Positions 1 through 64,000 of a DNA stretch of 64,000 nucleotides are shown here, piece after piece; within the stretch, counting starts at the first letter, position 1; the number at the start of each line of letters is the position of its first letter. This DNA comes from Patescibacteria group bacterium (lineage in GTDB: Bacteria; Patescibacteriota; Patescibacteriia; Magasanikbacterales; GWA2-37-8). A program made the translations under genes and the position numbers. The stretch spans positions 814,594 to 878,593 of the forward strand of contig JBAZNA010000001.1 of assembly GCA_041649475.1 (NCBI GenBank), written 5' to 3'. Under the pieces are notes generated by a model. It was not told where the DNA came from and searched no databases. It saw only the letters and a program-made list of their open reading frames with translations.

Positions 1-353
1 TTGGAATCACCGACCACATCCGGTGTTATTTTGTCCAAATCGCTGACCATCAACCCCAGTTGGCCCCGGCTGACCACGCCTTGGATGAATTGTTTTTGAC
101 TTTCCCAATCACCTTCACGAAAACAACATTCCACGGCGGCATTGATGTTGCCATCTTTAAGCGCGGAAATAAATTTTGCGTGCGTTTGCTCCGGAGTTTG
201 CGCGGTTAACACATCCTGATTAATTATTTGCTGACCGGTTGTGTCAGTCGCGACCTTGGACTGTTTATTAATAAACCAGCCATAACCAAAAAATACCCCC
301 GCGGTTCCGATGACCAGCAAAAGAACCGCGGCCAAAAAAAACTTTATTCGCAT
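1..353 (-). CDS. hypothetical membrane-anchored protein (3' end of gene lies outside window)
   Basis: Minus-strand ATG at 353-351 reads MRIKFFLAAVLLLVIGTAGVFFGYGWF... with an N-terminal hydrophobic helix and stays open to position 1. Absent from the ORF track because no stop occurs inside the window. Confidence 0.4.
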   Translation of the reverse strand, partial: MRIKFFLAAVLLLVIGTAGVFFGYGWFINKQSKVATDTTGQQIINQDVLTAQTPEQTHAKFISALKDGNINAAVECCFREGDWESQKQFIQGVVSRGQLGLMVSDLDKITPDVVGDS

Positions 354-549
354 AGAATAAAATAAATTAATTATAAGGGCATGGGAGCCCTCCTTTTTGA
401 GAGAAGACCTTTAAAAAACAACCCCGACACAAAAATCGGGGTTACTTTCCCCTCCTTAATTATCAGTATAGCACAGAAAGCAAGAGCTGGCTTGTGTTTT
501 GCTGTGGATAACTCTTGTCTTACTTGAAAAAAAATGTTATGGTTTATTT

Positions 550-1188
550 ATGACTGAAGATTTAGTGAAAAAAACAGCAGATTATGTGCGGCAAAAACTC
601 CACCATGAACCGTCCGGCCATGACTGGTTTCATGTGCAGAGAGTTTGGAAAACTGCTAAATTTATCCAGAAAAAAGAAGGAGGCGATCTTTTGATTATTG
701 AACTGGCCGCCCTGCTTCATAATTTAAAAGAGCACCATTGTTCCCTTTGTCATGACCGAAAGGCCACGCTTGCCGTTAAGGGCATGATGGATGTAATCGG
801 TATAGATGAAGAACTGCAGGACAAAATCATTGAAGTTATTGATGACAGTAAATATAAGGCCGGACAAACCCGTTTGCCAAAAAGCATTGAGGGAAAAATT
901 ATGCAGGATGCCAACTGGCTTGATTCTCTGGGAGCTGTGGGTATTGCCCGCGTCTTTGCCTCCGGTGGATATCATAGCAGACCAATTTATGATCCGGCTA
1001 TAAAAATTCGCAAATATCTAAACTATAGGGAATATTTAGAAAAAAAACAAACCACCAGTTTTAATTATTTACACGAAAAGGTGTTAAAGGTGGCCAAACT
1101 GATGAACACCAAAACAGCCAAACGCCTTGCCCGCGAACGACTGGCCATTGTGCTTAGATTTATAGACGAAATGAAAAAAGAATTATAA
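550..1188 (+). CDS. HD-domain metal-dependent phosphohydrolase
   Basis: Translation MTEDLVKKTADYVRQKLHHEPSGHDWFHVQRVW...LHNL has the H..HD..D signature of HD superfamily hydrolases. Start moved to the internal Met (MTEDL). Confidence 0.65.
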   Translation: MTEDLVKKTADYVRQKLHHEPSGHDWFHVQRVWKTAKFIQKKEGGDLLIIELAALLHNLKEHHCSLCHDRKATLAVKGMMDVIGIDEELQDKIIEVIDDSKYKAGQTRLPKSIEGKIMQDANWLDSLGAVGIARVFASGGYHSRPIYDPAIKIRKYLNYREYLEKKQTTSFNYLHEKVLKVAKLMNTKTAKRLARERLAIVLRFIDEMKKEL

Positions 1189-1222
1189 AAAAACAGGGAC
1201 CGCGTCTTGGACGAGGCCCCTA

Positions 1223-1942
1223 CTACTCAAGCGAAGCCAGAGTCACTTCTGTTTCTATGTCGTAGAATTTGAAGATTTGTTCGGTCCGTAGTTCCTCCAG
1301 GTGGTACAATCTGTCCAAAATGTGACGCTCACTAGGTGGGCTTTTCTTGATCAACCTGCGAAGTGATGACAGGTGGACGTAGACAACCCTGCGGGCCAAC
1401 ATGTCTATACTCTCACAGTCGTGAAAATTCCGACTGTGTTTGTGTTTTCTGTACCAATCTTGTACACCGGGATCTCCCCTGTCCTTAAGCTGAAAACCAA
1501 AGCACTGTACCCACGGAGGCATGCTCTGCAGAACAGCCAAACTGTTATCAAAAACCGCGGCTCCGATGTTCAGGCCAGGATAATTAAGCCCATTAATATG
1601 CACTCCGATCGCCTCGCCCTTCTTTTCCGGTCCGGCACACCTAAAAAAATAACTCTCATCAGGCAGGCCGAGCTGATTAAAGATGTCATTGGAGATAAGC
1701 AAGTGCAAATTTTTCTCAAAGATGTCTCGCCTATGCTCCTTGATATTAGCAACGATGAAGTGGTAGTTATACTTGGGATTGTGCCACAGGATTAACACCT
1801 GGCGGATCAGCTGCACCATTTCGTAGTTCGGCTCGGTGTCTCTGTTGGGAAAATCAGGAAAAAGTACACCACCGACATCAATGTAGATAACATAGACGAC
1901 TTCTTTGAACTTCATTAGTTTTGAAGGAACCAAGCTTCGCAT
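1223..1942 (-). CDS. hypothetical protein, compositionally atypical (GC-elevated) gene
   Basis: 239-aa ORF with visibly higher GC than neighbours. Strong SD GGGAGGGGG lies 3 nt before the ATG. A GC-rich hairpin plus T-run follows the stop. No family recognised. An HAD-like DVGGVL motif is not convincing. Confidence 0.5.
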   Translation of the reverse strand: MRSLVPSKLMKFKEVVYVIYIDVGGVLFPDFPNRDTEPNYEMVQLIRQVLILWHNPKYNYHFIVANIKEHRRDIFEKNLHLLISNDIFNQLGLPDESYFFRCAGPEKKGEAIGVHINGLNYPGLNIGAAVFDNSLAVLQSMPPWVQCFGFQLKDRGDPGVQDWYRKHKHSRNFHDCESIDMLARRVVYVHLSSLRRLIKKSPPSERHILDRLYHLEELRTEQIFKFYDIETEVTLASLE

Positions 1943-1972
1943 GTGCCCCCTCCCGGCATGTTTAAGGTAACT

Positions 1973-3085
1973 TTATTTTACAAAGAGAATACTGTCAAGA
2001 AAATCATCTACCGCTTTAATGAATATTTTTGGTTTTGCCAGATGAACATCATGGATGGAGTTTACTTTTACCACTTTAATATTTTTTACAATTGAACGGA
2101 TTTTCTCTTCGTCACGATCATCCAAGGCGCCGAGCAGTCCCCAAGTTTTATGCCTGGACCAATAGGCATGTATCAATAAAACCGGACATTTAATTTTTTT
2201 CAATGTTTCTTCCGGATCAAAGCCCTCGGTCAATCTGCCGTCAATTGTTGCTTTTGAAAAATCAACATCATACTCACTGATAAATTTTAAACCGGCCCTT
2301 TGATCAAACCGAGCATTAAGCAAATCATATGGCCGGGACGGACGAATTTTTTTATTGAGTTCCAAGCTTATCGCCCTATAACTTGCTATAAAAGAAGGCA
2401 TCATTAAAAGTTTTTCCTTGCCTTCTATCGGAATTCCCTGTTTAGCAAAAAAACCTTTTATGTCTCTAGTTGGCTTTCCCAGCGTTTCTACGGCGGTGTC
2501 AAAAAGGCGATACATGAATTTTTCTTCTTTAATTCTTGGATACATTGAAGAAAAAAGAGGCGGGTCTTCGCTGATTGCCATGGAAACATTTTCAGGAGCA
2601 TTGGCTGCCAGCCATAGAGAAAGCACGGCCCCCGAAGAAAGCCCCGATACAATCGCGGATTTTTTAACAACGTTTTTCAAAAATTCTTTGAGATCCTCTC
2701 CGATTATATTATACGAATATTCTCCCGGGGTGCGCGTTGATTTTCCATGCCCCCGAACATCAACAATAAAAACGTGATAATTTTTTGAAAAATGAGGCAG
2801 CACCAGTTCATACCCCTGCCAGAATTCCATCTGACCCGGAATAAATAACAAGGAAGGACCGTTATCCGGGCCCTCAACATAATTTAAAGTCACTTTTCCG
2901 GTATTGAATTTTTTTTCAGTAAATCCTTTGGGAATGGTCTCAACGGAAAGTCGAAACGGATTAAAAGTTTTTACAAGTAAAAAAACCACTACTCCCAAAA
3001 ATATCCAAAATCCGGGCACATGATAAATTATCACGGCTAAAATCGCCAAGATCCCTAAAGCGCTATAAATAATTGCTTTGCTCAT
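1973..3085 (-). CDS. alpha/beta-fold hydrolase with N-terminal transmembrane anchor
   Basis: GxSxG nucleophile elbow (GLSSG) and HGKS oxyanion region. TM helix after the start. The longer track ORF to 3127 would overlap tRNA-Ser, so the start is set at MSKAII (3085). Confidence 0.7.
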   Translation of the reverse strand: MSKAIIYSALGILAILAVIIYHVPGFWIFLGVVVFLLVKTFNPFRLSVETIPKGFTEKKFNTGKVTLNYVEGPDNGPSLLFIPGQMEFWQGYELVLPHFSKNYHVFIVDVRGHGKSTRTPGEYSYNIIGEDLKEFLKNVVKKSAIVSGLSSGAVLSLWLAANAPENVSMAISEDPPLFSSMYPRIKEEKFMYRLFDTAVETLGKPTRDIKGFFAKQGIPIEGKEKLLMMPSFIASYRAISLELNKKIRPSRPYDLLNARFDQRAGLKFISEYDVDFSKATIDGRLTEGFDPEETLKKIKCPVLLIHAYWSRHKTWGLLGALDDRDEEKIRSIVKNIKVVKVNSIHDVHLAKPKIFIKAVDDFLDSILFVK

Positions 3086-3102
3086 TTTGTGTGTAATAAG
3101 TG

Positions 3103-3193
3103 CGGAGAGGGTGGGATTTGAACCCACGGTACGGGTTTAAAACCGTACAACACATTAGCAGTGTGCCGCTTTCGACCACTCAGCCACCTCTCC
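3103..3193 (-). tRNA. tRNA-Ser (anticodon GCU)
   Basis: Reverse complement folds as a class II tRNA: acceptor GGAGAGG/CCTCTCC, anticodon stem GCACA/TGTGT, loop CTGCTAA, long variable arm, T-loop GGGTTCAAATCCC. No encoded CCA. Confidence 0.85.
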
Positions 3194-3231
3194 ATGAGAT
3201 AGGAACATTATACTTCTAAAATATGCCGAAG

Positions 3232-3885
3232 TCAACCGCTTTTGGCTAACACAAAACCCCGGACCTTATTGGCTCCGTTTTGTTTTAAAACCTTCGCGCA
3301 CTGCGCCATGGTGGCGCCGGTGGTATAAACATCATCAACCAATAAAACATTTTGCGGAGGCGCATCTGCTGATTTCCAGGCAAAAGCGTCTTTTACATTA
3401 TTTTTTCTCTGTTCGCCGGAAAGTTTGGCCTGCTGGACGGTGTTGCGAACCCGAACCAAACCCTTATTTTCAATCGGCAAATCAAAAACTTCAGCCAGGA
3501 GTTCAGCCAAAATCTGCGACTGGTTAAAACCTCTTTCACGCTGGCGGCGCGGGTGAAGAGGCACCGGCACAATTGTAAAACCTGAAACCAAGTCGCATTT
3601 CAAAATAAAACTTTTCCAAATTTCAGCCATCTCACGCGCGTATCCGTATTTAAAACCGCGGATTAATTTGGCAATAAAATCCTGATCATTATAATAAAAC
3701 AAATAAAACAGCCCGTCTAAATCCGTGCCCGCTAAATCAACTGAATCAAAATTTACTTTCGCTGTCTCAATTTTTCCCAAACAGTTTTCACACAGCCACT
3801 CCCCCTCCCGGCCGCACTTGGCGCAAAAAATTGGAAAAAATAAATCTTTTACAAATTTTACAAAAACAAAAAAGCCCCCCTTCAT
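3232..3885 (-). CDS. comFC: ComF family protein (ComFC-like phosphoribosyltransferase-domain competence protein)
   Basis: N-terminal Cys4 zinc ribbon (CAKCGREGEWLCENC) and C-terminal PRTase motif LLVDDVYTTGAT. Confidence 0.7.
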   Translation of the reverse strand: MKGGFFVFVKFVKDLFFPIFCAKCGREGEWLCENCLGKIETAKVNFDSVDLAGTDLDGLFYLFYYNDQDFIAKLIRGFKYGYAREMAEIWKSFILKCDLVSGFTIVPVPLHPRRQRERGFNQSQILAELLAEVFDLPIENKGLVRVRNTVQQAKLSGEQRKNNVKDAFAWKSADAPPQNVLLVDDVYTTGATMAQCAKVLKQNGANKVRGFVLAKSG

Positions 3886-3908
3886 ATATATTATATTTTA
3901 AGCAAACT

Positions 3909-4505
3909 TTATTTCCAAACAAAATCACTAACCAGCCAACTGGTGCCATTTTTCACCATAGACACCGTCACATTCTGATGCAAAGTAGTTGAAACGCCGT
4001 TTTGTTCTTTAATAACCGTTGCCTGCATTTGCACTGTGGCGGACGCGCCATCCCAATCCGACAAATTTGAAGTAATCACCTTTGCGGTCGCGCCGACAAA
4101 ATTGGCGGCCGGGCCGGTGGTAATTTTGGCTTTTAATTTTGACCACAAAGCCGGCGTTACCAAGTCCTGCACGTCTTTAATGTTTTGAAAATTACTGTCA
4201 GTTGAATAAGTGCCATAGCGTTCCGCAAAAATCTTTGCTAGTTGCTCTACACCATTTTGTTCAACCTCCACCGAGGTTAATTTTTTTACTGGCATGCCCG
4301 GCGTCACCGTGGTTGCTCCCTGTCCCAGCTGGGCCGAATTAAAATTATCTTTTTCAACAACACTTCCCGTAGTGGTGGTCGGGTTCTGCGCAATTTGCTC
4401 TTGCGCCGCTTTTTGCTTGGCATTAATTATTAAAAAAACACTGATACCCAAAACTAGCAAAACGACCAAGCTGACAACTACGAAAATTCTGGCGCGTAAA
4501 GACAT
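3909..4505 (-). CDS. bitopic membrane protein, possible VirB8-like T4SS component
   Basis: Single N-terminal TM (IFVVVSLVVLLVLGISVFLII) followed by a ~130-aa extracytoplasmic domain ending in beta-rich WLVSDFVWK. Sits immediately downstream of the VirB4 gene with a 3-nt gap. Confidence 0.4.
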   Translation of the reverse strand: MSLRARIFVVVSLVVLLVLGISVFLIINAKQKAAQEQIAQNPTTTTGSVVEKDNFNSAQLGQGATTVTPGMPVKKLTSVEVEQNGVEQLAKIFAERYGTYSTDSNFQNIKDVQDLVTPALWSKLKAKITTGPAANFVGATAKVITSNLSDWDGASATVQMQATVIKEQNGVSTTLHQNVTVSMVKNGTSWLVSDFVWK

Positions 4506-4508
4506 ATG

Positions 4509-6380
4509 CTATTTTGTTTGTTGTTCAAATTCTTTTTTGGCTTTTTCAATATCCAACAGCTGTTGGGGATTGGTGGTAACAATCTGATCTTCGGTGTAAC
4601 TGGCGACAACCTTGATGGCCGCGTGTTTTGATCCGGCAAAGAAAATCCCCTCGCCTACGCCGCTTTCTAAAAGCAAATATTTTTCACCTTCGGTCAGCAT
4701 AAATGTTTTTTGCACCGTATCAATGGCCGCCGGTGACTGGCGCAGTAATAATTGCAAAGACGAATTAGTGACAATGGCCTGGCCGTATTGCGACCTTAAG
4801 AAATCATTAACATCCTGCGTAATCGTGGTCACGCCCAAGAAATATTTGCGGCAGCGTTTGACCAAAGAAAATATGAACTGGGCGCTGTCTTCGTGTTGCA
4901 TCAGCCACCAGGCCTCATCAATGGCCAAAATGCGCTTTTTGCGCTCGGAACGCACCACGTTCCAAATGTAATTAACAATCGCGTAAATTGCCAAAGGCCG
5001 CAACTCATCTTCCAAATCGCGCACGCTGTATACCACCAATTGATTTTTCATGTCCACGTTGGTGGGCGCGTTAAACAAACCGCTGAAAGTGCCTTCGGTA
5101 AATTTTTTCAGTTTCAAAACCAGTTCATTTGAGCCCTCCATACCTTCCAAAATCTCCTGCAAATCCTGCATAATCGGCGCCTGTACCACGCTCAAATCCG
5201 CTTCCGGCGTAATGTCTTTTTTGGCGTAGGTTTCAATCAAAGCCCGGTCAATGATTGAATCCTGTTCGGTGGTTAACCCGCCGAACATAATACGCAGTAA
5301 GCCCTTGGCGGTAATGACCGCGCTTCGGATAATATCTTCCGTGGAAAATTCCTCGCCGCCGGTTGGCCGCGGCAAATCAAACGGGTTTACCTTGCTTTCC
5401 GATGACAAGGAAATGTTTATATACGTTCCTCCGACCGCTTCGCACAGATGTTTGTATTCCATTTCCGGATCAATCACAATCACATCAACGCCGGTCATCA
5501 TAGTGCGCAAAATTTCTAATTTTATGGTATAACTTTTACCGGCGCCGGCGGTGGCAAACACCACCATATTAGCATTCATCAAAGAAAATCTGTTAAACAA
5601 AATCAAACTGTTGTTGTGGCGGTTAACGCCGTACAAAATTCCGTCATCGGAAGTAAGTTCGGCCGAGATAAACGGAAAAGAGGCCGCTATCGGCGACGAA
5701 TTCATGTTAAAAGCAATCATCAGTTCGTCGTTGGCCAAAGGCAAAGTGGAGTTATATCCCTGTTCCGACTGATACAGCACCTTGCGGCTGGAAATGAGTT
5801 TTGAACCGAAAATATTTTCAACGTCTTCCGAGGTCTGATCAAGTTCTTCTTTGGTTTTGGCGTAAAGCGTCACGTAAAAAGTAAATTGAAAAAAATGCTC
5901 AATGCCTTGGGTGAGATTGTCGCGCAATTGTTCAATGTCGCGCAGCGCTGTTTCGCGAATCGGATCACGTGGTGCGCCTTTTTCCGTGTCAGCGTTTAAT
6001 TGCGCTTCCAAAGCGCCGACTTTGTTGCGCAATTGCTTTAAAATAACGGCCGACTTCACCGGATAAAAGAACATGCCGATATCCATGGTGATTGATAAAT
6101 TCAAAACCGGCGAACTCCAGCCGATGGAAATATACCTCGGATAACTGACCACAAAAATCGTCCGGCAAAATATATCGCCGAGCTTGATATAATTTGACTC
6201 AACATTAAAAGCCGACGGGGCGATCAAGTCCTTAATTGACACCGCTCCCTCGCGATAAAGGCGCTCTTCTTCAAGAGTGACCAATTCTCCGGCCGCCTGA
6301 TTTTTCAGTTTTGTTTCTTCGGTCTCGGGTGCGGGCGCGCCGGATGCCGTTATTTTGCCTAATTGTGGTCTAAAAGCCAT
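4509..6380 (-). CDS. virB4: VirB4/TrbE/CagE-family type IV secretion ATPase (C-terminal ATPase portion)
   Basis: Walker A FATAGAGKSYT and Walker B ILAIDEAWW. Conserved VirB4 C-terminal region (TITQDVNDF). 623 aa is shorter than typical ~800-aa VirB4. Confidence 0.8.
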   Translation of the reverse strand: MAFRPQLGKITASGAPAPETEETKLKNQAAGELVTLEEERLYREGAVSIKDLIAPSAFNVESNYIKLGDIFCRTIFVVSYPRYISIGWSSPVLNLSITMDIGMFFYPVKSAVILKQLRNKVGALEAQLNADTEKGAPRDPIRETALRDIEQLRDNLTQGIEHFFQFTFYVTLYAKTKEELDQTSEDVENIFGSKLISSRKVLYQSEQGYNSTLPLANDELMIAFNMNSSPIAASFPFISAELTSDDGILYGVNRHNNSLILFNRFSLMNANMVVFATAGAGKSYTIKLEILRTMMTGVDVIVIDPEMEYKHLCEAVGGTYINISLSSESKVNPFDLPRPTGGEEFSTEDIIRSAVITAKGLLRIMFGGLTTEQDSIIDRALIETYAKKDITPEADLSVVQAPIMQDLQEILEGMEGSNELVLKLKKFTEGTFSGLFNAPTNVDMKNQLVVYSVRDLEDELRPLAIYAIVNYIWNVVRSERKKRILAIDEAWWLMQHEDSAQFIFSLVKRCRKYFLGVTTITQDVNDFLRSQYGQAIVTNSSLQLLLRQSPAAIDTVQKTFMLTEGEKYLLLESGVGEGIFFAGSKHAAIKVVASYTEDQIVTTNPQQLLDIEKAKKEFEQQTK

Positions 6381-6388
6381 ATAATATA

Positions 6389-7069
6389 CTATTCTACTTG
6401 CAATTGATTAACCGGCCCCAAGTGTTCGCTAAACGCAATATCCGGATTATAGGTTGAATAAAAAAGCTCAATTAGCGACTGGGTGTCTAACCGCACCACT
6501 TCCAAATTCATACTGGCCAAACCGGATTCAATTTGCCGGACTCTCATATCCAAATCATGTTTTCTCTGTTCAAACCGGCTTTCTTTTAGTTTCACGGTCT
6601 TGGCCGGGTTGATAACTTCCGAACTCCGTGACCAAAAACCGCGTTTTTTGTTTGACATGGGATCATAAGGCACAACCACGTAAAATTGCTTGCTCATAAT
6701 TTTCCCTAAACTGACCAACTCGGAAACAAACGACCGGTAATCCGCGATTTGTGCCCGTAGCAGTTCATTGGTCTGCGCGCGCTCCTGCTCCAACAATTTG
6801 GCCAGATACGGTTTGATGTATAACTGTCTGGATTGAATTACAATTTGCAAAGGAAAATCAATTGAATTTAAAAAAGATATATATGAAGAAACAATCGCAT
6901 TTTGCTCGTCTTCATTTTTTAAAGCGAAATTAATACTGGAGACCATCATGACCGCCCGTAAAGTGCCGTCTTTCATCACAATGCTGTCGGATTTAATTTC
7001 CGCGAACGGCAAATGATGCTGGGTTGAAGGGAGCGACTTTTTCTTATTAAGCGCTTGTTTATTTTGCAT
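6389..7069 (-). CDS. hypothetical protein, possibly the detached N-terminal domain of VirB4
   Basis: 226-aa ORF ending 8 nt upstream of the VirB4 ATPase ORF, in a different frame. The combined length of 849 aa matches full-length VirB4. No motif recognised. Confidence 0.45.
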   Translation of the reverse strand: MQNKQALNKKKSLPSTQHHLPFAEIKSDSIVMKDGTLRAVMMVSSINFALKNEDEQNAIVSSYISFLNSIDFPLQIVIQSRQLYIKPYLAKLLEQERAQTNELLRAQIADYRSFVSELVSLGKIMSKQFYVVVPYDPMSNKKRGFWSRSSEVINPAKTVKLKESRFEQRKHDLDMRVRQIESGLASMNLEVVRLDTQSLIELFYSTYNPDIAFSEHLGPVNQLQVE

Positions 7070-7070
7070 A

Positions 7071-7499
7071 CTATTCTTCGGGGTTATAATATCCGCCGGT
7101 GTTTACGATAAGCGATAAATCCCTGATGCGGTTATATGACATTCTGGGCAATTCTTTGACTGCTTCAATCACTTCAACTTTAGACGCGTCCCGAAGTTCA
7201 ACCAGTTCGGCCTGGCTAAAAATTTTCTGCCAAATGCGGCGGCTGGGACGCCTGACGGTTTGAATGATGTTTAAAAGAAAATAATGAAAGGCCTGTCCGT
7301 TTATTTTTACAAAAGCGATAACCAGCGCCGAACCGCCGATAATGGCCGCCAAAAATATAAACAGGGTCAGGTCAGTCAGCTTAAAACAAATAAATAAAAT
7401 CAATCCGGCCGAGAGCAAAATCAAAAATTGTCTGGTCGTCACCGGCCCGAATATTTTGTCCTCAACGTCTATAAATTGCGGCACCACGAATTGTTCCAT
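7071..7499 (-). CDS. small 2-TM membrane protein, VirB3/PrgI-like
   Basis: 142 aa with two adjacent hydrophobic helices (FLILLSAGLILFICF..., FIFLAAIIGGSALVIAFV). Position directly upstream of VirB4 matches Gram-positive-type T4SS gene order. Confidence 0.45.
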   Translation of the reverse strand: MEQFVVPQFIDVEDKIFGPVTTRQFLILLSAGLILFICFKLTDLTLFIFLAAIIGGSALVIAFVKINGQAFHYFLLNIIQTVRRPSRRIWQKIFSQAELVELRDASKVEVIEAVKELPRMSYNRIRDLSLIVNTGGYYNPEE

Positions 7500-7510
7500 A
7501 GGTCTTTACA

Positions 7511-8500
7511 TTATAGCTCTTTTTCCATTTCTATTAAAGCGTCAATTTCACCCAATTGAATCCTGTTTTTATCGGTTAAGGTGGCGGCCAGGGTGCGCCG
7601 GTTAGCCAACGATTCACAAACCGCATTCAGATAATCCAGATAAAGCGGCGACTTATGATAGGCCTCAACCCCGTCCATATACAATAAAAATGATTCATCC
7701 TGCAGATTTAACAATTTTTGTTTTAATCGTTTGGCTGATTCAGCCGGTTTGTCGGATAATTTTCTAAAATCAGAAATGGTCAGGTATTTTATCTCTTCCA
7801 CCGGTCCCATCTCAATCGGAGACGCGGTGATGTCGCGCACAAACGGCTTAATCGCCGGCTGGCTGTTGGATAACGAGAAAGACGGTTCAAACTTTTTTAT
7901 AATTTCTTCTTTTTTGGGCGCATTAAATTTGGGCGCGCTAACCGGATTAACTGCCGGTTTGCGTTCAAAAGGATTAAACGGCGCATCTTTAGTCGGCATT
8001 TCCCGTAGTTCAACTTCCTGGCACGCCTTTAACAATTTTTCGGCCTGTGCCGGCAAAAGTCCGAGACCGCCGTCTTTGGTCTGCCGCACTGCCGTCTCCC
8101 TGGTTTCTTCATCACTGCGCAAATCTTTTAACCGCAACTGAATCACGCTGCGCATTCTGTTTTTAAACTCCTGCGGGATCTTAAAATCAAGTTTGGCCAC
8201 CACCTTGTCCACTTCGCTTTCCCTGGTTTGACTGGTTGTCGGCGCGGAATTATCTTTTAAACCCAACTTTTCTTCCAACAGCGAGCTGGCATCATCGCGC
8301 GTCCAATTTTTTTTCGGTGGCTGGGGCTGGGGTTTTGGTTGTTGCCTAATTGGCGCCGGCGGTTGAACCGGCTTCGGTGTTGGTTTGGGGGCTGGCTGTG
8401 GCGGCGCGTTCTGTTTTCTCAAATCAGAAAGTTTCATCATAACAAAACTGCCGTCTGCTTTTTTTACCCGCACCATTGGTTGTTGATTTTGATCTGGCAT
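7511..8500 (-). CDS. proline-rich hypothetical protein
   Basis: Low-complexity PQPAPKPTPKPVQPPAPIRQQPKPQPQPP tract. Start set at internal Met to avoid an 89-nt overlap with the upstream ORF. Confidence 0.45.
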   Translation of the reverse strand: MPDQNQQPMVRVKKADGSFVMMKLSDLRKQNAPPQPAPKPTPKPVQPPAPIRQQPKPQPQPPKKNWTRDDASSLLEEKLGLKDNSAPTTSQTRESEVDKVVAKLDFKIPQEFKNRMRSVIQLRLKDLRSDEETRETAVRQTKDGGLGLLPAQAEKLLKACQEVELREMPTKDAPFNPFERKPAVNPVSAPKFNAPKKEEIIKKFEPSFSLSNSQPAIKPFVRDITASPIEMGPVEEIKYLTISDFRKLSDKPAESAKRLKQKLLNLQDESFLLYMDGVEAYHKSPLYLDYLNAVCESLANRRTLAATLTDKNRIQLGEIDALIEMEKEL

Positions 8501-8525
8501 ATTTTTTATCCGCTCTCGCGGCGCT

Positions 8526-9419
8526 TTATATAGCCCATTTAAATTTTCCGTCTTTTTCGTCAAAATAATACAGCTCGGCAATTTTTGGATCTTTATATTT
8601 TTCCGATAATTCATTTAACCGGTTTAACACGCCTTCAATATTTGTAAATTCGCCCTGGGGGTTCTTTTTAAATTCAGAGGAGATTTGGGATTTGATTTCA
8701 CTCAAACTTTTTTTATTTTCAACTTTAGGTTGCGGTGGCGCTTCAGTCGCTTCAACCATATCTTGATGCAAATAATTATCTACTGCATTCACAATATTAT
8801 CCTCGTCAACTGTAGAAAAAAATATGGCTAATTCCATAAATCTTTCCATCATAACATTTGGGTCGGCCAAAAAATATTTGGCAATCACCGGATCGTTTTG
8901 AGGATAAATTATTTGCTTTAATTTATTTTCAAAATCCGCTTGCATGAGTGTGTCGGCACTGCGATTGACATTATTCATTTCTTTAATCAGATCAGAGATG
9001 ATAACTTTTTTTCCTTGCCAATCTCCAACCTTTGCCTGTGATTCTAAAAAAACCGGCTTCATTTTCAAACACAGACTTTGCATGTCCGATTTTTCCAGCG
9101 TCTTCATTTCAAAATACTGCATCAACTGTTCAAGGACATCAAAGTCAAGTGCCAAAGCCATGGGAATTTGTCTGGCAACCGCCACATTAACCAAAAAATC
9201 ACGATCTTGCGACCCGAACATTTTCCATGTCAGTTCAGTATAAATTCTAAAGTATGTCCATCTAAATTTTTCATCATCCAAAGATGAACTATTTCTAAAA
9301 AAAGCATCCAAAGATTGCCACGTCTCCTGCATCACGGATATGTTAACATGAGAGTCACGGATTTGCCGTTCAATATTCTCAAATTCTTGTGGTGTAATCT
9401 CGGTTACAGTTAACCTCAT
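8526..9419 (-). CDS. hypothetical protein (T4SS-like cluster member)
   Basis: 297-aa ORF, no TM, no recognisable motif. Tightly packed in the same-strand cluster. Confidence 0.45.
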   Translation of the reverse strand: MRLTVTEITPQEFENIERQIRDSHVNISVMQETWQSLDAFFRNSSSLDDEKFRWTYFRIYTELTWKMFGSQDRDFLVNVAVARQIPMALALDFDVLEQLMQYFEMKTLEKSDMQSLCLKMKPVFLESQAKVGDWQGKKVIISDLIKEMNNVNRSADTLMQADFENKLKQIIYPQNDPVIAKYFLADPNVMMERFMELAIFFSTVDEDNIVNAVDNYLHQDMVEATEAPPQPKVENKKSLSEIKSQISSEFKKNPQGEFTNIEGVLNRLNELSEKYKDPKIAELYYFDEKDGKFKWAI

Positions 9420-9430
9420 ATATTGTTGTT

Positions 9431-12400
9431 TTACTTTGGCTTGCTATTATTTTTTTCCAAATCCTTTATCCATTCTTTAACCATTTCTTTTTGTTCCTTT
9501 TTGATGGTTTTTTCTACTCTTTCCAAGGCGCTCTTTATCAAGTTAGCCACAGCGCCCCTGTCTTTGCTTGATTGATCCACACTCGTTTGCAATTGCTTAA
9601 GTTTTTTCACATCAGAATACTGCAGGATGTCACCCAAATCTGTTTTGACATATTCATCAACCTGATCCAACCGTGTAGAAGTGAGTGGCGCTAACAAATC
9701 AGCCACTATCTTTATAGATTCATCGGATTCAACAATAGCTTTTCTGTCCTCATTTTTATCTACAGCTCCTTCCAAGCCAGCACTAATACTGGTAATTTTT
9801 GCGGATGACCTTGCGGCTGTTCTTCTTCTTTGAATATGTTCTTTTCCTCCAGCACTACCGGCATCTGTGAGCCCCGTGGTAATACTTCCATCTGCCTGTA
9901 ATGTATCCTGGAGCAAACCGGCGACAGAAAACACACCCTGCCCTGCGGCCTTATCAAGGGACAAACGCAGCTGTTCCAACAAGGCCTGCGATCGTTCTCC
10001 GTGTATAGCGCCAAACTGCTTCACAGCTGCTTCCAACCCGTCTGGGCTTGCCGCTACCTTTTCACCAATGAGAGATGAAAATATGGCCGCTTGTACCTTC
10101 CTTACAGAACCAGCATCACTCGGATCTACGGAAATATTCTTAAGTAATTCCGGATCTACTAATTTTGAAATATTATCCATGTTTCCCAAACCAATCGCAC
10201 CGTGCTGTTCCCAATTGCCAATCTGCATTTCTGCCAAGCTCTTTTGAATCTGCGAATGTTTAAGCTTAGCCGCCACGACTGCCCTCTGATCTCCGCGTGA
10301 CTCGGCTGCCGCCAACTCTTTAAGCGCTTCGTCTTGTTTGTTGTATAATCCTTCCGTCCTAATAATTGACCTAGGGAAGTCAGTACCCACTGATTGCATA
10401 TCAATTCTTTGTTTTGCTTGTTTGCTCAAAACATTTTCCAAATTATTTGCTTCAGAAAAACGATTATTGCTTCTCAAGACCGCATCCCTGGCGCGGGCCA
10501 CATTACGTTCCTTTATTTCATTCATATCCGTATTCAACTGTTCAATCTGTGCTCTTCTGTCCGTAATATCCGCTTGCACAACTTTCCCTTGATCACTTGT
10601 TAACACTTTTTTGATCTCCTCTAATTCCTTCAGTTCTCTTTCTGCGTTCAACTTATCTTCCATTTGCTTAGTCTCCGCTTTGGCTGCAGCCGCACGCAAC
10701 ATCCTCTCTCCACCTTCTCCGGCCATTAATTTTTGCTTTATCCGCGCCCTATCTTCCTCTTGTGTTGCCTTTAACATCTGCTCTATATTTTCAGCTTCAA
10801 TAGCAGATTTATCAGCATTATTTAATCGCTGATAATCAGAAGTTTGCCGAGCATCAAATTTCCCGGATGCCTCCAGTTCTTCCAAAACCTGCTTTTCTGA
10901 TTTTCCCGCACCTTTACCCGCGGCAACCGCGGCCGCTATAGCTCTATTATCTTCATCTTGTTCTTCATATTTTGTCTGTAATTTTCGCCTCTTAATATCC
11001 TGACCGGTTCTCTTCAGTTTTTCCAAGTCCGCTTCTTCTTGTAGCTTTCTTTGGCCGGTCGGGGTCTTGCTGGTGCTTATTCTATGCTCTTGTTGCTCTA
11101 TTGCATATTTTGCAGCTGTTTCTTCATCCTTTGCCAATTCATTCTTAAACCGCTGGGGTGCAAACATCAAACCAAGTCTGGCGCCATATCTTTTCCATCT
11201 ACTTTTTTCTGTAAACTCACCTTGTTCATTTTTTCCAAAGGCAGTATCTATCCTTCTCCCCGCCGCTACAATTCTCGGCTCAACATAACCCTTGTTCCAC
11301 GCTTGTGATACTCTGCTCTTTATACGAAGCCCTCTTGCTTGCCACGCCTCTCCACCCACAAGAGGAGCTTTCATCAAAGCAAACTTTCCGGCCTTTTTTC
11401 CGGCCTCCATACCCTTTCTACCCACATACCTCGCCGCGGTCAGACCACTGGCGATCTTAGCCGTCTTTTCAACCGCACTGCTAAGCATTGACCCGCCATA
11501 CACTCCCAATTCCTGGGCCATTTTGGCTCCGGCCATCAGCATACCAATGGCAATGGCGAAGTTGGCTAAAGCGACCCAGGTCATGCCTCCGCCCACTCCT
11601 GATTTTTGGCCAACGCCCGCGTCATCAACAGCCGCCCAGGTATCACCGGCCGGCAGAGGATTATTGGCAGAACTGGTAATATCAGATTGAATATCACCCG
11701 ACCCCAAAGTAACAAAAGCCAGCCAAATAAAAAAGGCAATGAGCGGACCAGAGACGACGTTGTTACCGAATTCTTTCCACCACCGATCGGCATAACCTTT
11801 TGTTTTTGGTAAAACATTTAAGACAAAAGCTAAAGGAGATAAAACAATCAACACCCAAAGCATAACCATCCTGGCTAACAGCATAATTGCAAAAACACCC
11901 ATGGTCACCATCATCATTGCCGAAAAAACTAATCCGCCCAAAGATGCCAAAAATACATTACCGGGCGTAATTTCATTCGGCTTGGCCTGACGAGCCAGAT
12001 TAAGAATATTATTAACATTAAACATGTTAATTAAATTCCCACCGGCAGTTGCGGCCACACCGTTGATAAAAGTGATCATTATCACCTGCGCGAAGTCAAT
12101 TATAATTCCGGCAATTTGCCGGCTGAAGTTCACCAGTACGGCCGCGAATATTAATTTGCTTAATAATTTTTTCCAGGAATAATCTTCAATCCCCAAAATT
12201 GTGGCAAAAGCAATAATAAGCAAAACTATGACAAAAAACATGTTGGTTATGTCGCGCACCATGATCCAGCCGATATTTACGGCCGGAGACCTGATATATC
12301 CGTTATAACCCCCAAGAGTGATGACAAACTTAAGTAAAAATATTGAAATTTGAATAAACCAACCGGCGATTGTTAACAGTATGGTACCAATCAGATTGGC

Positions 12401-12604
12401 AGCCGTTGTCCATATATCTGCAGCAGCGGTGGCAAGTCCGGTTGCGCCAAACCACATGATTAAAATCAAACTCGCACAGATAATAAAACCAACCAAACCG
12501 ATTCGCTTTCGCTTTGGTGTTAAAAACTGCCAAAATGTTTTTATTTTAACCGCAATAACGGCAAGCATGCTTAAATTATACCACATTTGGCTACTTCCGC
12601 GCAA
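9431..12604 (-). CDS. VirB6/TrbL-like polytopic membrane protein with long charged coiled-coil C-terminal extension
   Basis: N-terminal ~330 aa contain 6-7 predicted TM helices, as in VirB6/TrbL. The remaining ~700 aa are K/E/R/Q/A-rich heptad-like sequence. Confidence 0.6.
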   Translation of the reverse strand: MRGSSQMWYNLSMLAVIAVKIKTFWQFLTPKRKRIGLVGFIICASLILIMWFGATGLATAAADIWTTAANLIGTILLTIAGWFIQISIFLLKFVITLGGYNGYIRSPAVNIGWIMVRDITNMFFVIVLLIIAFATILGIEDYSWKKLLSKLIFAAVLVNFSRQIAGIIIDFAQVIMITFINGVAATAGGNLINMFNVNNILNLARQAKPNEITPGNVFLASLGGLVFSAMMMVTMGVFAIMLLARMVMLWVLIVLSPLAFVLNVLPKTKGYADRWWKEFGNNVVSGPLIAFFIWLAFVTLGSGDIQSDITSSANNPLPAGDTWAAVDDAGVGQKSGVGGGMTWVALANFAIAIGMLMAGAKMAQELGVYGGSMLSSAVEKTAKIASGLTAARYVGRKGMEAGKKAGKFALMKAPLVGGEAWQARGLRIKSRVSQAWNKGYVEPRIVAAGRRIDTAFGKNEQGEFTEKSRWKRYGARLGLMFAPQRFKNELAKDEETAAKYAIEQQEHRISTSKTPTGQRKLQEEADLEKLKRTGQDIKRRKLQTKYEEQDEDNRAIAAAVAAGKGAGKSEKQVLEELEASGKFDARQTSDYQRLNNADKSAIEAENIEQMLKATQEEDRARIKQKLMAGEGGERMLRAAAAKAETKQMEDKLNAERELKELEEIKKVLTSDQGKVVQADITDRRAQIEQLNTDMNEIKERNVARARDAVLRSNNRFSEANNLENVLSKQAKQRIDMQSVGTDFPRSIIRTEGLYNKQDEALKELAAAESRGDQRAVVAAKLKHSQIQKSLAEMQIGNWEQHGAIGLGNMDNISKLVDPELLKNISVDPSDAGSVRKVQAAIFSSLIGEKVAASPDGLEAAVKQFGAIHGERSQALLEQLRLSLDKAAGQGVFSVAGLLQDTLQADGSITTGLTDAGSAGGKEHIQRRRTAARSSAKITSISAGLEGAVDKNEDRKAIVESDESIKIVADLLAPLTSTRLDQVDEYVKTDLGDILQYSDVKKLKQLQTSVDQSSKDRGAVANLIKSALERVEKTIKKEQKEMVKEWIKDLEKNNSKPK

Positions 12605-13280
12605 TAATATATAGATAGTGTCCCCAGAAAGGAAAAATCCTGTTTAAAATGCCATCAAAAACACCAGCAATCGGCATATCCGCGTAAGGCGGTTTGGCAA
12701 AAAACTTGACTGAAGAGAAGCCATTTCGCCTTAACCAGTGTTTAAATTTAAATGGCGAATATTTTTTGTGCGTGCCATAAGGCCAGCGTTTTTTTATGCG
12801 CAGATACCATTCCTGCATAACACCGAATGAAAGCAGATTCGGCTGAACAATAATTAACAAACCGTCAGGTTTGAGCACCCGGCGCGCCTCGGATATTGCT
12901 TTTTCAATTTCATCAAAATATGTGAGCACGCCCCAGCTTAACACCACATCAAATGTCTGGTCGCTAAAAGGCAAAGCCCGCGCGTCCGCAACCTGGTAAG
13001 TATTCATATTAGTTGGTTCAATTGCCTTTGCCCGTTCAATTGCCCCGCTGGAAATGTCTATGCCACAACCGGTTGTCTGAAAATTTTGTTGTAAATATCT
13101 TAGCGCCGCTCCGTCGCCACAGCCCGCATCCAACACTTTTTTGCCCAAAAAATCAATGCCAAAATTCACCAGATCAGAAATTTTTTCTTCTGTTTTAAAC
13201 ACCCGCCGCGGGTAAAGAGAATACTGATTATTTTTTAACCAGATGGCATCCCACCGGTCAGAGATAGAATTTTTTGGCAT
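12591..13280 (-). CDS. class I SAM-dependent methyltransferase
   Basis: Motif I LDAGCGDGAA and motif post-I GIDIS, Rossmann MTase fold. Overlaps the downstream VirB6-like gene by 14 nt. Confidence 0.8.
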   Translation of the reverse strand: MPKNSISDRWDAIWLKNNQYSLYPRRVFKTEEKISDLVNFGIDFLGKKVLDAGCGDGAALRYLQQNFQTTGCGIDISSGAIERAKAIEPTNMNTYQVADARALPFSDQTFDVVLSWGVLTYFDEIEKAISEARRVLKPDGLLIIVQPNLLSFGVMQEWYLRIKKRWPYGTHKKYSPFKFKHWLRRNGFSSVKFFAKPPYADMPIAGVFDGILNRIFPFWGHYLYIIARK

Positions 13281-13285
13281 ATTTC

Positions 13286-13314
13286 TACTATATTTCTAAA
13301 CGGCGGGGTTGTCA
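13286..13314 (-). promoter_or_regulatory. sigma70-type promoter for methyltransferase / T4SS-like operon (TTGACA-17-TATAGT), near-leaderless
   Basis: Minus-strand reading is TTGACAaccccgccgtttagaaaTATAGTagaaatATG. The -10 ends 6 nt before the ATG. Confidence 0.5.
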
Positions 13315-13343
13315 ATGAGTTGGCTAAAGATTATAATTCATTC

Positions 13344-13372
13344 TTGACAGAACCTCGTCTTTTGGCTATATT
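13344..13372 (+). promoter_or_regulatory. sigma70-type promoter (TTGACA-17-TATATT) for GC-rich lipoprotein gene
   Basis: Consensus -35 at 13344-13349 and -10 at 13367-13372 with a 17-nt spacer. Leader hairpin CCCAAC-ctggtg-TTGGG at 13381-13397 and SD AAGGAGAGG follow. Confidence 0.6.
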
Positions 13373-13422
13373 ATCTGGTTCCCAACCTGGTGTTGGGTAC
13401 GAAAAAGGAAAAGGAGAGGCAC

Positions 13423-15375
13423 ATGACCAAGATCGGCTTCTGTTTCGTGGCGTTTCTCGCGTTCATCCTGTGCGCCTGTGGTGGTAACTCCGGAACCGGT
13501 GATGGCGGCACGGACAACCACGACAGCGCCGTCAGCGACGGCACCCTGCCCAACGACGCCAGGGATACGGCCCCTTCGGAGTGCACGAGCAACGCGCAGT
13601 GCGACGATGGCATTGACTGCACGGACGACACCTGTTCGTCCTCGGGCTGGTGCACCAACACGCTGGTGCCGGCGCGGTGTCCGACAGGTACGTGGTGTAA
13701 TCCCACCAAAGGTTGCGAGGCCGGAAAGGCCTGCGCCAAGGACGAGGATTGCGACAGCACCGATGCCTGCGTCGTGAACAACGGCTGTGATCCTGCCTCG
13801 CGCGTCTGCATGTGGTCAGTGCTTGACGGCGATGGCGATGGACAGCCCCCGCTTGTGTGCGGCGGAACCGACTGTGATGACAGCGACTCCGACGTCTACG
13901 CCGGAGCTCCCATGCGTTGCAACGGCAAAGATAACAACTGCGATGGGATCGTGGATACCGGAACCGCCACGGACGAATGGTGCAACGAGACCTACGGACC
14001 GGGTCACGCCTGCCAGTCAGGGCACTGCGTCTGTACGACCGGGACACAGTGCGGGTACACGTGTGCGGACTTGCTCACCGACAAGAACCACTGTGGCACA
14101 TGTTTCAACCCATGTCCGCTCAATGAAGTGTGTGTACAGGGTCAGTGTGAGTGCCCGAGCAGTGGCCAGACATTCTGTGCTGTTGATGGCTGTGTTGACC
14201 TCACGAGCGACAAATACAACTGTGGCGAGTGTGAACACGGCTGCTGGGCAGACCAGACATGCGTAGCAAGTCAGTGCGCGTGTTCAGGCAACCTGACGCA
14301 ATGCGGTTCGTGTGTGGACACACAAACCGACAACGACAACTGCGGTTCGTGCGGTCACGCCTGCAGCTCGCCTGCCAGCTGTGTGTCGGGTCAGTGCCAG
14401 TGTCCGACCAGTGGCCAGAGCTATTGCGATGGCGCCGGCTGTGTGGATCTTCAGACCGACCACGACAACTGCGGCACATGCGGGCACGCGTGCCGTGCAA
14501 GCGATACATGCTGGAGCGGCAGCTGCCCGGCTTACTGGAAAAACGTCGTGAGTAACACGGCGCTGAAGCTCAACGCAGTATGGGGAGCCGCACCCAATGA
14601 TGTCTGGACTGTTGGAAACTACACCACTGGCTCCCTGGGAGGCGCCATCCACTGGAACGGTAGCTCGTGGGCGCCTATGGGTGGCGCGACATCGAAACTC
14701 TACGGAATCTGGGGAACCACGCTTAATTTCTGGGTCGTTGGAGAAACCAGCGGGTACCTCGAGGTCTGGAATGACGTCTCCGGCACTTGGGAGGGTATAC
14801 CCAACGGGTGCACGACAGCTTCCCTCTATGGTATCTGGGGAACTGCGATTGATGATACCTGGTTCGTTGGAGCCGCCGGAACGACTGTCTATTTCAACGG
14901 CAGTACGTTCTCATGCGTCCCCAGCGGTTCAACGAATGTCCTCCATGGAGTAGGAGGCACCGCCAACAATGACGTCTGGACAGTAGGAGACGGCGGTACC
15001 ATCCTCCATTGGAATGGAAGCACGTGGTCCAGCGTGACCTCCAATACGACGAACGCCCTCTATGGAGTGTGGGGCAACACCACCAGTGATGTCTGGGTGG
15101 TGGGCGACTACGGTACCACTCTTCACTGGAATGGAAGTGTGTGGTCAGCCGTCGTCAGCTACACAGGATCAAAACTCAACGGCGTGTGGGGCAGTAGTGC
15201 CAACGATGTCTGGGCTGTGGGAGATGTCGGGGTCATCCTCCACTGGAACGGGAGTAATTGGTCCACTGTTGCCACAGGGACAACGGCACATTTCTCTGCC
15301 GTGTGGGGCAACAGCGCTACTGACATCTGGGTTGTGGGAGAAGCGGGAACCACTCTCCACTACTACACGTACTGA
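13423..15375 (+). CDS. secreted Cys-rich lipoprotein with putative metal-binding Cys/Asp motif, CGxCGHxC repeats and eight C-terminal ~40-aa propeller-like repeats; very GC-rich
   Basis: Start ATG at 13423 after SD AAGGAGAGG. Signal peptide plus Cys lipobox region (FLAFILCACGG). DGDGDGQPPLVCGGTDCDDSDSDVYAGAPMRCNGKDNNCDG matches the MopE-type putative metal-binding motif. The C-terminal repeats follow WGxxxxDVWxVGxxGTxLHWNGSxWS, eight copies. GC3 is far above the genome background. Confidence 0.75.
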   Translation: MTKIGFCFVAFLAFILCACGGNSGTGDGGTDNHDSAVSDGTLPNDARDTAPSECTSNAQCDDGIDCTDDTCSSSGWCTNTLVPARCPTGTWCNPTKGCEAGKACAKDEDCDSTDACVVNNGCDPASRVCMWSVLDGDGDGQPPLVCGGTDCDDSDSDVYAGAPMRCNGKDNNCDGIVDTGTATDEWCNETYGPGHACQSGHCVCTTGTQCGYTCADLLTDKNHCGTCFNPCPLNEVCVQGQCECPSSGQTFCAVDGCVDLTSDKYNCGECEHGCWADQTCVASQCACSGNLTQCGSCVDTQTDNDNCGSCGHACSSPASCVSGQCQCPTSGQSYCDGAGCVDLQTDHDNCGTCGHACRASDTCWSGSCPAYWKNVVSNTALKLNAVWGAAPNDVWTVGNYTTGSLGGAIHWNGSSWAPMGGATSKLYGIWGTTLNFWVVGETSGYLEVWNDVSGTWEGIPNGCTTASLYGIWGTAIDDTWFVGAAGTTVYFNGSTFSCVPSGSTNVLHGVGGTANNDVWTVGDGGTILHWNGSTWSSVTSNTTNALYGVWGNTTSDVWVVGDYGTTLHWNGSVWSAVVSYTGSKLNGVWGSSANDVWAVGDVGVILHWNGSNWSTVATGTTAHFSAVWGNSATDIWVVGEAGTTLHYYTY

Positions 15376-15427
15376 CACTAGCACTGCTTCGCTCCTTCCT
15401 ACCTTTTCGCTCCTTTTCACCCCTTCG

Positions 15428-15476
15428 GCCCGGCCCTATCTGACTTCAAGGTCAGTGGGGTACGGGCTTTTTTATT
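15428..15476 (+). terminator. rho-independent terminator
   Basis: Long near-perfect hairpin gcccggccctatctgac-ttcaag-gtcagtggggtacgggc followed by TTTTTT. Confidence 0.7.
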
Positions 15477-15508
15477 TGCTAAGCCGAGCTAAAAGTGTTA
15501 ATCTACCC

Positions 15509-15537
15509 TTGACAAGAGCTCATTTTTGTGCTATACT
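15509..15537 (+). promoter_or_regulatory. sigma70-type promoter (TTGACA-17-TATACT) for second GC-rich lipoprotein gene, with ~165-nt structured leader
   Basis: Consensus -35 at 15509-15514 and -10 at 15532-15537. The leader contains hairpin GCTAAGTT...AACTTAGC (15576-15605) and the CCCAACC...GGTTGGG hairpin (15672-15691) before SD GGAAAAGGAGA. Confidence 0.55.
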
Positions 15538-15710
15538 AATCTGTTAGTTTTTAAATAGGTTGTTCTTTACAAAGTGCTAAGTTGAGCCGAAAGGCAGAAC
15601 TTAGCCAAATGAGATGGTAAGCCCAAGTTGGGGTGATAGTTGGTTCTAAAATCTTTAGACACAGCTACAACCCCAACCTTGGGTGGTTGGGAACAGGAAA
15701 AGGAGAAACC

Positions 15711-16166
15711 ATGCGCTACAACATCAAGAAGATCCTCGCGATCATGGGCGGCTTCGCCCTTGTTCTCATCGCTGTTGCGGCCCTCACCGGCTGTGGTGGC
15801 GACGATCCCCAGTGCGGAACCGACGGTCAGCCCCCGTGCGACGTTCAGGCCGACGGCGGCACCGACGGCACGCCGACCCAGCAGGACGCTGGCGACGGCG
15901 GTGTCATCAAGACCGACGGCGGCGACGCGGGCGGAGATCCGTGCGCGGCGTTCAATCCTTACCTGAACGGATGGACCTGCAAAACCGCTCCGAATGACCC
16001 ACTGTCGTTCTCCTGCAATTTCCTGCCTACCGCCGATGGCAGTGCATGCCAGATTGGCTGCTATGGCCACTTCTCGTGCATTGCTCCTCCGGAGATGTTG
16101 ACGTCGCAGGAGTTTACCTGCGATATGATCGGCGCTCCCGGAAACATCCGCATCTGTGTCCACTAG
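15711..16166 (+). CDS. small secreted Cys/Gly/Asp-rich lipoprotein; very GC-rich
   Basis: ATG at 15711 after SD AAGGAGAAACC. Signal peptide with classic lipobox LTGC. Eleven Cys in a 151-aa mature part. GC3 very high. Confidence 0.7.
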   Translation: MRYNIKKILAIMGGFALVLIAVAALTGCGGDDPQCGTDGQPPCDVQADGGTDGTPTQQDAGDGGVIKTDGGDAGGDPCAAFNPYLNGWTCKTAPNDPLSFSCNFLPTADGSACQIGCYGHFSCIAPPEMLTSQEFTCDMIGAPGNIRICVH

Positions 16167-16246
16167 TTCCACCCCACCATCTCGCTCGCGACGATTCACA
16201 AATCGTCGCGCGCTTCCCTAAGTAGAAAATAGCTTTTCTGTTGAGG

Positions 16247-16285
16247 AAAAACAAAAATCCCGATTCAAATCGGGATTTTTGTTTT
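16247..16285. terminator. bidirectional rho-independent terminator
   Basis: AATCCCGAT-tcaa-ATCGGGATT perfect 9-bp stem flanked by A-run upstream and T-run downstream. Serves the converging lipoprotein gene (+) and giant gene (-). Confidence 0.75.
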
Positions 16286-16294
16286 AAATATTGT

Positions 16295-19200
16295 TTACTG
16301 TGGCGCGACAATGATACTACCGAAAAATGAAGTTGAAGCAGTAGTCAAATAATTGTCGCACTCATTGACATAAGGGGATGTCCACCCCTTATCATAACAC
16401 CCACCCAGCCCATTGTGATCACAACTCCCATTACACCACCCCCAATTATCCTTCACCTGCACGGACGGTTTGAAGACGCAACAGCCACCCGGGAAACGCG
16501 CGTCCGGACAAGTGTCTTGCCAGCCGGTGCCGTCTTTTAGACATTGGTAAACGTGGTCAAAACGGAAGTATGAGTTGTCACAAGATTTATCCAATATCTG
16601 ACCGAAATTGACAGACAAACTCTCCGACAGACACTGATCCAAATATTTACAATCAGCGGATTTAACACAAGTTTTGCCGGTGTCCACGTTAACTGTGGTG
16701 CGACTGTCTGTGGAAAGGGCAGAAATATATTCCGTAGCTTGGACTTTACAAGTGCCGTTTGTGCATGTACCGGCAACTACGCCGCGATGGTTGCGATAAT
16801 AGCCATTAAGGTTGGTCAAATCACCGTCACCCCAACTGACAATAACATTTCGCAAAGGCATTTGATTGGCGTCGGCAAAGGCGTAAAATTTAATGTTGGC
16901 CGGGAAGACGTATGACGGAGAAACTACATTACCGGTTGATTGATCGTTGACGGTGATACCCGGATTACCTTCACCGCATCTGCCGGCTAAACATGCTTGC
17001 GTGTTAAGAGAGCGGACTTCGGGCGGTCTCGGTGTTAATCCCGAACATGCTTGCACAGAACTTCCGCTTAAGGTAACGTTCGGACAAATGTTTTTATCTC
17101 CTTTTTCCGTATAATTATTGTTGACGTAATAGGTTGAATTGGGAACATAGGCCTTTGAGTTAAAACTATATTCCAAATCCGCATAAACGCTCGCAAAAAT
17201 CTTGGCCGCGGCCTTTTGGCCTTGATCTAAAACAAAGTTGCTGGCCGGACTCTTTTTAACTCCGCCTGAATCGGTGGTCATGGTACAACCACTGCCATTA
17301 TCATACTGACAACTGAAAGGAGCGCCGGAAACTTGTTTGGGGGCTGTTAAATTGTATTTACACGTACAATCATAAGTCGTGCCGTCGGATTTTACCGGAC
17401 AGGGATTGCACTCACTCTCCGCCTTTGGCATGGCGCCGACAGGACTAAGCACAACAGGACTAACCGGTTGGGTATTCTGACCAATACTGCCAAATGGACT
17501 ACGATTGGTTAAATAATCATAACCCACCCAATCAGCAATCTCCGGTCCGCCAAAATCTCTTATTGAATACTTTGATTTTTGCCATAAACGATCTGTCCAA
17601 GCCACAGCGCGTCCGCCACTGGGATTAATACCACTGTCAACGGACACATCCAAAATCTTTTCGCACCACTGCCTTACTCTAAATTTCACGTCATAGTTAA
17701 TATGTCCTGTATTAGCAGAATCATCACAATAAGCTAAATAATAACCCAAAAACTTACCGGTATTTTCATCAAACTTTAACCGAACAGCATGCCAATTTCC
17801 AAAATTTTTACTAGATAATGTACAGATATCATCCATACTGATGCTTCTATTCCAAATGCCTTCCACGCCCAAGCTTCTGTTGTTAGAGGTTTTTAAAGTG
17901 TCGGCTTGCAGAATATTACCGGATAATGTGGCACAAGTTAAAGTATCCCCGCTATAACCATAACAAACCGAACCATCATCCTTAAGATAAGTGCTATTTA
18001 CCGGGTCGGCCTCATTCTTGGAAGCGCTACTATACATTAATATAAATTCATTTGCTTTACCTAAATATTTGCCAACTACAGCATGCCCAAAAGGACTAAC
18101 ATTACCGCCTCTGGTATTAAGAGCAAACACTGCTTGAGGGGTTCCAACAGGCGCGGTATTATCATTAGGCCAAACTTCAAAAACAGTACCTACTCTAGGA
18201 TCCTCCGTATCATCACCGGTCACCGTGAATTGAATTTTTTCTATGTCAGCCAAACGTAAATTCTTCTCTCCATTATTTGAGTCAGCAGGCACAAAAGCTC
18301 TTATATATGCATTGTCGGATTGTTCCATCCACCATCCGGTCTCGAGAATATTCGTATCACCCAGACCATTTGCGGTGTGCATTTGTAAATTTTCAGTACT
18401 CCCCTCTATGGCGGGATTTGGCTTGGCCGTCCACTCAAAATAATAAGGAGTAGCACCTACATATCCCATCACTTTATTTCCACTCAAACAATAATACCTG
18501 CCTCCATTTGAAGGATTAACATATCCGGCTTCCCTGTCCTGGCCATTGACATCCGGAGCGCCGATTAGAGTGTCAACCGGATACCAAGTCAAACAAGTGT
18601 TGGTCTTGCCGTCCGCGTTTAATTGTCTGGAAATATCCGGCTCCAAACAATAACCGTGCCAGCCCACAAAACTGGTTTGCTTGGTGGCTTTGTTGCAAGT
18701 GCCGCCGTCCGGACAATCAGCATCGGTTTCACAAACCTTGCCGTCACGGGTGCCATTGGAACAAATTCCGCCCACCACTCCCTTAATCATCGTATTGTTC
18801 ACGCCGGCAATGCCAACCAAATTATTCGGATTGCTTAAATTCCAATACTTGGAAATTGAATCCCCATAACTGACTTTTGTATAATCACATTCGCAGGCAC
18901 CCGCCGCACTCGCATCAGTGGTCACACCTGTCCCACTTTCATTGCACAAATTCGCGCCGGCATAATTTTGCGCTGATTTCAAACTTTGCGTGTTCGGATA
19001 CGGCGCGCTTTCTTCCGGATAATTGCGGCAAGTTTGTTTGGGCGCGTTAGCGTCAAAGTCGGCGGCCGTGCCGTTTGGGTTTAAAACGCAGACCGAATTA
19101 TTGCTGGCGGTTTTTTCACACAAACCAATGCCGCCGCGGCCGCACTTATCCGTACCTGCTTTGCAAAGATAAGATTCAGTTTTGGTTGAATCCTGGCAAT

Positions 19201-22200
19201 ATTGCGCCTCGCCGCAAGAAATTTGTTTGACTAAACGCCAATCTGCATTAGTGTTGCTTCCGCCGATATTGACCTCGCTTAATTCTTCAATCGGGAAAGT
19301 GTCCAGCAAACTGTAACCGGCAAAATCCATACCTTTCCAACTGATGTCGCGGTTGCGATACAGTGTGTCGCTTAAAACCTGGCCGGAATAGGCGCTGATA
19401 CCGTCAATCCAATGCGCGCAATTAGTTATATCACTGTCAGTAAATGATTGCGGCACCTGGTCACAGCGGCCGATCCTGTCGCAGACCTCTTTATAGGCGC
19501 CTTTGCTTTGATCCCAAACCCGATGCGATGAACGGCACTGCAGCCATTCACCGCAAGTCCGGTCGCGGGTAACTTTTATAATGGTATTAGCATCATTATT
19601 GGCAGTACTGGTTGGCGGCACGGACTGTTCATTTAATGATTTACTGATCGCGTAAGTAACTTCCGTATCAAAAAGTTTGTTCGGCAGATCTGTCTCGTCA
19701 AACAAGATACAACCGTCTTTCTGGCTTACCTGTCCATTACATTCGCCGATTTTTTTAGACAAATTGTCATTGTTGATAACATAATACGATTTATCACTGT
19801 CATGATGATCCACAAATTCGGTACAGCCGTTTTGCTCAACCGGACACTCGCCGACAAAATTTTTATATTTATCCTGTACGCCGTATGACCAAATATCATA
19901 GACATTGCCGGATTTTATATAATCCGGATAACATGGCTGGGTGCCGTCGCCCACGCCTTTCCAGAACCAGCCGGCGGATTTAACGCCATTAACGGTGATA
20001 TTAGTTCTATAGGCACAAATCTTTTGGCCGATAATTTTTGGATCTTTGAAATACATCGTGCCGTTTCCATAAGAATAGGCGCTGCAACCGACCGCTTCAT
20101 TTTGACACAAGATGCTGTTATAGCTGGCCGGATCATTTTTAATAAGCACGTCATTATATGCCTGACTGCTAGTAGTTTGAGCTATTTGTCCGGCGCTTAC
20201 ACAGCCCAAATCAATGGAATTGCAAGTCGCGTCTTGATTGGCCACTAAATAAATCGGTGACTCTGGTGTGGTATCCGGAGGTATATATACAGTGGAGGTT
20301 GTGATAAAGGCCTTACTGCCGGCTTGTGTTTGGATTTCGGCAATGGTCGCTCCATTTATATTAACATAACAACCATCACGATCTTGCTGGATCTGACATT
20401 TGTATTCTTGGCTGTTAATAGTGACACTGACATTTTGTCCGGCCGCGCCAACCAACCAAACATTATACGCCTGTGCGTTCGAATTATCAGGAGTATTGAA
20501 GGTATCAAAAAGTGCTGTGCAACCAATCGCCCCTTCTCGGCACAAATAACTGAAGCCGGTTAAATAAACCGAAGCGGCGGCCGGAGTTTGATATTTTGAA
20601 CAACCCAGGGCCTCGCCGGGTAAATTATCGCTCGGCTCGCTATCGCAAACCGAATCAACGCGCAATGAATTTTTAACCAAATAAACATAATCAGAAACTT
20701 CAGTAAAATGAACATTATCAATAAAGACAGTGCCATTACCGCCCAAAGAGAACACTAAATTGGTTGACGAGACACTGCCGGAAAGTTCAACCGGTCCGAG
20801 GTGATAATACTGCCAGGTATCGCTTATTCCGACCGTACCCAAATCACTTGGTGGCGACGGTGGACTGGTTTGATTTTGTAATGAAACCTTAACGCTGTTC
20901 GCGTTGCCCTTTACCCAGAAAGTTAAATCATAACTCTTTTGCGGAGTTAAATTTAAATTTTGTTTGTAAAATGTCTGGCCGGTAGTGCCATTATAGGCCA
21001 AGGAATGTTCACCGACATGGGTTGACTCCAAAGATACGCCAAGCACTCCGCCCGCACTCGCCCAATTGATGGCGCCTGTGCTGGTTACTCCTTCAAAACT
21101 ATCAGTAAAAATTGTTTGGATATTATTTCCGGCATTGCCTTTATAGGCGTGGCAAGTATTTGCAAACGCGGAACATGATTGGCTTGAACCGGCATTGGTG
21201 TAGGTGCCGGCGGCCAAGCCCATATAAAAACACTGGCCATTTCGCAGTTCACCGTTTAAAAGACAGTTGCCGATGCTGTCAAGCTCCGGATTATCCAAGC
21301 GATATGGCGTGCACTGATCGGAAACCACGATTGTTTTTGAAAGCAATTTATAATAAACATTTCCCTGGTCATCGTTAAATTGACGGCAATCCAAACTGGC
21401 GGTACCGGCTTTATATTCTGCTTCGCTACAGGCCGTATTACTAAACGTTTTCGGACTGCCATCCGTGTCTTGTTCTAAAAGAAAGGCCTTTAATTGATAC
21501 CCGCCGGCGGTTGAGCCCTCGTAAGTGTAAAATTTCTTTTGTAAATTCGGATCCGGATTTATACACGGACGCAAATAAGAAAAATATTCAACTCTTTCCA
21601 AACCGGCCGTGGTAGTGCTTAAATTGGTAAAACCGGTACAACCCTCATCTTGAGCGCTGCACTTATTTCCGGAGGAAGGAATGATGTATGAAATTGATTG
21701 GCCGTTTGAATAATTGTTCGGCATCTCGCGGTAAGCCGCGTAGCCCTCGCAGCGCGCATCGCATTGATCGTTCCAAATAATATTACCATTATCAATCGCG
21801 GCTGGAGTGAAGCGCCCGGGAATATTATCACCGCCATAAGTTATGGGCGTATACCAATTACAATTCACTTCATCGGGCGTGCAGGCCTGGGAATAATTTT
21901 GGCAGTCAACTGTTGGCTGTAATCTAGATAAATCCGCTTGAGTTCGCGGCCAATCAATTTTTGGCGTGGCTAAATTAATATCATAACACTGGGCGTAGTA
22001 AGGAGCTTTTTTCAAGTACGCGGTAATTGACGAGCTGGCCACATTAAAGGCCGAACAGCCGGCCGAATCAGCCGAACAACTGGAAGATAAATTATGATTA
22101 AAATAAATAACAGAATTTTGATCACCGCTCACTAAATCATTTCGCGAGTAACCGGTCCAGACCCCGGAGGTGACGGTGGTATAATCTTTTTTCAAACTAT

Positions 22201-23998
22201 AAGCCGTACAGCCCGCATTATTGGCGTCGCAGTAACCGGTATCCAAAGTCCGATATAAATAACTCACGGTATTGCCGGTGCTGTCTTGAAATGTTTTACA
22301 GGTGCGATATTGGGCATCGCAGGTTTGGGCATCAATTTTCCAAATATTTTTTTCTCTGGTGCAATAACCGCTGATAGCACAGCTGCCATTGCTGTCATTC
22401 GCCACACAAGTGCTTAAATCGACGCACTCCTGCTGACGGTTTGGGCCGCTTGAGTCCGCCAAACTGGGCCCGTAGCCCACAACATTACACCTGGCGGCCG
22501 GGGCTTCCAAAACCCAATTCGGATCTATTAAGTGGCAAAATGGTTTATTGATCGGATCATTCTGCACCCCAACTACATTACCGCGGCTGTCTTTGATAAA
22601 AATACAATCATTAAACCCATCCACAACCTGTTTGAGCGTCCATGGCTTATCCGGATTACTGTAAAGGGTCGCAATTTCAAAACCAAGGGGCAAGACCCTG
22701 GCTTTTCGCAGTTTGGCAATGTTGGCGTAGCAATACGCTGAATTGTAACAAGATCTATTGGTATTGTCGGACACGCGCTCCGGCGGGATAAGTTTCCAAT
22801 CGCCATGAAGCCAATTTTTTGCCAAGGCCTCGGCGATTGAAACCGGTGTACCAAAACCCTCTTCCTGTGCCGCCTGCACCAATCCGCCATCGGCTACACA
22901 GTTGTCAGGACCGGGATTATCAGGACAATTTGAAAAATTGGAGAGCACATCATACTGGCTTACCTCAATAGTCGGCGGCACCAACAGTTCGCTGAACATA
23001 TTTTGCGCGGCGGCAATTCCACCTGTGTATTCGGCATCATAGTTGGCAACCACATTACCGGTGGCCGGACAATTACTGCCCACACAGCCCAGACCAAAAG
23101 GCAACATGCCTTTGGTCATGTAATTTTTTAACATCGTGCCGGCCAAGGTCGTCAAAAATAATTTTGCCGCTCCCATCATTGAGCCCTCCAGACCGGAGCC
23201 AATGGTGGCCATGGTGCTTTGCTGGCTGGCCGCGATTTTTTTATCCGGAGTATTGCTCAAACCGACTGCCTGATTAGCGGCCGCCGGACTGGTGATACCG
23301 CCTGAAATCGGCTGGGTTGACGGTTTAAATCCCTGACCCTCTTGTCTTTGTAAAGCAGCGGCGGCACTTTCTTTAGCCACCATATTATCAATTTTTTGTG
23401 AAGCGCTCATGGCTAAGCCAATATCGCTCTGGCCAACCTGAAAAGAAGCATTAAACCTGTTTTCCAAGGCCTGACCGCTGTATTGACTCTTCCAGCTGTT
23501 GGCTGACCAATTTTTTTGAAAATCACTGAAAGTACAACTTGGATTGGTTGGTGGGGCATACTGCATTTGCAAACCAAGACGAAGGGCCAGATCCATTCTT
23601 ACGTCCGGAATTTTACAAAGATTCAAACCAAACGGTTTGCCAAGCTGTTCAATGGCCACGCCGGCCGCGTTGTTGGCTACATCTCCTAAATAGCTGCCAA
23701 AACTTTTGGTGTGGGCCAACGTGCCCTGACCCTTGCCGCCGGAAGCGACATAAACGGCCGTGTCATAAGCGATTTTTCTGACAAAATAATCAACGGCTCT
23801 AACCACGGCATTAACAATGGCGGTTTTGAATCCGGTTTGAACTTTATTTTTAATTTGTACAGCATTAAATGCGGCCAAAAGAGCCGCGTCGGCAACAGGC
23901 ATCCCCTGCGCGTGAGCCGGTATTGCTTGAAACAAAAATGGAAACAAAAATATGAACGTGATCAGTCCGATAAAAATTTTTCTAAACCTGAAAAACAT
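16295..23998 (-). CDS. giant (2567 aa) secreted Cys-rich surface protein
   Basis: Uninterrupted 7.7-kb ORF. N-terminal signal peptide MFFRFRKIFIGLITFIFLFPFLFQAIPAHAQG, then a Cys-poor ~270-aa region, then >100 Cys in N/T/G/S-rich sequence. Includes a jelly-roll/CBM-like segment (SFEGVTSTGAINWASAGG...TFWVKGNANSVKV). Confidence 0.85.
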   Translation of the reverse strand: MFFRFRKIFIGLITFIFLFPFLFQAIPAHAQGMPVADAALLAAFNAVQIKNKVQTGFKTAIVNAVVRAVDYFVRKIAYDTAVYVASGGKGQGTLAHTKSFGSYLGDVANNAAGVAIEQLGKPFGLNLCKIPDVRMDLALRLGLQMQYAPPTNPSCTFSDFQKNWSANSWKSQYSGQALENRFNASFQVGQSDIGLAMSASQKIDNMVAKESAAAALQRQEGQGFKPSTQPISGGITSPAAANQAVGLSNTPDKKIAASQQSTMATIGSGLEGSMMGAAKLFLTTLAGTMLKNYMTKGMLPFGLGCVGSNCPATGNVVANYDAEYTGGIAAAQNMFSELLVPPTIEVSQYDVLSNFSNCPDNPGPDNCVADGGLVQAAQEEGFGTPVSIAEALAKNWLHGDWKLIPPERVSDNTNRSCYNSAYCYANIAKLRKARVLPLGFEIATLYSNPDKPWTLKQVVDGFNDCIFIKDSRGNVVGVQNDPINKPFCHLIDPNWVLEAPAARCNVVGYGPSLADSSGPNRQQECVDLSTCVANDSNGSCAISGYCTREKNIWKIDAQTCDAQYRTCKTFQDSTGNTVSYLYRTLDTGYCDANNAGCTAYSLKKDYTTVTSGVWTGYSRNDLVSGDQNSVIYFNHNLSSSCSADSAGCSAFNVASSSITAYLKKAPYYAQCYDINLATPKIDWPRTQADLSRLQPTVDCQNYSQACTPDEVNCNWYTPITYGGDNIPGRFTPAAIDNGNIIWNDQCDARCEGYAAYREMPNNYSNGQSISYIIPSSGNKCSAQDEGCTGFTNLSTTTAGLERVEYFSYLRPCINPDPNLQKKFYTYEGSTAGGYQLKAFLLEQDTDGSPKTFSNTACSEAEYKAGTASLDCRQFNDDQGNVYYKLLSKTIVVSDQCTPYRLDNPELDSIGNCLLNGELRNGQCFYMGLAAGTYTNAGSSQSCSAFANTCHAYKGNAGNNIQTIFTDSFEGVTSTGAINWASAGGVLGVSLESTHVGEHSLAYNGTTGQTFYKQNLNLTPQKSYDLTFWVKGNANSVKVSLQNQTSPPSPPSDLGTVGISDTWQYYHLGPVELSGSVSSTNLVFSLGGNGTVFIDNVHFTEVSDYVYLVKNSLRVDSVCDSEPSDNLPGEALGCSKYQTPAAASVYLTGFSYLCREGAIGCTALFDTFNTPDNSNAQAYNVWLVGAAGQNVSVTINSQEYKCQIQQDRDGCYVNINGATIAEIQTQAGSKAFITTSTVYIPPDTTPESPIYLVANQDATCNSIDLGCVSAGQIAQTTSSQAYNDVLIKNDPASYNSILCQNEAVGCSAYSYGNGTMYFKDPKIIGQKICAYRTNITVNGVKSAGWFWKGVGDGTQPCYPDYIKSGNVYDIWSYGVQDKYKNFVGECPVEQNGCTEFVDHHDSDKSYYVINNDNLSKKIGECNGQVSQKDGCILFDETDLPNKLFDTEVTYAISKSLNEQSVPPTSTANNDANTIIKVTRDRTCGEWLQCRSSHRVWDQSKGAYKEVCDRIGRCDQVPQSFTDSDITNCAHWIDGISAYSGQVLSDTLYRNRDISWKGMDFAGYSLLDTFPIEELSEVNIGGSNTNADWRLVKQISCGEAQYCQDSTKTESYLCKAGTDKCGRGGIGLCEKTASNNSVCVLNPNGTAADFDANAPKQTCRNYPEESAPYPNTQSLKSAQNYAGANLCNESGTGVTTDASAAGACECDYTKVSYGDSISKYWNLSNPNNLVGIAGVNNTMIKGVVGGICSNGTRDGKVCETDADCPDGGTCNKATKQTSFVGWHGYCLEPDISRQLNADGKTNTCLTWYPVDTLIGAPDVNGQDREAGYVNPSNGGRYYCLSGNKVMGYVGATPYYFEWTAKPNPAIEGSTENLQMHTANGLGDTNILETGWWMEQSDNAYIRAFVPADSNNGEKNLRLADIEKIQFTVTGDDTEDPRVGTVFEVWPNDNTAPVGTPQAVFALNTRGGNVSPFGHAVVGKYLGKANEFILMYSSASKNEADPVNSTYLKDDGSVCYGYSGDTLTCATLSGNILQADTLKTSNNRSLGVEGIWNRSISMDDICTLSSKNFGNWHAVRLKFDENTGKFLGYYLAYCDDSANTGHINYDVKFRVRQWCEKILDVSVDSGINPSGGRAVAWTDRLWQKSKYSIRDFGGPEIADWVGYDYLTNRSPFGSIGQNTQPVSPVVLSPVGAMPKAESECNPCPVKSDGTTYDCTCKYNLTAPKQVSGAPFSCQYDNGSGCTMTTDSGGVKKSPASNFVLDQGQKAAAKIFASVYADLEYSFNSKAYVPNSTYYVNNNYTEKGDKNICPNVTLSGSSVQACSGLTPRPPEVRSLNTQACLAGRCGEGNPGITVNDQSTGNVVSPSYVFPANIKFYAFADANQMPLRNVIVSWGDGDLTNLNGYYRNHRGVVAGTCTNGTCKVQATEYISALSTDSRTTVNVDTGKTCVKSADCKYLDQCLSESLSVNFGQILDKSCDNSYFRFDHVYQCLKDGTGWQDTCPDARFPGGCCVFKPSVQVKDNWGWCNGSCDHNGLGGCYDKGWTSPYVNECDNYLTTASTSFFGSIIVAPQ

Positions 23999-24006
23999 AT
24001 TTTTGA

Positions 24007-24642
24007 TTATTGCCCGGTAATTTGACTGCTAATAGTGGACGAAGCCAAAATTTCCTGAACCATTACCATTAAATCAGCATCTGAAGTGCTGTCTAAAACC
24101 TTTTTTTCAACCCCGGCCGATAGGAGCATTTGTCTGACTTGAGCCGGGTCGGTTAAGGCCTGACTCAAAGCGTCAATGCTGGCGCTTGAGTCGGGCTCCT
24201 GCATTTGACTGATCACTTCCGCAGTAGTACTTGGCGACCCTCCGGAAAGCGGCACGGCTTCACTGCCGCCATTTACACAAATTTTGGTTTTTTCATTGCA
24301 CAAGGGGCTTGAACCTTTGGCTATCTCTACCCCGTCGGGAATGCCGTCTGAATCCGTATCAGCCAAATACGGGCTGGTTCCGTATATAAAAATTTCATCA
24401 AAATCGCTAAGCCCGTCATGGTCGGTATCGCGGTATTTAAGGGTATCAATATTGTTGACAACACCGCTGTCAATCGGCGGCACTTCTTTGTTAAGCGCGA
24501 GCGGACCATACATGGAATTTCTAATCTGCAAAGCGCCCAAACCGACCGCAAAAATAGCAAAAATCAACAGCAAGACAAATCCCATCTTCTGCGTCTTTGT
24601 TAGACCGGGGCGAGAATTTAGTTCATCTGGCATATCTACCAC
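24007..24642 (-). CDS. membrane-anchored protein with thrombospondin type-3-like Ca-binding repeats
   Basis: Single TM (FVLLLIFAIFAVGLGAL) then DTDHDGLSDFDE / DTDSDGIPDGVE Asp-rich Ca-binding loops. 8 nt upstream of the giant gene. Confidence 0.55.
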   Translation of the reverse strand: MVDMPDELNSRPGLTKTQKMGFVLLLIFAIFAVGLGALQIRNSMYGPLALNKEVPPIDSGVVNNIDTLKYRDTDHDGLSDFDEIFIYGTSPYLADTDSDGIPDGVEIAKGSSPLCNEKTKICVNGGSEAVPLSGGSPSTTAEVISQMQEPDSSASIDALSQALTDPAQVRQMLLSAGVEKKVLDSTSDADLMVMVQEILASSTISSQITGQ

Positions 24643-24688
24643 CGAACATCTTTTAATGTTGGTGATATTATATCACAGATTTAGCTAA

Positions 24689-25522
24689 TTAATAAGTGGA
24701 TAACTTGCGAGCGAGATCAATCCAATTTTGAACTGATAATTCCTGGGCTCTTACCTTGTTATTTAGCCCTAACTTAGTGAAAATTTCCTGAAGTTTTGAT
24801 CTGTTTTTCTTATTGATTAGGTGCTCGAGGTTTTTTATCAAAATTTTGCGCTTGTTGGCGAACCCGGTTTTGACGATTTTAAAGAAAAATTCGGTTTCGG
24901 TTTGGTTTTTGAGTTGGGTTGGGTTTGGCTCTATTTTTATTACAGCCGAGTCAACAGCCGGTTCGGGCCAAAAATATGCCCTGGGAACATTTGTGATAAT
25001 TTCGGGTTGGGCAAAAAACTGGACTGAAACAGATAACACCGACATGTCCCCTGGTTTGGCGCAAATGCGCTCGGCCACTTCTTTTTGGACCATTAACGTA
25101 GTGGATTGCGGTTGATTTTGTGAGGTGAGCAAGGTGCGGATAAGGTTTGAAGTGATTTGATAAGGGATGTTGGCCACGACTTTGTATGGTTCTGTTGGAA
25201 ACACCGGGGTTTTTAAAACATTACCCCAGATTATTTCTATATTGGGGTGGGTTTTTTGGATTTCTTCCCAATACGGGGTCAATTTTTTTTCAATTTCAAA
25301 AGCGATGACTTTTTTGGCTTTTTCGGAGAGCGCCAAGGTGAGCACGCCAAAACCCGGGCCGATCTCCACAATTGTGTCATCAGCTTTGATTTGGGCGGTC
25401 TCAAGCATTTTTTCAATCAGCTCCGGATTAATTAAAAAATTCTGGCCGTATTTTTTGCTGGGTGTGAGACCGTATTTTTTACAAAGCGATTTTAGATAAT
25501 TTTGATCAAACAATTTGGACAT
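24689..25522 (-). CDS. rsmA: 16S rRNA (adenine1518/1519-N6)-dimethyltransferase
   Basis: YGQNFLINPELIEKM...IVEIGPGFGVLT SAM-binding motif typical of KsgA/RsmA. Confidence 0.85.
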   Translation of the reverse strand: MSKLFDQNYLKSLCKKYGLTPSKKYGQNFLINPELIEKMLETAQIKADDTIVEIGPGFGVLTLALSEKAKKVIAFEIEKKLTPYWEEIQKTHPNIEIIWGNVLKTPVFPTEPYKVVANIPYQITSNLIRTLLTSQNQPQSTTLMVQKEVAERICAKPGDMSVLSVSVQFFAQPEIITNVPRAYFWPEPAVDSAVIKIEPNPTQLKNQTETEFFFKIVKTGFANKRKILIKNLEHLINKKNRSKLQEIFTKLGLNNKVRAQELSVQNWIDLARKLSTY

Positions 25523-26129
25523 TGCCTTGTCTTAAAATTTTTAATTCATTGCCGACAACACTGACAATGGTCGAGGGTTTATTTTTTGGCAGTTCGCCGT
25601 AATCCAAAATTATATCAGGTTGAAACGCTTGATTTGAGAAATTTTTTATAATTTCTTGAGCGCTGTAGGTACTTTCGGTTTCAGAAATGTTGGCCGATGT
25701 GGCTACCAACGGTTTACTAATCTTCTCGGATAAAAATTTTGGAACCGGATGACTGGTTACGCGCAAGGCCAAAGTTTTTTCTGTTGAAACAACACCATTG
25801 GCCAGTTGATACCCAGTCGGCTGGTCGTTTTTATATTCCCCCACTATTGTCAGTGGTCCGGGCCAATACTTGCTGGCCAGTTGTTCCAACAGATCATTCC
25901 ACTCTAAATATTTTTTTGCCATCTCAATTGTCGGCACAACCACCAGTAATGATTTTGTCTGCGGACGTTTTTTAATGGCAAAGATTTTATCAACCGCCTT
26001 TTGATTGGTCGCGTCACAACCCAAACCGTAAGATGTTTCGGTGGGAAAAACAATCGTCTGGCCGTTGGTAAGTTCAGCCGCGACCTCTGCCAAATTTTCT
26101 TTACTTAAAATTTTCATGATTTTATCCAT
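25506..26129 (-). CDS. tsaC: L-threonylcarbamoyladenylate synthase (YrdC/TsaC family)
   Basis: YrdC signature VFPTETSYGLGCDA and KIFAIKKRP. Confidence 0.8.
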   Translation of the reverse strand: MDKIMKILSKENLAEVAAELTNGQTIVFPTETSYGLGCDATNQKAVDKIFAIKKRPQTKSLLVVVPTIEMAKKYLEWNDLLEQLASKYWPGPLTIVGEYKNDQPTGYQLANGVVSTEKTLALRVTSHPVPKFLSEKISKPLVATSANISETESTYSAQEIIKNFSNQAFQPDIILDYGELPKNKPSTIVSVVGNELKILRQGNVQIV

Positions 26130-27190
26130 TTCAAATACGCCTCTGAAAGGGGTAATAAATTTCCTTCCAATACACCCTCCGGATCAGCGGATTCATAATC
26201 GGTGCGGTGATCTTTTACCATGTGATAAGGATGTAAAACATAAGATCGGATTTGATTGCCCCATTCAGCGGATTTGTATTCTCCGCGAAGTTCCTGTTTT
26301 TCTTTAGCCAATCTTTCCTGCTCTAATCTGTATAATTTAGCTTTCAAGACCTTCATGGCCATCTCTTTATTTTGCTGTTGTGATCTTTCATTCTGGCAAG
26401 ATACGCTGATATTGGTCGGCAGGTGGACAATACGCACGGCCGAATAAGTTGTATTGACGCTTTGCCCGCCGTGGCCGCCGGACATAAAGGTGTCAATGCG
26501 GATATCTTTGGGGTCAATATTGATATTTATATTTTCATCAACTTCAGGCAAAACTTCAATCAAGGCAAAAGAGGTGTGGCGCATTTTTTCCGCGTCAAAC
26601 GGAGAAATGCGCACCAGGCGATGCACCCCGTGTTCAGATTTCAAATATCCATACGCATACCTGCCCTTAACTTCAAAAGTTATGGATTTATATCCGGCTT
26701 CAGCGCCTTTTGACTCATCCAAAATTTTTGTCTGCCAGCCCTGTTTTTCGCAAAAGCGCATCACCATGCGAAGTAGCATCTCCGCCCAATCCTGTGCTTC
26801 GGTTCCTCCGCTTCCGGCGTGAATCGCGATAATGGCATTGCTTTTATCATACGGACCGCTTAACAAAACATACAATTCATATTGCTGATATTCTTTTTCT
26901 AGCGCGCTGGTTTGGGCTTCAATTTCTTTAGTCATTTCTTCGTCAGCCCCATCGATTAATTCCAAAAGGTCTTTGGCCTTTTTTTCCAAGTCCTCAAATT
27001 TTTCCACTTCCTTTTTTATATCCTGATAATCCTGGGATATGGTTTGAGCGTTTTCCGCGTTATTCCAAAAATCCGGAGCCGACATCTCTTGCGACAATTG
27101 CTCCATTTTTTGTTTGAGTTCTTTGATGTTCAAAATTTTTTCTGTTTGAACAATTTTTGTATACAACTCATTTAACCGCTCCTTTAACAT
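26114..27190 (-). CDS. prfB: peptide chain release factor 2
   Basis: GGQ motif (SGGHGGQSVNTT) and RF2-specific SPF motif (RISPFD). ORF is continuous; no +1 frameshift site. Confidence 0.85.
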   Translation of the reverse strand: MLKERLNELYTKIVQTEKILNIKELKQKMEQLSQEMSAPDFWNNAENAQTISQDYQDIKKEVEKFEDLEKKAKDLLELIDGADEEMTKEIEAQTSALEKEYQQYELYVLLSGPYDKSNAIIAIHAGSGGTEAQDWAEMLLRMVMRFCEKQGWQTKILDESKGAEAGYKSITFEVKGRYAYGYLKSEHGVHRLVRISPFDAEKMRHTSFALIEVLPEVDENININIDPKDIRIDTFMSGGHGGQSVNTTYSAVRIVHLPTNISVSCQNERSQQQNKEMAMKVLKAKLYRLEQERLAKEKQELRGEYKSAEWGNQIRSYVLHPYHMVKDHRTDYESADPEGVLEGNLLPLSEAYLKWIKS

Positions 27191-27199
27191 ACGAAGTTT

Positions 27200-28840
<1,641 letters not shown>

Positions 28841-28863
28841 TTAAGATCAAAAAAATTAAAAAT

Positions 28864-29169
28864 TTATTCAATGATTGCGACCACATCGCTTTTATCTTCG
28901 TCTTTGCCAACGTATAAAATTTTGTATTCAATTTCGTCTTTGCCTTTGCCAACCTTCACATCTTCCCCACCCCATTTTTTATATAATATTCTATCGCCGA
29001 CTTTAAAACCCAACTTGGCGACGGCGTCGCCGTTACCCAAAGCAATAATTTCGCCTTCGGCTTTTTTTTCTTTATCAACGGTTTCGGGCAAAACAATACC
29101 AGAGGCCGTAACCTCTTCCTCTTTTATTGGCTTTACCAAAACCCTGTCTCCCAATGGTTTTATGGACAT
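28864..29169 (-). CDS. groS: co-chaperonin GroES
   Basis: MSIKPLGDRVLVKPIKEEEVTASGIVLPE... Start set at the internal Met matching the GroES N-terminus. Confidence 0.9.
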   Translation of the reverse strand: MSIKPLGDRVLVKPIKEEEVTASGIVLPETVDKEKKAEGEIIALGNGDAVAKLGFKVGDRILYKKWGGEDVKVGKGKDEIEYKILYVGKDEDKSDVVAIIE

Positions 29170-29212
29170 ATTTTTATATAAAAATAGATGAATTAGGGGT
29201 GAATTAAGGGTA

Positions 29213-29239
29213 TTATCACTCAAATTATGGGAGTGATAA
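29213..29239. promoter_or_regulatory. CIRCE-like HrcA operator (TTATCACTC-N9-GAGTGATAA)
   Basis: Perfect inverted repeat with a 9-nt spacer, 44 nt upstream of the groES ATG. Each half matches 8 of 9 positions of the CIRCE consensus TTAGCACTC-N9-GAGTGCTAA. Confidence 0.7.
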
Positions 29240-29249
29240 TTGTGAATAC

Positions 29250-29278
29250 ATTATACAATATTTTTAAAAAATGTCAAG
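29250..29278 (-). promoter_or_regulatory. sigma70-type promoter of groES-groEL operon (TTGACA ... TGTATAAT)
   Basis: Minus-strand reading is TTGACAttttttaaaaatattgTATAATg. The -35 is consensus and the -10 is extended, lying immediately upstream of CIRCE. Confidence 0.6.
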
Positions 29279-29288
29279 AACCCATGGG

Positions 29289-29363
29289 TGGTGGACCGGC
29301 GGGGACTCGAACCCCGAACACCGCTTACCAAGGGCGGTATTTTACCAGTTAAACTACCGGCCC
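29289..29363 (-). tRNA. tRNA with encoded CCA; anticodon loop CUUGGUA (UGG/Pro most likely, GGU/Thr not excluded)
   Basis: Reverse complement GGGCCGGTAGTTTAACTGGTAAAATACCGCCCTTGGTAAGCGGTGTTCGGGGTTCGAGTCCCCGCCGGTCCACCA folds with a 7-bp acceptor (one G-U pair), D-loop with GG, T-arm CGGGG-TTCGAGT-CCCCG. The anticodon stem has a C-A mismatch or a 9-nt loop. Confidence 0.55.
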
Positions 29364-29510
29364 GCAGTCCACCGGTACGAGTGTAACACAAAGGCGATAA
29401 AAAGATTTTAAAATAAAAATAAAAGATCCCTCTATTTAAGAAGAACCTTTTACTGGTAAGCGATGTGTAGCCAATAGTTTAACTGGCTATCGCCCTTTGA
29501 TTTAAAATTA

Positions 29511-30821
29511 TCACGACCCAACCGTGCTGTCAAGTTTTCCTGCCCCCATTCCCCACACCACAAACCAGAAAACCACGCCTGTCCACATACTCCAGAGCCA
29601 ATGATCAAACAATCCGGCGCATAACAAAGCAATAATAACCGGCAAAAAAAATAAATTATTTTTTGAGATTTTCTCCAGCCATTTTAGATGAAAAATTAAG
29701 AAAATTATTATCCCGACCAATCCCCACTCCACCAAAATCAACAAATAAATATTATGCACCGGCTGATATTGATAGGACGGCCAATTTATATTTTTTTGAT
29801 ACAGCGCGTAGGTGAACGCGCCCGGACCGACGCCAAATAGTAACTTGGCCGGCTTCAATAAAGATACAGCTTCGCCATATTGAACCTGCCTTTCATAAAT
29901 TGATTTCTGTTCCAGCCGGTTACTCAAATTAAACCGCGCCGCAAAAACCGGATACAAAATTGCTAAAAAACAAATGGATAATAAAATATAAAAAATGGCT
30001 TGCTTACTGAAATCAAACAGCTTGCTTCTTTCTTTTATATAAATAATTATTTTTAAAGTTATCAAACCAACCACTGCCGCCAGCCATGCCCCGCGTGAAA
30101 AACTCAAAATCAAGCCGGATAAAACAAACAATTGGCCGACACTTAAAAAAATCTTCAACTTGGCATCGGTTTCTCTTAAATATAAAATCAAACCAACCAA
30201 TAATAAAATAGCCAGATAAATTCCCAAAGAATTAGGCGAACCAAAACTGCCATAAGCGCGCAACCACCTCTCTTCACCAAACTCAATTACACTGGCACCG
30301 GCCTGCCGGCCGAACTGTTCGGCCATGCCTAGCCATTTGGAAGCAAACACATGCTGGATAAAAAATTGATGTAAGGCCAATAAACCCTGCGGAATGCCGC
30401 CGAGCCATAAAGCATACATGGATTTTTTATAAAAACCCTCACCCTGTCCGGCCAAGATCATAAACAGGCACAGGCCTTCAATCACATACAAAACAAAATT
30501 ATAAGAAACCTGCCAATTAACGCTTTGCCAAACCGAAATTATCAAAAATAAAATAAAACCCAAACCAATCCATAAATTTTTCTTATGGGTGCGATAATGT
30601 TCCTTGCTGAAAATTCGGTGCCAAAACTCATATTTGCCAAAATTGGCAATTATAAAAAATACTACCAAGAGCGCCCATAAAATCTCCGTGCCGTATAAGC
30701 TGTACGTCCCGTACTCCCAAGCGCCGCCGTTTAATTTCCCGTAATGCCAAATCCAGCGCGTTTGCCACGGAAGCAAAAACAAAAAAATCCACAATAAATA
30801 ATTACTGATTTTGCGAAGCAT
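29511..30821 (-). CDS. O-antigen ligase (Wzy_C/WaaL) family polytopic membrane protein
   Basis: 10-12 predicted TM helices. Conserved LSFSRGAWLAAVVG motif typical of the Wzy_C domain, with a large external loop. Confidence 0.5.
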   Translation of the reverse strand: MLRKISNYLLWIFLFLLPWQTRWIWHYGKLNGGAWEYGTYSLYGTEILWALLVVFFIIANFGKYEFWHRIFSKEHYRTHKKNLWIGLGFILFLIISVWQSVNWQVSYNFVLYVIEGLCLFMILAGQGEGFYKKSMYALWLGGIPQGLLALHQFFIQHVFASKWLGMAEQFGRQAGASVIEFGEERWLRAYGSFGSPNSLGIYLAILLLVGLILYLRETDAKLKIFLSVGQLFVLSGLILSFSRGAWLAAVVGLITLKIIIYIKERSKLFDFSKQAIFYILLSICFLAILYPVFAARFNLSNRLEQKSIYERQVQYGEAVSLLKPAKLLFGVGPGAFTYALYQKNINWPSYQYQPVHNIYLLILVEWGLVGIIIFLIFHLKWLEKISKNNLFFLPVIIALLCAGLFDHWLWSMWTGVVFWFVVWGMGAGKLDSTVGS

Positions 30822-31764
30822 ATATTTTTTTTAACCATTCCCCGCGAAAACGCTCGCGCGCGTCTTGTTCGTGAAATTTGAGCATGCTATCGGAAATCAC
30901 CACGCCCTTATCCCCTTTCCGTTCAATATCCTTGCCGGAAAATTTCATTTTGGCCAGCTGAATTTTTTTGGCTTGCGTTTCAATCAGTTTGCCATAATCC
31001 CCCTGCCACATCGCCTGCCACATTTTTTTCCAAATTCGGCCAAAAGCCGAATCGCGCACTGCAAATAGATAAGAGGCCGGCTTGACCCGAAAAGTATTCG
31101 GCAAAAACTTTTCCGTCCAGCGATTGGCGTCTAAAAATTTTTGATAATAATTTTCCGGATCATAAATCGGAATCAATTTATGAATCCAATAAACCAAATA
31201 AATATCTTCGTCAACGATTTTCAAAGGCGAGAGGTCCAAATTGTCGTCGGCGGCAAAAAAACTTAGACAAACTTTATTTTTTGCCTTGTCGCCAACCCGC
31301 CTAAGCCGGAATAAACTTAATAAAAACGCGGCAAACAACCGAACCAGCCAAATCCGATTTTTTTCGGTTATAATAAAAAAATCAATATCACTGCCCTCGC
31401 CGGCCTGGCCGAAGGCCACTGAATTACAGACAAAAACTGCTTTTAAAAACGGCACTGACCGAATCTTTTTGGCGGCGCGGCGGGCGATTTTTAATTTTTC
31501 CGAAGATACTAACAGCCCTTCATTTCTTTTATATACATTGGCTTCTTTGCCGGCCAAAAAATAATACCCGCCCTGATATTTTATCTTTTCTTTATCTATA
31601 TTTTCTAAATTTTTTAGGAATTCTTCATAGCTAATATGTATGCCCTCCCCCGTCCCCGGCCCTTGCCATAAAAATTCAAACAACTCCTCTTTGGTAAGGG
31701 GATAACCAAAAATATCAAAATAAGAGAGGGTTTTGATAATTGATTGATCCAGAAGAGAAGACAT
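30802..31764 (-). CDS. nucleotidyltransferase-domain protein (Pol-beta superfamily)
   Basis: [GS]-x9-DxD motif NSVAFGQAGEGSDIDFFII. No adjacent HEPN partner seen. Confidence 0.45.
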   Translation of the reverse strand: MSSLLDQSIIKTLSYFDIFGYPLTKEELFEFLWQGPGTGEGIHISYEEFLKNLENIDKEKIKYQGGYYFLAGKEANVYKRNEGLLVSSEKLKIARRAAKKIRSVPFLKAVFVCNSVAFGQAGEGSDIDFFIITEKNRIWLVRLFAAFLLSLFRLRRVGDKAKNKVCLSFFAADDNLDLSPLKIVDEDIYLVYWIHKLIPIYDPENYYQKFLDANRWTEKFLPNTFRVKPASYLFAVRDSAFGRIWKKMWQAMWQGDYGKLIETQAKKIQLAKMKFSGKDIERKGDKGVVISDSMLKFHEQDARERFRGEWLKKIYASQNQ

Positions 31765-31778
31765 ACACCTTTTTGATT

Positions 31779-32048
31779 TTATTCTTCCGGCGTTGCCATG
31801 GCCCCAAAATCTTTGGCGGCGTTAACTTTTAAGACATTGTCAAAAACAATAATTTTTTCGGCGGTGATATCTTTAACCTGCGTGTGATTTATCAGATAAT
31901 ATTTGGCGCTTAACACATTGGGCCTGACCAAATATTGCGTCACAGTATGCGCACCGACGTCAATTTCCAAATCACAAACACGGCCAAGCTTAATGCCTGA
32001 TTCTGTATAAACCGGCAGATGCGTTAATTGACGCAAATTAATTATCAT
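31779..32048 (-). CDS. PRC-barrel domain protein (YlmC/YmxH family)
   Basis: 89 aa with LGRVCDLEID...YLV pattern of YlmC/YmxH PRC barrel proteins. Confidence 0.55.
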   Translation of the reverse strand: MIINLRQLTHLPVYTESGIKLGRVCDLEIDVGAHTVTQYLVRPNVLSAKYYLINHTQVKDITAEKIIVFDNVLKVNAAKDFGAMATPEE

Positions 32049-32839
32049 ACCGTGGGATTTGACGTAGTGGGGGGAGTGATAGGAGGGGTCGGAGGAACAG
32101 CCGGAGCAGCCGGTGAACCGGGTTCACTGGTCTTCTTATTTAATAATATCTGCTGAAGTGCCATTAGTACGGTTCCAAAAAACCAATAAAGGGTAAGCCC
32201 GGCCGGAAGACCAATACCGATTACCACGGTCAAAATCGGCATAAAATACAGCATCTGTTTGTTCATCATGCTCATCATGGCTTCGTCTTTTCCTCCCGCG
32301 CCCGCCTCTTTTGGCGGTTGTTTTCTGACCAAGGTCTTTGCCTGCCAAAATTGAGCCGCACCGGCTAACACCGCTAAAACAATGTTCGGTTTGGCCATAT
32401 CAAAAATCCCGAACGACATAGAACTTATCGTGCCCGGATTGGCTACAAAGGAATAAAGGTTGGTTGCCAAATTGCTTGAAGCCAAGGCATCGCGCAGTAC
32501 CGTATACAAAGCAATTAAAATCAAAAGTTGAATGATGAGCGGCAAACAGGAAGAAAATGGATTGACTTTGTTGTTTTTATACAATTCCATTATCGCCTGG
32601 GTCTGTTTTTGCTGATCGCCGGCATATTGTTTTTTAATCTCGTTCATTTTCGGCTGAATCTCCTGCATTGATCTCTGCGCTTTTATTGAGGAACTTGTTA
32701 GGGGATACAAGATCAGGCGCACAAAGATGGTAATAATGATAATAACAACTCCAACATCATGACCGGGGATGATATTATATAACCAAACGAACAAGTTAAA
32801 TATCGGCTGATATAAAATTGTGTTAAAAAGGGCAACCAT
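32045..32839 (-). CDS. yidC: membrane protein insertase YidC (short form)
   Basis: PIFNLFVWLYN...IIIITIFVRLILYPLT and MNEIKKQY...AIMELYKNNKVNP YidC/Oxa1 core motifs. Confidence 0.8.
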   Translation of the reverse strand: MVALFNTILYQPIFNLFVWLYNIIPGHDVGVVIIIITIFVRLILYPLTSSSIKAQRSMQEIQPKMNEIKKQYAGDQQKQTQAIMELYKNNKVNPFSSCLPLIIQLLILIALYTVLRDALASSNLATNLYSFVANPGTISSMSFGIFDMAKPNIVLAVLAGAAQFWQAKTLVRKQPPKEAGAGGKDEAMMSMMNKQMLYFMPILTVVIGIGLPAGLTLYWFFGTVLMALQQILLNKKTSEPGSPAAPAVPPTPPITPPTTSNPTV

Positions 32840-32868
32840 AATTTCAGGCGTTTAAATTTTTTAAATTA

Positions 32869-34107
32869 TTATTTTATTTCTTCAGTTGTTTCCGCTGGTT
32901 TTTCTTCGGCCGGCGTTTCTTCGGCCGCGGCTTCTTCTTCGGGCACTTCCTCCGAAGATAAGGCCTGCGAACCGCCATCCTCATTGACGTTTATTTTCCA
33001 ACCGGTCAACTCGGCGGCCAAACGCACATTCTGACCACTGCGGCCAATGGCCAGAGAAAACTGATCCGGAGCCACACTGACATCGGCGATTCTCTCGGCG
33101 TCATTTAATTTAACATCCAAGACCCTGGCCGGTGACAGGGCATTGGCAATATATTCAGCGCTGTTTTCATTGTATAAAATCACGTCAATTTTTTCACCGC
33201 CCAATTCTTCAATAATGGTATTGATGCGGCCGCCGCGCTGGCCGATACATGAACCAATCGGATCAATGGACTCGTCACTGGTAAACACCGCTACTTTGGA
33301 TCTGTAACCGGGATCGCGGGCCACGCCTTTTATCTCAATTAAATTTTCATTTATCTCCGGAATTTCTTGTTTGAAAATTTCTTTCACCATGCCAATATGA
33401 GTTCTTGACAGCACAATTTCCGGACCGCGCGGAGTCATTTGCACGGCCGCGACATAAAATTTCATACGCGCACCCGGACGATAACGATCGCGCGGGCTTT
33501 GCTGATCACCGGGCAAAACCCCGGTCACTTTGCCAAAATCAACCAACACCTTTCTGGCTTCGGCTCTTTGAACGGTGCCCATAACCACGGTACCTTCTTG
33601 TCCTTTGAAATCATTAAACACCATATTGCGTTCGGCCTCACGAATTTTCTGAATAATAACCTGCTTGGCGGTTTGGGCGGCCATGCGGCCGAAATCATGG
33701 GGAATTTCCAAAGCAATCTCAAGCACATCGCCCAGTTTGGCGCCCTTTTTAATTTTCTTCGCTTCAGCAATCATCAGTTCGGTTTTGGGGTTGAAGCGGG
33801 GCAAATCGGCAATTTCTTCGTCAGTCAGTTCTCGGCCTTCTTCGCGGGCTTTTTCCCTTCTGGCTGTAAGTTCATCCTGGGCCTTGGTTAAAACCTCCTC
33901 ATCAATATCCGCGACCACGGTTTTAATATCCCAAACCTGCATATCGCCAGATTCCGGATCAAATTTTACTTTAATATTTTGCTGTTTATTGCCAAAATCC
34001 TTGCGGTAGGCGGCCGCCAAAGCATACTCAATGGCTTCCATCACCGAGTCATAGGATAGATTTTTTTCATCGCACAAAAATTGGATTGCCTTAGTTATTT
34101 CCGACAT
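32869..34107 (-). CDS. nusA: transcription termination/antitermination factor NusA
   Basis: N-terminal domain, S1 domain and two KH domains (IGSCIGQRGGRINTIIEELGGEKIDV). Acidic C-terminal tail. Confidence 0.85.
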   Translation of the reverse strand: MSEITKAIQFLCDEKNLSYDSVMEAIEYALAAAYRKDFGNKQQNIKVKFDPESGDMQVWDIKTVVADIDEEVLTKAQDELTARREKAREEGRELTDEEIADLPRFNPKTELMIAEAKKIKKGAKLGDVLEIALEIPHDFGRMAAQTAKQVIIQKIREAERNMVFNDFKGQEGTVVMGTVQRAEARKVLVDFGKVTGVLPGDQQSPRDRYRPGARMKFYVAAVQMTPRGPEIVLSRTHIGMVKEIFKQEIPEINENLIEIKGVARDPGYRSKVAVFTSDESIDPIGSCIGQRGGRINTIIEELGGEKIDVILYNENSAEYIANALSPARVLDVKLNDAERIADVSVAPDQFSLAIGRSGQNVRLAAELTGWKINVNEDGGSQALSSEEVPEEEAAAEETPAEEKPAETTEEIK

Positions 34108-34215
34108 ATTTTATTAAAAATAAATTACTTAAGAAAAAAGCAGCTTCTTATTAAAGCTACTTTGATAATAAGATAATATCACAGATATTTAAACTTGTCA
34201 AATCTTGAGATAAAG

Positions 34216-34857
34216 TTAGTCGTGCGGATTATAAATCCATTCGCAATTTTTACTGCGGGCGATATCAGCCGGAGTCACCTCTTCAAGCGCCAGGGGCAAA
34301 TCCCGCTTGTCCATTCCGTCTTTAAAAACTACGGCCTGTTTCTGTTCTTTGGCCACAGCGTTATAAAAAGCTTTTTGTATGAATGAACTGCAGACAAAAG
34401 TATCCTTATTTATTAGAAAATCCTTGACATGCTTATTGCCGCCTTTTAATTTAAGCTCCACAAATTTAAGCAAAAATCCCAGCAACCTCAAATAGTCATA
34501 GGGAATATCCACATTATTCATCAAAAACGACAGGACTCTGGCCCTGACTTCTTCGGACAGCCCGGGTACGCGTTTAACCCCCAGTTCCAAAAAATCAAAA
34601 TGTTTTGTGTATTTCTGGATGCGGTGAATTTCAATACCGTGATCTTCCGCGCTAATAATTAAAATATTCTTAAACAAACGACTCTTATTGGGCACAAAAA
34701 AAACAATGACGGCATGATTCCAATAACTACCCAAAATTTTCCGGATGGATCCGGAAAGCGCCGAACGGGTGTCTCTGGTTAAGATGATATCCGCTACCTG
34801 CAATTTTGATTCAATTTTTTTCCAAGCTGCGGCGCGCCTTTTACCCCGGGGCATCAT
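34216..34857 (-). CDS. YiiX/YaeF-family permuted papain-like (peptidase C92) protein, paralog 1
   Basis: ADIILTRDTRSALSGSIRKILGSYWNHAVIVF resembles the GDLIFxR...SxWSHVGIV motif. Downstream Cys motif TFVCSSFIQKAFY resembles KFYCSELV. No signal peptide. Confidence 0.55.
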   Translation of the reverse strand: MMPRGKRRAAAWKKIESKLQVADIILTRDTRSALSGSIRKILGSYWNHAVIVFFVPNKSRLFKNILIISAEDHGIEIHRIQKYTKHFDFLELGVKRVPGLSEEVRARVLSFLMNNVDIPYDYLRLLGFLLKFVELKLKGGNKHVKDFLINKDTFVCSSFIQKAFYNAVAKEQKQAVVFKDGMDKRDLPLALEEVTPADIARSKNCEWIYNPHD

Positions 34858-35489
34858 ATTAATTTTTTATTATATATCCAAACCGCCTTGCCGCTTTGGG
34901 CAATATCGGCCGGGGTGGTAATATCCTGCAATTCCATCGGCGACAAGAAATCCTCTCTAAAAATCATGTCCTCTCTTTTGTCCCATCCAGCCGCCTCGTA
35001 GAAGGCCTTCTGCACAAAACCGCTACAGCTGAATCTCTGTCTGCCCAGCAAATCTTCACTAAATTTTTTTGAAATCGCCGCGAGCAAAAACCGGGATAGT
35101 GTCAGTTTATAATAAGGGGCATCAACATTCATCAGCATAAAAGACAAAATTCTCTTTCTGGTTTCAGGGTCCAAATCCGGCACGCGCTTTATGCCGATTT
35201 CGTATTTTTCCGGATCTTTAAGATATTTATCCAATTTATGAACCTCTATGCCGCGCGGCGCAACCGCCTCAATAATCTGATTATAATATTGGCCCTTGGC
35301 AACATCTTTGGCAAACAACACTAGAGCCACATGATCCCAATAACTTTTCGTTACTTTCCTGATCAGATACCTTAAAAAATTTTTCTTTACGTGCACCAAA
35401 ACAATATCCGCTTCTTTTAAAGGGGGAATTATACCCTTCACGCGTTCCAGGGGAAAGGCGATGTAATTTCTCTCCTCCTTCGTGGACAT
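34854..35489 (-). CDS. YiiX/YaeF-family permuted papain-like (peptidase C92) protein, paralog 2
   Basis: Same architecture (ADIVLVHVKK...SYWDHVALVLF ... FSCSGFVQKAFY). 4-nt overlap with paralog 1. Confidence 0.55.
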   Translation of the reverse strand: MSTKEERNYIAFPLERVKGIIPPLKEADIVLVHVKKNFLRYLIRKVTKSYWDHVALVLFAKDVAKGQYYNQIIEAVAPRGIEVHKLDKYLKDPEKYEIGIKRVPDLDPETRKRILSFMLMNVDAPYYKLTLSRFLLAAISKKFSEDLLGRQRFSCSGFVQKAFYEAAGWDKREDMIFREDFLSPMELQDITTPADIAQSGKAVWIYNKKLI

Positions 35490-35504
35490 AAAATTAGTTT
35501 TTAT

Positions 35505-37178
35505 TTATTCCGTCACCCTGAACACCTCTTCAACCGAGGTGATTTTATCTAGCGCTTTAAGGAGCCCATCCTGCACCATTGTCACCATCCCATTTTTCAC
35601 GGCCAATTCCTGGATGGTGTATTCCGAAACCTGGGCGCTTAAAATAATCTGCTCCAGCTCTTTGCTCATGGTAAAAATTTCATAAATTCCAACTCTGCCT
35701 TTATAACCCAAGCCGCTGCACTCTTCACAGCCCTTGCCGTGGTAAAAATGCAATTTTTTTAAATTAACCTTTTTTTGCTCCGCCTCGGGCAGGGTTTCTA
35801 AACTTTTCACGACCTTGGCCATTACTTCAGGCGCCAGCTCAATTTCTTCCTGACAATGCGTGCAAATTTTACGCACCAATCTTTGGCCAATTACTGAATT
35901 TAAAGCCGGAGCCAATAAAAACGGCTTCACGCCCATTGACAGGAAACGGGGAACGGCTCCGGAAGCGCTGTTGGTATGAATTGTGGAAAGCATTAAGTGA
36001 CCAGTTAGGGCCGCCTGAATGGCAATCTCGGCGGTTTCCAAATCACGGATTTCGCCGACCATGCAGATATCCGGGTCCTGACGCAAAATGCTACGCAAAC
36101 CCTTGGCGAAAGTATAGTCGCGGCTGGCATCAACCTGGCTTTGATTGATTCCCTCCATTTTTATTTCCACCGGATCTTCCAAAGTGATGATTTTTACGCC
36201 CGGTTTATTTAAACCTTTCAAAATCGCATACATGGTGGTGGTCTTTCCGGAACCGGTAGGCCCGGTGGTGATAATCATGCCGTTCGGCCGCTCCACTTCT
36301 TTCTTTAGTCGTTCATAGGCCTCACCGCGGAGTCCCAATTCGTCAAAAGAAACGGTTTTACTGCCGCTGTATAAAATACGCATCACCACGCTCTCACCAT
36401 AAACGGTCGGCATGGTGGAAACGCGAACATCCAGATTGCCGGATGATAATTTCAAAGTTACACGCCCGTCTTGCGGGCGGTCATTGATGTTTATTTTCAA
36501 AGCCGCCAGAAGTTTTATGCGCGACACGAATTTTTTCCATTCTTCTTTGGGCAAGGTGGCCACGTCATGTAAAATTCCGTCAATGCGATAGCGCACCATG
36601 ATGCCGTTTTCTTCGGCCTCAACGTGAATATCGGAAGAATCAACCTTCAAGGCCGAAGCAATTATCAAAGTCAAAATGTCGGTAATGGAAACATTTTTAA
36701 ACTGCTCGGCCAAACTCCGAAAATCAACCACCCCGGCTTTAAATTTATTGAGTTCCTCATCAGTGATGTTGATATCTTTGGTCACCGGCTTAACAATCGG
36801 CAGGTTCGCGTATAATTTCAAAATCGCTTCCAAACTATTTTCCGAAATTAGATAAATTTTAACATTGCCATGGTGCCGTTCGCCGATCTGATATGCCATT
36901 TCTTTGATTTCATCACTATACTCAACGCATCCCAGCCGTATCTCATCCGCCAAATTAAAAAAACAGACCGCTTTGCTGGCTCTGGCCTCGGCTTCGGAAA
37001 TTAAGCGCAAGGCCTCCGATGACACCGGAAATCCAAACAAATCTATATACGGTAAATTTAAAGCCGCCGCCTTTTGGGCAACCAGTCCCTCTTTGGCTTT
37101 CACGTCCAGCTCCTCCATTTTTTTGGAAAACTTCGCGCCTGATGAACTCAAATTTCCGATTGAAGGAAAATCACTCAT
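35505..37178 (-). CDS. pilB: type II secretion / type IV pilus assembly ATPase (GspE/PilB family)
   Basis: Walker A GPTGSGKTTT, Asp box, His box, and C-terminal tetracysteine (CTHCQEE...CEECSGLGYKGR). Confidence 0.85.
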   Translation of the reverse strand: MSDFPSIGNLSSSGAKFSKKMEELDVKAKEGLVAQKAAALNLPYIDLFGFPVSSEALRLISEAEARASKAVCFFNLADEIRLGCVEYSDEIKEMAYQIGERHHGNVKIYLISENSLEAILKLYANLPIVKPVTKDINITDEELNKFKAGVVDFRSLAEQFKNVSITDILTLIIASALKVDSSDIHVEAEENGIMVRYRIDGILHDVATLPKEEWKKFVSRIKLLAALKININDRPQDGRVTLKLSSGNLDVRVSTMPTVYGESVVMRILYSGSKTVSFDELGLRGEAYERLKKEVERPNGMIITTGPTGSGKTTTMYAILKGLNKPGVKIITLEDPVEIKMEGINQSQVDASRDYTFAKGLRSILRQDPDICMVGEIRDLETAEIAIQAALTGHLMLSTIHTNSASGAVPRFLSMGVKPFLLAPALNSVIGQRLVRKICTHCQEEIELAPEVMAKVVKSLETLPEAEQKKVNLKKLHFYHGKGCEECSGLGYKGRVGIYEIFTMSKELEQIILSAQVSEYTIQELAVKNGMVTMVQDGLLKALDKITSVEEVFRVTE

Positions 37179-37188
37179 ATTGAAGATA

Positions 37189-38142
37189 TTATCTCCTAAC
37201 CCAGCCGATTAACCGGCTGACTATTCCCTCTTTATGCATTTTTTGGAACAAATATACCCACGCGCTCACTGTATAAGCGTTAAAAAACGCTCCCAAGGCC
37301 GCCAGGAGTACAAACCATAAGCCAATGCCCACAAAAAATCCGGCGGCGATAAGAGCCGTATAATTGGTAATGCCGGCCACCAGCCAAATCAAGATTGAAG
37401 GCAAGAAGGCCAAAAACGAGGTGATAAAAACCAGAGCCACTAATATAAAATTCATCAGCATCAAAAGCACGCCCGCCTCAAGAGAAACAAGCATGTGGCG
37501 GTGAAAAAGATTCCAGCTCTTTTTAATCGCACTGAAGAAACCCTTGCCGTCAACTACCGCGTAGCAGGCCGCGTAAATCGCAATCATAGAAATAAACAGA
37601 GCGATAAACAACACCGCAAAAATTACCAGAGCGATCAGGAGGCCGGAGACAAATGTGTTTGATGAAAAGAAATAATTAAAGATAACCCCGAGCAAAATTA
37701 TAAAAAATAATAACAGGACTTGCCGCACAATGCTGATAGCCAGTATCTCCCAAAAATTTTGCAAACCCTTTTTCCAGGCTTTGGCTATGGTGATGACTTT
37801 ATTGCCCTTAAACCACTCCGAAGCAAAATAAATAAGAGCGCCTTGCGATGTAACTGCCAGAAACGCCACAAACACAAAAAGGGCGGCCATTATTAAAAAT
37901 ACCAGGACAATGCCCAGTACGCCCCACAAACCGGTGGGCAGAGTTATCAGATATTGCGGAAATAAAGTTTGTATTCCCTGGTTTAAGCCGCTGGTAGCCA
38001 AGGTTCCAAATTGGCCGATAAAACTGCTGAAACCGAATTGCCCCAAAAAAATGGAAAGCAAACCGAAAATCCACAAAATTTTATTATGCCAAACGGCGTG
38101 CCAAGCTTGAACAAATGCCTGACGGTATGTTGGTTCCCTCAT
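37189..38142 (-). CDS. polytopic integral membrane protein, function unknown
   Basis: About 8 hydrophobic helices. Immediately downstream of pilB. Does not resemble PilC/GspF. Confidence 0.45.
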   Translation of the reverse strand: MREPTYRQAFVQAWHAVWHNKILWIFGLLSIFLGQFGFSSFIGQFGTLATSGLNQGIQTLFPQYLITLPTGLWGVLGIVLVFLIMAALFVFVAFLAVTSQGALIYFASEWFKGNKVITIAKAWKKGLQNFWEILAISIVRQVLLLFFIILLGVIFNYFFSSNTFVSGLLIALVIFAVLFIALFISMIAIYAACYAVVDGKGFFSAIKKSWNLFHRHMLVSLEAGVLLMLMNFILVALVFITSFLAFLPSILIWLVAGITNYTALIAAGFFVGIGLWFVLLAALGAFFNAYTVSAWVYLFQKMHKEGIVSRLIGWVRR

Positions 38143-38190
38143 ATTTAAAAAGTTAGAAGATTAACCAACAATATTATACCACAAATGAAG

Positions 38191-40020
38191 TTATCCGAGA
38201 ATTGTTTCCAGCTCTTCTTGTTCAAGCGTTTCTTTTTCAAGCAACACTTTAACCAAGCTTTCTAATTTATCCCGGTGTTTTTCTATTACCTCTTTGGCCC
38301 GGTTGGTGGCTTCAGAAAGCAAGGCATCAACTTCCCTGTCTATCATCTCGGCAGTTTTCTCGCTGTAATCTTTTTGTTCGGTAATCTCGCGGCCTAAGAA
38401 AATCATTTCATTGTGTTCGCCGAAAGTCCGCGGCCCCAGTTTGTCACTCATACCATAGCGCGTGACCATATCGCGCGCCACTTGCGTGGCGTTTTTAAGA
38501 TCAGCATACGGACCGGTTGAAATCATATCATCTCCATAAATCATTTTTTCAACCACATAGCCACCCAGTATCATGGCCAATTCATCTTTAAACTGCGCCA
38601 GGGTATGGTAATGCTTGTCTTCGGTCGGCATCTTTAAGGTATAGCCACCGGCCTGGCCGCGGGAAATAATAGAAACTTTTCGCACCTTATCGCCGTTCGG
38701 CAAATAATGACCGACAATGGCATGGCCTGATTCGTGGTAAGCGGTCATCTTCTTTTCCGCATCGGTAATTACCCTGTTTTTTCTTTCCGGACCAAGCAAG
38801 ACCTTTTCAATGCTTTCCAAAATTTCTGTCTGCCCAACTTGTTTTAAACCTCGGCGCACAGTGAGAATGGCCGCTTCATTTAACAAATTCGCCAAATCAG
38901 CGCCGGAAAATCCGGGTGTGCGTTCGGCAACCCTACGTAGCGAGACCTCTGTTGCCAAAGGTTTGCCGGTAGCGTGAATCGCCAGAATTTCTTCACGGTC
39001 TTTTATGTCAGGCATATCTAAAATAACTCGCCTATCAAATCTGCCCGGACGAAGCAAGGCCGGATCCAAAACATCAGGACGATTGGTGGCCGCCATTACG
39101 ATTACTCCCAAATTCGGATCAAACCCGTCCATTTCAACCAATATCTGATTAAGGGTTTGTTCGCGTTCATCATGGCCCCCGCCCAAACCGGCGCCCCGGC
39201 GCCTGCCAACCGCGTCTATTTCATCTATAAAAACAATGGCCGGAGCCGATTTCTTGGCTTTGCCAAAAAGATCGCGCACCCGGGAAGCGCCCACGCCGAC
39301 AAACATCTCCACAAATTCCGAACCGGACATGTTTAAAAACGGCACATTGGCTTCGCCGGCTACGGCTTTGGCTAAAAGTGTTTTGCCGGTTCCCGGACCG
39401 CCGACCAGAAGCACGCCTTTGGGAATTTTCGCTCCCATATCCGTAAATTTTTTCGGATCTTTCAAAAAATCAACTATTTCAATTAATTCTTGCTTGGCTT
39501 CTTTGACACCGGCCACATCTTTGAAAGTTTTTTTGCCTTTATTGTCATCCGGATTGGCCTGACGCGGATTGCTCTGGCCAAAGCCCATGGCCTTATTATT
39601 CATTCCCTGTACGCCTCTGGTCATGAAATAAAAGAAGAGCACAAAAATTATCAATGGAATAAGGGTTGGTAGTAAATTGATCGCCCAGTATGTCCAGGAA
39701 TTTTCCGCTTTAACATTAACTGTGATTTGACTTAGGGCATCAGAAGTTATGCCGTAGTTTTTAACAATGTCGCCAAAACTTTCGGTTGTCTCTTTTTGAA
39801 CGGTCTGCTGTTTGGCGTTTGTATCTTTCAAATTAACGGTAATGGTATCGCCGGAAATGGTGACGTCTTTTACTTTGCCGCCGTTAATTTCCGTTACCAG
39901 CTGGCTGGTGCTTATCGCCTCCGGAGTATTGTTTTGTCCACTTTTAAAAGCCCCTAAAACGGCCGCCAGCAAAAACAAAAGCAGAAATATGATGATGAAA
40001 TTTTTCAGGAAGTTTTTCAT
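38191..40020 (-). CDS. ftsH: ATP-dependent zinc metalloprotease FtsH
   Basis: AAA+ Walker [19 protein letters not shown] and zinc motif HESGHAIVG. Two N-terminal TM helices. Confidence 0.9.
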
Positions 40021-40029
40021 ACACAACTA

Positions 40030-41184
40030 TTATACGGCCTTTTCTTCTTCTTTAACAGCTTCTTCTTTAGTAGCTTCCTTAATGGTCTCGGCTTTCTTGG
40101 CGGTTTTGCCTTTAACTCCGGCCAAGCGCAAACCCAAACGGTGTTCCGGCGGTTCCAGCGACATGATTTCAAATTCAGCTGATTGGCCTAATTTGAATTT
40201 ATCATTTATATTGGCAATTGCTTCATCGGAAAGCTCGGAGATGTGCGCCAACCCGTGGATGTCTTTATCCAAAGCCACCATCAGGCCGAATGGTTCAATC
40301 TTGATTATCTTGCCCATCACCTTGTCGCCAACCTTATATTTGTCCTTGGCCAATTTCCACGGATCTTCAACCAATCGTTTGATTGATAAATATATTTTTG
40401 ATTTATCAAGCTGAATGATTTGGGCCTTAACCGCATCACCGACTTTCAAAATATCTTTCGGATGATCAATTCTCTGCCAGGCAATTTCGGAAATATGCAC
40501 CAAACCTTCCAAATCCTGACCAAATTTTACGAAGGCGCCAAAAGATGTCAGAGCGCTGACTTCGCCGTCAATTACATCACCCACTTTGTATGATTCCAAA
40601 ACGGCTTTTTGCGCGTCTTCCCAAACCGCTTTTTCAGAGACAATCAATTTTTCTTCTTTTTCATTAACATCAATCACTTTCACTTCCAATTCCTTGCCTA
40701 CCAGTTCGCGCAGTTTTTCCAAAATACGATTTTTATCACCGCCGGCCACTCTTGGATAATGTTCCGGGCTAAGTTGCGACACCGGCATAAAACCGGCCAG
40801 GGCCTCAACCTGCATCATAATACCGCCCTTGTTGGCCGACAAAACTTTTGATTTAATCGTCAGACCGTCTTTCAGCCATTTCTTCATACTGTCCCAAACA
40901 CGCTGATAGCCGGCAATGCGGAAGGAAAGTTCCATCTCGCCATTTTCATTTTCCAATTCCAAAACCGTAGCTTCCACTTCATTACCAACTTTTAAATTGG
41001 CATATTCGGCTGATTCGGAAAATAACTCGCGACCACGAACAACACCGACGGTCAGTCCGTCAATATCAACATGGATTTCGCCTTTATCAATGGAAATTAT
41101 TTTACACTTAACCACATCCCCTTCTTTGGGAATAGTCAGCGGATTGGCCTGTAGCAATGTTTTAAAATCTGTCATATTAAACAA
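40030..41184 (-). CDS. rpsA: 30S ribosomal protein S1 (four S1 domains)
   Basis: Repeated S1 OB-fold motifs (GDVVKCKIISIDKGEIHVD, GDVIDGEVSALTSFGAFVKF, GDKVMGKIIKIEPFGLMVAL). Confidence 0.8.
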   Translation of the reverse strand: MFNMTDFKTLLQANPLTIPKEGDVVKCKIISIDKGEIHVDIDGLTVGVVRGRELFSESAEYANLKVGNEVEATVLELENENGEMELSFRIAGYQRVWDSMKKWLKDGLTIKSKVLSANKGGIMMQVEALAGFMPVSQLSPEHYPRVAGGDKNRILEKLRELVGKELEVKVIDVNEKEEKLIVSEKAVWEDAQKAVLESYKVGDVIDGEVSALTSFGAFVKFGQDLEGLVHISEIAWQRIDHPKDILKVGDAVKAQIIQLDKSKIYLSIKRLVEDPWKLAKDKYKVGDKVMGKIIKIEPFGLMVALDKDIHGLAHISELSDEAIANINDKFKLGQSAEFEIMSLEPPEHRLGLRLAGVKGKTAKKAETIKEATKEEAVKEEEKAV

Positions 41185-41266
41185 AAAAAATTTTCTTAGC
41201 CCCTCTCAAATCTTAGTTGAAATGGAGTTTTCTCCGCTAAAATTGGGAGAAATTTAGTGTAATTGG

Positions 41267-41295
41267 ATTATACCGCAACCCTGCAAATTTGTCAA
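41267..41295 (-). promoter_or_regulatory. sigma70-type promoter for rpsA (TTGACA-17-TATAAT)
   Basis: Minus-strand reading is TTGACAaatttgcagggttgcggTATAATcc. Perfect consensus. Confidence 0.6.
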
Positions 41296-41333
41296 TAAAA
41301 AAGGGCTAAGCCGCACGAAGACGGATTAGCCGG
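41296..41333 (-). terminator. putative terminator after the small GC-rich ORF
   Basis: Minus strand is cccGGCTAAtccgtcttcgtgcggcTTAGCCc followed by TTTTTT. A 6-bp stem with a large loop, moderate quality. Confidence 0.4.
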
Positions 41334-41367
41334 GACGGGACTGCCGGGACTAAGGAGCAGAGGCGCA

Positions 41368-41535
41368 CTAGGTCAGCCGGGGATCCTTCTCCGGAGGCGG
41401 AGGATCAAGCTGTACCTGCACCCCTTGAGGAGGAGGCACGATCCGCTGAAACGGGCTCGTGTCATCGGTATCAATGGAACCAGAAACCGGTTCCGGGTTA
41501 TTGCCGACCGTGTTGTCGTCCTCTTCGTATTTCAT
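41368..41535 (-). CDS. small (55 aa) acidic, Pro-rich protein encoded in a GC-rich island
   Basis: Minus-strand ORF MKYEEDDNTVGNNPEPVSGSIDTDDTSPFQRIVPPPQGVQVQLDPPPPEKDPRLT with SD GGGAGGA 5 nt before the ATG. Local GC about 60% against about 40% flanks. Shorter than the ORF-track cutoff. Confidence 0.45.
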   Translation of the reverse strand: MKYEEDDNTVGNNPEPVSGSIDTDDTSPFQRIVPPPQGVQVQLDPPPPEKDPRLT

Positions 41536-41590
41536 CTACATCCTCCCTTGAAAGGGTTGCGGATAAAGTGGCAGGGCTAAATTATATAAT

Positions 41591-41616
41591 AAAAAAATAA
41601 GCCCGTCAATGGGCTT
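41591..41616 (-). terminator. rho-independent terminator of uvrC
   Basis: Minus-strand hairpin AAGCCCattgacGGGCTT followed by ATTTTTTT. Confidence 0.6.
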
Positions 41617-41638
41617 ATCTCATGCACAAAATATTAAT

Positions 41639-42787
41639 TTAAATTTTTCCACGGCGGCGGCGATGCGCTTTAATTGCAAATCTGTGCGCCTCGTCCCGGG
41701 TACGAAGCAGTGCACGCCGGTTTATTTCGGACAATTCTTTAAAATTTGGTTTCGTGCCGACCGGAAAAATTAATTTATCATTTTGAAATTTTGAAATTCC
41801 CAGCATCGGGATAGCAATACGATTTTTGTCCAAAACTTTGGCGACAAAATCAACCTGCGGTTTGCCGCCGTCAATTAAAATCAAATCCGGCCGCGGCCAC
41901 TCCGGATGTTTAAAACGCCTTTCCACCATTTCTTTTAAAGATTCTAAGTCATTGTTGGTGACCGTGCGGATTTTAAATAATCTATATTGCGAATTGTCCG
42001 GCTGGCCATTTGTCAGTACCACCATTGACCCGTAACTTTCTTTGCCGGCAAAATGAGAAATATCATACCCTTCTATTCTGTGGAAGGTGACCGGCCCGAC
42101 ATCCTCGCGTGAAATTAAAGTGACATCCTGAATGTGTTTTAAAGCCGCGGCTGCGGATGGATTTTCCTTAGCTAATTTTTTTAATAATCTTTTTTTCTCG
42201 CCTTTTAAAAATAAAATAATATTATCAATATTTTTTTGATAATCTTCTTTTGAAATTGCGCCGACGCACGCGCCCGGACACAGGCCGATATGATAATCAA
42301 AACATGCCCTGCCTGAAAGCGGCTTGCATGTGCCATACGGGAAAACGCGGCGAATAATTTTCAAAGCATTTTTTATGATTGTCTGGCTTTGATACGGCCC
42401 GAAAATTTTGGCCGAAGACGGCGGAAATTTTTCCAGTTCCCGGCCGCGCACAATGAGCGGCCTGGGGTAATCAATTTTGGGAATGACTAAAAAAATAAAC
42501 GAACGGTTGTCTTTATCTTTCACATTATATTTTGGCCAATATTTTTTTATCAGATTCGCCTCCAGCACAATCGCGTCCAGTACTGTCTCAACCTTGTGAT
42601 GCCTGATTTTTTTGGCCTTGCTCACCATTTCACCGATGCGCGGATCTGTGTCGGGTCGGAAATACTGCGAAACACGCCGGCGCAAAGATGTGGCTTTGCC
42701 GACATATAAAGGTTTATTATTCTTATCAATGAAAATATAAACCCCCGGCGTCAGTGGCAATTTTTTAACTTGATCTGATAATGACAT
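41639..42787 (-). CDS. uvrC: excinuclease ABC subunit C, short form lacking the C-terminal (HhH)2 domain
   Basis: N-terminal GIY-YIG (PGVYIFIDKNNKPLYVGKATSLRRRV), Cys cluster (CFDYHIGLCPGAC) and RNase-H-like endonuclease domain (IDGGKPQ). 382 aa. Confidence 0.75.
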   Translation of the reverse strand: MSLSDQVKKLPLTPGVYIFIDKNNKPLYVGKATSLRRRVSQYFRPDTDPRIGEMVSKAKKIRHHKVETVLDAIVLEANLIKKYWPKYNVKDKDNRSFIFLVIPKIDYPRPLIVRGRELEKFPPSSAKIFGPYQSQTIIKNALKIIRRVFPYGTCKPLSGRACFDYHIGLCPGACVGAISKEDYQKNIDNIILFLKGEKKRLLKKLAKENPSAAAALKHIQDVTLISREDVGPVTFHRIEGYDISHFAGKESYGSMVVLTNGQPDNSQYRLFKIRTVTNNDLESLKEMVERRFKHPEWPRPDLILIDGGKPQVDFVAKVLDKNRIAIPMLGISKFQNDKLIFPVGTKPNFKELSEINRRALLRTRDEAHRFAIKAHRRRRGKI

Positions 42788-42790
42788 GGC

Positions 42791-44005
42791 TTAAGGTTGA
42801 AGAATATCCTCGGTGCGGCCGTCAATGGAAATGACGACGTTTTGCACGGTTGGAAATTGTTTTAAAGTGTTGGTGATTTCTGACCTGATCGCAGTCACCC
42901 GGCAGGAACCGCCCACGCCCTGCTCAAGCGCCTCGTTAAAATCAACTTGAGCGGTCCCGTTGGCAATAGTCAAACTTTGGATTTGCACCTCGGAATTAAT
43001 AATATTTGTAATATACCCCCGCGTTTTCTCTGTTGCTGTCGGTCCTTTTAATAATTCTTCCAAAGCCGCGCGGGCCACAGCTTGAGTTTTTGGAATTATT
43101 CTGTTTACCGCATAAACCTTACTGCAATCAAGCAAATTCGGATCAAATTTATCATTATTAAAGAATACCTTTACGGTCATATTCTGGGTTGCGGACTTTT
43201 TTATAACCACCGGCAAACGAAACTGCGCATTGCGAAGCGGGTCGCCGCTGGGATTTTCGTTGGTGAAAACCAGAGTGCCGTTTTGATCTTTGCTTGAATT
43301 AAAATTCAGGGTTGTTTCAAATTGAGTCGGCAATTGTGTCCAATCAGTTTTGGCGGTTAAAGGGGAAATTCCTAAACTATTACCCATCTCGTCCAATAAA
43401 ATTACTGATCCAACCTGACCTTCAAAACCGCTCCAGCCGTTTCCGGTAACAGTGCCGGAAATCGTTACGGGTGAACTTACACTGACGTCCGGCAATGGCG
43501 CGGTGACAGTTATGCCAACAGCTTCGGCTTTATATACCAAGGGCACTTTTACTAAATCCTGCTCACTGCCGTCTTTGGCAGACAAATCATAAACCTCCAA
43601 AATTAAATTCGTGCCATCAGCTAAATTCGGCAAAGCAACTACTTTTTGGAAATCCCCAAATTGGCCGGCATCTTTAGCATTGGCCGTAACTGTGCTTTCG
43701 TATACTTTAAGGTTGTTAAAAGTCAGCACGCGGATATTAAACTGATTCTCAAAAACTCTGGCATAACCCGTAACCGTAAACTTGCTGCCGACTACATCAT
43801 TCATATACGGCAAATTCACGATGATATTTTTGGAATTTTGATTGGGTTCACAGCCGGTTGTCGGCTGGGCGGCAGATGGCATTCCGTGTTTTATCCATTG
43901 GCCGTTTTGACAAATCCAGGTATCTTCACCGGTTAAAAATCTGGCGCCAAAAACAAATAACAACAGAACAATGAGTATGCCCAACACGATGATGACTGCT
44001 TTTTT
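42791..44005 (-). CDS. secreted GerMN/Gmad2-domain protein
   Basis: Signal/TM MKKAVIIVLGILIVLLLFVF. Gmad2-like Ig domain (VGSKFTVTGYARVFENQFNIRVL) and C-terminal GerMN-like domain (NGTAQVDFNEALEQGVGGSCRVTAIRSEI). Start trimmed to avoid a uvrA overlap. Confidence 0.5.
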   Translation of the reverse strand, partial: KKAVIIVLGILIVLLLFVFGARFLTGEDTWICQNGQWIKHGMPSAAQPTTGCEPNQNSKNIIVNLPYMNDVVGSKFTVTGYARVFENQFNIRVLTFNNLKVYESTVTANAKDAGQFGDFQKVVALPNLADGTNLILEVYDLSAKDGSEQDLVKVPLVYKAEAVGITVTAPLPDVSVSSPVTISGTVTGNGWSGFEGQVGSVILLDEMGNSLGISPLTAKTDWTQLPTQFETTLNFNSSKDQNGTLVFTNENPSGDPLRNAQFRLPVVIKKSATQNMTVKVFFNNDKFDPNLLDCSKVYAVNRIIPKTQAVARAALEELLKGPTATEKTRGYITNIINSEVQIQSLTIANGTAQVDFNEALEQGVGGSCRVTAIRSEITNTLKQFPTVQNVVISIDGRTEDILQP

Positions 44006-44048
44006 CATATAAATTGATGAGTTATTTATTATAAATTTAGTATACTCC

Positions 44049-46553
44049 TTACAAATATTCCCGCAAATACATGCCCGTGTATGAATTCGGGTTGTCGGAC
44101 AGTTCTTCGGGCGTGCCTTTGGCCACGATCTTTCCCCCGCCATCCCCACCTTCCGGGCCCAAATCAATCACATAATCGGCCGATTTTATAATATGCAAAT
44201 TGTGTTCAATCAAAACCACTGAATTTCCTTTATCCACCAATTTGTTTATCACCTGCAATAATAATTCAATGTCATAGTAGTGCAAACCAACAGTCGGCTC
44301 ATCTAATAGATATAAAGTTTTTTTGCCCAGAGGCGCAGTGAGTTCGCGCGCGAGTTTAATTCTCTGCGCTTCTCCGCCGGAGAGCGTGGTGGCGCTTTGG
44401 CCCAGTCGCAAATACCCCAAACCGACTTCCTGCAGAACTTTCAACTTGTCGGTGATAAAATAAATATTTTCAAAAAATTTCAAGGCCTCGGTAACGGTCA
44501 TTTCCAAAACCTGGCTGATATTTTTATTCTTATATTTTACCTGCAGGGTTTCACGATTAAATCTTTTGCCGCGACAAACCTCACAGGGCACAAAGACCGT
44601 GGGCATGAAGTGCATTTCTATAGTGTTGAATCCGGCGCCATCGCAGGCCTCACAACGGCCGCCGGGCACATTAAATGAAAATCTTGAATGGGTATAACCG
44701 CGCATTCTTGAGTCCTCCAGATTGGCAAAAAAATCTCTGATCGGTGTGAAAATGCCGGTATAAGTGGCCGGATTTGAGCGCGGAGTGCGGCCAATTGGCG
44801 ATTGATCAACAATGATCGCCTTATCAACATATTCGGTGCCGGTGATTTTGCTGATATTATCCAGATGCGGCAGACGGTTTTTTATTTTTACCAGATTTTC
44901 GTAAAGAGTGTCGTAAAGTAAGGTGGATTTGCCGCTGCCGGACACGCCGGTGATACAGACAAATTTTCGCAAAGGAATTTCCGCGGTCAGATTTTTTAAA
45001 TTATTCTGGCGCGCGCCCGTGATTTTTATTTCCTCGGTTTCTTTCCAGCGACGTTTGCGCGGAACCTCAATCTTTTTTTTGCCATTAAGATATTCCAAAG
45101 TTAATGATCTTGTTTCTTCGGGCGGATCAGACAACGCTTTTTTAATATCGCCAATAAACACAACCTCGCCGCCATGTTCACCCGCTTTTGGTCCGAGGTC
45201 TACTAAATAATCGGATTCTTTTATGGTTCTCTCATCGTGTTCAACAATTAAAACCGTATTCTTTGCTTCGCGCAAAGATTTTAAAGTTTTTATCAATTTT
45301 TCCGTGTCACGTTCGTGCAAGCCAATAGTCGGCTCATCAAGCACATACAGGGTATTGGAAAGTTTTGAACCGATCTGCGAAGCCAGCCGGATTCTTTGCG
45401 CCTCACCGCCGGACAAGGTGTATGACTCGCGCGCCAGAGTGATATAATCCAAACCGACCTCAAGCAAAAATTTCAACCGGTCGCAAATTTCCTTCACCGT
45501 GTTTTCAGCGATTATTTTCTGGCGCTCGGTTAATTTTTTTCCGTAGTCAACAAAAAACTTGTGCGCTTCGTCTATGGTTAAGGAAGTTACTTCGTGTATA
45601 TTTTTATTTTTTATCCTGACAGATAGCGCCTCCGGTTTAAGACGTTTGCCCTGGCATTCATCGCAAATTTCTTCGGAAAATATTTCTTTTTTACCCAAGC
45701 CGTGGCAAACTTCACAAGCTCCGGCCGGACTGTTAAAAGAAAATAAACGCGGTTCAATTTCCGGAAAAGAAAACCCGTCTTCCGGGCAGGACCAGTTGCT
45801 GGATAACAATCTTTCGTGTTCGCCATCGCGATTTTCTTTAAATAAAACCAAAACCAAACCCTTGCTGTGAGTGAGCGCGTTTTCAACTGCTTCAAACAAG
45901 CGGGTCTCATCGCTAATCATTACCCTGTCCATCACAATATCTATGTCATGCACTTTATATCGCGATAATTTTATTGGATCGTGGAGAGAAACGATTTTTC
46001 CATCAACCCGCGCCTGATCAAAACCCTCGTTTAAAAAATCATAAAGCAACTGATAATATTCGCCTTTGCGGCCGCGCACCACCGGCGACAAAATTGTCAC
46101 AGTTTTTTCCTTAAATTCTTCGCCCAAGTTAATAATAATATCAATCATTTCTTCCACGGAAAGTTTTTCTATTTTCGTGCCGTCGTTTGGGCAATATACT
46201 TCGCCCATGCGGGCGTATAAAACCCTCAAATAATCATAAATTTCAGTTAAAGTGCCCACAGTTGAACGCGGATTATGCGACAGCGCTTTCTGGTCTATAG
46301 CAATGGCTGGCGACAATCCGACAATATCATCAACGTCGGCGCGCTCCATCTGACCCAAAAACTGACGTGCGTATGGCGACAATGATTCAATATACCGGCG
46401 CTGGCCTTCGGCAAAAATCGTATCAAAAGCCAGCGACGATTTGCCGCTGCCCGATACGCCGGTGATAACTGTAATTTTTTCCTTGGGAATTTCCAAAGAA
46501 ATATTTTTCAGATTATGCACCCGCGCGCCTTTGATTGTGATTTTGTTTTCCAT
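44049..46553 (-). CDS. uvrA: excinuclease ABC subunit A (compact 834-aa form)
   Basis: Two ABC ATPase modules ([14 protein letters not shown] and [14 protein letters not shown]) and zinc-finger Cys clusters. Confidence 0.9.
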
Positions 46554-46576
46554 AGTTCAAGCCCAAAGGGCTTCTA

Positions 46577-48436
46577 TTAATCCCCCTCCACATCCAAAAA
46601 CTGTTCAATGTTTTTCTTAATCGTCTGCGGAGTAATTTTGTGTTTTTTGTTATAGGCCAACTGCTTTTCACGCCGGCGATCAACTTCCTCAATCGCCCGT
46701 TTCATTGAACCGGTAATATTATCCGCATACAAAATCACCTTGCCGCTCACATTGCGCGCGGCTCGGCCCATGGTCTGCATCAAAGACGACTCGCTACGCA
46801 AAAATCCTTCCCTGTCCGCGTCCATAATCGCGACCAAAGTCACTTCCGGCAAATCCAAACCCTCGCGCAATAAATTCACGCCGACCAAAACATTAAATTC
46901 ACCTTTTCTGAAATTCATCAGAATTTCCGTGCGCTCAAAGGTCTTTATATCCGAATGCAGATAATTCGCCTTATAACCTTTTTTATTTAAAAATTCATGC
47001 AGATCCTCGGCCATTTTTTTGGTCAGCACATTTACAATCGCTCGCTCGCCGTTTTTGACGATCCCGTCAATTTCTTTCATCAGATCATCAATCTGGCTGT
47101 TATTGGTTTTCTTATCAAATACCGGTCGCACTTCAACCGGCGGATCAATCAAACCGGTCGGCCGAATCACCTGCTCGGCAATCTGCACGCTGTGGCGCAG
47201 TTCAAAATCCCCGGGCGTGGCCGTGGTAAAAATCACCTGTCCCACCCGATCTTCAAATTCGGAAAATTTTAAGGGACGGTTGTCCAAAGCCGACGGCAAG
47301 CGCCAACCATATTGGGTGAGCACTTCCTTGCGACTTTTATCACCTTCATACATTCCCCTCACCTGCGGCACGCCGATATGCGACTCGTCTATGATTGTTA
47401 AAAACTCCGGCTGACGCTTTCCATCTCGGCCGTTTTTCCACGGAAAATACGCAAGCAAAGTGTCGGGCGGCTCGCCGGCCAATTTTCCGGCCAAATGCCG
47501 GGAATAATTTTCCACGCCGTGACAATATCCCAAGGTCTTGAGCATTTCCATATCATATTTGGTCCGGCGTTCCAACCTTTCGGCCTCAAGATATAATCCA
47601 TTTTTGTTAAAATATTCCAGACGCTCTTTTAATTCTTTTTTGATGTTGCCTATCGCCTCGCGAAGTTGCGGTTCGGTGCTGATAAAATGTTTGGGTGGAA
47701 AAATAACAATCTCATTTAAATTTTGATTTATTTTTCTGGTCAGCGCATCCACAATACTGATTTCAGAAACTTTTTGTTCATTTAATTCAATCCGATAAAC
47801 AACATTTTCCGATGCCGGCATTATTTCAAAAACATCCCCGTGCACTCTGAATTTACTTCGCGTCAAAGCGCCCGGCGTGCGGGCAAACTGGATTTTCACC
47901 AACTGGCGGATCAAATCCCCGCGTGTAATCGGCTGGCCGACTTCCAAATGCAAAGACGAACCCAAATAATTTTCCGGCACACCCAAGTTGTAGATGCAGG
48001 AAACAGAAGCCACAATAATCACGTCACGGCGGGTGGAAAGCGCGCTGGTGGCCTGATGGCGCAAACGGTCTATCTCCTCGTTGATCATTGCTTCCTTTTC
48101 TATATATGTATCACTCGTCGGCATATATGCCTCGGGCTGATAATAGTCGTAATAGGAAACAAAATAATTGACCGAGTTTTCCGGAAAAAAATTTTTATAC
48201 TCACGGTAGAGCTGGGCGGCCAGGGCCTTGTTGGGCGCCATCACCAAAACCGGCATATCAAAACTGGCGATGACATTAGCCACCGTAAAGGTCTTGCCCG
48301 AGCCGGTTACGCCCAAAAGGGTTTGATACCTGTCTCCCTTCTTAACCCCGTCAATTAATTTTTTAATTGCCTGGGGCTGGTCGCCGGCTGGCTTGTATTG
48401 TGAGTGGAGTTTAAATAATGACATAAATTTGCCCAA
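46577..48436 (-). CDS. uvrB: excinuclease ABC subunit B
   Basis: Helicase motif [20 protein letters not shown]-like ESH motif, and C-terminal UvrB/UvrC interaction region. Confidence 0.9.
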
Positions 48437-48548
48437 TACGCCAAAACGCCCGATTGCTCGGTGTAACTGGGGGTATGTTAGTATGAATTGGTTGGTTTGT
48501 CAAACAAAAAACAGAGCCCAAACAGGGCCCTGTTTCGCTATAAAAATC

Positions 48549-48908
48549 TTAAAACTTGAAGCTCTCTCCCATCTTTCCAATAACCGGCAATGGTTCCATC
48601 TTGCCATTTATGGCATTGATAATTCCCACCACCAACAGCACAAACAGAGCTAAATCCAGTAGCGAAAGAATCGGCCAAAGCAGATAAGAAATAAACCAAC
48701 CCAGCACCCAAACGATAATCCAGCCGATAAACAGCACCAAACCCTGCTTGACATGAAATTTAACAAACGGATCATTCTTCGCATCCGTCAGTAACGGAAT
48801 GAAGAATAAAATATATGCCACCACGGCCATGCCTGTATTTTTTTGTCCGCTGTGTTTTGGCGCCTCCGGCTGGCTTGGTTGCGCTGACGGCATTTGTTGC
48901 TCGTCCAT
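48549..48908 (-). CDS. small membrane protein (DUF4870-like)
   Basis: Two to three TM helices with a conserved KFHVKQGLVLFI segment. A hairpin plus T-run follows on the minus strand. Confidence 0.45.
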   Translation of the reverse strand: MDEQQMPSAQPSQPEAPKHSGQKNTGMAVVAYILFFIPLLTDAKNDPFVKFHVKQGLVLFIGWIIVWVLGWFISYLLWPILSLLDLALFVLLVVGIINAINGKMEPLPVIGKMGESFKF

Positions 48909-48970
48909 AATTTAAAATTAAATGAATAAAGACGGCCGCTTAGGCCGCCTTTAATATAGCACAGCTAAAT

Positions 48971-50575
48971 TTATTTGACCAGCGCCGGTTGCGTTTCTAC
49001 TCCGCCTTTCATCATTGGTACAATGCCGCCGCCACTACTGTTTCCCCAATCAAGAACATCTTTGATCACCGGTACAATTACGCTGTTTTGATAATAATAC
49101 GTGCCGGTTGGTTTACTGGTAATCGGGAATATATATGAAGGGATAAGAAGCTGTTGATTTTGATTGTCCCTATAAAACCACATCTGCACCAGTCCCAGAG
49201 TTGGCGTGCCCAGATCTATTTCCTGGGATTCGCCAGTTCCGCCATACCAATAATAGTTCTGCCTGAATCCGCCGTTTTCCGCCAATTTTATTATACGCGC
49301 GCTGTCTTGTTCAGTACCGTAAGATGAGGCCTGATAATTTTGACTCATTAAATTATAAACGCCGGTAGCTTTCATTTGCCTGATATCAACATTCACCGTC
49401 AAGCCGGATTTATTTCCGGATTCGTCATAGATTTCTTTGCCATTTATAACCAAAGGGTAAATCACAGATAATTGTTCGGGAATATAATAATTCGCTTTGT
49501 CCGGCGCGGCATCATAATAAATTCTCCAATCATTCTGGACAAAGGGTTGGCCATAATTGGTTAAAGAAATGCCATAATTACGCAGGAAACTATCCGCTAC
49601 ATCAATTATTTTTGAATCGGACGGCACGTCGCCGATCTTTATCGGCTGATACGGCATTGGCGGCTGGACGCAACCGATAGCCATACAGCTAACAGTATCA
49701 CTGCCGGTTGAACCGCTGGCTCCAATCCATTTCTGATAATTCTGGTTGATACTCACACTGCCGTCATCAAAATTCACATAAACCTGGTAGCCGTTATCGC
49801 GATTTTCCGTAAAACTGATATTTTGTAATTTAGTATTGCTGAATTTTGTCCAATCAATAAAATTTAAACCGGTGTTAGTCATGACCGAACTCAAAGCCAA
49901 AGCGCCGCCGTCAGTAACGCGTTTCAAAACATCCAAATTATTTGAGAGATGCGGCAGATCTCCGCCTTTATATACAAATTTATAATTTGTCGGCCGAATT
50001 GGCATCGCTGACACCGAACCACCGCCACCCATTCCTATTGCTCCTGACCTGCCAACATCCGAGGTCGCGCTTGGCGCAGCTGGAGTTGTTAAAGACAGTG
50101 ATTTACTTGCGCCCAGGTCGTTTGCGCTGCCAATTGTTGCACTGCCAACTGCCTGCTCGCTAGCCGCAGTATTGCTCTGCCCGGTGCTTTGCCCGGCGAC
50201 CAATGATCCAAAAGCATTATCAGTTAATTTTTTGATATTCACATTCGCATTATGCTTGGACAAAAATGGCAGTCCCATACTAGCGCCTTTATAATATAAT
50301 GTCGGCAAAATAATCAAAGCCAAAACAGCTAACCCGCCCAAAGCATAAGCAAATCTGGGCACTGTAAACCAGCTAGTGCTTTTTTTAGCAGGCATGGCCG
50401 CAATCTTTTGCATGATCCTGGCCCGCAACTGTTGTTTAAAATTTTCATCAAACTTTGTATCCGGCTTGGCCGCGAGCAGTTCATTTATGATTTTTACAAT
50501 CTCACCTTCTTGACTCTTCAAACTTGAATCAAGCTGATACAAGTCCGCGAGTATTTTTTGTATTTCCGGGTTCAT
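48971..50575 (-). CDS. putative anti-sigma factor with large extracytoplasmic domain
   Basis: N-terminal cytoplasmic helix, one TM (ALGGLAVLALIILPTLYY) and a ~430-aa external domain. 4-nt overlap with the upstream ECF sigma factor gene. Confidence 0.45.
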   Translation of the reverse strand: MNPEIQKILADLYQLDSSLKSQEGEIVKIINELLAAKPDTKFDENFKQQLRARIMQKIAAMPAKKSTSWFTVPRFAYALGGLAVLALIILPTLYYKGASMGLPFLSKHNANVNIKKLTDNAFGSLVAGQSTGQSNTAASEQAVGSATIGSANDLGASKSLSLTTPAAPSATSDVGRSGAIGMGGGGSVSAMPIRPTNYKFVYKGGDLPHLSNNLDVLKRVTDGGALALSSVMTNTGLNFIDWTKFSNTKLQNISFTENRDNGYQVYVNFDDGSVSINQNYQKWIGASGSTGSDTVSCMAIGCVQPPMPYQPIKIGDVPSDSKIIDVADSFLRNYGISLTNYGQPFVQNDWRIYYDAAPDKANYYIPEQLSVIYPLVINGKEIYDESGNKSGLTVNVDIRQMKATGVYNLMSQNYQASSYGTEQDSARIIKLAENGGFRQNYYWYGGTGESQEIDLGTPTLGLVQMWFYRDNQNQQLLIPSYIFPITSKPTGTYYYQNSVIVPVIKDVLDWGNSSGGGIVPMMKGGVETQPALVK

Positions 50576-51102
50576 ATGCTTTTAATTAAAAATAGTATAA
50601 ATAAAGTCAAAGGCATTTCCTGTTTTAATTTTGACAGTGTCCGCGAAAACATCATCCGGCAACTTTCCTGTGATTTTCCCAAAACTTCCGCAATCTCCTC
50701 ATATGACATTTCCTGCCACACCCGCATAACAATTATTTCCCTCTGCTCCGATGACAATTTTGACAGATAGTTTTTTACTTTTTGCAAATTTTCTTTGCGA
50801 TCAAAATCACCCAAAACATCATTCTCTTGCGACAGATCAAAAACATCTTCTATATTTGCTTCAACCTTATGCGTCCGATAATAATCAATCACTGTGTTGC
50901 GCGCTATTTTATAAAGCCAAGCTGAAAATGTTCCTTTATCCGGATTAAAATTCACAAAATTTTCAGCCGCTTTTAAAAAGGTCTGGCTGGCCAAATCTTC
51001 GGCGGTCTCTTTATGATAGGTTTTAAAATAAATAAAATCATAAATCTTGCGGATATGCTTATCATATAGAGCGCCAAACTGTTTTTGTTCTGCTGGGGTC
51101 AT
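50572..51102 (-). CDS. ECF-type RNA polymerase sigma-70 factor
   Basis: Region 2 (FNPDKGTFSAWLYKIARNTVIDYYR) and region 4 HTH (SYEEIAEVLGKSQESCRMMFSRTLSKLK). Confidence 0.8.
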   Translation of the reverse strand: MTPAEQKQFGALYDKHIRKIYDFIYFKTYHKETAEDLASQTFLKAAENFVNFNPDKGTFSAWLYKIARNTVIDYYRTHKVEANIEDVFDLSQENDVLGDFDRKENLQKVKNYLSKLSSEQREIIVMRVWQEMSYEEIAEVLGKSQESCRMMFSRTLSKLKQEMPLTLFILFLIKSI

Positions 51103-51257
51103 ACTAAGTAAAACGAAAAATTATATAATATGTAACCGGCTAGCCGTAATCTACCACAAATTAGGGAAAAATTAAACTCTTTTTTAACCCTTTTTGCTCT
51201 TGCCTACACTTAAATTATGTGCTAAAATATTGGTATTAAAATTAGTAATTCCTCCAT

Positions 51258-51872
51258 ATGCACATCAGTTGGTTTGGCCAAACATGCGTAAAACTGCAGA
51301 CAAAAAACTCCGACACCGACGTAACCATTTTAATTGACGCCTACAGACCCAAACACGGCGAATTCCCGCGAAGTTTTTCTCCGGATGTGGCCCTATATTC
51401 CAATGGCGACAAAGACGCGGCCACCCTTTCTCAAAACCCGTTTGTGGTTGATTCACTGGGTGAATTTGAGGTAAAAGGCGCAATGATCTACGCAATGCCG
51501 GGCACTTCCGGCAACATCATCTATAAAGTAAACGCCGAAAATTTAACATTGGTGCATTTAGGGCGTATAAATAAACCCTTAGAAAACGGCGACTTGGAAA
51601 AAATTCTTAGTCCGGATATTTTGGTAATTCCGGTGGGCGGGGCGCCCGGATACCTTGATCCGAAAGCCGCCGCCGCACTGGCCACCGAGCTTGAGCCGCG
51701 CATTATTATTCCCATCGGCTATAAATGCGACACCGATCCGGACGCCAAACCGATTTCGTCGTTTATCACCGAGATGGGACTAAAGCCGGAAGCAACCGAG
51801 AAAAAGGTAATCATAAAAAAGAAAGACCTGCCGCAGGACGAAACAAAATTAATCGTACTGGAAAAAGAATAA
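51258..51872 (+). CDS. metal-dependent hydrolase, beta-lactamase-fold-like (COG2220-type), tentative
   Basis: Overall pattern (ISWFGQTCVKL...ILIDAY...VIPVGG...IIIPIGY) resembles UlaG-like hydrolases, but the canonical HxHxDH motif is not evident. Confidence 0.4.
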   Translation: MHISWFGQTCVKLQTKNSDTDVTILIDAYRPKHGEFPRSFSPDVALYSNGDKDAATLSQNPFVVDSLGEFEVKGAMIYAMPGTSGNIIYKVNAENLTLVHLGRINKPLENGDLEKILSPDILVIPVGGAPGYLDPKAAAALATELEPRIIIPIGYKCDTDPDAKPISSFITEMGLKPEATEKKVIIKKKDLPQDETKLIVLEKE

Positions 51873-51887
51873 TCATTCACGACCAAT

Positions 51888-52193
51888 ATGCCAGATAAAA
51901 AAGTACAACCTGAAATTTGGCTATGGACCGGAGTGATAATATTCGCGATTATAATTGTGGGCTTATGGGGCTGGGCAATCAAAATAAAATTCAGTTCCAT
52001 AAACTGGGCGCAAACTCCGGAAGCGCAAATGGTGGGCACCCAGCAAAAAGATTGGAATCAAATTTTTGCCGACGAAAAAGATAAAATAATCCTTGAAGAC
52101 GCAAAAAATAAATTAAAAACAATAATTAACGACGTGATTTCATCCGCGTCAAGCACGCCAACCACTACCGTTAACACAAGCACAAAACAATAA
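51888..52193 (+). CDS. small membrane protein, unknown function
   Basis: One TM (IWLWTGVIIFAIIIVGLWGWAI). 5 nt upstream of gyrA. Confidence 0.4.
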   Translation: MPDKKVQPEIWLWTGVIIFAIIIVGLWGWAIKIKFSSINWAQTPEAQMVGTQQKDWNQIFADEKDKIILEDAKNKLKTIINDVISSASSTPTTTVNTSTKQ

Positions 52194-52198
52194 CCAAT

Positions 52199-54673
52199 AT
52201 GCCAGAAAAACAAGACAAAATAAATTTTCCCAAAGACAGCGTGGGGATAATCACGCCGGCGCCGATTGTTGAAGAAATGCAAAAATCATATTTGGAATAC
52301 GCGATGAGCGTTATTGTTCAACGCGCCCTCCCCGATGTTCGCGACGGCTTAAAGCCGGTGCACAGACGCATCCTCTACGCAATGTGGAACATGGGTTTAC
52401 GGCACAATGCCAAATTCCGCAAATCAGCGCATGTGGTCGGCGAGGTTATGGCCAAGTTTCATCCGCACGGCGACTCTTCCATATATGATTCCATGGTGCG
52501 CATGGCCCAGGATTTTGCCATGAGGCATCAATTAGTACACGGTCAGGGCAACTTCGGCTCAATGGACGGGGACTCGGCCGCGGCTTACCGGTATACAGAA
52601 GCCAAATTAACCGCCTTGGCCGAAGAAATGCTGTTTGATATTGAAAAAGACACAGTAAACTTCATGCCGAACTATGATGGTTCTCATCAAGAACCCATGG
52701 TTCTGCCCACTAAAGTACCCAATCTGCTTTTAAACGGCACGGTGGGTATTGCCGTCGGCATGGCCACAACCATCCCGCCGCATAATTTAGGCGAACTCTG
52801 CGATGGTATTGTTAAACTCATTGAAAAACCGGACACCAACATTGAAGAACTGACGGAAATTATCAAAGGTCCGGACTTCCCCACCGGCGGCATTATCTAT
52901 AATAAAAAAGACATTCTTAATGCCTATTCAACCGGCCGGGGCGGCATTGTTGTACGCGCCAAAGCCGACATCCACGAAACCAAATCAGGCCAATTTCAAA
53001 TCATTGTCACTGAAATTCCATACAACATAAACAAATCAACGCTATTGGAAAAAATTGCGGAACTGGTGACAGAAAAAAAACTGGAAGGCATTCGCGACTT
53101 GCGCGACGAATCCAACAAAGACGGGGTCAGAATGGTTATTGATCTTAAAAAGGATTCTTATCCGAAAAAGGTCTTAAACAAACTGTTCCAGATAACCGAA
53201 CTCCAGACCACTTTCAACTTCAACATGCTGGCCTTGGTAGACGGCATCCAGCCGCGGGTGTTAAACCTCAAAACCATTCTTGAAGAATTTATAAAACACC
53301 GGCAGGAGGTTGTAAAAAGACGCACTGCCTTTGATTTGGCAAAAACCAAAGACCGCGCCCATATTTTGGAGGGATTAAAAATCGCTTTAGACAAAATTGA
53401 TTTGGTTATAAAAACCATCCGGGCTTCAAAAGACAAAGAAGCGGCCAAGGTCAACCTGATGTCTAAATTTAAATTTACCGATCGTCAGGCCACGGCCATT
53501 TTAGAAATGAAACTTCAACAGCTGGCCAATTTGGAAAGACAGAAAATTGAAGACGAATTAAAAGAAAAGAAAACGCTTATAAAAGAACTGGAAACAATTC
53601 TGGCCTCCAAAGCCAAGATGTTGAAGATAATTGAAAAAGAAACCTTGGAAATAAAAGAAAAATACGATAATGCCAGACGCACCCAAATTGTTGCCCATGG
53701 CGTTAAAGAATTTACCACTGAAGATTTAGTGCCCAATGAACCGACTATAATAATGATCACCACCGACGGTTATATCAAGCGATTGCCTCCGGATACTTTC
53801 AAACAGCAATCCCGCGGCGGCAAGGGCGTGATTGGCGTAACCACCAAAGAAGAAGACAGTGTGGAACAACTCCAGGCCACCAACACTCATGACAATATCC
53901 TATTTTTCACCAGTCGCGGCCGCGTGTTCCAGCTAATGGCTTATGATATTCCGCAAGGCAGCCGCACGGCCAAAGGACAGGCCCTGGTCAACTTCCTGCA
54001 GTTGGCGCCAAATGAAAAAGTGACGGCGCTTCTCGCCACCAGCGACCTGACCAAGATCAAGCATTTGGTCATGGTTACCAGGCATGGTTTGATTAAAAAA
54101 ACCGCGCTTGAGGACTTTAGCAATGTCCGCAGAAGCGGTCTAATCGCCATCAAATTGAAAAATAACGATACCCTGGAATGGGTCAAACCATCGGATGGCA
54201 CTAATGAAATTTTAATTGCCACCCAAAAGGGCCAGGCCATCAGATTTAAGGAAAAAGACGTGCGGGAAATGGGCCGGGCCGCCTCCGGCGTACGCGGTAT
54301 GCGCTTGCATCAAAGCGACGAAGTGATTTGTATGGATGTGATTGAACCGAAAAACACCAGCTTAGAACTTCTAACCGTGGGCGAAAACGGAATTGGCAAA
54401 CGCACCCCAATCCTGGAGTATCGCATTCAGGGCCGCGGTGGTAGTGGCGTTAAGACCGCCAACATCACCGATAAAACCGGTCTCCTGATTCATGCCAAAG
54501 TCGTAGACAAAGTTGATGCCGCCGAACATGATCTGATTATTATGTCCGCTAAAGGCCAGGTTATCAGATTGCCGTTTAAATCGGTCTCCGTCTCGGGTCG
54601 CGCCACCCAGGGCGTCCGTCTGATGCGCTTCAAAGAACCGGGAGATAAGGTGGCAAGCGTGACCTTGCTTTAA
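52199..54673 (+). CDS. gyrA: DNA gyrase subunit A
   Basis: [28 protein letters not shown] with catalytic-Tyr region and GyrA-box [12 protein letters not shown] in the C-terminal beta-pinwheel. Confidence 0.9.
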
Positions 54674-54702
54674 AAAAATCAAAGGGTATACTATCTTATA
54701 GC

Positions 54703-56199
54703 ATGCCTTATAGATCTAAAATTCCCCAAAATCCCACTTTAGATGACTTAATGGAAACAATTAAGCAGTTTTATCGTAAAGAAGATTTGGAAATTGTCCG
54801 GCGCGCTTATGATTTTGCCGAAAGAGCGCATGCCGGCCAATTTAGAAAATCAGGCGAGCCCTACATCGTCCACCCGCTTTCAGCCGCCCTCCTTCTAACC
54901 GCAATGAGAATTGACGCGAATATTATCGCGGCCGCGCTTTTGCATGATGTTCCCGAAGATACCTCTGTCACGCTTGAAGAAATAGAAAAAAATTTCGGAC
55001 ACGACATTACCTCAATGGTAAAAGGCATTACCAAATTGGGAAAATTAAAATATCGCGGCGTGGAACGGTATATTGAAAACTTGCGCAAAATGTTCGTGGC
55101 CATGGCCGAAGATATCAGGGTTATGATTATCAAATTCGCCGACCGGGTAACCAATTTGGCCACCTTGGATGCCCTGCCGCCAAAAAAACGCTATCGCATC
55201 GCCTTGGAAAGTTTAGAAATTTACGCGCCCATCGCCAATCGCTTGGGAATCGGCGAATTTAAAAGCTTACTGGAAGACCTGTCGTTTCCGTATGTTTATC
55301 CCAAAGAATTTGAAAAAACAAAAGCCCTTAGAGACGGTTTGATTTCCGAACAGGAAACGTACTTGGAAAATGTAATGGATATAATGAGAAAAGAGTTAAA
55401 AAATTCCGGCATCAAACTGTCCGACGTGCACGGCCGAGAAAAAACTTTATATAGTTTATACCAAAAAATAATGGCCAAAGGCGGCTGGGAACAGATAGAT
55501 AAAGTACATGATGTGGTGGCAATAAGAATAATCGTTGCCGACGTCGGCGATTGTTACGCAACGCTTGGCATCATTCACAAACTCTGGCGGCCGCTAAAAG
55601 GCAGGATTAAAGATTACATCTCACAACCAAAGCCGAACGGCTATAAATCTCTGCACACAACCGTGTTTTGCGTTGATGGCAGAATCGTTGAGTTTCAAAT
55701 CCGCGATACCACCATGCATGAAGAAGCGGAGTATGGCATCGCGGCTCATTGGCATTACGACGAGAACCGCTCCCATTCCCAGGCCAAAGATATTTTCTGG
55801 GCCCAGGAATTGGCCGGCATCCAAAAAAATATTCTGGAAAAAATGTCGGATATTGATGAATTAAAACTGGATTTCTTTAAAAACCGGATTTTTGTCTTCA
55901 CTCCCCAAGGCGATGTTATTGACCTGCCCGAAGACGCCACGCCGATTGATTTTGCCTATCATATCCATACTGACATCGGCAATAAATGCAACGGCGCCAA
56001 GGTGAATGACCAGTTGGTAAGTTTGGACACGTCACTTAAAAGCGGCGACGTTGTGGAAATTGTTATGGATAAAAATCGCAAAGGGCCAAGCCAGGACTGG
56101 CTCAAAACCGTAAAGACGCACCTGGCCAAATCCAGAATAAAAGCCAGTTTAAAGGGTGAAAAAGCGGGCTGGCTGAAAATCATCCTGCCGGGAAAATAA
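54703..56199 (+). CDS. rel: RelA/SpoT-homolog (p)ppGpp synthetase/hydrolase, short form without ACT domain
   Basis: HD hydrolase motif (HDVPEDT), synthetase motif (RIKDYISQPKPNGYKSLHTTV), TGS domain at the C-terminus. Confidence 0.85.
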   Translation: MPYRSKIPQNPTLDDLMETIKQFYRKEDLEIVRRAYDFAERAHAGQFRKSGEPYIVHPLSAALLLTAMRIDANIIAAALLHDVPEDTSVTLEEIEKNFGHDITSMVKGITKLGKLKYRGVERYIENLRKMFVAMAEDIRVMIIKFADRVTNLATLDALPPKKRYRIALESLEIYAPIANRLGIGEFKSLLEDLSFPYVYPKEFEKTKALRDGLISEQETYLENVMDIMRKELKNSGIKLSDVHGREKTLYSLYQKIMAKGGWEQIDKVHDVVAIRIIVADVGDCYATLGIIHKLWRPLKGRIKDYISQPKPNGYKSLHTTVFCVDGRIVEFQIRDTTMHEEAEYGIAAHWHYDENRSHSQAKDIFWAQELAGIQKNILEKMSDIDELKLDFFKNRIFVFTPQGDVIDLPEDATPIDFAYHIHTDIGNKCNGAKVNDQLVSLDTSLKSGDVVEIVMDKNRKGPSQDWLKTVKTHLAKSRIKASLKGEKAGWLKIILPGK

Positions 56200-56202
56200 A
56201 AA

Positions 56203-56230
56203 ATCCCCCGATCAGTCAGGGGATTTTTTA
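56203..56230. terminator. bidirectional rho-independent terminator
   Basis: AAAAATCCCC-gatcagtca-GGGGATTTTTT between the converging rel (+) and SBBP protein (-) genes. Confidence 0.7.
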
Positions 56231-56231
56231 A

Positions 56232-59200
56232 CTACTGCACTCTACTTGCAATTATCGGTACTTCTACGTCAATCAAATCTCCGGTCGTAAACCCGGTCAA
56301 ATATGACTCTGAAACAACATGGATGAAAGATGTTTTGAACCGGTTAGTAGTCATGCCATTGGCGGTAACCTCACGCAGGACATTTCCGGCATCAACATAC
56401 CAGGTTTTGGTGTCCTTACTGATTAACATGCCCTGGTGGGCAGAACTTGTGGTATCAGTGCCACGATTAATGTAATGTGGCCAGAACGGATCAGAAATAA
56501 TTTTCACTGTATAGTTTTGGCCGTAAAGAGCGGTGGCATCAGTATCAGTGATTTTAGATAAGGTATTGTTAGGCAAAACGACATACAACTGGTCAGCGGA
56601 GGACTTTTTTACCACATATGAGCCGGGGCGGTAATTGACGGCGCCCGGATAGGTTGAAGGCACAGATAAAGCGTCAAAACAAGATTGGCTGATTGATTTG
56701 TAGCCGCCATAGCTGTTGTCAACATTCCAACTCTTGAATTCATCTCCGGAGGGAAAATAGAGAACCTGCAAGTTACTATTTAAGGAATAAATAGCTGCTT
56801 TACCGGTTACTTTTACCATGTCACCAGCAGAAAGAGCCGGACAGCCGGCGAGGGTGGTGACGGTTGTGGTGGTTGTAGTGGAAGTAGTGGGGGAAACAAC
56901 CGGTGTACTTGGCGCTGATACCACAATCGGAGCAGGTGTGGAAATATACCCGCCTCCACCGTTTTGGATGTAAAGGGTAAAAATTGAACTGGCGCTGGTG
57001 CCGCCGCCCGGAGTCGAGCTATACACCGTCACATCATAAGTACCATGGGTGCCAATATCCCCGGCTGTAACCGTAGATGTTAGTTTGGTTGTGGTGACAT
57101 AAGTGGTGGTAAAGCTCACTCCGTTTATCTTGATGGTTGAAGAGACGACAAAACCGGTTCCGTTTACAGTGAGGGTAAAAGGTGAGGTGTCGTCAAACCT
57201 ATATCTGCTCGGAGATAAAGAGGTGATGGCGGGGACGGGGTTGCCGAATTTGGCAATAAACATATCATAGCTTCCGGCATTAGAAGTGCTGTATGCACCC
57301 GCTGTTACCGGCAGATTAGTAGAGTATGTATCCCCCAGCAAATACACTACCCTTTCGGAATTAACATACAATCCCCCATTTCCTTCATTCAATGTCCCGC
57401 CAAAATAGGTTGACCCCTGCAGAGCAGTCAAACCTAAACTCATTTTAGTTAGAAACGAATCAAATCCGCCTGCCCTTGTAACCTGGTAGGCCCCGGTTGT
57501 AGTTGGAAAACCAGTTGATGCTGTAGTGCCGCTTAAATAAACAGTATAGGCATCAACATAAATTTCCGCTGGATCACTCAAACGATCTTCACCGCTCCCT
57601 CCAAGATAAGTAGATGCAAGCGCCTGGGTCAGTCCTATATTAAACTTAGTCACAAACACATCACTATCTCCATTTTGCGTAGTGTCATAAGCTCCGCTTG
57701 TTGTCGCAAAATCAGTTGAGTATGTCCTGCCGGCCACATACAAACTGTCATAAGTCGGGCTTAGTGTCATCGCCCAAATTCTATCATCGTCGCTTCCCCC
57801 TAAAAGCGTTGATGATAACAATGAAGAAAAATCATTATTTAATTTAACTACAAATCCATCGTTATTGCCCGGCCCGACATTGGGAGTTGTATCAAACGCG
57901 TCGGTGGTGGTTGGAAATGATGAATCCGTTGTGTTCCCTGCCAAATATACATTGCCAGAACCATCCAAGGCCAACGCGTTAATCCATTCGTCCCCCGTTG
58001 CTCCTATATAAGTTGATGTAGCGTGCGTTAAGGCATTGTTAAATTTAACCACAAATCCGTCTTCTGCCCCTCCTCCATAATCAACGCCATATGTTCCGGC
58101 CGTAATCGCGATATCATTGGAAGCCGTATACCCGGCTATATAGACATTGCCCGAACTATCAAGTTTTATGTCAGTTACATATTCATTATCTGACCCGCCA
58201 AAATATGTTGACGCTAACAGTGATGTAAGATCATTGTCTAGTTTGCTTACGAAACCTTCACCCAAGCCGTTGGTTGAAGTTTGGTATGCTCCGGTTGTGG
58301 TTGGAAAAGTTGTGTCCGTATCACCGGCTATAAATATATTTCCGGAACCGTCAATACCCAAATTCCACGCTTCATCCCAGCCGTCTGCTCCTAAAATGGT
58401 CATTGCCAACAGAGAGGACAGATCTGAATCCATTTTGATAATCACAATATCCGGCCCTGTGTCTAATTCCGTGTCATAAGCGCCGGTGGTGGTTGGAAAA
58501 TCAGTAGAATATGTATTGCCCAAGATAAACAGATTCCCATCCGCATCCGCTGTCATAGCAAGAGGAGATTCACCGTCAGTACTACCGCCAAAATATGTTG
58601 AAACCAACAGGGTATCCAATTCCGGATCAATCACCAAATTATAATTTTTGTTATATGCACCAACCGTGAATGAGTAACTATTTTTATTAAGTTTGTATTG
58701 GATAGAAACATTTACTCTCGTGCCGTTTATATCCTGATAAGCAATCGGTTTGGTAAAATATATCGGTTTGACACCATGGACATCAGCTTGCAATTGACCA
58801 TCTTTGGTCAGTGATAGTTTATCTGCTCCCTTTATCGTCATTTTAATGTCACTCGGATCTCCGTTGGGATATATGGTATATAGTTTTTCAACATTATTAC
58901 CATGGGCCTTTAACTTGAGTTCAATATTCGGATAAATTTCTCCAAATAAAACAACATTATAAGCGGCGACATTTGTTTGCCATTTTGATTTGTCCGCGCC
59001 GATAAAATAATTAATTTTTGTCTCTGTTTGTTCTTGGCCGGTAATTAAAGGGGTATTTTTAAATTGCGGAATTTCTTTTATGACAGCCCCTTTTTGGTCG
59101 GCTTTATTTTGTTTGAGGGAGTATGTAATTGTGCCATTATCAGTTACAAAAACAGTGCCCATAAAGATATTAGCACTGAATTTGACTGAATCATCCTTAA

Positions 59201-59360
59201 TTTGACCTTGATTTTCTACCCAAGGAATGATGACGTTGGTTATCTTTGTTTGTTGGGCAGCAGAAAAATCAGCTGCTTTAGCCGGCATGGTGCCAAAACA
59301 AAAAATTGCCGTGAGTATAATTAAACCCACCGTTGCTAATTTTATATTTTTTCCGCTCAT
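56232..59360 (-). CDS. secreted SBBP (beta-propeller repeat) surface protein, 1042 aa
   Basis: Signal peptide (LIILTAIFCFGTMPAKA). About 10 SBBP-type repeats (YSTDFPTTTGAYDT...GDSDVFVTKF). Poly-Thr linker TTSTTTTTTVTT and a C-terminal domain. Confidence 0.75.
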   Translation of the reverse strand: MSGKNIKLATVGLIILTAIFCFGTMPAKAADFSAAQQTKITNVIIPWVENQGQIKDDSVKFSANIFMGTVFVTDNGTITYSLKQNKADQKGAVIKEIPQFKNTPLITGQEQTETKINYFIGADKSKWQTNVAAYNVVLFGEIYPNIELKLKAHGNNVEKLYTIYPNGDPSDIKMTIKGADKLSLTKDGQLQADVHGVKPIYFTKPIAYQDINGTRVNVSIQYKLNKNSYSFTVGAYNKNYNLVIDPELDTLLVSTYFGGSTDGESPLAMTADADGNLFILGNTYSTDFPTTTGAYDTELDTGPDIVIIKMDSDLSSLLAMTILGADGWDEAWNLGIDGSGNIFIAGDTDTTFPTTTGAYQTSTNGLGEGFVSKLDNDLTSLLASTYFGGSDNEYVTDIKLDSSGNVYIAGYTASNDIAITAGTYGVDYGGGAEDGFVVKFNNALTHATSTYIGATGDEWINALALDGSGNVYLAGNTTDSSFPTTTDAFDTTPNVGPGNNDGFVVKLNNDFSSLLSSTLLGGSDDDRIWAMTLSPTYDSLYVAGRTYSTDFATTSGAYDTTQNGDSDVFVTKFNIGLTQALASTYLGGSGEDRLSDPAEIYVDAYTVYLSGTTASTGFPTTTGAYQVTRAGGFDSFLTKMSLGLTALQGSTYFGGTLNEGNGGLYVNSERVVYLLGDTYSTNLPVTAGAYSTSNAGSYDMFIAKFGNPVPAITSLSPSRYRFDDTSPFTLTVNGTGFVVSSTIKINGVSFTTTYVTTTKLTSTVTAGDIGTHGTYDVTVYSSTPGGGTSASSIFTLYIQNGGGGYISTPAPIVVSAPSTPVVSPTTSTTTTTTVTTLAGCPALSAGDMVKVTGKAAIYSLNSNLQVLYFPSGDEFKSWNVDNSYGGYKSISQSCFDALSVPSTYPGAVNYRPGSYVVKKSSADQLYVVLPNNTLSKITDTDATALYGQNYTVKIISDPFWPHYINRGTDTTSSAHQGMLISKDTKTWYVDAGNVLREVTANGMTTNRFKTSFIHVVSESYLTGFTTGDLIDVEVPIIASRVQ

Positions 59361-59379
59361 ATGATTGATGAATTAAAAT

Positions 59380-60228
59380 TTACTCGGAAATTCGTTTTAT
59401 CAATCGCGCCAATTCTTCTTTTGAGTAATAATCAATCACAATCGTTCCCCGTTCGCCTTTGGCGGTTATGGTCACTTTTGTGCCCAGAGCTAAACGGATT
59501 TGTTCTTCCAAATAAAGAAGGTTTGGATCTCTTCTGGTTTTATTCGGGGTTTGTCTGGCCACACTGTGTTCAAGCTCCCGAACCGTAATTTTCTGCCCAA
59601 GCATGGAAGCCAGCATGTCCAGCTGTTTTTTCTTGTCGCCCAAACTTAAAAGCGCTCTGGCTTGTCCGGCATTAATTTTTCTCTCAACCAGGGCGGACTT
59701 AATTTCCTCTGGTAATTCAAGCAACCGAATTGTGTTGGCGACTGCCGGTCGGCTTTTACCGACTTTATCAGCCACGTCCTGTTGGGTTAGACCGAATTCG
59801 TCAACCAATCTTTGGTAGGCAAAGGCCTCTTCAATCGGATCCAAATTCTCGCGATGTACATTTTCAATCAAGGCCACTTCCAATTTATCCCTGTCGGCCA
59901 AAACTTTTATCACCGCCGGGATACTGGCCAAGCCGGCAATCTGCGATGCGCGCCAGCGGCGTTCGCCGGCCACCAGTTCATAACCGCCATCAGATTTTTC
60001 AGTCACCAAAATCGGCTGAAGAATACCATGCTGTTTAATGGAGTTGGCCAATTCCTTGATTTGGTCATCATTAAAATTGCGTCTGGGTTGGTGTGAATTC
60101 GGTGTAATTGAAGTAAGCGGTATATACCAAATTTTTTCCTGGCCATCCGCGCTGATGTTGGTTGTTTGTTTTTGATGAGAGCTCCCGCTTGGGGAAATTA
60201 AAGCTCCCAATCCCCTGCCTAAAGCCAT
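59380..60228 (-). CDS. parB: chromosome partitioning protein ParB/Spo0J
   Basis: ParB box GILQPILV...YELVAGERRWRAS and HTH. Confidence 0.85.
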   Translation of the reverse strand: MALGRGLGALISPSGSSHQKQTTNISADGQEKIWYIPLTSITPNSHQPRRNFNDDQIKELANSIKQHGILQPILVTEKSDGGYELVAGERRWRASQIAGLASIPAVIKVLADRDKLEVALIENVHRENLDPIEEAFAYQRLVDEFGLTQQDVADKVGKSRPAVANTIRLLELPEEIKSALVERKINAGQARALLSLGDKKKQLDMLASMLGQKITVRELEHSVARQTPNKTRRDPNLLYLEEQIRLALGTKVTITAKGERGTIVIDYYSKEELARLIKRISE

Positions 60229-60233
60229 ATGTT

Positions 60234-61007
60234 TTATATTACTTGTTCAAATCTTTCAATTAATTCCCTGGCCAATCTCTCATACGCTTTTGAGCCCTTA
60301 CTGCTTGGGTCATAGTGAAAAATGCTCTGACCGAAACTCGGCGCTTCGGCCAAGCGCACCGTGCGCGGGATTACTGACCGGAAAATATTGTCCGGAAAAA
60401 ATTTATAAAGTTCGTGCATAATTTCTTCGGACAAACTATTGCGGGAATCATACATGGTTAAAACCGCGCCCAAAACATTTAAATTCGGCTTCAAATTTTC
60501 TCTAACCATTTCAATTGTTTTTAAAAGCTGCCCCAAACCTTCCAGAGCATAATATTCGGCCTGTACCGGTATTAAGATATGATCAGCCGCGATTAAGCCA
60601 TTTAAGGTTAAAATACCCAAAGACGGCGGACAATCTATAATGATATAGTCATAAGCATGCTCGGCTTCTACCAGCACATCGGCCAATTTTCTTTCCCTGC
60701 CTTCCATATTAACCAATTCAACATTGGCTCCGGCCAAATCAGGAGTAGCCGGCGCCACGCGCAAACCGGCGTGAGCGGTGTTGTGGACAATATCATGAAG
60801 GCGCGACTCCCCGGATAAGGTATGATAAAGCCCTTTTTCCAAATCCTGATATTTTATGCCCAAACCCGAAGTGGCATTGCCCTGCGGGTCCAAATCAACC
60901 AATAACACAAATTTGCCGGTTTCAGAGAGAGCTGCAGCCAAATTTACGGCCGTGGTTGTCTTTCCCACTCCACCCTTTTGATTGACTATGGATATTATTC
61001 TGGACAT
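60234..61007 (-). CDS. parA: chromosome partitioning ATPase ParA/Soj
   Basis: Deviant Walker A NQKGGVGKTTTAVNLAAAL. Confidence 0.9.
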   Translation of the reverse strand: MSRIISIVNQKGGVGKTTTAVNLAAALSETGKFVLLVDLDPQGNATSGLGIKYQDLEKGLYHTLSGESRLHDIVHNTAHAGLRVAPATPDLAGANVELVNMEGRERKLADVLVEAEHAYDYIIIDCPPSLGILTLNGLIAADHILIPVQAEYYALEGLGQLLKTIEMVRENLKPNLNVLGAVLTMYDSRNSLSEEIMHELYKFFPDNIFRSVIPRTVRLAEAPSFGQSIFHYDPSSKGSKAYERLARELIERFEQVI

Positions 61008-61104
61008 AAGTTTAACATATTATAACACACGTTTTAGCTTGACTCAAGGCATTAAAAGTTATAATATTTAGCAGTAAGGGTAGTTTTATCCATAAATTCA
61101 TACT

Positions 61105-61665
61105 ATGAGAACAAAAATCTGGTTAATGGCAGTGATAATCATTATTTTCGGGATACTAATCGGCGGACTGGTATATTTTTCGCAAAAACTCGCCATGCAA
61201 AACAAACAGATCGCCGACTTTCAAAACCAAGTAAATCAGTTAAATACGGAAAAAAACGATCTGCAAACATTGGTTTTGAATTTGCAAAATCAGTTAAATA
61301 ATCAAAAAACACCCCAACCGCAGAATTTAACTTATACCAATGATAAATATAACTTCACCCTGACATTTCCGTCCTCATGGGTAGGTTATAAAGCGGGGTT
61401 TCGGCAGGTAAACTGGGGCACAATCGGCTCGGCCGATTCATATGACTTTGGTTTTGACGCCCAAGATTCAATTTTTAACATTGGCGTAATTTCTCATGCG
61501 CAGTGGTCAGCGATCCAGACCCAGGGCGGACCGATTCCAACCTTTGTGGGCTCAAATGCCAACTATGTGTTTGTTTACAGCATGTCCCAATATGCCGCCA
61601 ATGACACCATGGCCGCGCGCCGCAATGAGGTTGCCGGCATAGTTTCAACTTTTAAATTGAAATAG
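61105..61665 (+). CDS. hypothetical membrane-anchored protein with coiled-coil
   Basis: N-terminal TM (IWLMAVIIIIFGILIGGLVYF). Q/N-rich coiled-coil (QNQVNQLNTEKNDLQTLVLNLQNQLNNQ). C-terminal globular part. Confidence 0.45.
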   Translation: MRTKIWLMAVIIIIFGILIGGLVYFSQKLAMQNKQIADFQNQVNQLNTEKNDLQTLVLNLQNQLNNQKTPQPQNLTYTNDKYNFTLTFPSSWVGYKAGFRQVNWGTIGSADSYDFGFDAQDSIFNIGVISHAQWSAIQTQGGPIPTFVGSNANYVFVYSMSQYAANDTMAARRNEVAGIVSTFKLK

Positions 61666-61666
61666 T

Positions 61667-61972
61667 ATGTTGGATCTTAAACAGCTTCAGGCGGAAGTTC
61701 TGGAAAATAAAAAAAACAAAGGATTTAATACTACTGACATACCGCTTGAATTTTGTTTTTTAAATAATGAAGTAACCGAGGCCTTTGAAGCGTGGCTGAA
61801 AAAGAAAGATAATTTGGGAGAGGAGTTGGCGGATATCACTATCTATTTGCTGGGTCTGGCTGAAATTTTTAATTTGGATCTGGAAAAAGAACTTCGCAAT
61901 AAAATGGAGAGGAATAAAAATCGGGAATACAAAATTGTGGATGGGGTACCGATTAGGACTAAAGAGGCATAA
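61667..61972 (+). CDS. MazG-like nucleotide pyrophosphohydrolase domain protein
   Basis: EVTEAFEAW...EELADITIYLLGLAE helix pair typical of the MazG/NTP-PPase fold. Confidence 0.55.
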   Translation: MLDLKQLQAEVLENKKNKGFNTTDIPLEFCFLNNEVTEAFEAWLKKKDNLGEELADITIYLLGLAEIFNLDLEKELRNKMERNKNREYKIVDGVPIRTKEA

Positions 61973-61975
61973 AAA

Positions 61976-63061
61976 ATGACTAAAAAAATCCTAAAATGGG
62001 GGCTGGCAATAATTAGTTCTCTGTTTTTGTTGCTCATTGCGGCCGTGTATTTTTTAAATTTCCATCCGGCGCCGGCACAAGCTGAAAAAGTAGAATGCCA
62101 AACTATCGCTCCAATTTTAAAACCCGGACAAAAACTAAAAATTTTAAGCTGGAACGTTCAATTCATGGCCGGAAAAAATTACGTGTTCTATTATGATCTG
62201 CTTGACGGCTCCGGACCGGACGACATGCCGTCTGAACTGGACACTCTGGCCACCATAAAAGAAGTTGCCCGGGTGATCAAAGACGAAAATCCGGATATTA
62301 TTTTACTGCAAGAAGTTGACCAGGGTGCCAAACGCACATATTACCAAGATCAACTGGCGATGCTTTTAAATCTTTTACCCAATGATTATAAATGCAATGT
62401 TTCTGCTTATTACTGGAAATCAGATTTTGTTCCCCACCCGCGCATACTTGGCGCGGTCGGCATGAAACTGGTTGTTATTTCTAAATATAAAATTGACAGC
62501 GCCATTCGTCATCAGCTCGCGCTTATGCCTTCAGACCCGGTTACTCGGGAATTCAATTTAAAACGGGCTATACTGGAAACGCATTTGCCAATGGAAAACG
62601 CAAAGGATTTTGTCGTCATGACCACTCATTTCGAGGCCTTTGCTCAAGGCACCGATACCCTGACCAAACAAACCGAACAGACCGGCGAACTTTTGGATAA
62701 CTTAACTGCCAACGGCTACTCCTGGGCTCTGGGCGGCGATTTTAATTTGCTCGCACCCGGAAAACAATACTACCAACTGAACAACTTGCAACGCCAATAT
62801 TTTAAAGAGAAAACAGAATTGGAACCGTTTTTTCTTAAATATAATTCCGTACCGAGCTTGGCAGAAATAAATGGACCGGATGGAGATAGGTGGATTACCC
62901 ACTTCCCCAATGATCCGGACGTTAAAAAACCGGACCGAACAATTGATTATATTTTCATGTCCAAAAATTTACAGCCGGATAATCATTATGTTAGGCAGAC
63001 AGACACTCTCAAAATTTCCGATCATTTTCCGATGATTACGGAGTTGTCACTGCCCAAGTAG
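61976..63061 (+). CDS. endonuclease/exonuclease/phosphatase (EEP) family protein with N-terminal TM
   Basis: LKILSWNVQF..., PDIILLQEVDQG and C-terminal SDHFP motifs of the EEP fold. Confidence 0.7.
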   Translation: MTKKILKWGLAIISSLFLLLIAAVYFLNFHPAPAQAEKVECQTIAPILKPGQKLKILSWNVQFMAGKNYVFYYDLLDGSGPDDMPSELDTLATIKEVARVIKDENPDIILLQEVDQGAKRTYYQDQLAMLLNLLPNDYKCNVSAYYWKSDFVPHPRILGAVGMKLVVISKYKIDSAIRHQLALMPSDPVTREFNLKRAILETHLPMENAKDFVVMTTHFEAFAQGTDTLTKQTEQTGELLDNLTANGYSWALGGDFNLLAPGKQYYQLNNLQRQYFKEKTELEPFFLKYNSVPSLAEINGPDGDRWITHFPNDPDVKKPDRTIDYIFMSKNLQPDNHYVRQTDTLKISDHFPMITELSLPK

Positions 63062-63062
63062 G

Positions 63063-63092
63063 TTGACAAAAAGCCCAATTTTAGAGTATACT
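63063..63092 (+). promoter_or_regulatory. sigma70-type promoter for tRNA-Leu (TTGACA-18-TATACT)
   Basis: Consensus hexamers about 17 nt upstream of the mature tRNA 5' end. Confidence 0.5.
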
Positions 63093-63108
63093 GATTTCAA
63101 GAATTAAA

Positions 63109-63190
63109 GCCGAAGTGGCGGAATTGGTAGACGCGCACGACTCAAAATCGTGTTCCTTCGGGAGTGTGGGTTCGATTCCCACCTTCGGCA
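63109..63190 (+). tRNA. tRNA-Leu (anticodon CAA)
   Basis: Acceptor GCCGAAG/CTTCGGC, anticodon stem CACGA/TCGTG with loop CTCAAAA, long variable arm, T-loop GGGTTCGATTCCC. No encoded CCA. Confidence 0.85.
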
Positions 63191-63193
63191 CTA

Positions 63194-64000
63194 TGAATTT
63201 TTTTACTCTTATTATTATTGGCTATATCGTTATTGCCAGTATTGTTATTTTAATTTTGGTTAGGGATTTATTTTTTAGTGAAACGGAGATGACGAAAAAT
63301 CCAGCCAGCCAATCCCGCCGCAAAAAATACTATTTTAAAAAATGGATTTCCTGGACATTTATTATTGTACTCGGCTTGGGTATAGTTATGGCGATTGACG
63401 CCAGATTTATTGAACCCTATTTATTGGTCATAAACACAAAATCAATTAAAATATCAAACTTAAAAAACCCGATAAAAATCATCTTGGTTACAGACATCCA
63501 GGTCAGCGAATTTAAAAAACAGGACTGGGTGGAAAAAATCGTTAAAAAAATAGAGGCCGTTAATCCGGATTTAGTCCTGTTGGGTGGGGATCAGATAGAT
63601 AATGAAGGAACAAATCTTGATGAAAGCCAATATTTGGAACCCTTAAGGGAGCTGGTTGGAAAATATCCCATCTATTATATTTTGGGCAATCATGAATACG
63701 GCATCGGCGGAGCCGCGCGCTACACAACCAGTTTACAAACCGGCGATAAATCCGATTGGTTAAAAACAGAAATGGCCGAAATCGGCATTCCCTTGTTGCA
63801 AAATCAACTGGTTTGCCCGGAAGTAAAAAAAGAAAAAATTTGTATTTTTGGGGCGGATGAAATTTGGAAAAAACCAATCAATTTTTCTGATTTAAAAAAA
63901 TGGAATCCAAATGATCCATTGTTATTTCTGGTGCATAATCCTGACGGAGCAATGTATTGGCCGGATAATTTTCTAAAACCAAATCTAGTTTTGGCCGGAC
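63194..64000 (+). CDS. membrane-anchored metallophosphoesterase (calcineurin-like), 3' end outside window
   Basis: ATG at 63194. Two N-terminal TM helices. Metallophosphoesterase motifs LVTDIQV, LLGGDQID, ILGNHEY. Open to the window end, hence absent from the ORF track. Confidence 0.65.

Follow-up and report, generated by a model that had tools for sequence, protein, structure and literature searches.

A probable vertically inherited type IV secretion locus of the Patescibacteria clade with the ABY1 gene arrangement

The VirB4 proteins of Patescibacteria form a monophyletic clade nested in MPF_FATA, and inter-class transfer is rare in their phylogeny (Quinonero-Coronel et al. 2025, Microb Genom; PMC12102498). 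According to the same study, TrsD is abundant and relaxase absent in Patescibacterial type IV secretion systems (T4SSs), most coupling protein (T4CP) genes lie far from virB4, VirB8 is almost restricted to ABY1, and comF, recG and radA are found at ABY1 T4SS loci; Magasanikbacteria are classed as ABY1 in its Table S1 (PMC12102498). In Southlakia epibionticum, the T4SS is essential for epibiotic growth (PMC10633639), and comEC, comF and dprA are dispensable for growth (PMC10633639; PMC12857230).

We analysed a 64-kb stretch (the window) of a 963-kb genome, in which the original prediction had described a compact minus-strand T4SS-like array resembling the Gram-positive-type T4SSs of CPR bacteria. 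The array was borne out at 3232-13280 and the resemblance proved correct, the organism being a Patescibacterium. We consider it highly likely that the locus is a vertically inherited chromosomal Patescibacteria-clade T4SS, derived from MPF_FATA and of the ABY1 arrangement, and that the methyltransferase (MTase) at its head is not part of the system.

Gene content and chromosomal setting of the cluster

By homology or fold, the components are an extended VirB6, PrgI, TrsD together with a 623-aa VirB4, a VirB8-like protein, two soluble proteins and ComFC.

3102..3193, minus strand: tRNA-Ser(GCU), downstream boundary of the cluster (ARAGORN and Rfam)
3232..3885, minus strand: ComFC, 217 aa (TIGR00201 comF, Pfam Pribosyltran, motifs)
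3909..4505, minus strand: VirB8-like bitopic protein, 198 aa (AlphaFold and Foldseek)
4509..6380, minus strand: VirB4 ATPase, 623 aa (NCBIfam conju_CD1110; Pfam P-loop_TraG, AAA_10 and DUF87)
6389..7069, minus strand: TrsD-like protein, 226 aa (NCBIfam TrsD/TraD, E 2.3e-8)
7071..7499, minus strand: PrgI/VirB3-like two-TM hairpin, 142 aa (Pfam PrgI)
7511..8500, minus strand: Pro-rich soluble protein, 329 aa (structure model)
8526..9419, minus strand: soluble acidic protein, 297 aa (no family match)
9431..12586, minus strand: extended VirB6/TrbL-like polytopic membrane protein, 1051 aa (Pfam TrbL, hydropathy)
12591..13280, minus strand: class I SAM-dependent MTase, 229 aa (Pfam Methyltransf_11; NCBI MFA5062310)
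13287..13315, minus strand: promoter-like TTGACA-17-TATAGT (consensus match)

The ORF listing of the window gave nine co-directional minus-strand genes running from 13280 to 3232 at a spacing of 1-25 nt. Ten ORFs had been claimed, although the list given with that claim also sums to nine. With start codons as used by NCBI, the gap between the MTase and VirB6 genes measured 4 or 22 nt, followed by gaps of 11, 25, 11, 1, 8, 3 and 23 nt. The tight packing first described (2-25 nt or overlapping) therefore stands in substance, with the minimum lowered to 1 nt and overlap arising only if longer alternative starts are chosen. Most of these genes already carry NCBI names; all are intact, and their GC content matches the rest of the genome.

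Housekeeping genes flank the cluster (KsgA, Sua5, RF1, GroEL, UvrABC, GyrA and ParAB), indicating a chromosomal setting, and the adjoining tRNA-Ser gene has its own promoter-like site (TTGACT-17-TATAAT, 3235-3207). No integrase, T4CP or repeats were found within the 64 kb. A Pfam scan of all window ORFs of at least 120 aa and of small intergenic ORFs detected no VirD4, relaxase, VirB2-like pilin, VirB11 or VirB1-like hydrolase in the window, in agreement with the original prediction, which had listed a lytic transglycosylase among the missing parts. Genes for a VirD4-like coupling protein, for pilins or for a hydrolase may lie outside the window. A PilB-like T2SSE ATPase, a component of type IV pili, is encoded at 35505-37178, outside the T4SS cluster.

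Components of the system and their conservation in ABY1

Synteny was compared across 80 related species-level ABY1 genomes, which revealed the conserved order VirB6 - x - Pro-rich - PrgI - TrsD - VirB4 - VirB8-like - ComFC. The recurrence of one gene order in so many species-level genomes places the array well beyond chance. In dozens of species the chromosomal neighbourhood of the cluster is the same, and its divergence tracks vertically. The arrangement had been called undescribed; however, an extended VirB6 and a terminal ComFC are the rule among these relatives, and the T4SS clade and its ABY1 features are already in the literature (PMC12102498).

The predicted VirB4 ATPase scored 362.9 bits against NCBIfam conju_CD1110 (cut-off 325), with both Walker A (ATAGAGKS) and Walker B (ILAIDEAW) present. 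It matched the ATPase domain of Thermoanaerobacter VirB4 (PDB 4AG5, E 6e-49), and its best 120 database matches all came from Patescibacteria MAGs, mostly Magasanikbacteria, at 79-87% identity; one Patescibacteria MAG protein, from a 963-kb contig, is 100% identical to it. The TrsD-like protein is a homologue of the VirB4 N-terminal domain on a separate gene: its alignments fall in the N-terminal regions of three models of full-length VirB4 (Mbov_0397 91-233, CD1110 2-95 and PRK13853 10-154), and the 623-aa ATPase matches CD1110 over positions 173-730. Its TrsD score is under the NCBIfam cut-off, and it was present in 79 of the 80 relatives' loci. One of the two ORFs originally left without a function (6389-7069) is thus TrsD-like by HMM, and the other still has no family match. 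The neighbouring two-TM protein, proposed as VirB3/PrgI-like, reached 41 bits with Pfam PrgI against a gathering score of 27 and was found in 76 of 80 loci.

The VirB6/TrbL-like assignment was sustained by a Pfam TrbL score barely over threshold, at 28.3 bits for the whole protein and 30.3 bits for its N-terminal 420 aa (gathering score 25.9). NCBI places the start at 12568, giving 1045 aa, and labels the product 'type IV secretion system protein'. Hydropathy indicated about 8 TM segments in residues 1-352, followed by a hydrophilic, Ala/Lys/Glu-rich C-terminal tail of ~690 aa. Homologues of 744-1873 aa were in position in 48 of 80 loci.

The structure prediction proposed for the bitopic VirB8-like candidate yielded an NTF2 fold: the AlphaFold model (mean pLDDT 81) has an N-terminal TM helix, a disordered linker (35-67) and an NTF2-like domain (78-197). 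Foldseek searches of the PDB with this model matched DotI (3wz5) at a target-normalised TM-score of 0.71, as well as PrgL (7aed), TcpC (3ub1), CagV (6iqt), an IcmL-like protein (5cnl), TraH (5aiw), Rickettsia VirB8 (4o3v) and OrfG (7pkw). The modelled combination of an NTF2 domain and TM helix matching DotI, PrgL, TcpC, CagV and TraH marks the 198-aa protein as VirB8-like. Its family comprises 1917 representative clusters, one member having a sub-threshold Pfam VirB8 match, and the gene lies immediately after VirB4 in 71 of 80 loci.

Between VirB6 and PrgI, the 297-aa protein matched nothing in Pfam or NCBIfam, and a profile built from 21 homologues found nothing credible in the PDB. It is clade-specific, with a conserved C-terminal motif (..YNDPxIADLYYFDExxGKFxW); syntenic homologues were detectable in 21 of 80 loci, with divergent ORFs filling the slot in others. 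The 329-aa Pro-rich protein (69/80 loci), also clade-specific, starts with a beta-hairpin in its model, which further shows a Pro-rich linker that is disordered and two helical domains at 94-166 and 233-328.

ComFC ends the array, as first described. It matched TIGR00201 with E 1.6e-34 (119.5 bits, under the model cut-off of 233.55) and has a 4-Cys zinc-finger motif (C21xxC24...C32xxC35); its PRT domain contains the PRPP loop VLLVDDVYTTGATM. In 67 of the 80 relatives its gene comes directly after the VirB8-like gene, and over 58 loci from several ABY1 orders a median of 3 nt separates the two. In BM507-type relatives (L061, L067-L069) the ComFC gene is non-adjacent. A promoter-like TTGGAA-17-TATAAT (consensus match) stops 4 nt before its ATG. 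This site and the non-adjacency in BM507-type relatives mean that the link between ComFC and the T4SS could be one of neighbourhood only.

The insertion upstream of virB6

Three further genes lie beyond the MTase.

13423..15375, plus strand: Cys-rich lipoprotein-like protein, 650 aa (Pfam Stig1 and Cu-binding_MopE)
15711..16166, plus strand: small Cys-containing lipoprotein, 151 aa, lipobox LTGC (sequence)
16295..23998, minus strand: giant secreted Cys-rich protein, 2567 aa (signal peptide, 4.1% Cys)

The first gene of the array encodes a SAM methyltransferase as predicted, confirmed by HMM as class I (Pfam Methyltransf_11, 86 bits; motif I VLDAGCGDG). Its GC of 0.43 matches the genome at large, and HMMs gave no DNA-methylase signal (N6_N4_Mtase E 0.046). 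None of the 80 related loci, even where VirB4 is 84-87% identical, has a syntenic counterpart, which indicates an incidental insertion and no component of the system; the proposal of an undescribed MTase-led arrangement is not supported. The only two MTase matches in the 80 relatives, at 28-33% identity, are encoded on the opposite strand, ~7 kb downstream of ComFC.

The 650-aa Cys-rich gene (GC 0.59, GC3 0.69) is missing from this position in most relatives, a related gene being at the site only in L051. The 151-aa lipoprotein gene, of anomalous GC (0.60, GC3 0.72; neighbouring genes GC 0.36-0.47), is divergent from the T4SS genes, and its position is conserved in relatives. The MTase and the GC-rich Cys-rich gene, judged from sequence and synteny, are an insertion between this small lipoprotein gene and virB6. 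Homologues of the giant protein, which has a weak CBM_4_9 match, lie directly upstream of VirB6 and co-directional with it in 16 loci, and further large Cys-rich ORFs take this slot in other loci; it is a candidate surface or adhesin partner.

Relatives share a conserved virB6 promoter consisting of a TTATCCCCA box, TTGTTG and TGnTATAAT, which is missing in this genome. The insertion replaced this native promoter, so that the MTase promoter probably drives the T4SS genes in this genome. The -10 of the promoter-like site before the MTase ends 6 nt before the ATG at 13280, and a transcript from it would be leaderless or nearly so; the site lies within a 109-nt divergent intergenic region alongside two plus-strand promoter-like sites. 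Given the second, equally good promoter-like site before ComFC, one promoter for the whole unit cannot be asserted from the sequence.

Proposed function and comparison with known systems

From the way these families operate in other systems, we propose that VirB4 and TrsD would dock via PrgI onto a cytoplasmic-membrane translocon of VirB6 and VirB8 in a monoderm envelope. As neither relaxase nor coupling protein is present at the locus, the translocon would serve a host-dependent lifestyle rather than conjugation, and we infer a non-conjugative host-interaction translocon. We know of no Patescibacterial T4SS for which DNA uptake has been shown. Our preferred reading, put forward tentatively, is that the cargo would be nucleic acid, taken up at host contact and passed to the ComFC that is translationally packed onto the cluster. 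ComFC binds ssDNA, is membrane-associated and couples DNA transport to handling, and in H. pylori it is needed for transporting and handling ssDNA (PMC9005727); the ComB T4SS of H. pylori has been named as a DNA-uptake precedent (PMC11665869).

Export of effectors is possible and nearly as likely as the nucleic-acid reading. Proteins, the giant Cys-rich protein or surface factors would then be delivered to the surface or interior of the host cell, and ComFC would be a syntenic passenger keeping its ordinary role in ComEC-dependent competence. Saccharibacteria researchers have speculated on effector delivery (PMC10633639; PMC11665869), and Wang et al. suggested protein export from the absence of a coupling protein and a relaxase (PMC10633639). 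The dispensability of comF beside an essential T4SS in S. epibionticum points the same way and speaks, at least in Saccharimonadia, against ComF being an obligate partner of the T4SS. The promoter-like site of ComFC itself also favours export, and the conserved 297- and 329-aa proteins, which lack both TM segments and signal peptides, are possible substrates or chaperones. Against export stand the lack of any recognisable effector, chaperone or secretion signal, a window without a T4CP for substrate recruitment, and the packing of ComFC as tightly as the core genes in 58 loci from several ABY1 orders.

Two other explanations fared far worse. That the MTase is the functional first gene of a novel T4SS operon, as the original prediction implied, for example modifying a substrate or envelope component, would fit its native GC, its co-directional position 4-22 nt from virB6 and the strong promoter-like site ahead of it, but we regard this as very improbable: it is largely refuted by the absence of the MTase from the site in 80 of 80 related loci, and the enzyme is a generic class I, small-molecule-type MTase without a DNA-methylase signal that occupies the place of the conserved native virB6 promoter. 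Less probable still is a conjugative element of ICE or plasmid origin that sits in the chromosome, whole or as a decaying remnant. VirB4 fits best to a family (CD1110) from Clostridioides CTn-type ICEs, TrsD and PrgI occur in conjugative plasmids, and a tRNA gene abuts the cluster; yet relaxase, T4CP, integrase and repeats were not found in the window, the genes are all intact, tightly packed and of native GC, the neighbourhood is shared by dozens of species with divergence tracking vertically, and the published Patescibacteria clade is monophyletic with rare inter-class transfer (PMC12102498).

Precedents for DNA-importing VirB4-family machines are the H. pylori ComB T4SS (with ComEC and ComFC) and archaeal Ced. 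Unlike the present locus, ComB is a diderm VirB2-B10 system with genes unlinked to comFC, while the window VirB4 gives a weak CedB match (54 bits, cut-off 700) and no CedA is present. With the monoderm MPF_FATA conjugative systems (pCF10 prgH-I-J-K-L; pIP501/pGO1 tra/trs; the C. difficile CTn CD1110 family), the cluster shares the core order VirB6-like ... VirB3-like - VirB4 - VirB8-like, TrsD (pGO1/pIP501 subclass), a VirB4 passing the CD1110-family NCBIfam cut-off and the NTF2 VirB8-like fold (PrgL, TraH, TraM, TcpC). It differs from them in having no relaxase, T4CP (PcfC/TraJ), VirB1-like hydrolase (PrgK/TraG) or PrgB-type adhesin, in being chromosomal and vertically inherited, in the ~690-aa hydrophilic tail of VirB6 and in the attached ComFC.

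The S. epibionticum ML1 T4SS (SEML1_0006-0019; Wang et al. 2023, Cell, PMC10633639) is likewise Gram-positive-type and chromosomal, and presumably shares the support of a host-dependent lifestyle. Its cluster encodes VirB3, VirB4, VirB6 and TrsD homologues, but neither a relaxase nor a coupling protein can be recognised in it. In contrast to our locus, it includes an essential VirB2-like pilin array and a peptidase and lysozyme downstream of virB4, and no structural VirB8 homologue was found in that proteome (PMC12102498), whereas a clear VirB8-like protein and terminal ComFC, but no pilins or hydrolases, are encoded here. The essentiality of the S. epibionticum system has been demonstrated.

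Like the present cluster, the ABY1 T4SSs (PMC12102498) combine a clade VirB4 with adjoining TrsD, a PrgI-type VirB3, a VirB6 that fits the MPF_T/Pfam TrbL profile rather than PrgH and, as in the Table S3 example, a PrgL-like VirB8 adjoining VirB4. They too lie at an origin-proximal chromosomal site, with comF in the locus and KsgA close by, and have neither relaxase nor T4CP near virB4. The main text of that study makes no mention of the upstream neighbours of virB6 (the giant Cys-rich protein and the small lipoprotein) or of the pair of soluble proteins conserved between VirB6 and PrgI. Compared with these systems, the present locus is without recG, radA or a VirB2-like pilin within the window, and it carries the MTase and GC-rich Cys-rich gene inserted upstream of virB6.

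Composition of the minus-strand gene array

Nine ORFs, all in the same direction and with the start codons of the NCBI annotation, lie on the minus strand from window position 13280 to 3232. The original prediction had described ten co-directional ORFs; the co-directional array was borne out, the number was not, and the prediction's own list also sums to nine.

Genes of the cluster and the tRNA gene behind it
13280-12591, minus: methyltransferase (MTase), 229 aa
12586-9431, minus: VirB6-like, 1051 aa (NCBI start at 12568, giving 1045 aa)
9419-8526, minus: protein of unknown function, 297 aa
8500-7511, minus: Pro-rich protein, 329 aa
7499-7071, minus: PrgI, 142 aa
7069-6389, minus: TrsD, 226 aa
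6380-4509, minus: VirB4, 623 aa
4505-3909, minus: VirB8-like, 198 aa
3885-3232, minus: ComFC, 217 aa
3193-3102, minus: tRNA-Ser(GCU), directly after the ComFC end of the cluster

With the NCBI-agreed starts, the spacing is 4 or 22 nt, then 11, 25, 11, 1, 8, 3 and 23 nt, and an operon would fit this tight packing and the absence of convincing internal terminators. The promoter-like site proposed to precede the MTase was present as a consensus match (TTGACA-17-TATAGT, 13315-13287), with its -10 ending 6 nt upstream of the ATG. A second site, TTGGAA-17-TATAAT, is equally placed and ends 4 nt before the ComFC ATG. Given that both are consensus matches and that the second stands before ComFC, sequence alone cannot prove one promoter for the whole unit. 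Across the window, a TATAAT-like hexamer lies 4-12 nt upstream of many start codons (for example 3885, 6380, 7499, 13280, 37178, 40026, 56199 (+ start 54703) and 61007) and Shine-Dalgarno motifs are near-absent, which suggests that leaderless or very-short-leader mRNAs may be frequent in this organism.

VirB4 scored 362.9 bits with conju_CD1110 against an NCBIfam cut-off of 325, matched the solved structure of the Thermoanaerobacter VirB4 ATPase domain (PDB 4AG5, E 6e-49) and contains the predicted Walker A (ATAGAGKS) and Walker B (ILAIDEAW) motifs. Its best 120 database matches were all from Patescibacteria, many of them named Magasanikbacteria: the first is a 100% identical protein of a Patescibacteria MAG, and the other 119 have 79-87% identity. 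These HMM, PDB and database matches, together with the motifs, indicate an ATPase most similar to FATA and Patescibacterial VirB4, FATA being the monoderm conjugation machinery type (MPF_FATA). Two genes upstream, PrgI belongs to the PrgI/VirB3 family as proposed for this two-TM protein (Pfam 41 bits; gathering score 27), and its TM hairpin is visible in the sequence. [quoted passage not shown] Since TrsD covers these N-termini and the 623-aa protein covers the CD1110 model from position 173 to 730, VirB4 is effectively two genes here. At one related locus (L047, 3609-4862, plus), PrgI and TrsD form one continuous 417-aa ORF, which is either a VirB3-TrsD fusion or a sequencing error; no VirB3-VirB4 fusions were reported in Patescibacteria by the published survey (PMC12102498).

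The assignment of a polytopic VirB6/TrbL protein was upheld by a narrow margin, with Pfam TrbL/VirB6 at 28.3-30.3 bits and its gathering score at 25.9, and TrbL was also matched by 12 of 46 VirB6-like homologues. About eight TM segments lie within the first 352 residues and are followed by a hydrophilic Ala/Lys/Glu-rich tail of ~690 aa, an architecture that agrees with the "extended VirB6" type of the T4SS literature (PMC12857230). A profile of the TM domain (alignment A5) retrieved nothing credible among PDB sequences.

The 198-aa protein had been put forward as a bitopic VirB8-like candidate, to be checked for an NTF2-like fold, and it gave no direct sequence-HMM match. We aligned 51 homologues and obtained an AlphaFold model (mean pLDDT 81) with a TM helix at residues 3-35, a disordered linker at 35-67 and a confident helix-plus-curved-sheet domain at 78-197. 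The top Foldseek matches in the PDB were VirB8-family folds: DotI, the PrgL VirB8 domain (pCF10), TcpC, CagV and an IcmL-like protein, with TraH (pIP501), Rickettsia VirB8, OrfG (ICESt3) and TrwG also in the top list. Target-normalised TM-scores were ~0.5-0.7 for single-domain VirB8-family targets (0.71 for DotI) and ~0.33 for TcpC and OrfG, because the chains of these two carry additional domains; other NTF2 proteins (CaMKII hub, ARC6) were returned as well, as expected for the fold. A search with the family profile retrieved 1917 representative clusters of the same length, and one member reached Pfam VirB8 at a sub-threshold E of 0.004. Bitopic topology, position right after VirB4 and the modelled fold together support a VirB8-like protein.

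The two proteins encoded between VirB6 and PrgI have neither a TM segment nor a signal peptide, gave no HMM match, and their profiles (alignments A3 and A2) found nothing credible in the PDB. A Pfam search over all 40 members of the Pro-rich family likewise found no family. In the model of the 329-aa Pro-rich protein, two helical domains, of which the C-terminal one has pLDDT >90, accompany a beta-hairpin and a disordered Pro-rich linker; a structural search gave no meaningful neighbour. Both this protein and the 297-aa one remain clade-specific components, and this pair of conserved soluble proteins is a new point of the present analysis.

ComFC, annotated by NCBI as "ComF family protein", was confirmed at the end of the array. 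It has an N-terminal 4-Cys zinc finger (C21xxC24 and C32xxC35) and a PRT domain with the PRPP loop VLLVDDVYTTGATM (family pattern DDxxTTGxT; DDIITTGTTL in H. pylori ComFC, PMC9005727), and it matched TIGR00201 with E 1.6e-34 and 119.5 bits, below the 233.55 cut-off. The component assignments of the original prediction were thus correct as a whole.

Conservation in ABY1 genomes and the methyltransferase insertion

Synteny was evaluated by tblastn and ORF maps in 80 loci from a scan, one genome per species, from Magasanikbacteria, Falkowbacteria, Uhrbacteria, BM507 and further Patescibacteria. The conserved order is a large Cys-rich secreted protein, a small divergently transcribed lipoprotein, VirB6, 297-aa-like, Pro-rich, PrgI, TrsD, VirB4, VirB8-like and ComFC.

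Syntenic homologues in the 80 loci (many of the absences are loci broken off at contig ends)
VirB6 (744-1873 aa): 48
297-aa-like: 21
Pro-rich: 69
PrgI: 76
TrsD: 79
VirB4: 80
VirB8-like: 71
ComFC: 67

This order indicated that a giant VirB6 and a ComFC terminus are the norm for ABY1. The near-universal VirB8-like gene is also new to this analysis, and its frequency is far above the few dozen VirB8 proteins found with HMMs in the published survey (PMC12102498). In 58 loci, ComFC follows the VirB8-like gene at a median distance of 3 nt, so closely spaced as to equal any two genes inside the cluster, and the genes downstream of ComFC vary among relatives (SUF genes, RecG or others), so that ComFC is the conserved end of the unit. 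Many public records with clear Patescibacterial T4SS clusters bear the title "uncultured Gammaproteobacteria bacterium" (L002-L004, L007, L009-L011 and others) and one, L025, "Candidatus Udaeobacter sp."; these titles look like mislabelled MAG taxonomy.

The MTase is a class I SAM-dependent enzyme (Methyltransf_11, 86 bits; motif I VLDAGCGDG) with no DNA-methylase signal. It heads the cluster in none of the 80 relatives, including those with 84-87% identical VirB4, and the matches found in relatives were two weak ones, ~7 kb away on the opposite strand. We therefore rejected it as a T4SS component for lack of synteny: the MTase is an insertion, and the "MTase-led" trait that made the arrangement seem new is an accident of one genome. 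In the relatives, the virB6 promoter region is conserved and consists of a TTATCCCCA box, a TTGTTG -35 and a TGnTATAAT extended -10, 15-30 nt upstream of the ATG, with seven exact pattern matches. The box lies 5-14 nt upstream of the -35 in Magasanikbacteria-like relatives and is a candidate regulator site.

TTATCCCCA box upstream of virB6 in relatives (also visible in L009 and L065)
L002: 1985-2011
L005: 3534-3553
L015: 575-595
L026: 3798-3818
L027: 2255-2275

The box is absent from the window's cluster, its sole match in the window being a chance one inside gyrA, and no internal promoter was found where the MTase and virB6 genes adjoin. The segment between the lipoprotein gene and virB6 instead holds the MTase and a GC-rich Cys-rich gene. 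With these two genes in place and the native promoter region gone, the T4SS genes in this genome are probably transcribed by read-through from the MTase promoter.

Genes upstream of the MTase
13423-15375, plus: GC-rich Cys-rich gene, GC 0.59
15711-16166, plus: small lipoprotein with a lipobox and a Cys-containing C-terminal domain
16295-23998, minus: giant Cys-rich secreted protein, 2567 aa, 105 cysteines, weak CBM_4_9 match

Small lipoprotein copies in relatives (all minus in locus orientation)
L005: 3037-3543
L006: 1953-2630
L007: 2680-3210
L025: 2707-3237
L053: 1755-2252

In the window and in many ABY1 relatives, the gene for the small lipoprotein occurs in the interval from the giant Cys-rich gene to virB6, with copies weakly homologous across loci and a GC of 0.52-0.65 (GC3 0.72 here) against 0.40-0.44 for the genome. 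Recent horizontal transfer of the GC-rich genes fails in its simple form, as the lipoprotein's position is conserved and its GC is high in relatives too. At least 16 relatives encode a homologue of the giant protein directly upstream of virB6 and co-directionally, and in some of them the two genes are only 48-190 nt apart. These two conserved upstream neighbours are another new point of the analysis and candidate host-contact parts of the T4SS, the giant protein perhaps partnering it as a surface protein or adhesin; no adhesins were detected in the published survey (PMC12102498).

Chromosomal setting and possible function

Pfam searches of the 64-kb window found no VirD4, relaxase, VirB11, VirB1-like hydrolase, integrase or VirB2-like pilin, in agreement with the predicted lack of VirD4, relaxase, VirB2 pilin and VirB11. 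For the pilin, there was neither a TrbC/T4SS_pilin match nor a small two-TM ORF in or near the cluster, small intergenic ORFs included; as pilins lie near virB4 in 1135 of 1948 assemblies (PMC12102498), they are not a defining feature of the clade. The relaxase (MOB) and type IV coupling protein (T4CP; VirD4 or TcpA) of a conjugative T4SS were both missing from the window, which is 64 kb of a 963-kb genome; with neither at the locus, the cluster would not be a conjugation machine. Elsewhere the window carries housekeeping genes (KsgA, Sua5, RF1, GroEL, YidC, NusA, FtsH, S1, UvrABC, GyrA, RelA, ParAB) and the gene for a PilB-like ATPase, and the GC of the cluster genes (0.36-0.47) is that of the genome. 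We rejected an ICE or the remnant of a conjugative element on grounds of synteny, flanks and composition; a chromosomal, vertically inherited locus is indicated by the conserved synteny and the housekeeping flanks.

ParB and ParA (59380-61007, minus) and GyrA (52199-54673, plus) lie near the right end of the window, where the cumulative GC skew flattens to a minimum at ~56-64 kb, which suggests a replication origin close to that end. The T4SS cluster would then be ~50-60 kb from the origin, agreeing with reported origin-proximal Patescibacterial T4SS genes. At 34216-37178 (minus), two Peptidase_C92 genes (YiiX-like permuted papain) stand in tandem downstream of the gene for a PilB-like T2SSE ATPase (557 aa, 410 bits) and share its strand. 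Lying ~22 kb from the T4SS, this group appears to belong to a type IV pilus or envelope module.

The role of Patescibacterial T4SS has been called "completely unknown" (PMC11665869), and the system's function is an important problem: it is essential in the sole species tested and is a leading candidate for macromolecule extraction from hosts by auxotrophic epibionts. Our analysis provides a parts list, predicted topologies, conserved gene linkage and a non-mobile chromosomal setting. Judging from the families, VirB4 hexamers would be anchored by PrgI, TrsD would provide their missing N-terminal domain, and VirB4/TrsD would energise a VirB6/VirB8 channel in a single membrane.

As to cargo and direction, we tentatively favour nucleic-acid traffic, a reading argued from the properties of ComFC and its packing across several ABY1 orders. 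ComFC is an ssDNA-binding, membrane-associated protein that couples DNA transport to cytoplasmic handling (PMC9005727), with ssDNA binding and a requirement in transformation known for H. pylori and Firmicutes orthologues only (PMC9005727, PMC12663950); packed as tightly as the core genes, it gives nucleic-acid traffic a testable protein-protein prediction. The main point against this reading comes from Southlakia epibionticum, in which the Saccharibacterial T4SS is essential for epibiotic growth, whereas comEC, comF and dprA are dispensable (Wang et al. 2023, PMC10633639); ComFC's own promoter-like site and its looser linkage in BM507-type genomes also speak against it. An almost equally probable alternative, itself doubtful, is that the system exports effectors and that ComFC is a passenger. 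Effector delivery and nucleotide or DNA uptake are both candidate roles in later commentaries, which cite H. pylori ComB as a precedent for uptake (PMC12857230, PMC11665869).

An unlikely but more far-reaching form of nucleic-acid traffic would join the ABY1 T4SS, ComFC and the giant Cys-rich surface protein in one machine for the import of nucleic acid from the host. The giant protein and the lipoprotein would contact the host, a VirB6/VirB8/PrgI channel with the split VirB4 as motor would take in single-stranded nucleic acid, and ComFC would receive it on the cytoplasmic face. If true, such a T4SS-ComFC uptake route would serve nucleotide acquisition in parallel to or in place of ComEC, and would account for ComEC, unlike the T4SS, being dispensable to nucleotide-auxotrophic Patescibacteria.

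Relation to known systems

H. pylori ComB is a diderm ComB2-B10 system, whereas the cluster contains no match to VirB7, VirB9 or VirB10. The archaeal Ced family does not include the cluster either (CedB 54 bits against a cut-off of 700; CedD 22 bits), so both systems would serve as functional analogies only. The closest description is the survey of 3,035 Patescibacterial genomes by Quinonero-Coronel et al. 2025 (PMC12102498), which places Magasanikbacteria in class ABY1 and reports that the VirB4 proteins form a monophyletic clade within MPF_FATA, with TrsD as their commonest companion, a PrgI-type VirB3, VirB6 found with the MPF_T profile, VirB8 homologues almost confined to ABY1, near-absent relaxases, T4CP genes mostly far from virB4, and KsgA and origin-proximal genes nearby. 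In that survey, ABY1 T4SS loci "commonly include" comF, recG and radA, and an example in its Table S3 has the same VirB8-VirB4-TrsD adjacency as the window cluster. NCBI names in this genome likewise include ComF, TraC-family (TrsD), PrgI, "type IV secretion system protein" (VirB6) and MTase.

The claim of an undescribed arrangement, led by an MTase and ended by ComFC with a giant VirB6 between, could therefore not be sustained: the latter two traits are the ABY1 norm, the MTase is inserted and the arrangement is already catalogued, for which reason the locus itself opens no new angle on T4SS function. With arrangement and gene names already published, the cluster is a further member of the Patescibacteria-clade T4SS.

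Follow-up and report, generated by a model that had tools for sequence, protein, structure and literature searches.

The type IV secretion system (T4SS) of Patescibacteria is one that its owner cannot survive without, as established in the genetically tractable Southlakia epibionticum, and for no other T4SS has this been shown (PMC10633639, PMC12857230). The essential Southlakia protein SEML1_0013 (1088 aa) is tabulated as a TrbL/VirB6-like domain followed by a CesA-like hairpin (residues 516–630) and an ARM repeat (residues 736–1085) (PMC10633639, Table S2), and its tail is not discussed in the text of the Southlakia T4SS papers (PMC10633639, PMC12102498). In contrast, R388 TrwI and A. tumefaciens VirB6 (PF04610) are proteins of approximately 300–340 aa that possess a hydrophobic multi-helix fold without a large hydrophilic domain, have VirB3 and VirB4 as partners, and work with VirB5, VirB2, and VirB8. 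Extended VirB6 proteins, as classified by Alvarez-Martinez and Christie, combine at least five hydrophobic helices with at least one large central or C-proximal hydrophilic domain (PMC12857230). Of those proteins, Anaplasma VirB6-3/-4, F-plasmid TraG, and SXT TraG carry a VirB6/TrbL domain with a large hydrophilic C-terminal extension (PMC12857230, PMC7648143), reported to be surface-exposed or periplasmic. PrgH of pCF10 (MPF_FATA) and TcpH of pCW3 are VirB6-like proteins of Gram-positive conjugation systems, and both belong to a monoderm-type T4SS that contains PrgI/VirB3 and VirB4; TcpH has in addition a C-terminal hydrophilic domain thought to be cytoplasmic. For the majority of CPR VirB6 homologues, the matching profile is that of MPF_T VirB6 and not that of PrgH (PMC12102498).

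The protein analysed here is encoded in a 64,000-nucleotide stretch of DNA from a Patescibacteria group bacterium (the window; positions are counted from its first letter). It is a VirB6-family polytopic subunit of a chromosomal, origin-proximal Patescibacteria T4SS in a Magasanikbacteria-type organism. The genes of the cluster and its upstream neighbours are as follows.

16295–24642, minus strand: upstream syntenic pair of a 211-aa transmembrane protein and a 2567-aa secreted Cys-rich giant, which adjoin virB6 in other genomes too
9431–12604, minus strand: the single unbroken virB6 open reading frame (ORF), 1057 aa counted from TTG, with the stop codon at 9431–9433
8526–9419, minus strand: soluble acidic 297-aa protein without a Pfam match or hydrophobic segment
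7511–8614, minus strand: soluble Pro-rich protein, 367 aa as listed, with a probable start at M39 (position 8500)
7071–7499, minus strand: PrgI/VirB3-like membrane protein (PF12666, E 2.8e-10)
6389–7069, minus strand: TraC-like/TrsD protein, which corresponds to the N-terminal part of VirB4 but has its own gene (PF26593 in syntenic loci; PMC12102498)
4509–6380, minus strand: VirB4-family ATPase, with 80–87% identity among the genomes compared
3909–4505, minus strand: conserved protein of 198 aa, anchored in the membrane by its N-terminus
3232–3885, minus strand: ComF-like phosphoribosyltransferase, which ends the cluster in every locus examined

The PrgI, TraC-like/TrsD, and VirB4 genes lie downstream of virB6 on the same strand, in an order that is identical in six other loci and matches that of the Patescibacteria T4SS (PMC12102498). 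The combination that characterizes this system, i.e., chromosomal VirB4, TrsD, PrgI/VirB3, and VirB6 without a relaxase (PMC12102498, PMC10633639), was found, and ParA/ParB, GyrA, and a strand switch are located 40–50 kb from the cluster. Between virB6 and prgI there are always genes for two soluble proteins that lack signal peptides; the family of the 297-aa protein adjoins virB6 in 7 loci, and that of the 367-aa protein is directly upstream of prgI in 8 loci. No T4CP or relaxase domains were detected in the 64-kb window, and no VirB2, VirB5, VirB8, VirB9, or VirB10 equivalents were recognisable in the cluster; a VirB8-like function of the 198-aa protein is only a guess. A search for pilins gave neither a Pfam match among ORFs of at least 120 aa near the cluster nor small two-TM ORFs adjacent to it; pilin genes may lie elsewhere in the genome. 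The Southlakia protein likewise belongs to a chromosomal, origin-near cluster with VirB4, TrsD/TraC-like, and PrgI/VirB3 proteins and with no T4CP or relaxase nearby (PMC10633639, PMC12102498). On the other hand, Southlakia is a member of the Saccharimonadia, and the cluster described here, next to which no VirB2-like pilin or VirB1-like hydrolase genes were seen, adjoins the giant secreted Cys-rich protein and the ComF-like gene.

The listed TTG start overlaps the upstream methyltransferase gene, and translation probably begins at one of two ATG codons, 12568 (M13) or 12586 (M7), the latter preceded by GGAAG 7 nt upstream. The public gene calls begin at M13 (1045 aa, NCBI) or M7 (1051 aa, JGI), and the NCBI entry for the identical protein bears the name "type IV secretion system protein"; the gene is otherwise an ordinary, already annotated T4SS component. 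The overlapping start, together with one relative (L006) in which the gene is split by a frameshift, might suggest an artefact in which two genes were joined by an assembly or frameshift error or the frame was wrongly extended. This possibility is negligible and already refuted because the architecture is family-wide: more than 100 independent homologues of 900–1600 aa from different assemblies have it in one piece, and the identical protein was called by both NCBI and JGI on a 963-kb contig. The split in L006 is a frameshift within a conserved motif and marks no natural gene boundary. Several relatives were considered as naturally split genes that could have served to test the topology, and were rejected. 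P0159/L006 would have consisted of a TM-domain gene and a tail gene, but in its DNA the reading frame shifts within the conserved AARWA...GGKAW motif; P0125 and P0121 are fragments cut off at contig ends, and P0132, which starts approximately 100 nt from a contig end, is probably a fragment too.

Within the ORF, the following parts were distinguished.

12419–12568, minus strand: basic N-terminal stretch (KIK..KRKR) plus the first hydrophobic helix, with ATAAA/D at its end, residues 13–62
11510–12418, minus strand: VirB6 hydrophobic helical core, residues 63–365, containing the TrbL match
11063–11509, minus strand: conserved, strongly basic Gly/Ala/Lys-rich juxtamembrane segment, residues 366–514, pLDDT mostly <55
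10724–11062, minus strand: helical hairpin of two long helices (49 and 43 residues), residues 515–627, pLDDT 75–95
9443–10711, minus strand: C-terminal domain, residues 632–1054, pLDDT mostly 93–98
9725–9952, minus strand: most conserved patch of the C-terminal domain, residues 885–960

The N-terminal ~365 aa constitute a VirB6/TrbL domain. Residues 124–300 (11705–12235) match positions 1–180 of the 215 in Pfam TrbL (PF04610) with 28.3 bits, a small margin over the gathering cut-off of 25.9 (E 1.8e-6), and most relatives have no precomputed Pfam match. The best PDB matches of the full model in Foldseek are R388 TrwI/VirB6 chains (8rt9_F and 7o3v_F/J), with a probability of 1.00, target TM-scores of 0.45–0.53, and modest E-values of 0.016–0.07. 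Sequence similarity to canonical VirB6 is marginal, as the PDB sequence search gave no match at E≤1 for this domain, and an NCBIfam search with the whole protein returned nothing. Between residues 32 and 363 there are 7–9 hydrophobic segments, the final helix spanning residues 340–362, and the AlphaFold2 helices of this domain have pLDDT values of 76–91; the at least five long hydrophobic helices of a polytopic VirB6/TrbL protein are therefore present. The preliminary description of this DNA had proposed a VirB6-like helical bundle of ~330 aa; its VirB6-like nature is borne out by the Pfam and TrwI fold matches, but the hydrophobic domain extends to approximately residue 363. Residues 13–62 form a signal-anchor or possibly a cleavable signal peptide, and the AxA motif of the first hydrophobic helix is kept in the family consensus. 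The core contains many invariant residues (YNGY, RD..N, NFSR, R245, and Trp residues), the tryptophans invariant within the family being W101, W238, W263, and W282 in the 1045-aa numbering, and a variable acidic loop (residues 302–342) lies ahead of the last hydrophobic helix.

The remaining 692 residues (366–1057), which follow the last hydrophobic helix, form a hydrophilic C-terminal region, as in the extended VirB6 class. The preliminary description was right that canonical conjugative VirB6 lacks such an extension, but the feature is not unusual as such, since large hydrophilic domains define an established class, the extended VirB6 proteins (PMC12857230, PMC7648143). The peptide that it had quoted from the tail, beginning EQQEHRISTSKTPTGQRK, was located at residues 503–552; the sole Cys of the protein (C43) lies outside the tail, which is Cys-free as claimed, and K/E/R/Q/A residues make up 45% of it. 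The term "highly charged" is too strong, because the charge is mild: the K/R/D/E fraction of 32% is at the top of the range of cytoplasmic proteins in the window (mean 0.27, range 0.22–0.32). A heptad-like pattern was not confirmed either; by a crude custom scoring, which was neither COILS nor MARCOIL, only 6% of 35-aa windows scored above the 95th percentile obtained with shuffled sequence, and 1.7% above the 99th, i.e., heptad periodicity at chance level. The pattern is limited to residues 674–709 and 997–1044, and the tail showed neither a Fourier peak at periods 3.5 or 7 nor internal repeats.

Instead of the ~700-aa coiled-coil stalk that had been proposed, the tail consists of a basic flexible segment, then helical hairpins, and then a compact alpha domain. 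In the full-length AlphaFold2 model, pLDDT is 93–98 for residues 640–1040 and below 55 for residues 370–510, and the tail-only model has a pLDDT of 92 and a pTM of 0.75; the longest predicted tail helix has 49 residues, and the helices fold back on each other. The juxtamembrane segment has the consensus ...GGxxMGKAxDFGKK...AARWA...GAKxAGK...PxxGGxxWxRRG..., with an STS..G..K motif near residue 510, and over its first ~127 alignment positions the mean net charge is +13.8, being positive in 94 of 94 relatives. The C-terminal domain is modelled as a second pair of long helices followed by shorter helices and a small beta hairpin, and it contains the motifs ARD (705–707), an RHAA-type H, EKAAGQG (885–890), RR (927–928), G..G..D (943–949), and VDEY. 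A candidate binding site is its most conserved patch, in which Gly-rich loops, the RR pair, and an invariant Asp occur together with the beta hairpin.

A Pfam search of the tail at E≤10 returned nothing, and when full-family and C-domain profiles were run against PDB, the only matches were helical proteins of biased composition (TolA, SMC, ezrin, and amphiphysin; E≥0.004). The C-terminal domain shows a fold resemblance only to helical-repeat adaptors (importin-alpha/ARM, 14-3-3, and designed repeats), and the ARM-like resemblance is weak (Foldseek probability 0.3–0.6, TM-score ≤0.28). A fused domain of known enzymatic fold, which the preliminary description had named as the outcome contrary to its proposal, was not what was found: the C-terminal domain is a separate folded module that matched no known fold. 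The Southlakia protein is similar in length (~1050–1090 aa for the two) and, as far as its tabulated layout goes, in the order of its parts, i.e., a TrbL/VirB6-like domain, a hairpin at ~515–630, and an ARM-like C-domain; its CesA-like hairpin occupies the same position as residues 515–627 here.

The tail was present in all 120 nearest relatives (median 746 aa), and the search for similar extended homologues that had been recommended thus showed the extension to be conserved across the family. The C-terminal domain is recognisable in 61 of these 120. Of 1.84 billion cluster representatives, its profile matched 60, in each case at the C-terminal end of a protein of ~900–1400 aa or in a fragment, and this domain is restricted to the C-terminus of Patescibacteria VirB6 proteins. 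In the same profile search, the tail showed no sequence relationship beyond the Patescibacteria VirB6 family, which also sets it apart from PrgH and TcpH. Unlike the Rickettsiales, F, and SXT extensions, which are repeat-rich or unrelated in sequence, the tail is non-repetitive, confidently folded, and predicted to be cytoplasmic.

A cytoplasmic location of the tail is most likely, judging from charge bias and composition. The loop before the last hydrophobic helix has a net charge of −3.6 and is positive in 0% of sequences, and the N-terminus carries +4.5. In a TopPred-style enumeration, the seven best topologies were all N-in/C-in, and the best bias was 9.2, versus 7.3 for the best C-out topology; this margin is modest, and the number of hydrophobic segments is ambiguous (8 or 9). 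In R388, only two hydrophobic VirB6 helices are truly in the membrane (PMC9259494), and segment-based topology is therefore unreliable for the VirB6 family. Accordingly, segment counting was rejected as a guide to topology, given the ambiguous count and R388 helices that are not all membrane-spanning. Cys content was also rejected as a localisation marker, because the cytoplasmic proteins of this genome are Cys-poor as well. The VirB6 homologues of A. tumefaciens, where the C-terminus was mapped, Brucella, and H. pylori have cytoplasmic C-termini (cited in PMC7648143), as may be the case here.

Alternatively, the tail could be extracytoplasmic, crossing the cell wall or S-layer to contribute to an extracellular conduit or to act as a host-contact tether, or being cleaved and delivered to the host cell, as was proposed for Rickettsiales extended VirB6 and F TraG. 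The C-termini of Anaplasma VirB6-3/-4 are trypsin-sensitive on intact cells, the F and SXT TraG C-domains act outside the cytoplasm (PMC7648143), and the position of most hydrophobic R388 VirB6 helices outside the membrane (PMC9259494) is compatible with such a location. So are the lack of recognisable VirB2/5/8/9/10 equivalents able to build an external channel and the fast evolution of the tail (35–40% identity versus 80–87% for VirB4), as is often seen in host-facing parts. However, the segment after the last hydrophobic helix is positive in every one of the 94 relatives and the preceding loop is acidic in all, the top enumerated topologies are C-in, and the charged fraction of the tail (0.32) agrees with that of the cytoplasmic proteins of the window (0.27, n=24) but not with that of the exported or anchored ones (0.18, n=9), and is beyond the exported range of this genome (0.12–0.25). 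Furthermore, many exported proteins here are rich in Cys, unlike the Cys-free tail, and the upstream giant secreted protein is a more obvious extracellular component. An extracytoplasmic tail is consequently regarded as rather unlikely.

Taken together, the protein is best explained as a VirB6 subunit with a three-part, probably cytoplasmic tail that may serve as a docking platform, a reading to which a probability of roughly 0.5 is assigned. In the proposed mechanism, the conserved basic juxtamembrane segment would probably become ordered only once bound to a partner, and it would be followed by the antiparallel helical hairpins and by the compact, mostly alpha-helical (ARM-like) domain with its small conserved beta/loop patch. 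By analogy with R388, five copies of the tail per VirB6 pentamer could form an interaction platform around the VirB4/TrsD ATPase. Substrates and/or the conserved soluble proteins from the genes just downstream could then dock on this platform, no coupling protein being recognisable in the system. An interaction role is favoured by the weak fold resemblance to helical-repeat adaptors, by the hairpin and ARM repeat tabulated for SEML1_0013, and by the constant presence of the two soluble proteins' genes between virB6 and prgI.

Between the compared genomes, the tail and the two soluble neighbours share 32–40% identity, versus 80–87% for VirB4, and such fast evolution would be equally in keeping with parts that are secreted or exposed to the host. 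No clean signal emerged when tail type was compared with the family of the downstream protein, which speaks against a docking platform; tails of both kinds, recognisable and unrecognisable, accompany the 297-aa family as well as the 367-aa family.

Two other functional readings were weighed. The basic juxtamembrane tract could be the key element, binding DNA or RNA as a substrate at the channel's cytoplasmic entrance, with the helical domain as an accessory and with DNA uptake or export involving the ComF-like protein. The tract, with a net charge of +14, is rich in Gly, Ala, Lys, and Arg, conserved in sequence, and predicted to be disordered, and the invariable ComF-like gene at the cluster end points in the same direction. 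The pKM101 VirB6 homologue TraD is reportedly a DNA-binding protein, which was also counted for this reading. Against it, Pfam and PDB profile searches detected no nucleic-acid-binding fold or motif, relaxase and coupling protein are absent from the window, and basic tracts of this type have other ligands too, namely anionic lipids or acidic partner proteins. In Southlakia, moreover, the T4SS is essential but comEC-dependent transformation is not (PMC10633639, PMC12857230), and nucleic-acid binding as the main role is decidedly improbable. In the other reading, also improbable, the C-terminal domain would represent an undescribed Patescibacteria-specific fold family that acts as a cytoplasmic substrate receptor and ATPase-docking module of a T4SS without a coupling protein; VirB6 would then have absorbed the recruiting role of the T4CP in the secretion system on which the epibiotic lifestyle depends.

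Two thirds of this VirB6 subunit consist of a conserved and undiscussed module in which a basic tract is followed by helical hairpins and then by an orphan helical domain, and the protein gives the extended VirB6 class, in which the extensions have no known function, one more member whose structure is defined. The folded, probably cytoplasmic tail offers concrete targets for study, including the assignment of cryo-ET densities.

In the window, an unbroken minus-strand ORF of 1057 aa, counted from a TTG codon, occupies 9431..12604 as in the preliminary description, and the peptide quoted there is found at aa 503-552. An ORF started at the TTG overlaps the SAM-methyltransferase gene upstream of it (12591..13280), stop codon included; the next in-frame ATG codons are at 12586 (M7; GGAAG upstream, 7-nt spacing) and 12568 (M13). 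M7 is the start in the JGI gene call (1051 aa) and M13 in the NCBI call (MFA5062309.1, 1045 aa, 963-kb contig), which is titled 'MAG: type IV secretion system protein [Patescibacteria group bacterium]'.

The identity of the N-terminal domain as VirB6 is secure. Its hydrophobic segments are spread over aa 32-363, slightly beyond the ~330-aa membrane domain originally described. With the Pfam profile TrbL/VirB6 (PF04610), aa 124-300 score 28.3 bits, a small margin over the gathering score of 25.9, and no NCBIfam profile matched the protein. AlphaFold2, applied to the full-length protein with 94 relatives as input, predicted the helical membrane domain with pLDDT 76-91, and the top PDB Foldseek matches of this full-length model were TrwI/VirB6 chains of the R388 stalk (8rt9_F, 7o3v_F and 7o3v_J; probability 1.00, target TM-score 0.45-0.53, E 0.016-0.07). 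The assignment made at first reading is right, and it is strengthened by the gene context: PrgI/VirB3-like, TraC-like/TrsD and VirB4-family ATPase genes follow downstream in the same orientation.

The tail comprises 692 aa (45% K/E/R/Q/A, 32% K/R/D/E), within which no hydrophobic segment or Cys was found; C43, outside the tail, is the sole Cys of the protein, in agreement with the earlier account. The wording 'highly charged' is a mild overstatement, because this fraction only reaches the upper edge of that of the window's cytoplasmic proteins (mean 0.27, range 0.22-0.32). The proposed coiled-coil stalk was unsupported. In a crude, home-made register-scanning heptad score (35-aa windows against shuffled tails; not COILS or MARCOIL), 6.0% and 1.7% of tail windows exceeded the shuffled 95th and 99th percentiles, respectively, and the pattern stood out at aa 674-709 and 997-1044 only. 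The hydrophobicity of the tail had no spectral peak at periods of 3.5, 7 or 2.33, and a search of it for internal repeats found none. In a tail-only AlphaFold2 model (mean pLDDT 92, pTM 0.75), the helices, of 49 residues at most, fold back on one another to give a defined body. Overall, the first observation largely stands, with the VirB6 call, and the stalk reading lacks support. The models show a conserved basic tract, hairpins and a predicted folded helical domain:

aa 366-514, basic Gly/Ala/Lys-rich segment, low pLDDT though conserved in sequence
aa 515-627, helical hairpin with helices of 49 and 43 residues
aa 632-1054, C-terminal domain with a long-helix pair, shorter helices, a beta hairpin and two short strands, pLDDT 93-98

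Conserved sequence combined with low pLDDT is characteristic of segments that become ordered on binding a partner. In the C-terminal domain, GQG 888-890, RR 927-928 and G943/G946/D949, all invariant Gly or polar residues, cluster round the modelled beta/loop element, which suggests a candidate binding site. Searches of the tail against Pfam, PDB sequences and the PDB and BFVD fold libraries gave no significant match, the best fold matches being designed helical repeats, importin-alpha and 14-3-3 (TM-score <=0.28), which argues against a fused domain of known enzymatic fold.

Similar extended VirB6 homologues occur in Patescibacteria: the 120 nearest relatives are without exception long proteins (median 1068 aa), and their tails (median 746 aa) are ~31% charged and essentially Cys-free. 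One architecture across the whole family excludes a gene-fusion artefact as the origin of the long ORF. Conservation is very uneven. The membrane core and ~70 residues past the last hydrophobic helix are well kept (consensus AQxLGxxGGxxMGKAxDFGKK...AARWA...GAKxAGK...PxxGGxxWxRRG), and the remainder of the tail is poorly alignable over the full set. For the C-terminal 430 aa, a profile made from 13 sequences and conserving the motifs ARD, SEAxN, KQAK, LSEMQ, RHAA, EKAAGQG..AGL, RR, G..GSVD and VDEY, recognised the domain in 61 of the 120 relatives; the tails of the longest (1200-1600 aa) are not recognisably related to it. Against 1.84 billion cluster representatives, the profile matched only 60 proteins at E<=0.001, always C-terminally in ~900-1400-aa proteins or in shorter entries, four of which were inspected (two contig-end fragments, one frameshifted gene and one starting near a contig end). 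The C-terminal domain is therefore, as judged from profile searching, a fast-diverging orphan module confined to these VirB6 proteins. The virB6 gene of one metagenomic relative (L006, 608..3582) is interrupted within the conserved juxtamembrane motif by a frameshift, which reflects either sequencing error or pseudogene status; the resulting 399-aa and 591-aa ORFs only mimic a naturally split gene. With each species represented by one genome, a scan detected relatives in 512 genomes; almost all of the best 80 are labelled Magasanikbacteria or Patescibacteria or bear placeholder-looking labels. Many of the closest relatives (loci L011, L013, L015 and others) belong to MAGs filed as 'uncultured Gammaproteobacteria bacterium', and one belongs to a MAG filed as 'Candidatus Udaeobacter sp.'; these labels appear to be placeholders or binning errors, because the loci are clearly Patescibacteria-like.

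The protein is a further member of the 'extended VirB6' class, whose members combine at least five hydrophobic helices with large hydrophilic domains of unknown function (PMC12857230), and specifically of the long VirB6 of Patescibacteria T4SSs. The two papers on these systems list VirB6 homologues and do not discuss a tail (PMC12102498, PMC10633639), and its architecture is already in print, without comment, in Table S2 of the latter. There, SEML1_0013, an essential TrbL/VirB6-like protein of Southlakia epibionticum (3267 bp, 1088 aa), is divided into membrane helices (156-445), a 'CesA-like' helical hairpin (516-630) and an 'ARM repeat' (736-1085), and SEML1_0011 (998 aa) also has an ARM-like C-terminus. 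This layout is identical to that of the window's VirB6, at nearly the same coordinates, and the architecture therefore appears to be shared across Patescibacteria classes.

The T4SS locus runs KsgA, a ~200-aa TM protein, a giant (~2500-2800 aa) secreted Cys-rich protein, long VirB6, soluble proteins of ~300 and ~350 aa, PrgI, TraC-like/TrsD, VirB4, a ~200-aa N-anchored protein and a ComF-like phosphoribosyltransferase. The same order is found in five loci of Magasanikbacteria and other Patescibacteria (L001, L002, L003, L007 and L009) and, with an insertion, in L008. The window's features are as follows:

3232..3885, minus strand, ComF-like phosphoribosyltransferase with N-terminal zinc-ribbon motif
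3909..4505, minus strand, conserved 198-aa protein, single N-terminal membrane anchor, no Cys
4509..6380, minus strand, remainder of VirB4
6389..7069, minus strand, separate 226-aa TraC-like N-terminal part of VirB4
7511..8614, minus strand, soluble protein, family without Pfam match, start probably M39 (8500)
8526..9419, minus strand, soluble protein, family without Pfam match
12591..13280, minus strand, SAM methyltransferase, inside an insertion
13390..15375, plus strand, high-GC gene (57% against a window average of ~44%)
15567..16199, minus strand, 210-aa ORF, inside the insertion
16295..23998, minus strand, giant secreted protein, 2567 aa, signal peptide, 104 Cys, faint CBM_4_9 match
24007..24642, minus strand, TM protein, 211 aa, TSP3/EAD1 matches
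52199..54673, gyrA
59380..61007, parB/parA

In pairwise comparison with two of the syntenic genomes, identities were 80-87% for VirB4, 72-82% for TrsD, 66-76% for PrgI, 42-46% for the giant protein, 35-40% for VirB6 and 32-35% for the two soluble proteins, a divergence rate like that of the VirB6 tail. Both VirB4 parts are highly conserved relative to the rest of the cluster, and the 226-aa part is the TrsD homologue described for Patescibacteria. The two soluble families always lie between virB6 and prgI (in 7 and 8 of the loci examined, respectively), and a third, larger soluble protein (651-745 aa) follows virB6 in some loci. In every locus, virB4 is followed by the gene for the 198-aa protein, which by size and topology could be a VirB8-like component. 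The ComF-like gene ends the cluster in the window and in every other locus reaching that far, so that a competence-type protein is consistently linked to the T4SS. The giant and TM protein pair recurs (42-51% identical) in the other genomes examined, where ksgA and virB6 flank it; it looks like part of the T4SS locus, perhaps an extracellular component or substrate. Relative to L001 and L002, 12591..16199 is an insertion between the giant gene and virB6, in which many overlapping ORFs were dismissed as GC-driven artefacts. Its high-GC gene looks horizontally acquired and encodes a lipoprotein-like, Cys-rich product (57 Cys) with Stig1/MopE motifs and C-terminal WG..DVW.VG repeats. In L008 (Magasanikbacteria), AAA_14/DUF4143 ATPase genes and an AbiEii toxin gene (16639..21246) lie between the soluble proteins and prgI. 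The window is chromosomal, near ParA/ParB, GyrA and a strand switch at ~51.2 kb; with cumulative GC skew lowest at 52-60 kb, the replication origin probably lies near 51000..61100, ~40-50 kb from the cluster, a position that fits the reported origin-proximal location of Patescibacteria T4SSs (PMC12102498). Also present are two tandem Peptidase_C92 (YaeF/YiiX-type amidase) paralogues beside a PilB-like T2SSE ATPase (34216..37178, minus strand) and a secreted 1042-aa DUF7948/beta-propeller protein (56232..59360). No coupling protein or relaxase domain was found in the 64-kb window, and the Southlakia system likewise has neither (PMC10633639).

Among the 94 relatives, the N-terminus is basic (+4.5), and in every one the loop preceding the last hydrophobic helix is acidic (-3.6) and the ~130 residues past it are basic (+13.8). 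When the possible choices of membrane-spanning segments were enumerated in TopPred style, all seven top-scoring topologies had both termini inside, with a modest margin in the best bias (C-in 9.2 vs C-out 7.3), and the charged fraction of the tail is like that of the genome's cytoplasmic proteins and outside the range of its exported ones. The tail could instead form an extracellular stalk, tether or delivered fragment, as its fast evolution may indicate, exposed protein parts often evolving fast. Extracytoplasmic placement has precedents in the extended C-termini of Anaplasma VirB6-3/-4 and the C-domain of F TraG (PMC7648143), and segment-based topology is shaky for this family because the R388 machine, once assembled, has just two of VirB6's hydrophobic helices in the membrane (PMC9259494). 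Against the charge pattern, the C-in topologies and the charged fraction, however, this placement seems unlikely. A cytoplasmic tail, the side on which the C-termini of the A. tumefaciens, Brucella and H. pylori homologues lie (cited in PMC7648143), is preferred with a probability of about 0.7.

The protein is thus the VirB6 subunit of a Patescibacteria T4SS. By analogy with R388, a VirB6 pentamer would sit above the VirB4 hexamer, and the flexible basic tract could let five C-terminal domains reach round the ATPase on the cytoplasmic face. These domains may act as an interaction platform for VirB4/TrsD, the two soluble neighbours, which have no signal peptide or hydrophobic segment, and/or substrates, and could partly compensate for the missing coupling protein. 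No clean co-variation was seen between tail type and downstream protein family. That the key element is instead the basic tract, binding nucleic acid, is rather improbable, although a pKM101 VirB6 homologue is said in a study title to bind DNA and the ComF-like gene is invariably linked. New here is the description of the tail, in which a conserved basic tract precedes an orphan folded domain, on the presumed cytoplasmic side. The finding is of moderate interest, chiefly for the experimental entry points it offers into a secretion system that is essential yet poorly understood in mechanism.

Follow-up and report, generated by a model that had tools for sequence, protein, structure and literature searches.

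A putative conserved expression slot for surface lipoproteins beside T4SS-like genes in a Patescibacteria genome

Genes and proteins of the locus

The window analysed here, a 64-kb (64,000 nt) stretch with a GC content of 0.443, carries two GC-rich genes, ORF1 and ORF2, on the forward strand (Table 1). They lie between a VirB6/TrbL-like gene, which is the first gene of a T4SS-like operon, and the gene of a giant protein convergent with ORF2; these flanking genes bear out the placement given in a preliminary description of this DNA. The interval between the two borders is referred to below as the slot. A methyltransferase gene of normal GC content (0.43), divergent from ORF1, is an accessory slot resident. 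Its ortholog with 60% identity was found in the slot of one related locus (L120) and none was detected in loci L003-L081.

Table 1. Features of the slot and its borders (positions within the window)
Feature	Position	Strand	Remarks
VirB6/TrbL-like polytopic membrane protein, 1057 aa	9431..12604	-	Pfam PF04610
SAM-dependent methyltransferase	12591..13280	-	Pfam Methyltransf_11/23/25
ORF1 tandem sigma70-type promoters	13309..13372	+	Upstream TTGTCA-17-TATAAT, 13309-13337; downstream TTGACA-17-TATATT, 13344-13372
ORF1 short leader	13381..13422	+	Hairpin CCCAAC/GTTGGG, A-rich tract, Shine-Dalgarno AAGGAG 13411-13416
ORF1, predicted lipoprotein, 650 aa	13423-15375	+	
ORF1 intrinsic terminator	~15427-15474	+	GC-rich stem-loop, then U6 run (RNA fold)
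ORF2 promoter, extended TG	15509-15537	+	TTGACA-17-(TG)TATACT; 89% conserved with L002
ORF2 5' leader, ~170 nt	15544..15710	+	Folds; covariance model
ORF2, predicted lipoprotein, 151 aa	15711-16166	+	Local member of clade-wide slot family
Conserved 3'UTR	16167..16247	+	Fold; C-rich motif CCACCCCACCATC, hairpins
Bidirectional intrinsic terminator	16248-16285		Common to ORF2 and the convergent giant gene
Giant Cys-rich secreted or surface protein, 2567 aa	16295..23998	-	Opposite slot border from the VirB6-like gene

Both products had been described as predicted lipoproteins, and a signal peptide and lipobox were present in both translations (FILCA/C in ORF1 and ALTG/C in ORF2, with the slash before the cysteine). 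The pattern used was [LIVMFWSTAG]2-[LIVMFYSTAGCQ]-[AGS]-C after an N-terminal positive charge and a hydrophobic region, which we take to be the PROSITE PS51257-type signal. The N-termini read MTK-IGFCFVAFLAF-ILCA/C for ORF1 and MRYNIKK-ILAIMGGFALVLIAVA-ALTG/C for ORF2, and lipidation of both proteins is predicted from these signals. No Lgt or LspA was found among the scanned proteins of the window, which represents a part of the genome only.

ORF1 showed a disordered linker at about residues 19-51, followed by a Cys-rich N-domain. A MopE-type motif, putatively metal-binding, was identified at residues 150-178 (Pfam PF11617, 32.7 bits with a gathering threshold of 27) and MXAN_6577/Stig1-like Cys repeats at about residues 190-370. 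The protein also matched Pfam PF04885 (Stig1) with 39.3 bits (cut-off 24.1) and NCBIfam NF041328 'MXAN_6577-like' with 111.1 bits (cut-off 100, E = 4e-32, residues 247-368). The MopE-type motif and Cys repeats assigned earlier to the larger product, including the PF11617-like match that had been expected, were therefore recovered above the cut-offs. The C-terminus (about residues 372-650) was modelled as a 7-bladed beta-propeller with Ycf48 as its nearest structure (TM 0.75); because the sequence identity between the two is 16-17%, the likeness is one of fold only and carries no photosystem implication.

After its signal peptide, ORF2 has an acidic Gly/Asp/Thr-rich disordered linker (about residues 29-75). 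Its C-terminal domain (~75 aa) is beta-rich and contains six conserved cysteines, and the structure model of this domain had a pLDDT above 90. Within the family four of the cysteines are invariant and two are nearly so, and since six are conserved, the domain probably holds three disulfides. ORF2 was homologous to 15 slot genes (16 proteins including ORF2) through the C-terminal domain alone, with the best match in L003 (41% over 66 aa, E = 3e-11).

Non-coding parts, synteny and base composition

A total of 11 promoter-like sites were found in the region compared to 3.5 +/- 2.1 expected. The sigma70 promoters formerly described as consensus were found to be near-consensus, namely the downstream promoter of ORF1 and the promoter of ORF2, and the ORF1 promoters belong to the type seen at the slots of related genomes (TTGACAAAAnnnnnAAAAtnTGCTATAAT). 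Slot-gene promoters in the related loci were of TTGACA-17-TATAAT type, lay 100-300 nt upstream and were accompanied by Shine-Dalgarno sites. AAGGAG sits 6-7 nt ahead of the ATG in ORF1 and ORF2 alike, whereas a Shine-Dalgarno match of at least 4 nt was missing in 31 of 40 native genes, in agreement with the earlier remark that these two genes have strong sites and their neighbours none. Each gene has its own terminator, as had also been noted.

The ORF2 leader contains a conserved single-stranded UUCUUUACAAAGU, hairpin H1 (15563-15609, GCUAAG...CUUAGCC) and two further hairpins, a long one and CCCCAACC/GGUUGGG, as well as the Shine-Dalgarno site AAGGAG at 15700-15705. Pairing in H1 was 82% compared to 68% in shuffles (0 of 500 as high) and compensatory changes were present in 10 of its 13 pairs. 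The covariance model of the leader produced 16 sense matches, every one of them upstream of slot genes. A scan of 15538-15710 with Rfam 15 gave no match, either at the gathering score or with E relaxed to 5. Alignment of the ORF1 leader with the distal end of the ORF2 leader scored 58.6 compared to 32.9 +/- 4.8 for shuffles, and a direct repeat (D13, 13396-13417 and 15685-15706) showed 82% identity. Judged by these similarities, the ORF1 promoter and leader end are paralogs of their ORF2 counterparts. Downstream of ORF2, the 3'UTR folds into two hairpins, the first GC-rich (16184-16213) and the second formed by CUAAGUAGAAAA...UUUUCUGUUGAGG; slot genes of many loci are followed by the same architecture, and so is the gene in L087, where the unit of coding sequence and 3' hairpin is bracketed by perfect 37-bp direct repeats. 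Overall, the non-coding parts retained 82-89% identity even in comparisons of loci with coding sequences too diverged to align. Sequence conservation of this kind marks the promoters, leaders, Shine-Dalgarno hairpins and 3'UTR as native clade-wide cassette parts and not as imported signals.

The gene order ksgA, small gene, giant gene, slot, VirB6-like gene, PrgI, TraC and VirB4 was found in approximately 60 Patescibacteria loci, with the giant gene as the conserved partner of the slot, and same-position orthologs of the VirB6/TrbL-like gene were found in approximately 50 loci. This synteny supports the proposal, made in the preliminary description, of a surface or host-interaction locus. Patescibacteria T4SS-like genes have been reported as essential for epibiotic growth in one cultivated member (PMC12102498). 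The slot held one or two lipoprotein genes, among them a small Cys-rich one, in approximately 30 loci; with few exceptions, the giant gene lay on the other strand. By BLAST, the slot lipoproteins form several groups without relation to one another, so that the notion of one resident family applies to only about half of them; alternatively, the slot could be a site of capture in general.

The reference for base composition was 39 native ORFs of the window with a GC3 of 0.468 +/- 0.046 (range 0.356-0.562), from which both coding sequences deviated. ORF1 had a GC of 0.595 and a GC3 of 0.690 (z = +4.8), and ORF2 a GC of 0.625 and a GC3 of 0.763 (z = +6.4), so that the GC3 formerly judged to be far above background was confirmed by computation (0.69 and 0.76 compared to 0.47 +/- 0.05). 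The GC-rich stretch comprised only the two coding sequences and ~50 nt past the ORF2 stop, with sharp GC steps at the gene borders that coincide with start and stop codons, and the intergenic GC was host-like (0.40 in 13281-13422, 0.45 in 15376-15710 and 0.30 in 16216-16294). The bias touched G- and C-ending codons alike as well as amino-acid composition, being visible at protein level as FYMINK residues of 0.15-0.22 compared to 0.30 +/- 0.035 in native proteins. It did not match the translational-selection pattern of groEL.

The same anomaly was found across the clade. Slot lipoprotein genes had a GC of 0.51-0.71 compared to a locus GC of 0.37-0.53 in approximately 30 loci, and the GC3 of 40 such genes was on average 0.32 above the locus median and in 37 of them surpassed that of all other ORFs of 150 aa or longer. 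A possible reading, to be held tentatively, is that the coding sequences are native and that an internal force keeps their GC high, either GC-biased heteroduplex repair, since the alleles would recombine very often, or selection for GC-rich, stable and structured mRNA, hence the need for a Shine-Dalgarno site. It concerns the cause of the GC excess and is compatible with the explanation preferred below. The anomaly persists across lineages with flanking proteins just 35-55% identical, it is confined to the variable coding part and spares the conserved UTRs and the accessory slot genes, it affects both kinds of codon ending together with amino-acid composition, and the mosaic pattern of conservation fits allele exchange. 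However, the observed GC3 shift of +0.3 to +0.6 weighs against biased conversion, as the shifts reported for GC-biased conversion in bacteria are, to our knowledge, far smaller. As the cause, mRNA selection is considered less likely than either GC-biased repair accompanying a frequent exchange of alleles or the repeated import of coding sequences.

Origin of the two coding sequences

No ORF1 homolog was found in the related loci L003-L081 with tblastn. The best homologs were 45-50% identical over the N-terminal half and were located on contigs of 64-72% GC, with flanks of equal GC; the named matches belonged to Myxococcota/'Deltaproteobacteria' and Gemmatimonadota. With direction and age of transfer judged from distribution and composition, a high-GC Myxococcota-like lineage is the probable source of the ORF1 coding sequence. 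The acquisition had been called recent, but even for ORF1 this lacks support, with no homolog above 50% identity. The idea of the host as donor is pure conjecture.

A phmmer search with ORF2 against 1.84 billion representatives produced only 13 matches, mostly of 117-166 aa. Those with contigs read adjoin a giant gene or have a Patescibacteria context with one exception, P0125, a homolog of 45% identity in a 72%-GC contig; the expectation of top matches in high-GC taxa thus failed for ORF2. The P0125 gene has perfect 37-bp direct repeats on both sides and is less GC-rich than its flanks, which suggests a transfer out of Patescibacteria and not into them, although its presence in such a contig means that the ORF2 family may have a high-GC origin. 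Same-slot homologs of the ORF2 family were found in at least 20 related genomes and the family is the locus GC3 outlier in nearly all, so the GC-richness of ORF2 cannot be read as a sign of recent acquisition. In our best explanation, which we hold with moderate confidence as a whole, ORF2 would be a resident inherited with the slot and not an import. The suggested import from a high-GC donor is therefore considered probable for ORF1 and not for ORF2, and the assumption of one island with one history is contradicted by the distribution of the ORF2 family.

An unlikely alternative is that all slot coding sequences, ORF2 included, are repeatedly replaced imports from high-GC neighbours or hosts, with the slot serving as a capture-and-expression site and the high GC3 being a donor signature renewed before it decays. 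ORF1 does show that the slot signals can take on a foreign coding sequence of high GC, and the several unrelated groups of slot genes, UTRs far better conserved than coding sequences, the repeat-flanked homolog in the 72%-GC contig and the frequent contig breaks just upstream of the slot gene all fit such replacement. However, the exhaustive phmmer search placed the ORF2 family in high-GC bacteria on a single contig only, the gene on that contig suggests export from Patescibacteria by its lower GC, and the 16 slot proteins with one Cys framework fit descent within the clade.

It is decidedly improbable that the whole 3-kb segment is one recent island which a single high-GC donor, perhaps the host, passed on complete with promoters, Shine-Dalgarno sites and terminators. 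Such an island would account for the strong GC3 deviation of both coding sequences, for the relatives of ORF1 in high-GC bacteria and for Shine-Dalgarno sites atypical of the genome, but at least 20 related genomes carry homologs of ORF2, along with the promoter, leader and 3'UTR, in syntenic position, and ORF2 is almost without homologs beyond Patescibacteria contexts. In addition, the intergenic parts are AT-rich and host-like, and the closest relative (L002) has the ORF2 cassette with a different gene at the place of ORF1. Marks of an island were missing as well, with no tRNA nearby, no integrase or recombinase among the window proteins scanned and no flanking repeat apart from the duplicated leader end. 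Finally, a chimeric assembly, with pieces of a high-GC genome built into a contig of Patescibacteria, is very unlikely and the least probable origin of all: the GC steps at the gene borders are sharp, but they fall on start and stop codons with promoters, Shine-Dalgarno sites and terminators in between, the same protein is found on contigs of 963 kb and 633 kb, the latter being an independent ENA contig that matches the window at 100% identity over 21,953 bp, and a like arrangement recurs in dozens of independent MAGs.

Proposed model and known systems

The anatomy of the locus, its synteny, family membership, the clade-wide compositional anomaly and the affinities of ORF1 are demonstrated features, from which we consider it reasonably probable that the locus is a conserved surface-lipoprotein expression slot within a T4SS-like/giant-protein host-interaction locus of a Magasanikbacteria/Falkowbacteria-type Patescibacterium. 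The slot would supply native AT-rich parts, namely a near-consensus sigma70 promoter, a structured 5' leader and a conserved 3'UTR with terminator, the long form of the leader terminating in a hairpin and a strong Shine-Dalgarno site. The coding sequence between these parts would evolve very fast and yet stay GC-rich in nearly all loci. ORF2 would be the resident cassette, a membrane-anchored lipoprotein with a flexible acidic linker and a small six-Cys domain at its tip. ORF1 would be a second, lineage-specific cassette, with a Cys-rich stalk and a beta-propeller from a high-GC Myxococcota-like lineage, its coding sequence placed behind a duplicate of the slot promoter and Shine-Dalgarno hairpin. 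Both lipoproteins are predicted to be highly expressed and displayed on the cell surface, where they may take part in host-cell contact or recognition together with the giant protein and the T4SS-like machine. The fast turnover of slot lipoproteins may reflect diversifying selection.

ORF1 resembles an acquired genomic island in its deviant GC3, its absence from relatives and its homologs in a distant high-GC group, but differs in having no mobility genes, tRNA or flanking repeats, native expression signals and a deviant neighbour, ORF2, that is resident. The GC-rich unit of coding sequence and 3' hairpin behind resident signals is similar to an integron cassette, in which an ORF lacking a promoter carries a hairpin site at its 3' end and is expressed from a resident promoter; unlike integron cassettes, there is no array and at most two cassettes are present, each with its own promoter. 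No integrase or recombinase was found in the window and RYYYAAC/GTTRRRY core sites, as in attC, were not seen in 16167-16295 by reading. By description, ORF2 is also comparable to VirB7 as a small, fast-evolving lipoprotein gene beside T4SS genes, VirB7 being small, fast-evolving and without an HMM (PMC12102498). However, VirB7 is part of the diderm outer-membrane core complex, where it binds VirB9, while the Patescibacteria T4SS is of the monoderm MPF-FATA type without VirB7/9/10 (PMC12102498), and ORF2 is transcribed separately, in convergent orientation, and has a leader of its own.

ORF1 is like the MXAN_6577-like and Stig1-like proteins of Myxococcota in passing the cut-offs of NF041328, PF04885 and PF11617; unlike these relatives, it resides in a 44%-GC Patescibacteria genome and is at most 50% identical to any homolog. 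Variation at the population level, tied to a fixed chromosomal site, is a feature that the slot has in common with the variable surface-lipoprotein loci of wall-less or reduced bacteria, such as the Mycoplasma Vsp/Vlp-type loci, and with hypervariable 'metagenomic islands' for surface structures. The slot shares with the Mycoplasma Vsp/Vlp loci the presumably abundant anchored lipoproteins, the conserved expression signals and signal peptide, and the fast-changing, presumably exposed part. We know of no strong clade-wide GC3 excess, such as the slot coding sequences carry, in these variable systems. The slot differs from them in that no phase-variation repeats, invertible promoters or silent copies were seen, and in that the presumably exposed domain of its lipoprotein is a cysteine-stabilised fold.

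GC-rich lipoprotein genes ORF1 and ORF2

The GC content of the window was 44.3% and rose to 0.56-0.67 at 13,350-15,450 and 15,700-16,200, where the two lipoprotein genes ORF1 and ORF2 are located. The preliminary description had pointed to two GC-rich coding sequences, and their GC3 was indeed far above that of the 39 native ORFs (0.468 ± 0.046, range 0.356-0.562). The GC excess set in at the start codons and stopped at the stop codon of ORF1 and approximately 50 nt past that of ORF2, while the intergenic parts of the region had a GC of 0.40, 0.45 and 0.30. A local GC bump was also seen in the VirB6-like gene.

The expression signals described for both genes were present. In addition to the promoters already noted, an extra one was found ahead of ORF1, and 11 promoter-like sites were counted against 3.5 ± 2.1 expected. 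Both ORFs had AAGGAG at proper spacing from the ATG, and 31 of the 40 native genes had no Shine-Dalgarno match of at least 4 nt. Several native genes showed a TATAAT-like box 6-12 nt 5' of the ATG. The general lack of Shine-Dalgarno sequences together with these boxes suggests that the genome of the window uses leaderless or near-leaderless mRNAs. ORF1 ends with its own terminator (a stem-loop with a U-run), and the terminator of ORF2 was found to be bidirectional and common with the convergent gene of the giant 2567-aa protein. Both products open with a lipoprotein signal, and the MopE-type domain assigned to ORF1 was recovered as a match to PF11617, with PF04885 also above threshold.

Two contigs on record encode the exact ORF1 protein, one of 963,177 bp and an ENA contig of 633,560 bp, which is 100% identical to the window across 21,953 bp. 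NCBI lists the ORF2 product (MFA5062312.1) under a "Patescibacteria group bacterium" MAG, as a hypothetical protein. The comparative data on related loci made an assembly chimera untenable in the case of ORF2 and very unlikely in that of ORF1.

Coordinates of features in the window and in related loci
Feature	Sequence	Coordinates	Strand	Remarks
ORF1	window	13423-15375	+	650 aa; GC 0.595; GC3 0.690; z +4.8 against native genes
ORF2	window	15711-16166	+	151 aa; GC 0.625; GC3 0.763; z +6.4 against native genes
Native genes with TATAAT-like box (examples)	window	7071-7499; 54703-56199; 60234-61007
GC bump in VirB6-like gene	window	11250-11700		local GC 0.53-0.56
Direct repeat	window	13396-13417; 15685-15706		82% identical
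Leader upstream of ORF2	window	15544-15710
Leader hairpin H1	window	15563-15609		single occurrence in the window
Leader hairpin H1	L002	905-951
Leader hairpin H1	L019	12227-12273	-
Leader hairpin H1	L007	12129-12175	-	besides the four copies listed, 12 more by covariance model
3'UTR plan	window	16167-16285		also in the 150 nt past slot genes of L004, L011, L012, L013, L016, L017, L018, L091, L120 and others
Two tandem amidase genes	window	34216-37178
Secreted protein, 1042 aa	window	56232-59360
Giant-gene 3' fragment; terminator	L002	1-435; 1581-1619
Slot with cassette and methyltransferase	L120	602-1054; 2191-2919		Hainich groundwater contig
Toxin-antitoxin-like module	L025	3861-4327
Toxin-antitoxin-like module	L022	14752-16115
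Toxin-antitoxin-like module	L029	11744-11974
Second lipoprotein family	L008	2579-3235
Second lipoprotein family	L037	10786-11514
37-bp direct repeats	L087	2069-2105; 2586-2622		perfect

A conserved slot with variable lipoprotein genes

When species-representative genomes were queried with the 600 C-terminal residues of the giant protein, 79 loci came back, almost all of them belonging to Patescibacteria (Magasanikbacteria, Falkowbacteria, Parcubacteria and unnamed MAGs). In some 60 of these loci, tblastn with window proteins showed the gene order ksgA, 210-aa gene, giant gene, gap, VirB6-like gene, further genes, PrgI, TraC-like gene and VirB4. VirB4 was 80-87% identical to that of the window in the closer loci and the giant protein merely 35-55%, which indicates deep relatives, not strains. 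The gap between the giant and the VirB6-like genes, here called the slot, measured 140-330 bp in distant relatives and 0.7-3 kb in about 30 closer ones, where it contained a patch with a GC of 55-73%, against 37-53% for the loci. Many contigs with a typical Patescibacteria locus (L003, L004, L006, L007 and others) bear the record title "uncultured Gammaproteobacteria bacterium", "Candidatus Udaeobacter sp.", "Candidatus Methylomirabilis sp." or "Syntrophales bacterium", which are probably placeholder names or the result of mis-binning. Elsewhere in the window, two tandem C92 (YaeF/YiiX-type) permuted papain-like amidase genes adjoin a T2SSE/PilB-type ATPase gene, and another large surface-type protein, secreted and with a DUF7948 domain and SBBP beta-propeller repeats, is encoded.

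The slots of these relatives held one or two ORFs, 120-316 aa long and, with a single exception, running opposite to the giant gene. Each had a signal peptide and a lipobox, in most followed by an Asp/Gly/Pro/Thr-rich linker and a Cys-containing C-terminal part. A blind scan of each locus for GC3 more than 0.2 above the median found an ORF at the slot, in one or another frame, and usually nothing else. The GC3 of 40 slot lipoprotein genes was on average 0.32 above the median of the locus (range 0.08-0.58), and in 37 of them it was higher than in any other ORF of 150 aa or more in the same locus; the extremes were 0.88 against 0.30 in L021, 0.91 against 0.37 in L023 and 0.91 against 0.35 in L034. 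Accessory genes of the slot had an ordinary or low GC, namely a methyltransferase (window and L120), HicAB-like genes (L025) and nucleotidyltransferase/HEPN genes (L022 and L120), so that the anomaly is one of the lipoprotein coding sequences and not of the region. Low-GC toxin-antitoxin-like modules shared the slot with GC-rich lipoprotein genes in L025, L022 and L029, being HicB/HicA-like in L025 (as read from the sequence) and of the nucleotidyltransferase/HEPN type in L022 and L120. The slot of L120 carries the cassette and a methyltransferase ortholog (60% identical), both inverted relative to the window, together with the HEPN/nucleotidyltransferase pair, TrmB and a PALP enzyme. Metagenome contigs often ended 20-180 nt upstream of the small lipoprotein gene (20 nt in L088, 120 in L089, 129 in L091, 168 in L092 and 181 in L122), which suggests strain-level heterogeneity and a variable slot at that point.

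BLASTP connected 20 slot proteins including ORF2, and 16 were still connected by their last 100 residues alone. ORF2 was 41% identical to the L003 protein over 66 aa (E = 3e-11) and also matched those of L013, L012, L017 and L014; in the family alignment, four cysteines were invariant and two nearly so. phmmer, run exhaustively over 1.84 billion representatives, gave just 13 matches to ORF2. Ten were 117-166 aa long, one being ORF2 itself and most of the others having the same build, and three were long proteins matched solely at the low-complexity linker. The contigs of four matches showed the small gene beside the 3' end of a giant gene, or a rearranged slot with the methyltransferase ortholog (60%). 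A word-indexed protein search retrieved two proteins with ORF2 alone and three with the alignment of the C-terminal part of the family, which is too divergent for the index. The AlphaFold model of ORF2, built on an 11-sequence alignment, showed a beta-rich domain at residues 75-151 (pLDDT above 90) behind a disordered linker, and Foldseek found no PDB relative of it below E = 0.7.

Further slot lipoproteins formed a second group of eight, one pair and singletons. The second group (motif CNDCSCDPSLCDGGGD, 155-306 aa) lies directly after the giant gene in L008, L037, L033, L039, L047, L052, L035 and L041, and unrelated GC-rich lipoproteins occupied the same position in L025 (316 aa), L027/L028 (about 278 aa) and L034 (230 aa, GC3 0.91). 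Eight other slot lipoproteins had no match in Pfam or NCBIfam, and tblastn revealed no silent copies of ORF1 or ORF2 in the window.

Promoter, leader and 3'UTR of the slot genes

Almost every slot gene had a promoter of the TTGACA-17-TATAAT type 100-300 nt upstream and a strong Shine-Dalgarno sequence. The leaders had in common the motif UUCUUUACAAAGU, the hairpin H1 (GCUAAG...CUUAGCC), CAAUAAGAUGG and a long stable hairpin, with one or two small hairpins directly 5' of the Shine-Dalgarno sequence. In an 11-sequence alignment, 82% of the H1 cells were paired compared to 68% in shuffles (none of 500 as high), and 10 of the 13 pairs had changed on both sides; a shift of the register by 1-3 columns lowered the pairing to 20-53%. 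RNAalifold on a plain MAFFT leader alignment gave a weak signal (-0.67 kcal/mol), and the hairpin was clear only in a structure-aware register. The covariance model of H1 produced 16 sense matches in 1.33 Mb, every one upstream of a slot gene, including L002, L003 and both cassettes of L022 and of L029, none of which had served to build the model. Rfam searches of the window at gathering score and of 13200-16400 at E up to 5 gave tRNAs and terminator-like noise only, with the leader unmatched. A metagenome scan with TCTTTAMAAAGTGCT-N18-36-TAGCCA gave 27 matches, all by chance, in unrelated coding regions with neither promoter nor lipoprotein gene. Overall, the leader with its covariation-supported hairpin, absent from Rfam, is a candidate new cis-regulatory RNA motif.

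The 3'UTRs followed a common plan of a C-rich CCACC(C)CACCATC, a variable GC-rich hairpin, a hairpin of CUUAGCAGAAGAA...UUCUUCU.UUGAG and the bidirectional terminator. The CUUAGC in the 3'UTR has the same letters as the 3' arm of H1 and could be a pairing partner of the leader or a binding site for the same factor.

Conservation was inverted relative to the usual pattern, with the non-coding parts above the coding sequence. Between the window and L002, the promoter and leader were 89% identical over 128 nt and the 3' end 85% over 40 nt; the coding sequence aligned over the signal and linker (85% over 164 nt), and the C-terminal domain was unalignable. Between L016 and L020 the corresponding values were 87.5% over 264 nt for promoter and leader and 82% over 51 nt for the 3' end, with 33 nt of coding sequence aligned. 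L002 (Logan SRR25490534, 1619 bp) appears to be circularly permuted, as its giant-gene 3' fragment belongs after the terminator and the giant-gene homology breaks off abruptly at 423; the permutation is probably a graph-cycle artefact, and the contig stays informative through the 100-aa gene that it has, in place of ORF1, ahead of the ORF2 promoter. The non-coding parts of the slot cassettes are conserved and native, and ORF2 is a resident, clade-wide and fast-evolving cassette, of which the GC-richness is lasting and no mark of recent transfer.

Origin of ORF1 and of the GC bias

No ORF1 homolog was encoded in the related loci by tblastn. L002, the closest relative, has a different 100-aa gene upstream of the ORF2 promoter in place of ORF1, and its homology with the window begins at 15476, right past the ORF1 terminator. 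Database searches gave 1120 ORF1 homologs, the best being 36-50% identical over parts of the protein, with named sources in Deltaproteobacteria/Myxococcales/Polyangiaceae, Pendulispora, Longimicrobia, Gemmatimonadaceae, Planctomycetales and Zixibacteria. The N-terminal half has three homologs, 45-50% identical, on contigs of 72%, 68% and 64% GC, with flanks that equal the contig in GC and encode Ser/Thr kinases and similar proteins. Viral contigs contained no relative of ORF1; there, the C-terminal alignment of the ORF2 family was too variable to serve as a query. Residues 247-368 of ORF1 belong to the MXAN_6577-like Cys-rich subfamily of NCBIfam (111 bits, cut-off 100). The structural model (mean pLDDT 84) showed Cys-rich modules followed by a 7-bladed propeller (pLDDT above 95), of which the nearest solved fold was Ycf48 (TM 0.75, 16-17% identity); a PDB sequence search with ORF1 gave no match. 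The simplest interpretation is an acquisition of the ORF1 coding sequence from a high-GC, Myxococcota-like lineage.

The expression signals of ORF1 are not foreign. Its promoter is of the slot type, and the last 45 nt of its leader (a CCCAAC/GTTGGG hairpin, an A-rich tract and AAGGAGA) are a paralog of the ORF2 leader end, with an alignment score of 58.6 against 32.9 ± 4.8 for shuffles and a direct repeat between the two. ORF1 is a lineage-specific addition, in which duplicated native signals precede a Myxococcota-like coding sequence. The proposal of a recently acquired high-GC island holds as regards the unusual feature itself and, probably, the Myxococcota-like coding sequence of ORF1; it fails for ORF2, which is resident, and for the native ORF1 signals, and its recency was unsupported.

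ORF1 and ORF2 departed from the native genes chiefly at two-fold degenerate sites, where C made up 0.67-0.72 of C/T (native 0.32, groEL 0.39) and G 0.68-0.93 of A/G (native 0.37, groEL 0.21). Their proteins contained 0.15-0.22 FYMINK residues against 0.30 ± 0.035 in native proteins, and 0.25-0.34 GARP residues against 0.22. Three causes of the bias remain. The coding sequence may have been replaced repeatedly out of high-GC sources; divergent alleles may be exchanged often, with a GC-biased repair that would affect the variable coding part but not the conserved UTRs; or GC-rich mRNA may be selected for. A single old import that has yet to decay is implausible, since the anomaly persists across lineages with synonymous sites that must be saturated. 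The ordinary or low GC of leaders, 3'UTR tails, methyltransferase and toxin-antitoxin genes led us to reject a mutational or conversion bias that acts on the slot region as a whole. Translational selection was dismissed as well, as groEL prefers A at two-fold purine sites and the island prefers G, which points to general GC enrichment and not to the translational optimisation of this genome.

The protein P0125, 45% identical to ORF2 over the whole length, is encoded on a 4.6-kb contig of 72% GC (L087; JGI 3300043540, Ga0453685_024387) between genes with a GC3 of about 0.9. Its gene has a lower GC than these flanks and is followed by a stretch of 0.40-0.55 GC. The P0125 DNA was 77% identical over 164 nt to the gene of P0127, which has a Patescibacteria context, and the C-rich motif and hairpin past its stop codon were shared with the window (78% over 68 nt). 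The unit from the ATG to the 3' hairpin is bracketed by 37-bp repeats, the first ending at -1 of the ATG. This unit, seen on one short contig, could be a cassette transferred to a high-GC genome, or else a loop of the assembly. With these repeats, and with ORF1 as traffic in the opposite direction, a further reading, which we consider improbable, is that the GC-rich unit (coding sequence, C-rich motif and 3' hairpin) is a discrete mobile cassette, plugged into a conserved expression socket beside the T4SS-like machine and exchanged among Patescibacteria as well as with high-GC bacteria, possibly their hosts. In its boldest version, the consensus promoter, strong Shine-Dalgarno sequence and GC-rich codons could serve expression in a high-GC partner cell, by analogy with T-DNA genes, which carry host-type signals.

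To our knowledge, little has been established about host-cell recognition and attachment in Patescibacteria. The placement in a surface or host-interaction locus proposed earlier was judged correct from the giant gene and the T4SS-like context, and we infer that the slot products are lipoproteins displayed on the surface, where they would take part in host contact together with the giant protein and the T4SS-like machine. A lipoprotein that evolves fast, is probably expressed at a high level and is encoded between the VirB6-like and giant surface protein genes is a candidate host-specificity determinant, and the structured leader and 3'UTR, both absent from Rfam, are possible handles for finding such cassettes in any metagenome. 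The GC3 excess of +0.3 to +0.6, kept over deep divergence in low-GC genomes, bears on the debate on biased conversion, selection and transfer, and warns against taking a compositional outlier here as evidence of a recent transfer. The gene traffic with Myxococcota-like high-GC bacteria could give a hint as to the host of these Patescibacteria.

A limited literature search found no description of a GC-rich lipoprotein slot, its leader and 3'UTR, or a persistent GC3 anomaly. That Patescibacteria receive genes by horizontal transfer is documented in general terms (PMC12455944). Their T4SS-like cluster has been described as homologous to monoderm conjugation systems (VirB4, TrsD/TraC-like, PrgI/VirB3 and VirB6), and its genes were reported as essential for the epibiotic growth of a cultivated Saccharibacterium; in that report a lipoprotein appears solely in connection with VirB7, and GC content is absent (PMC12102498). 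Finally, the NCBIfam scan gave no match of ORF1 to the TIGR04201 model of TraA, the myxobacterial surface receptor with Cys-rich repeats (PMC3325183), and any likeness between the two would be a loose analogy confined to the stalk of ORF1.
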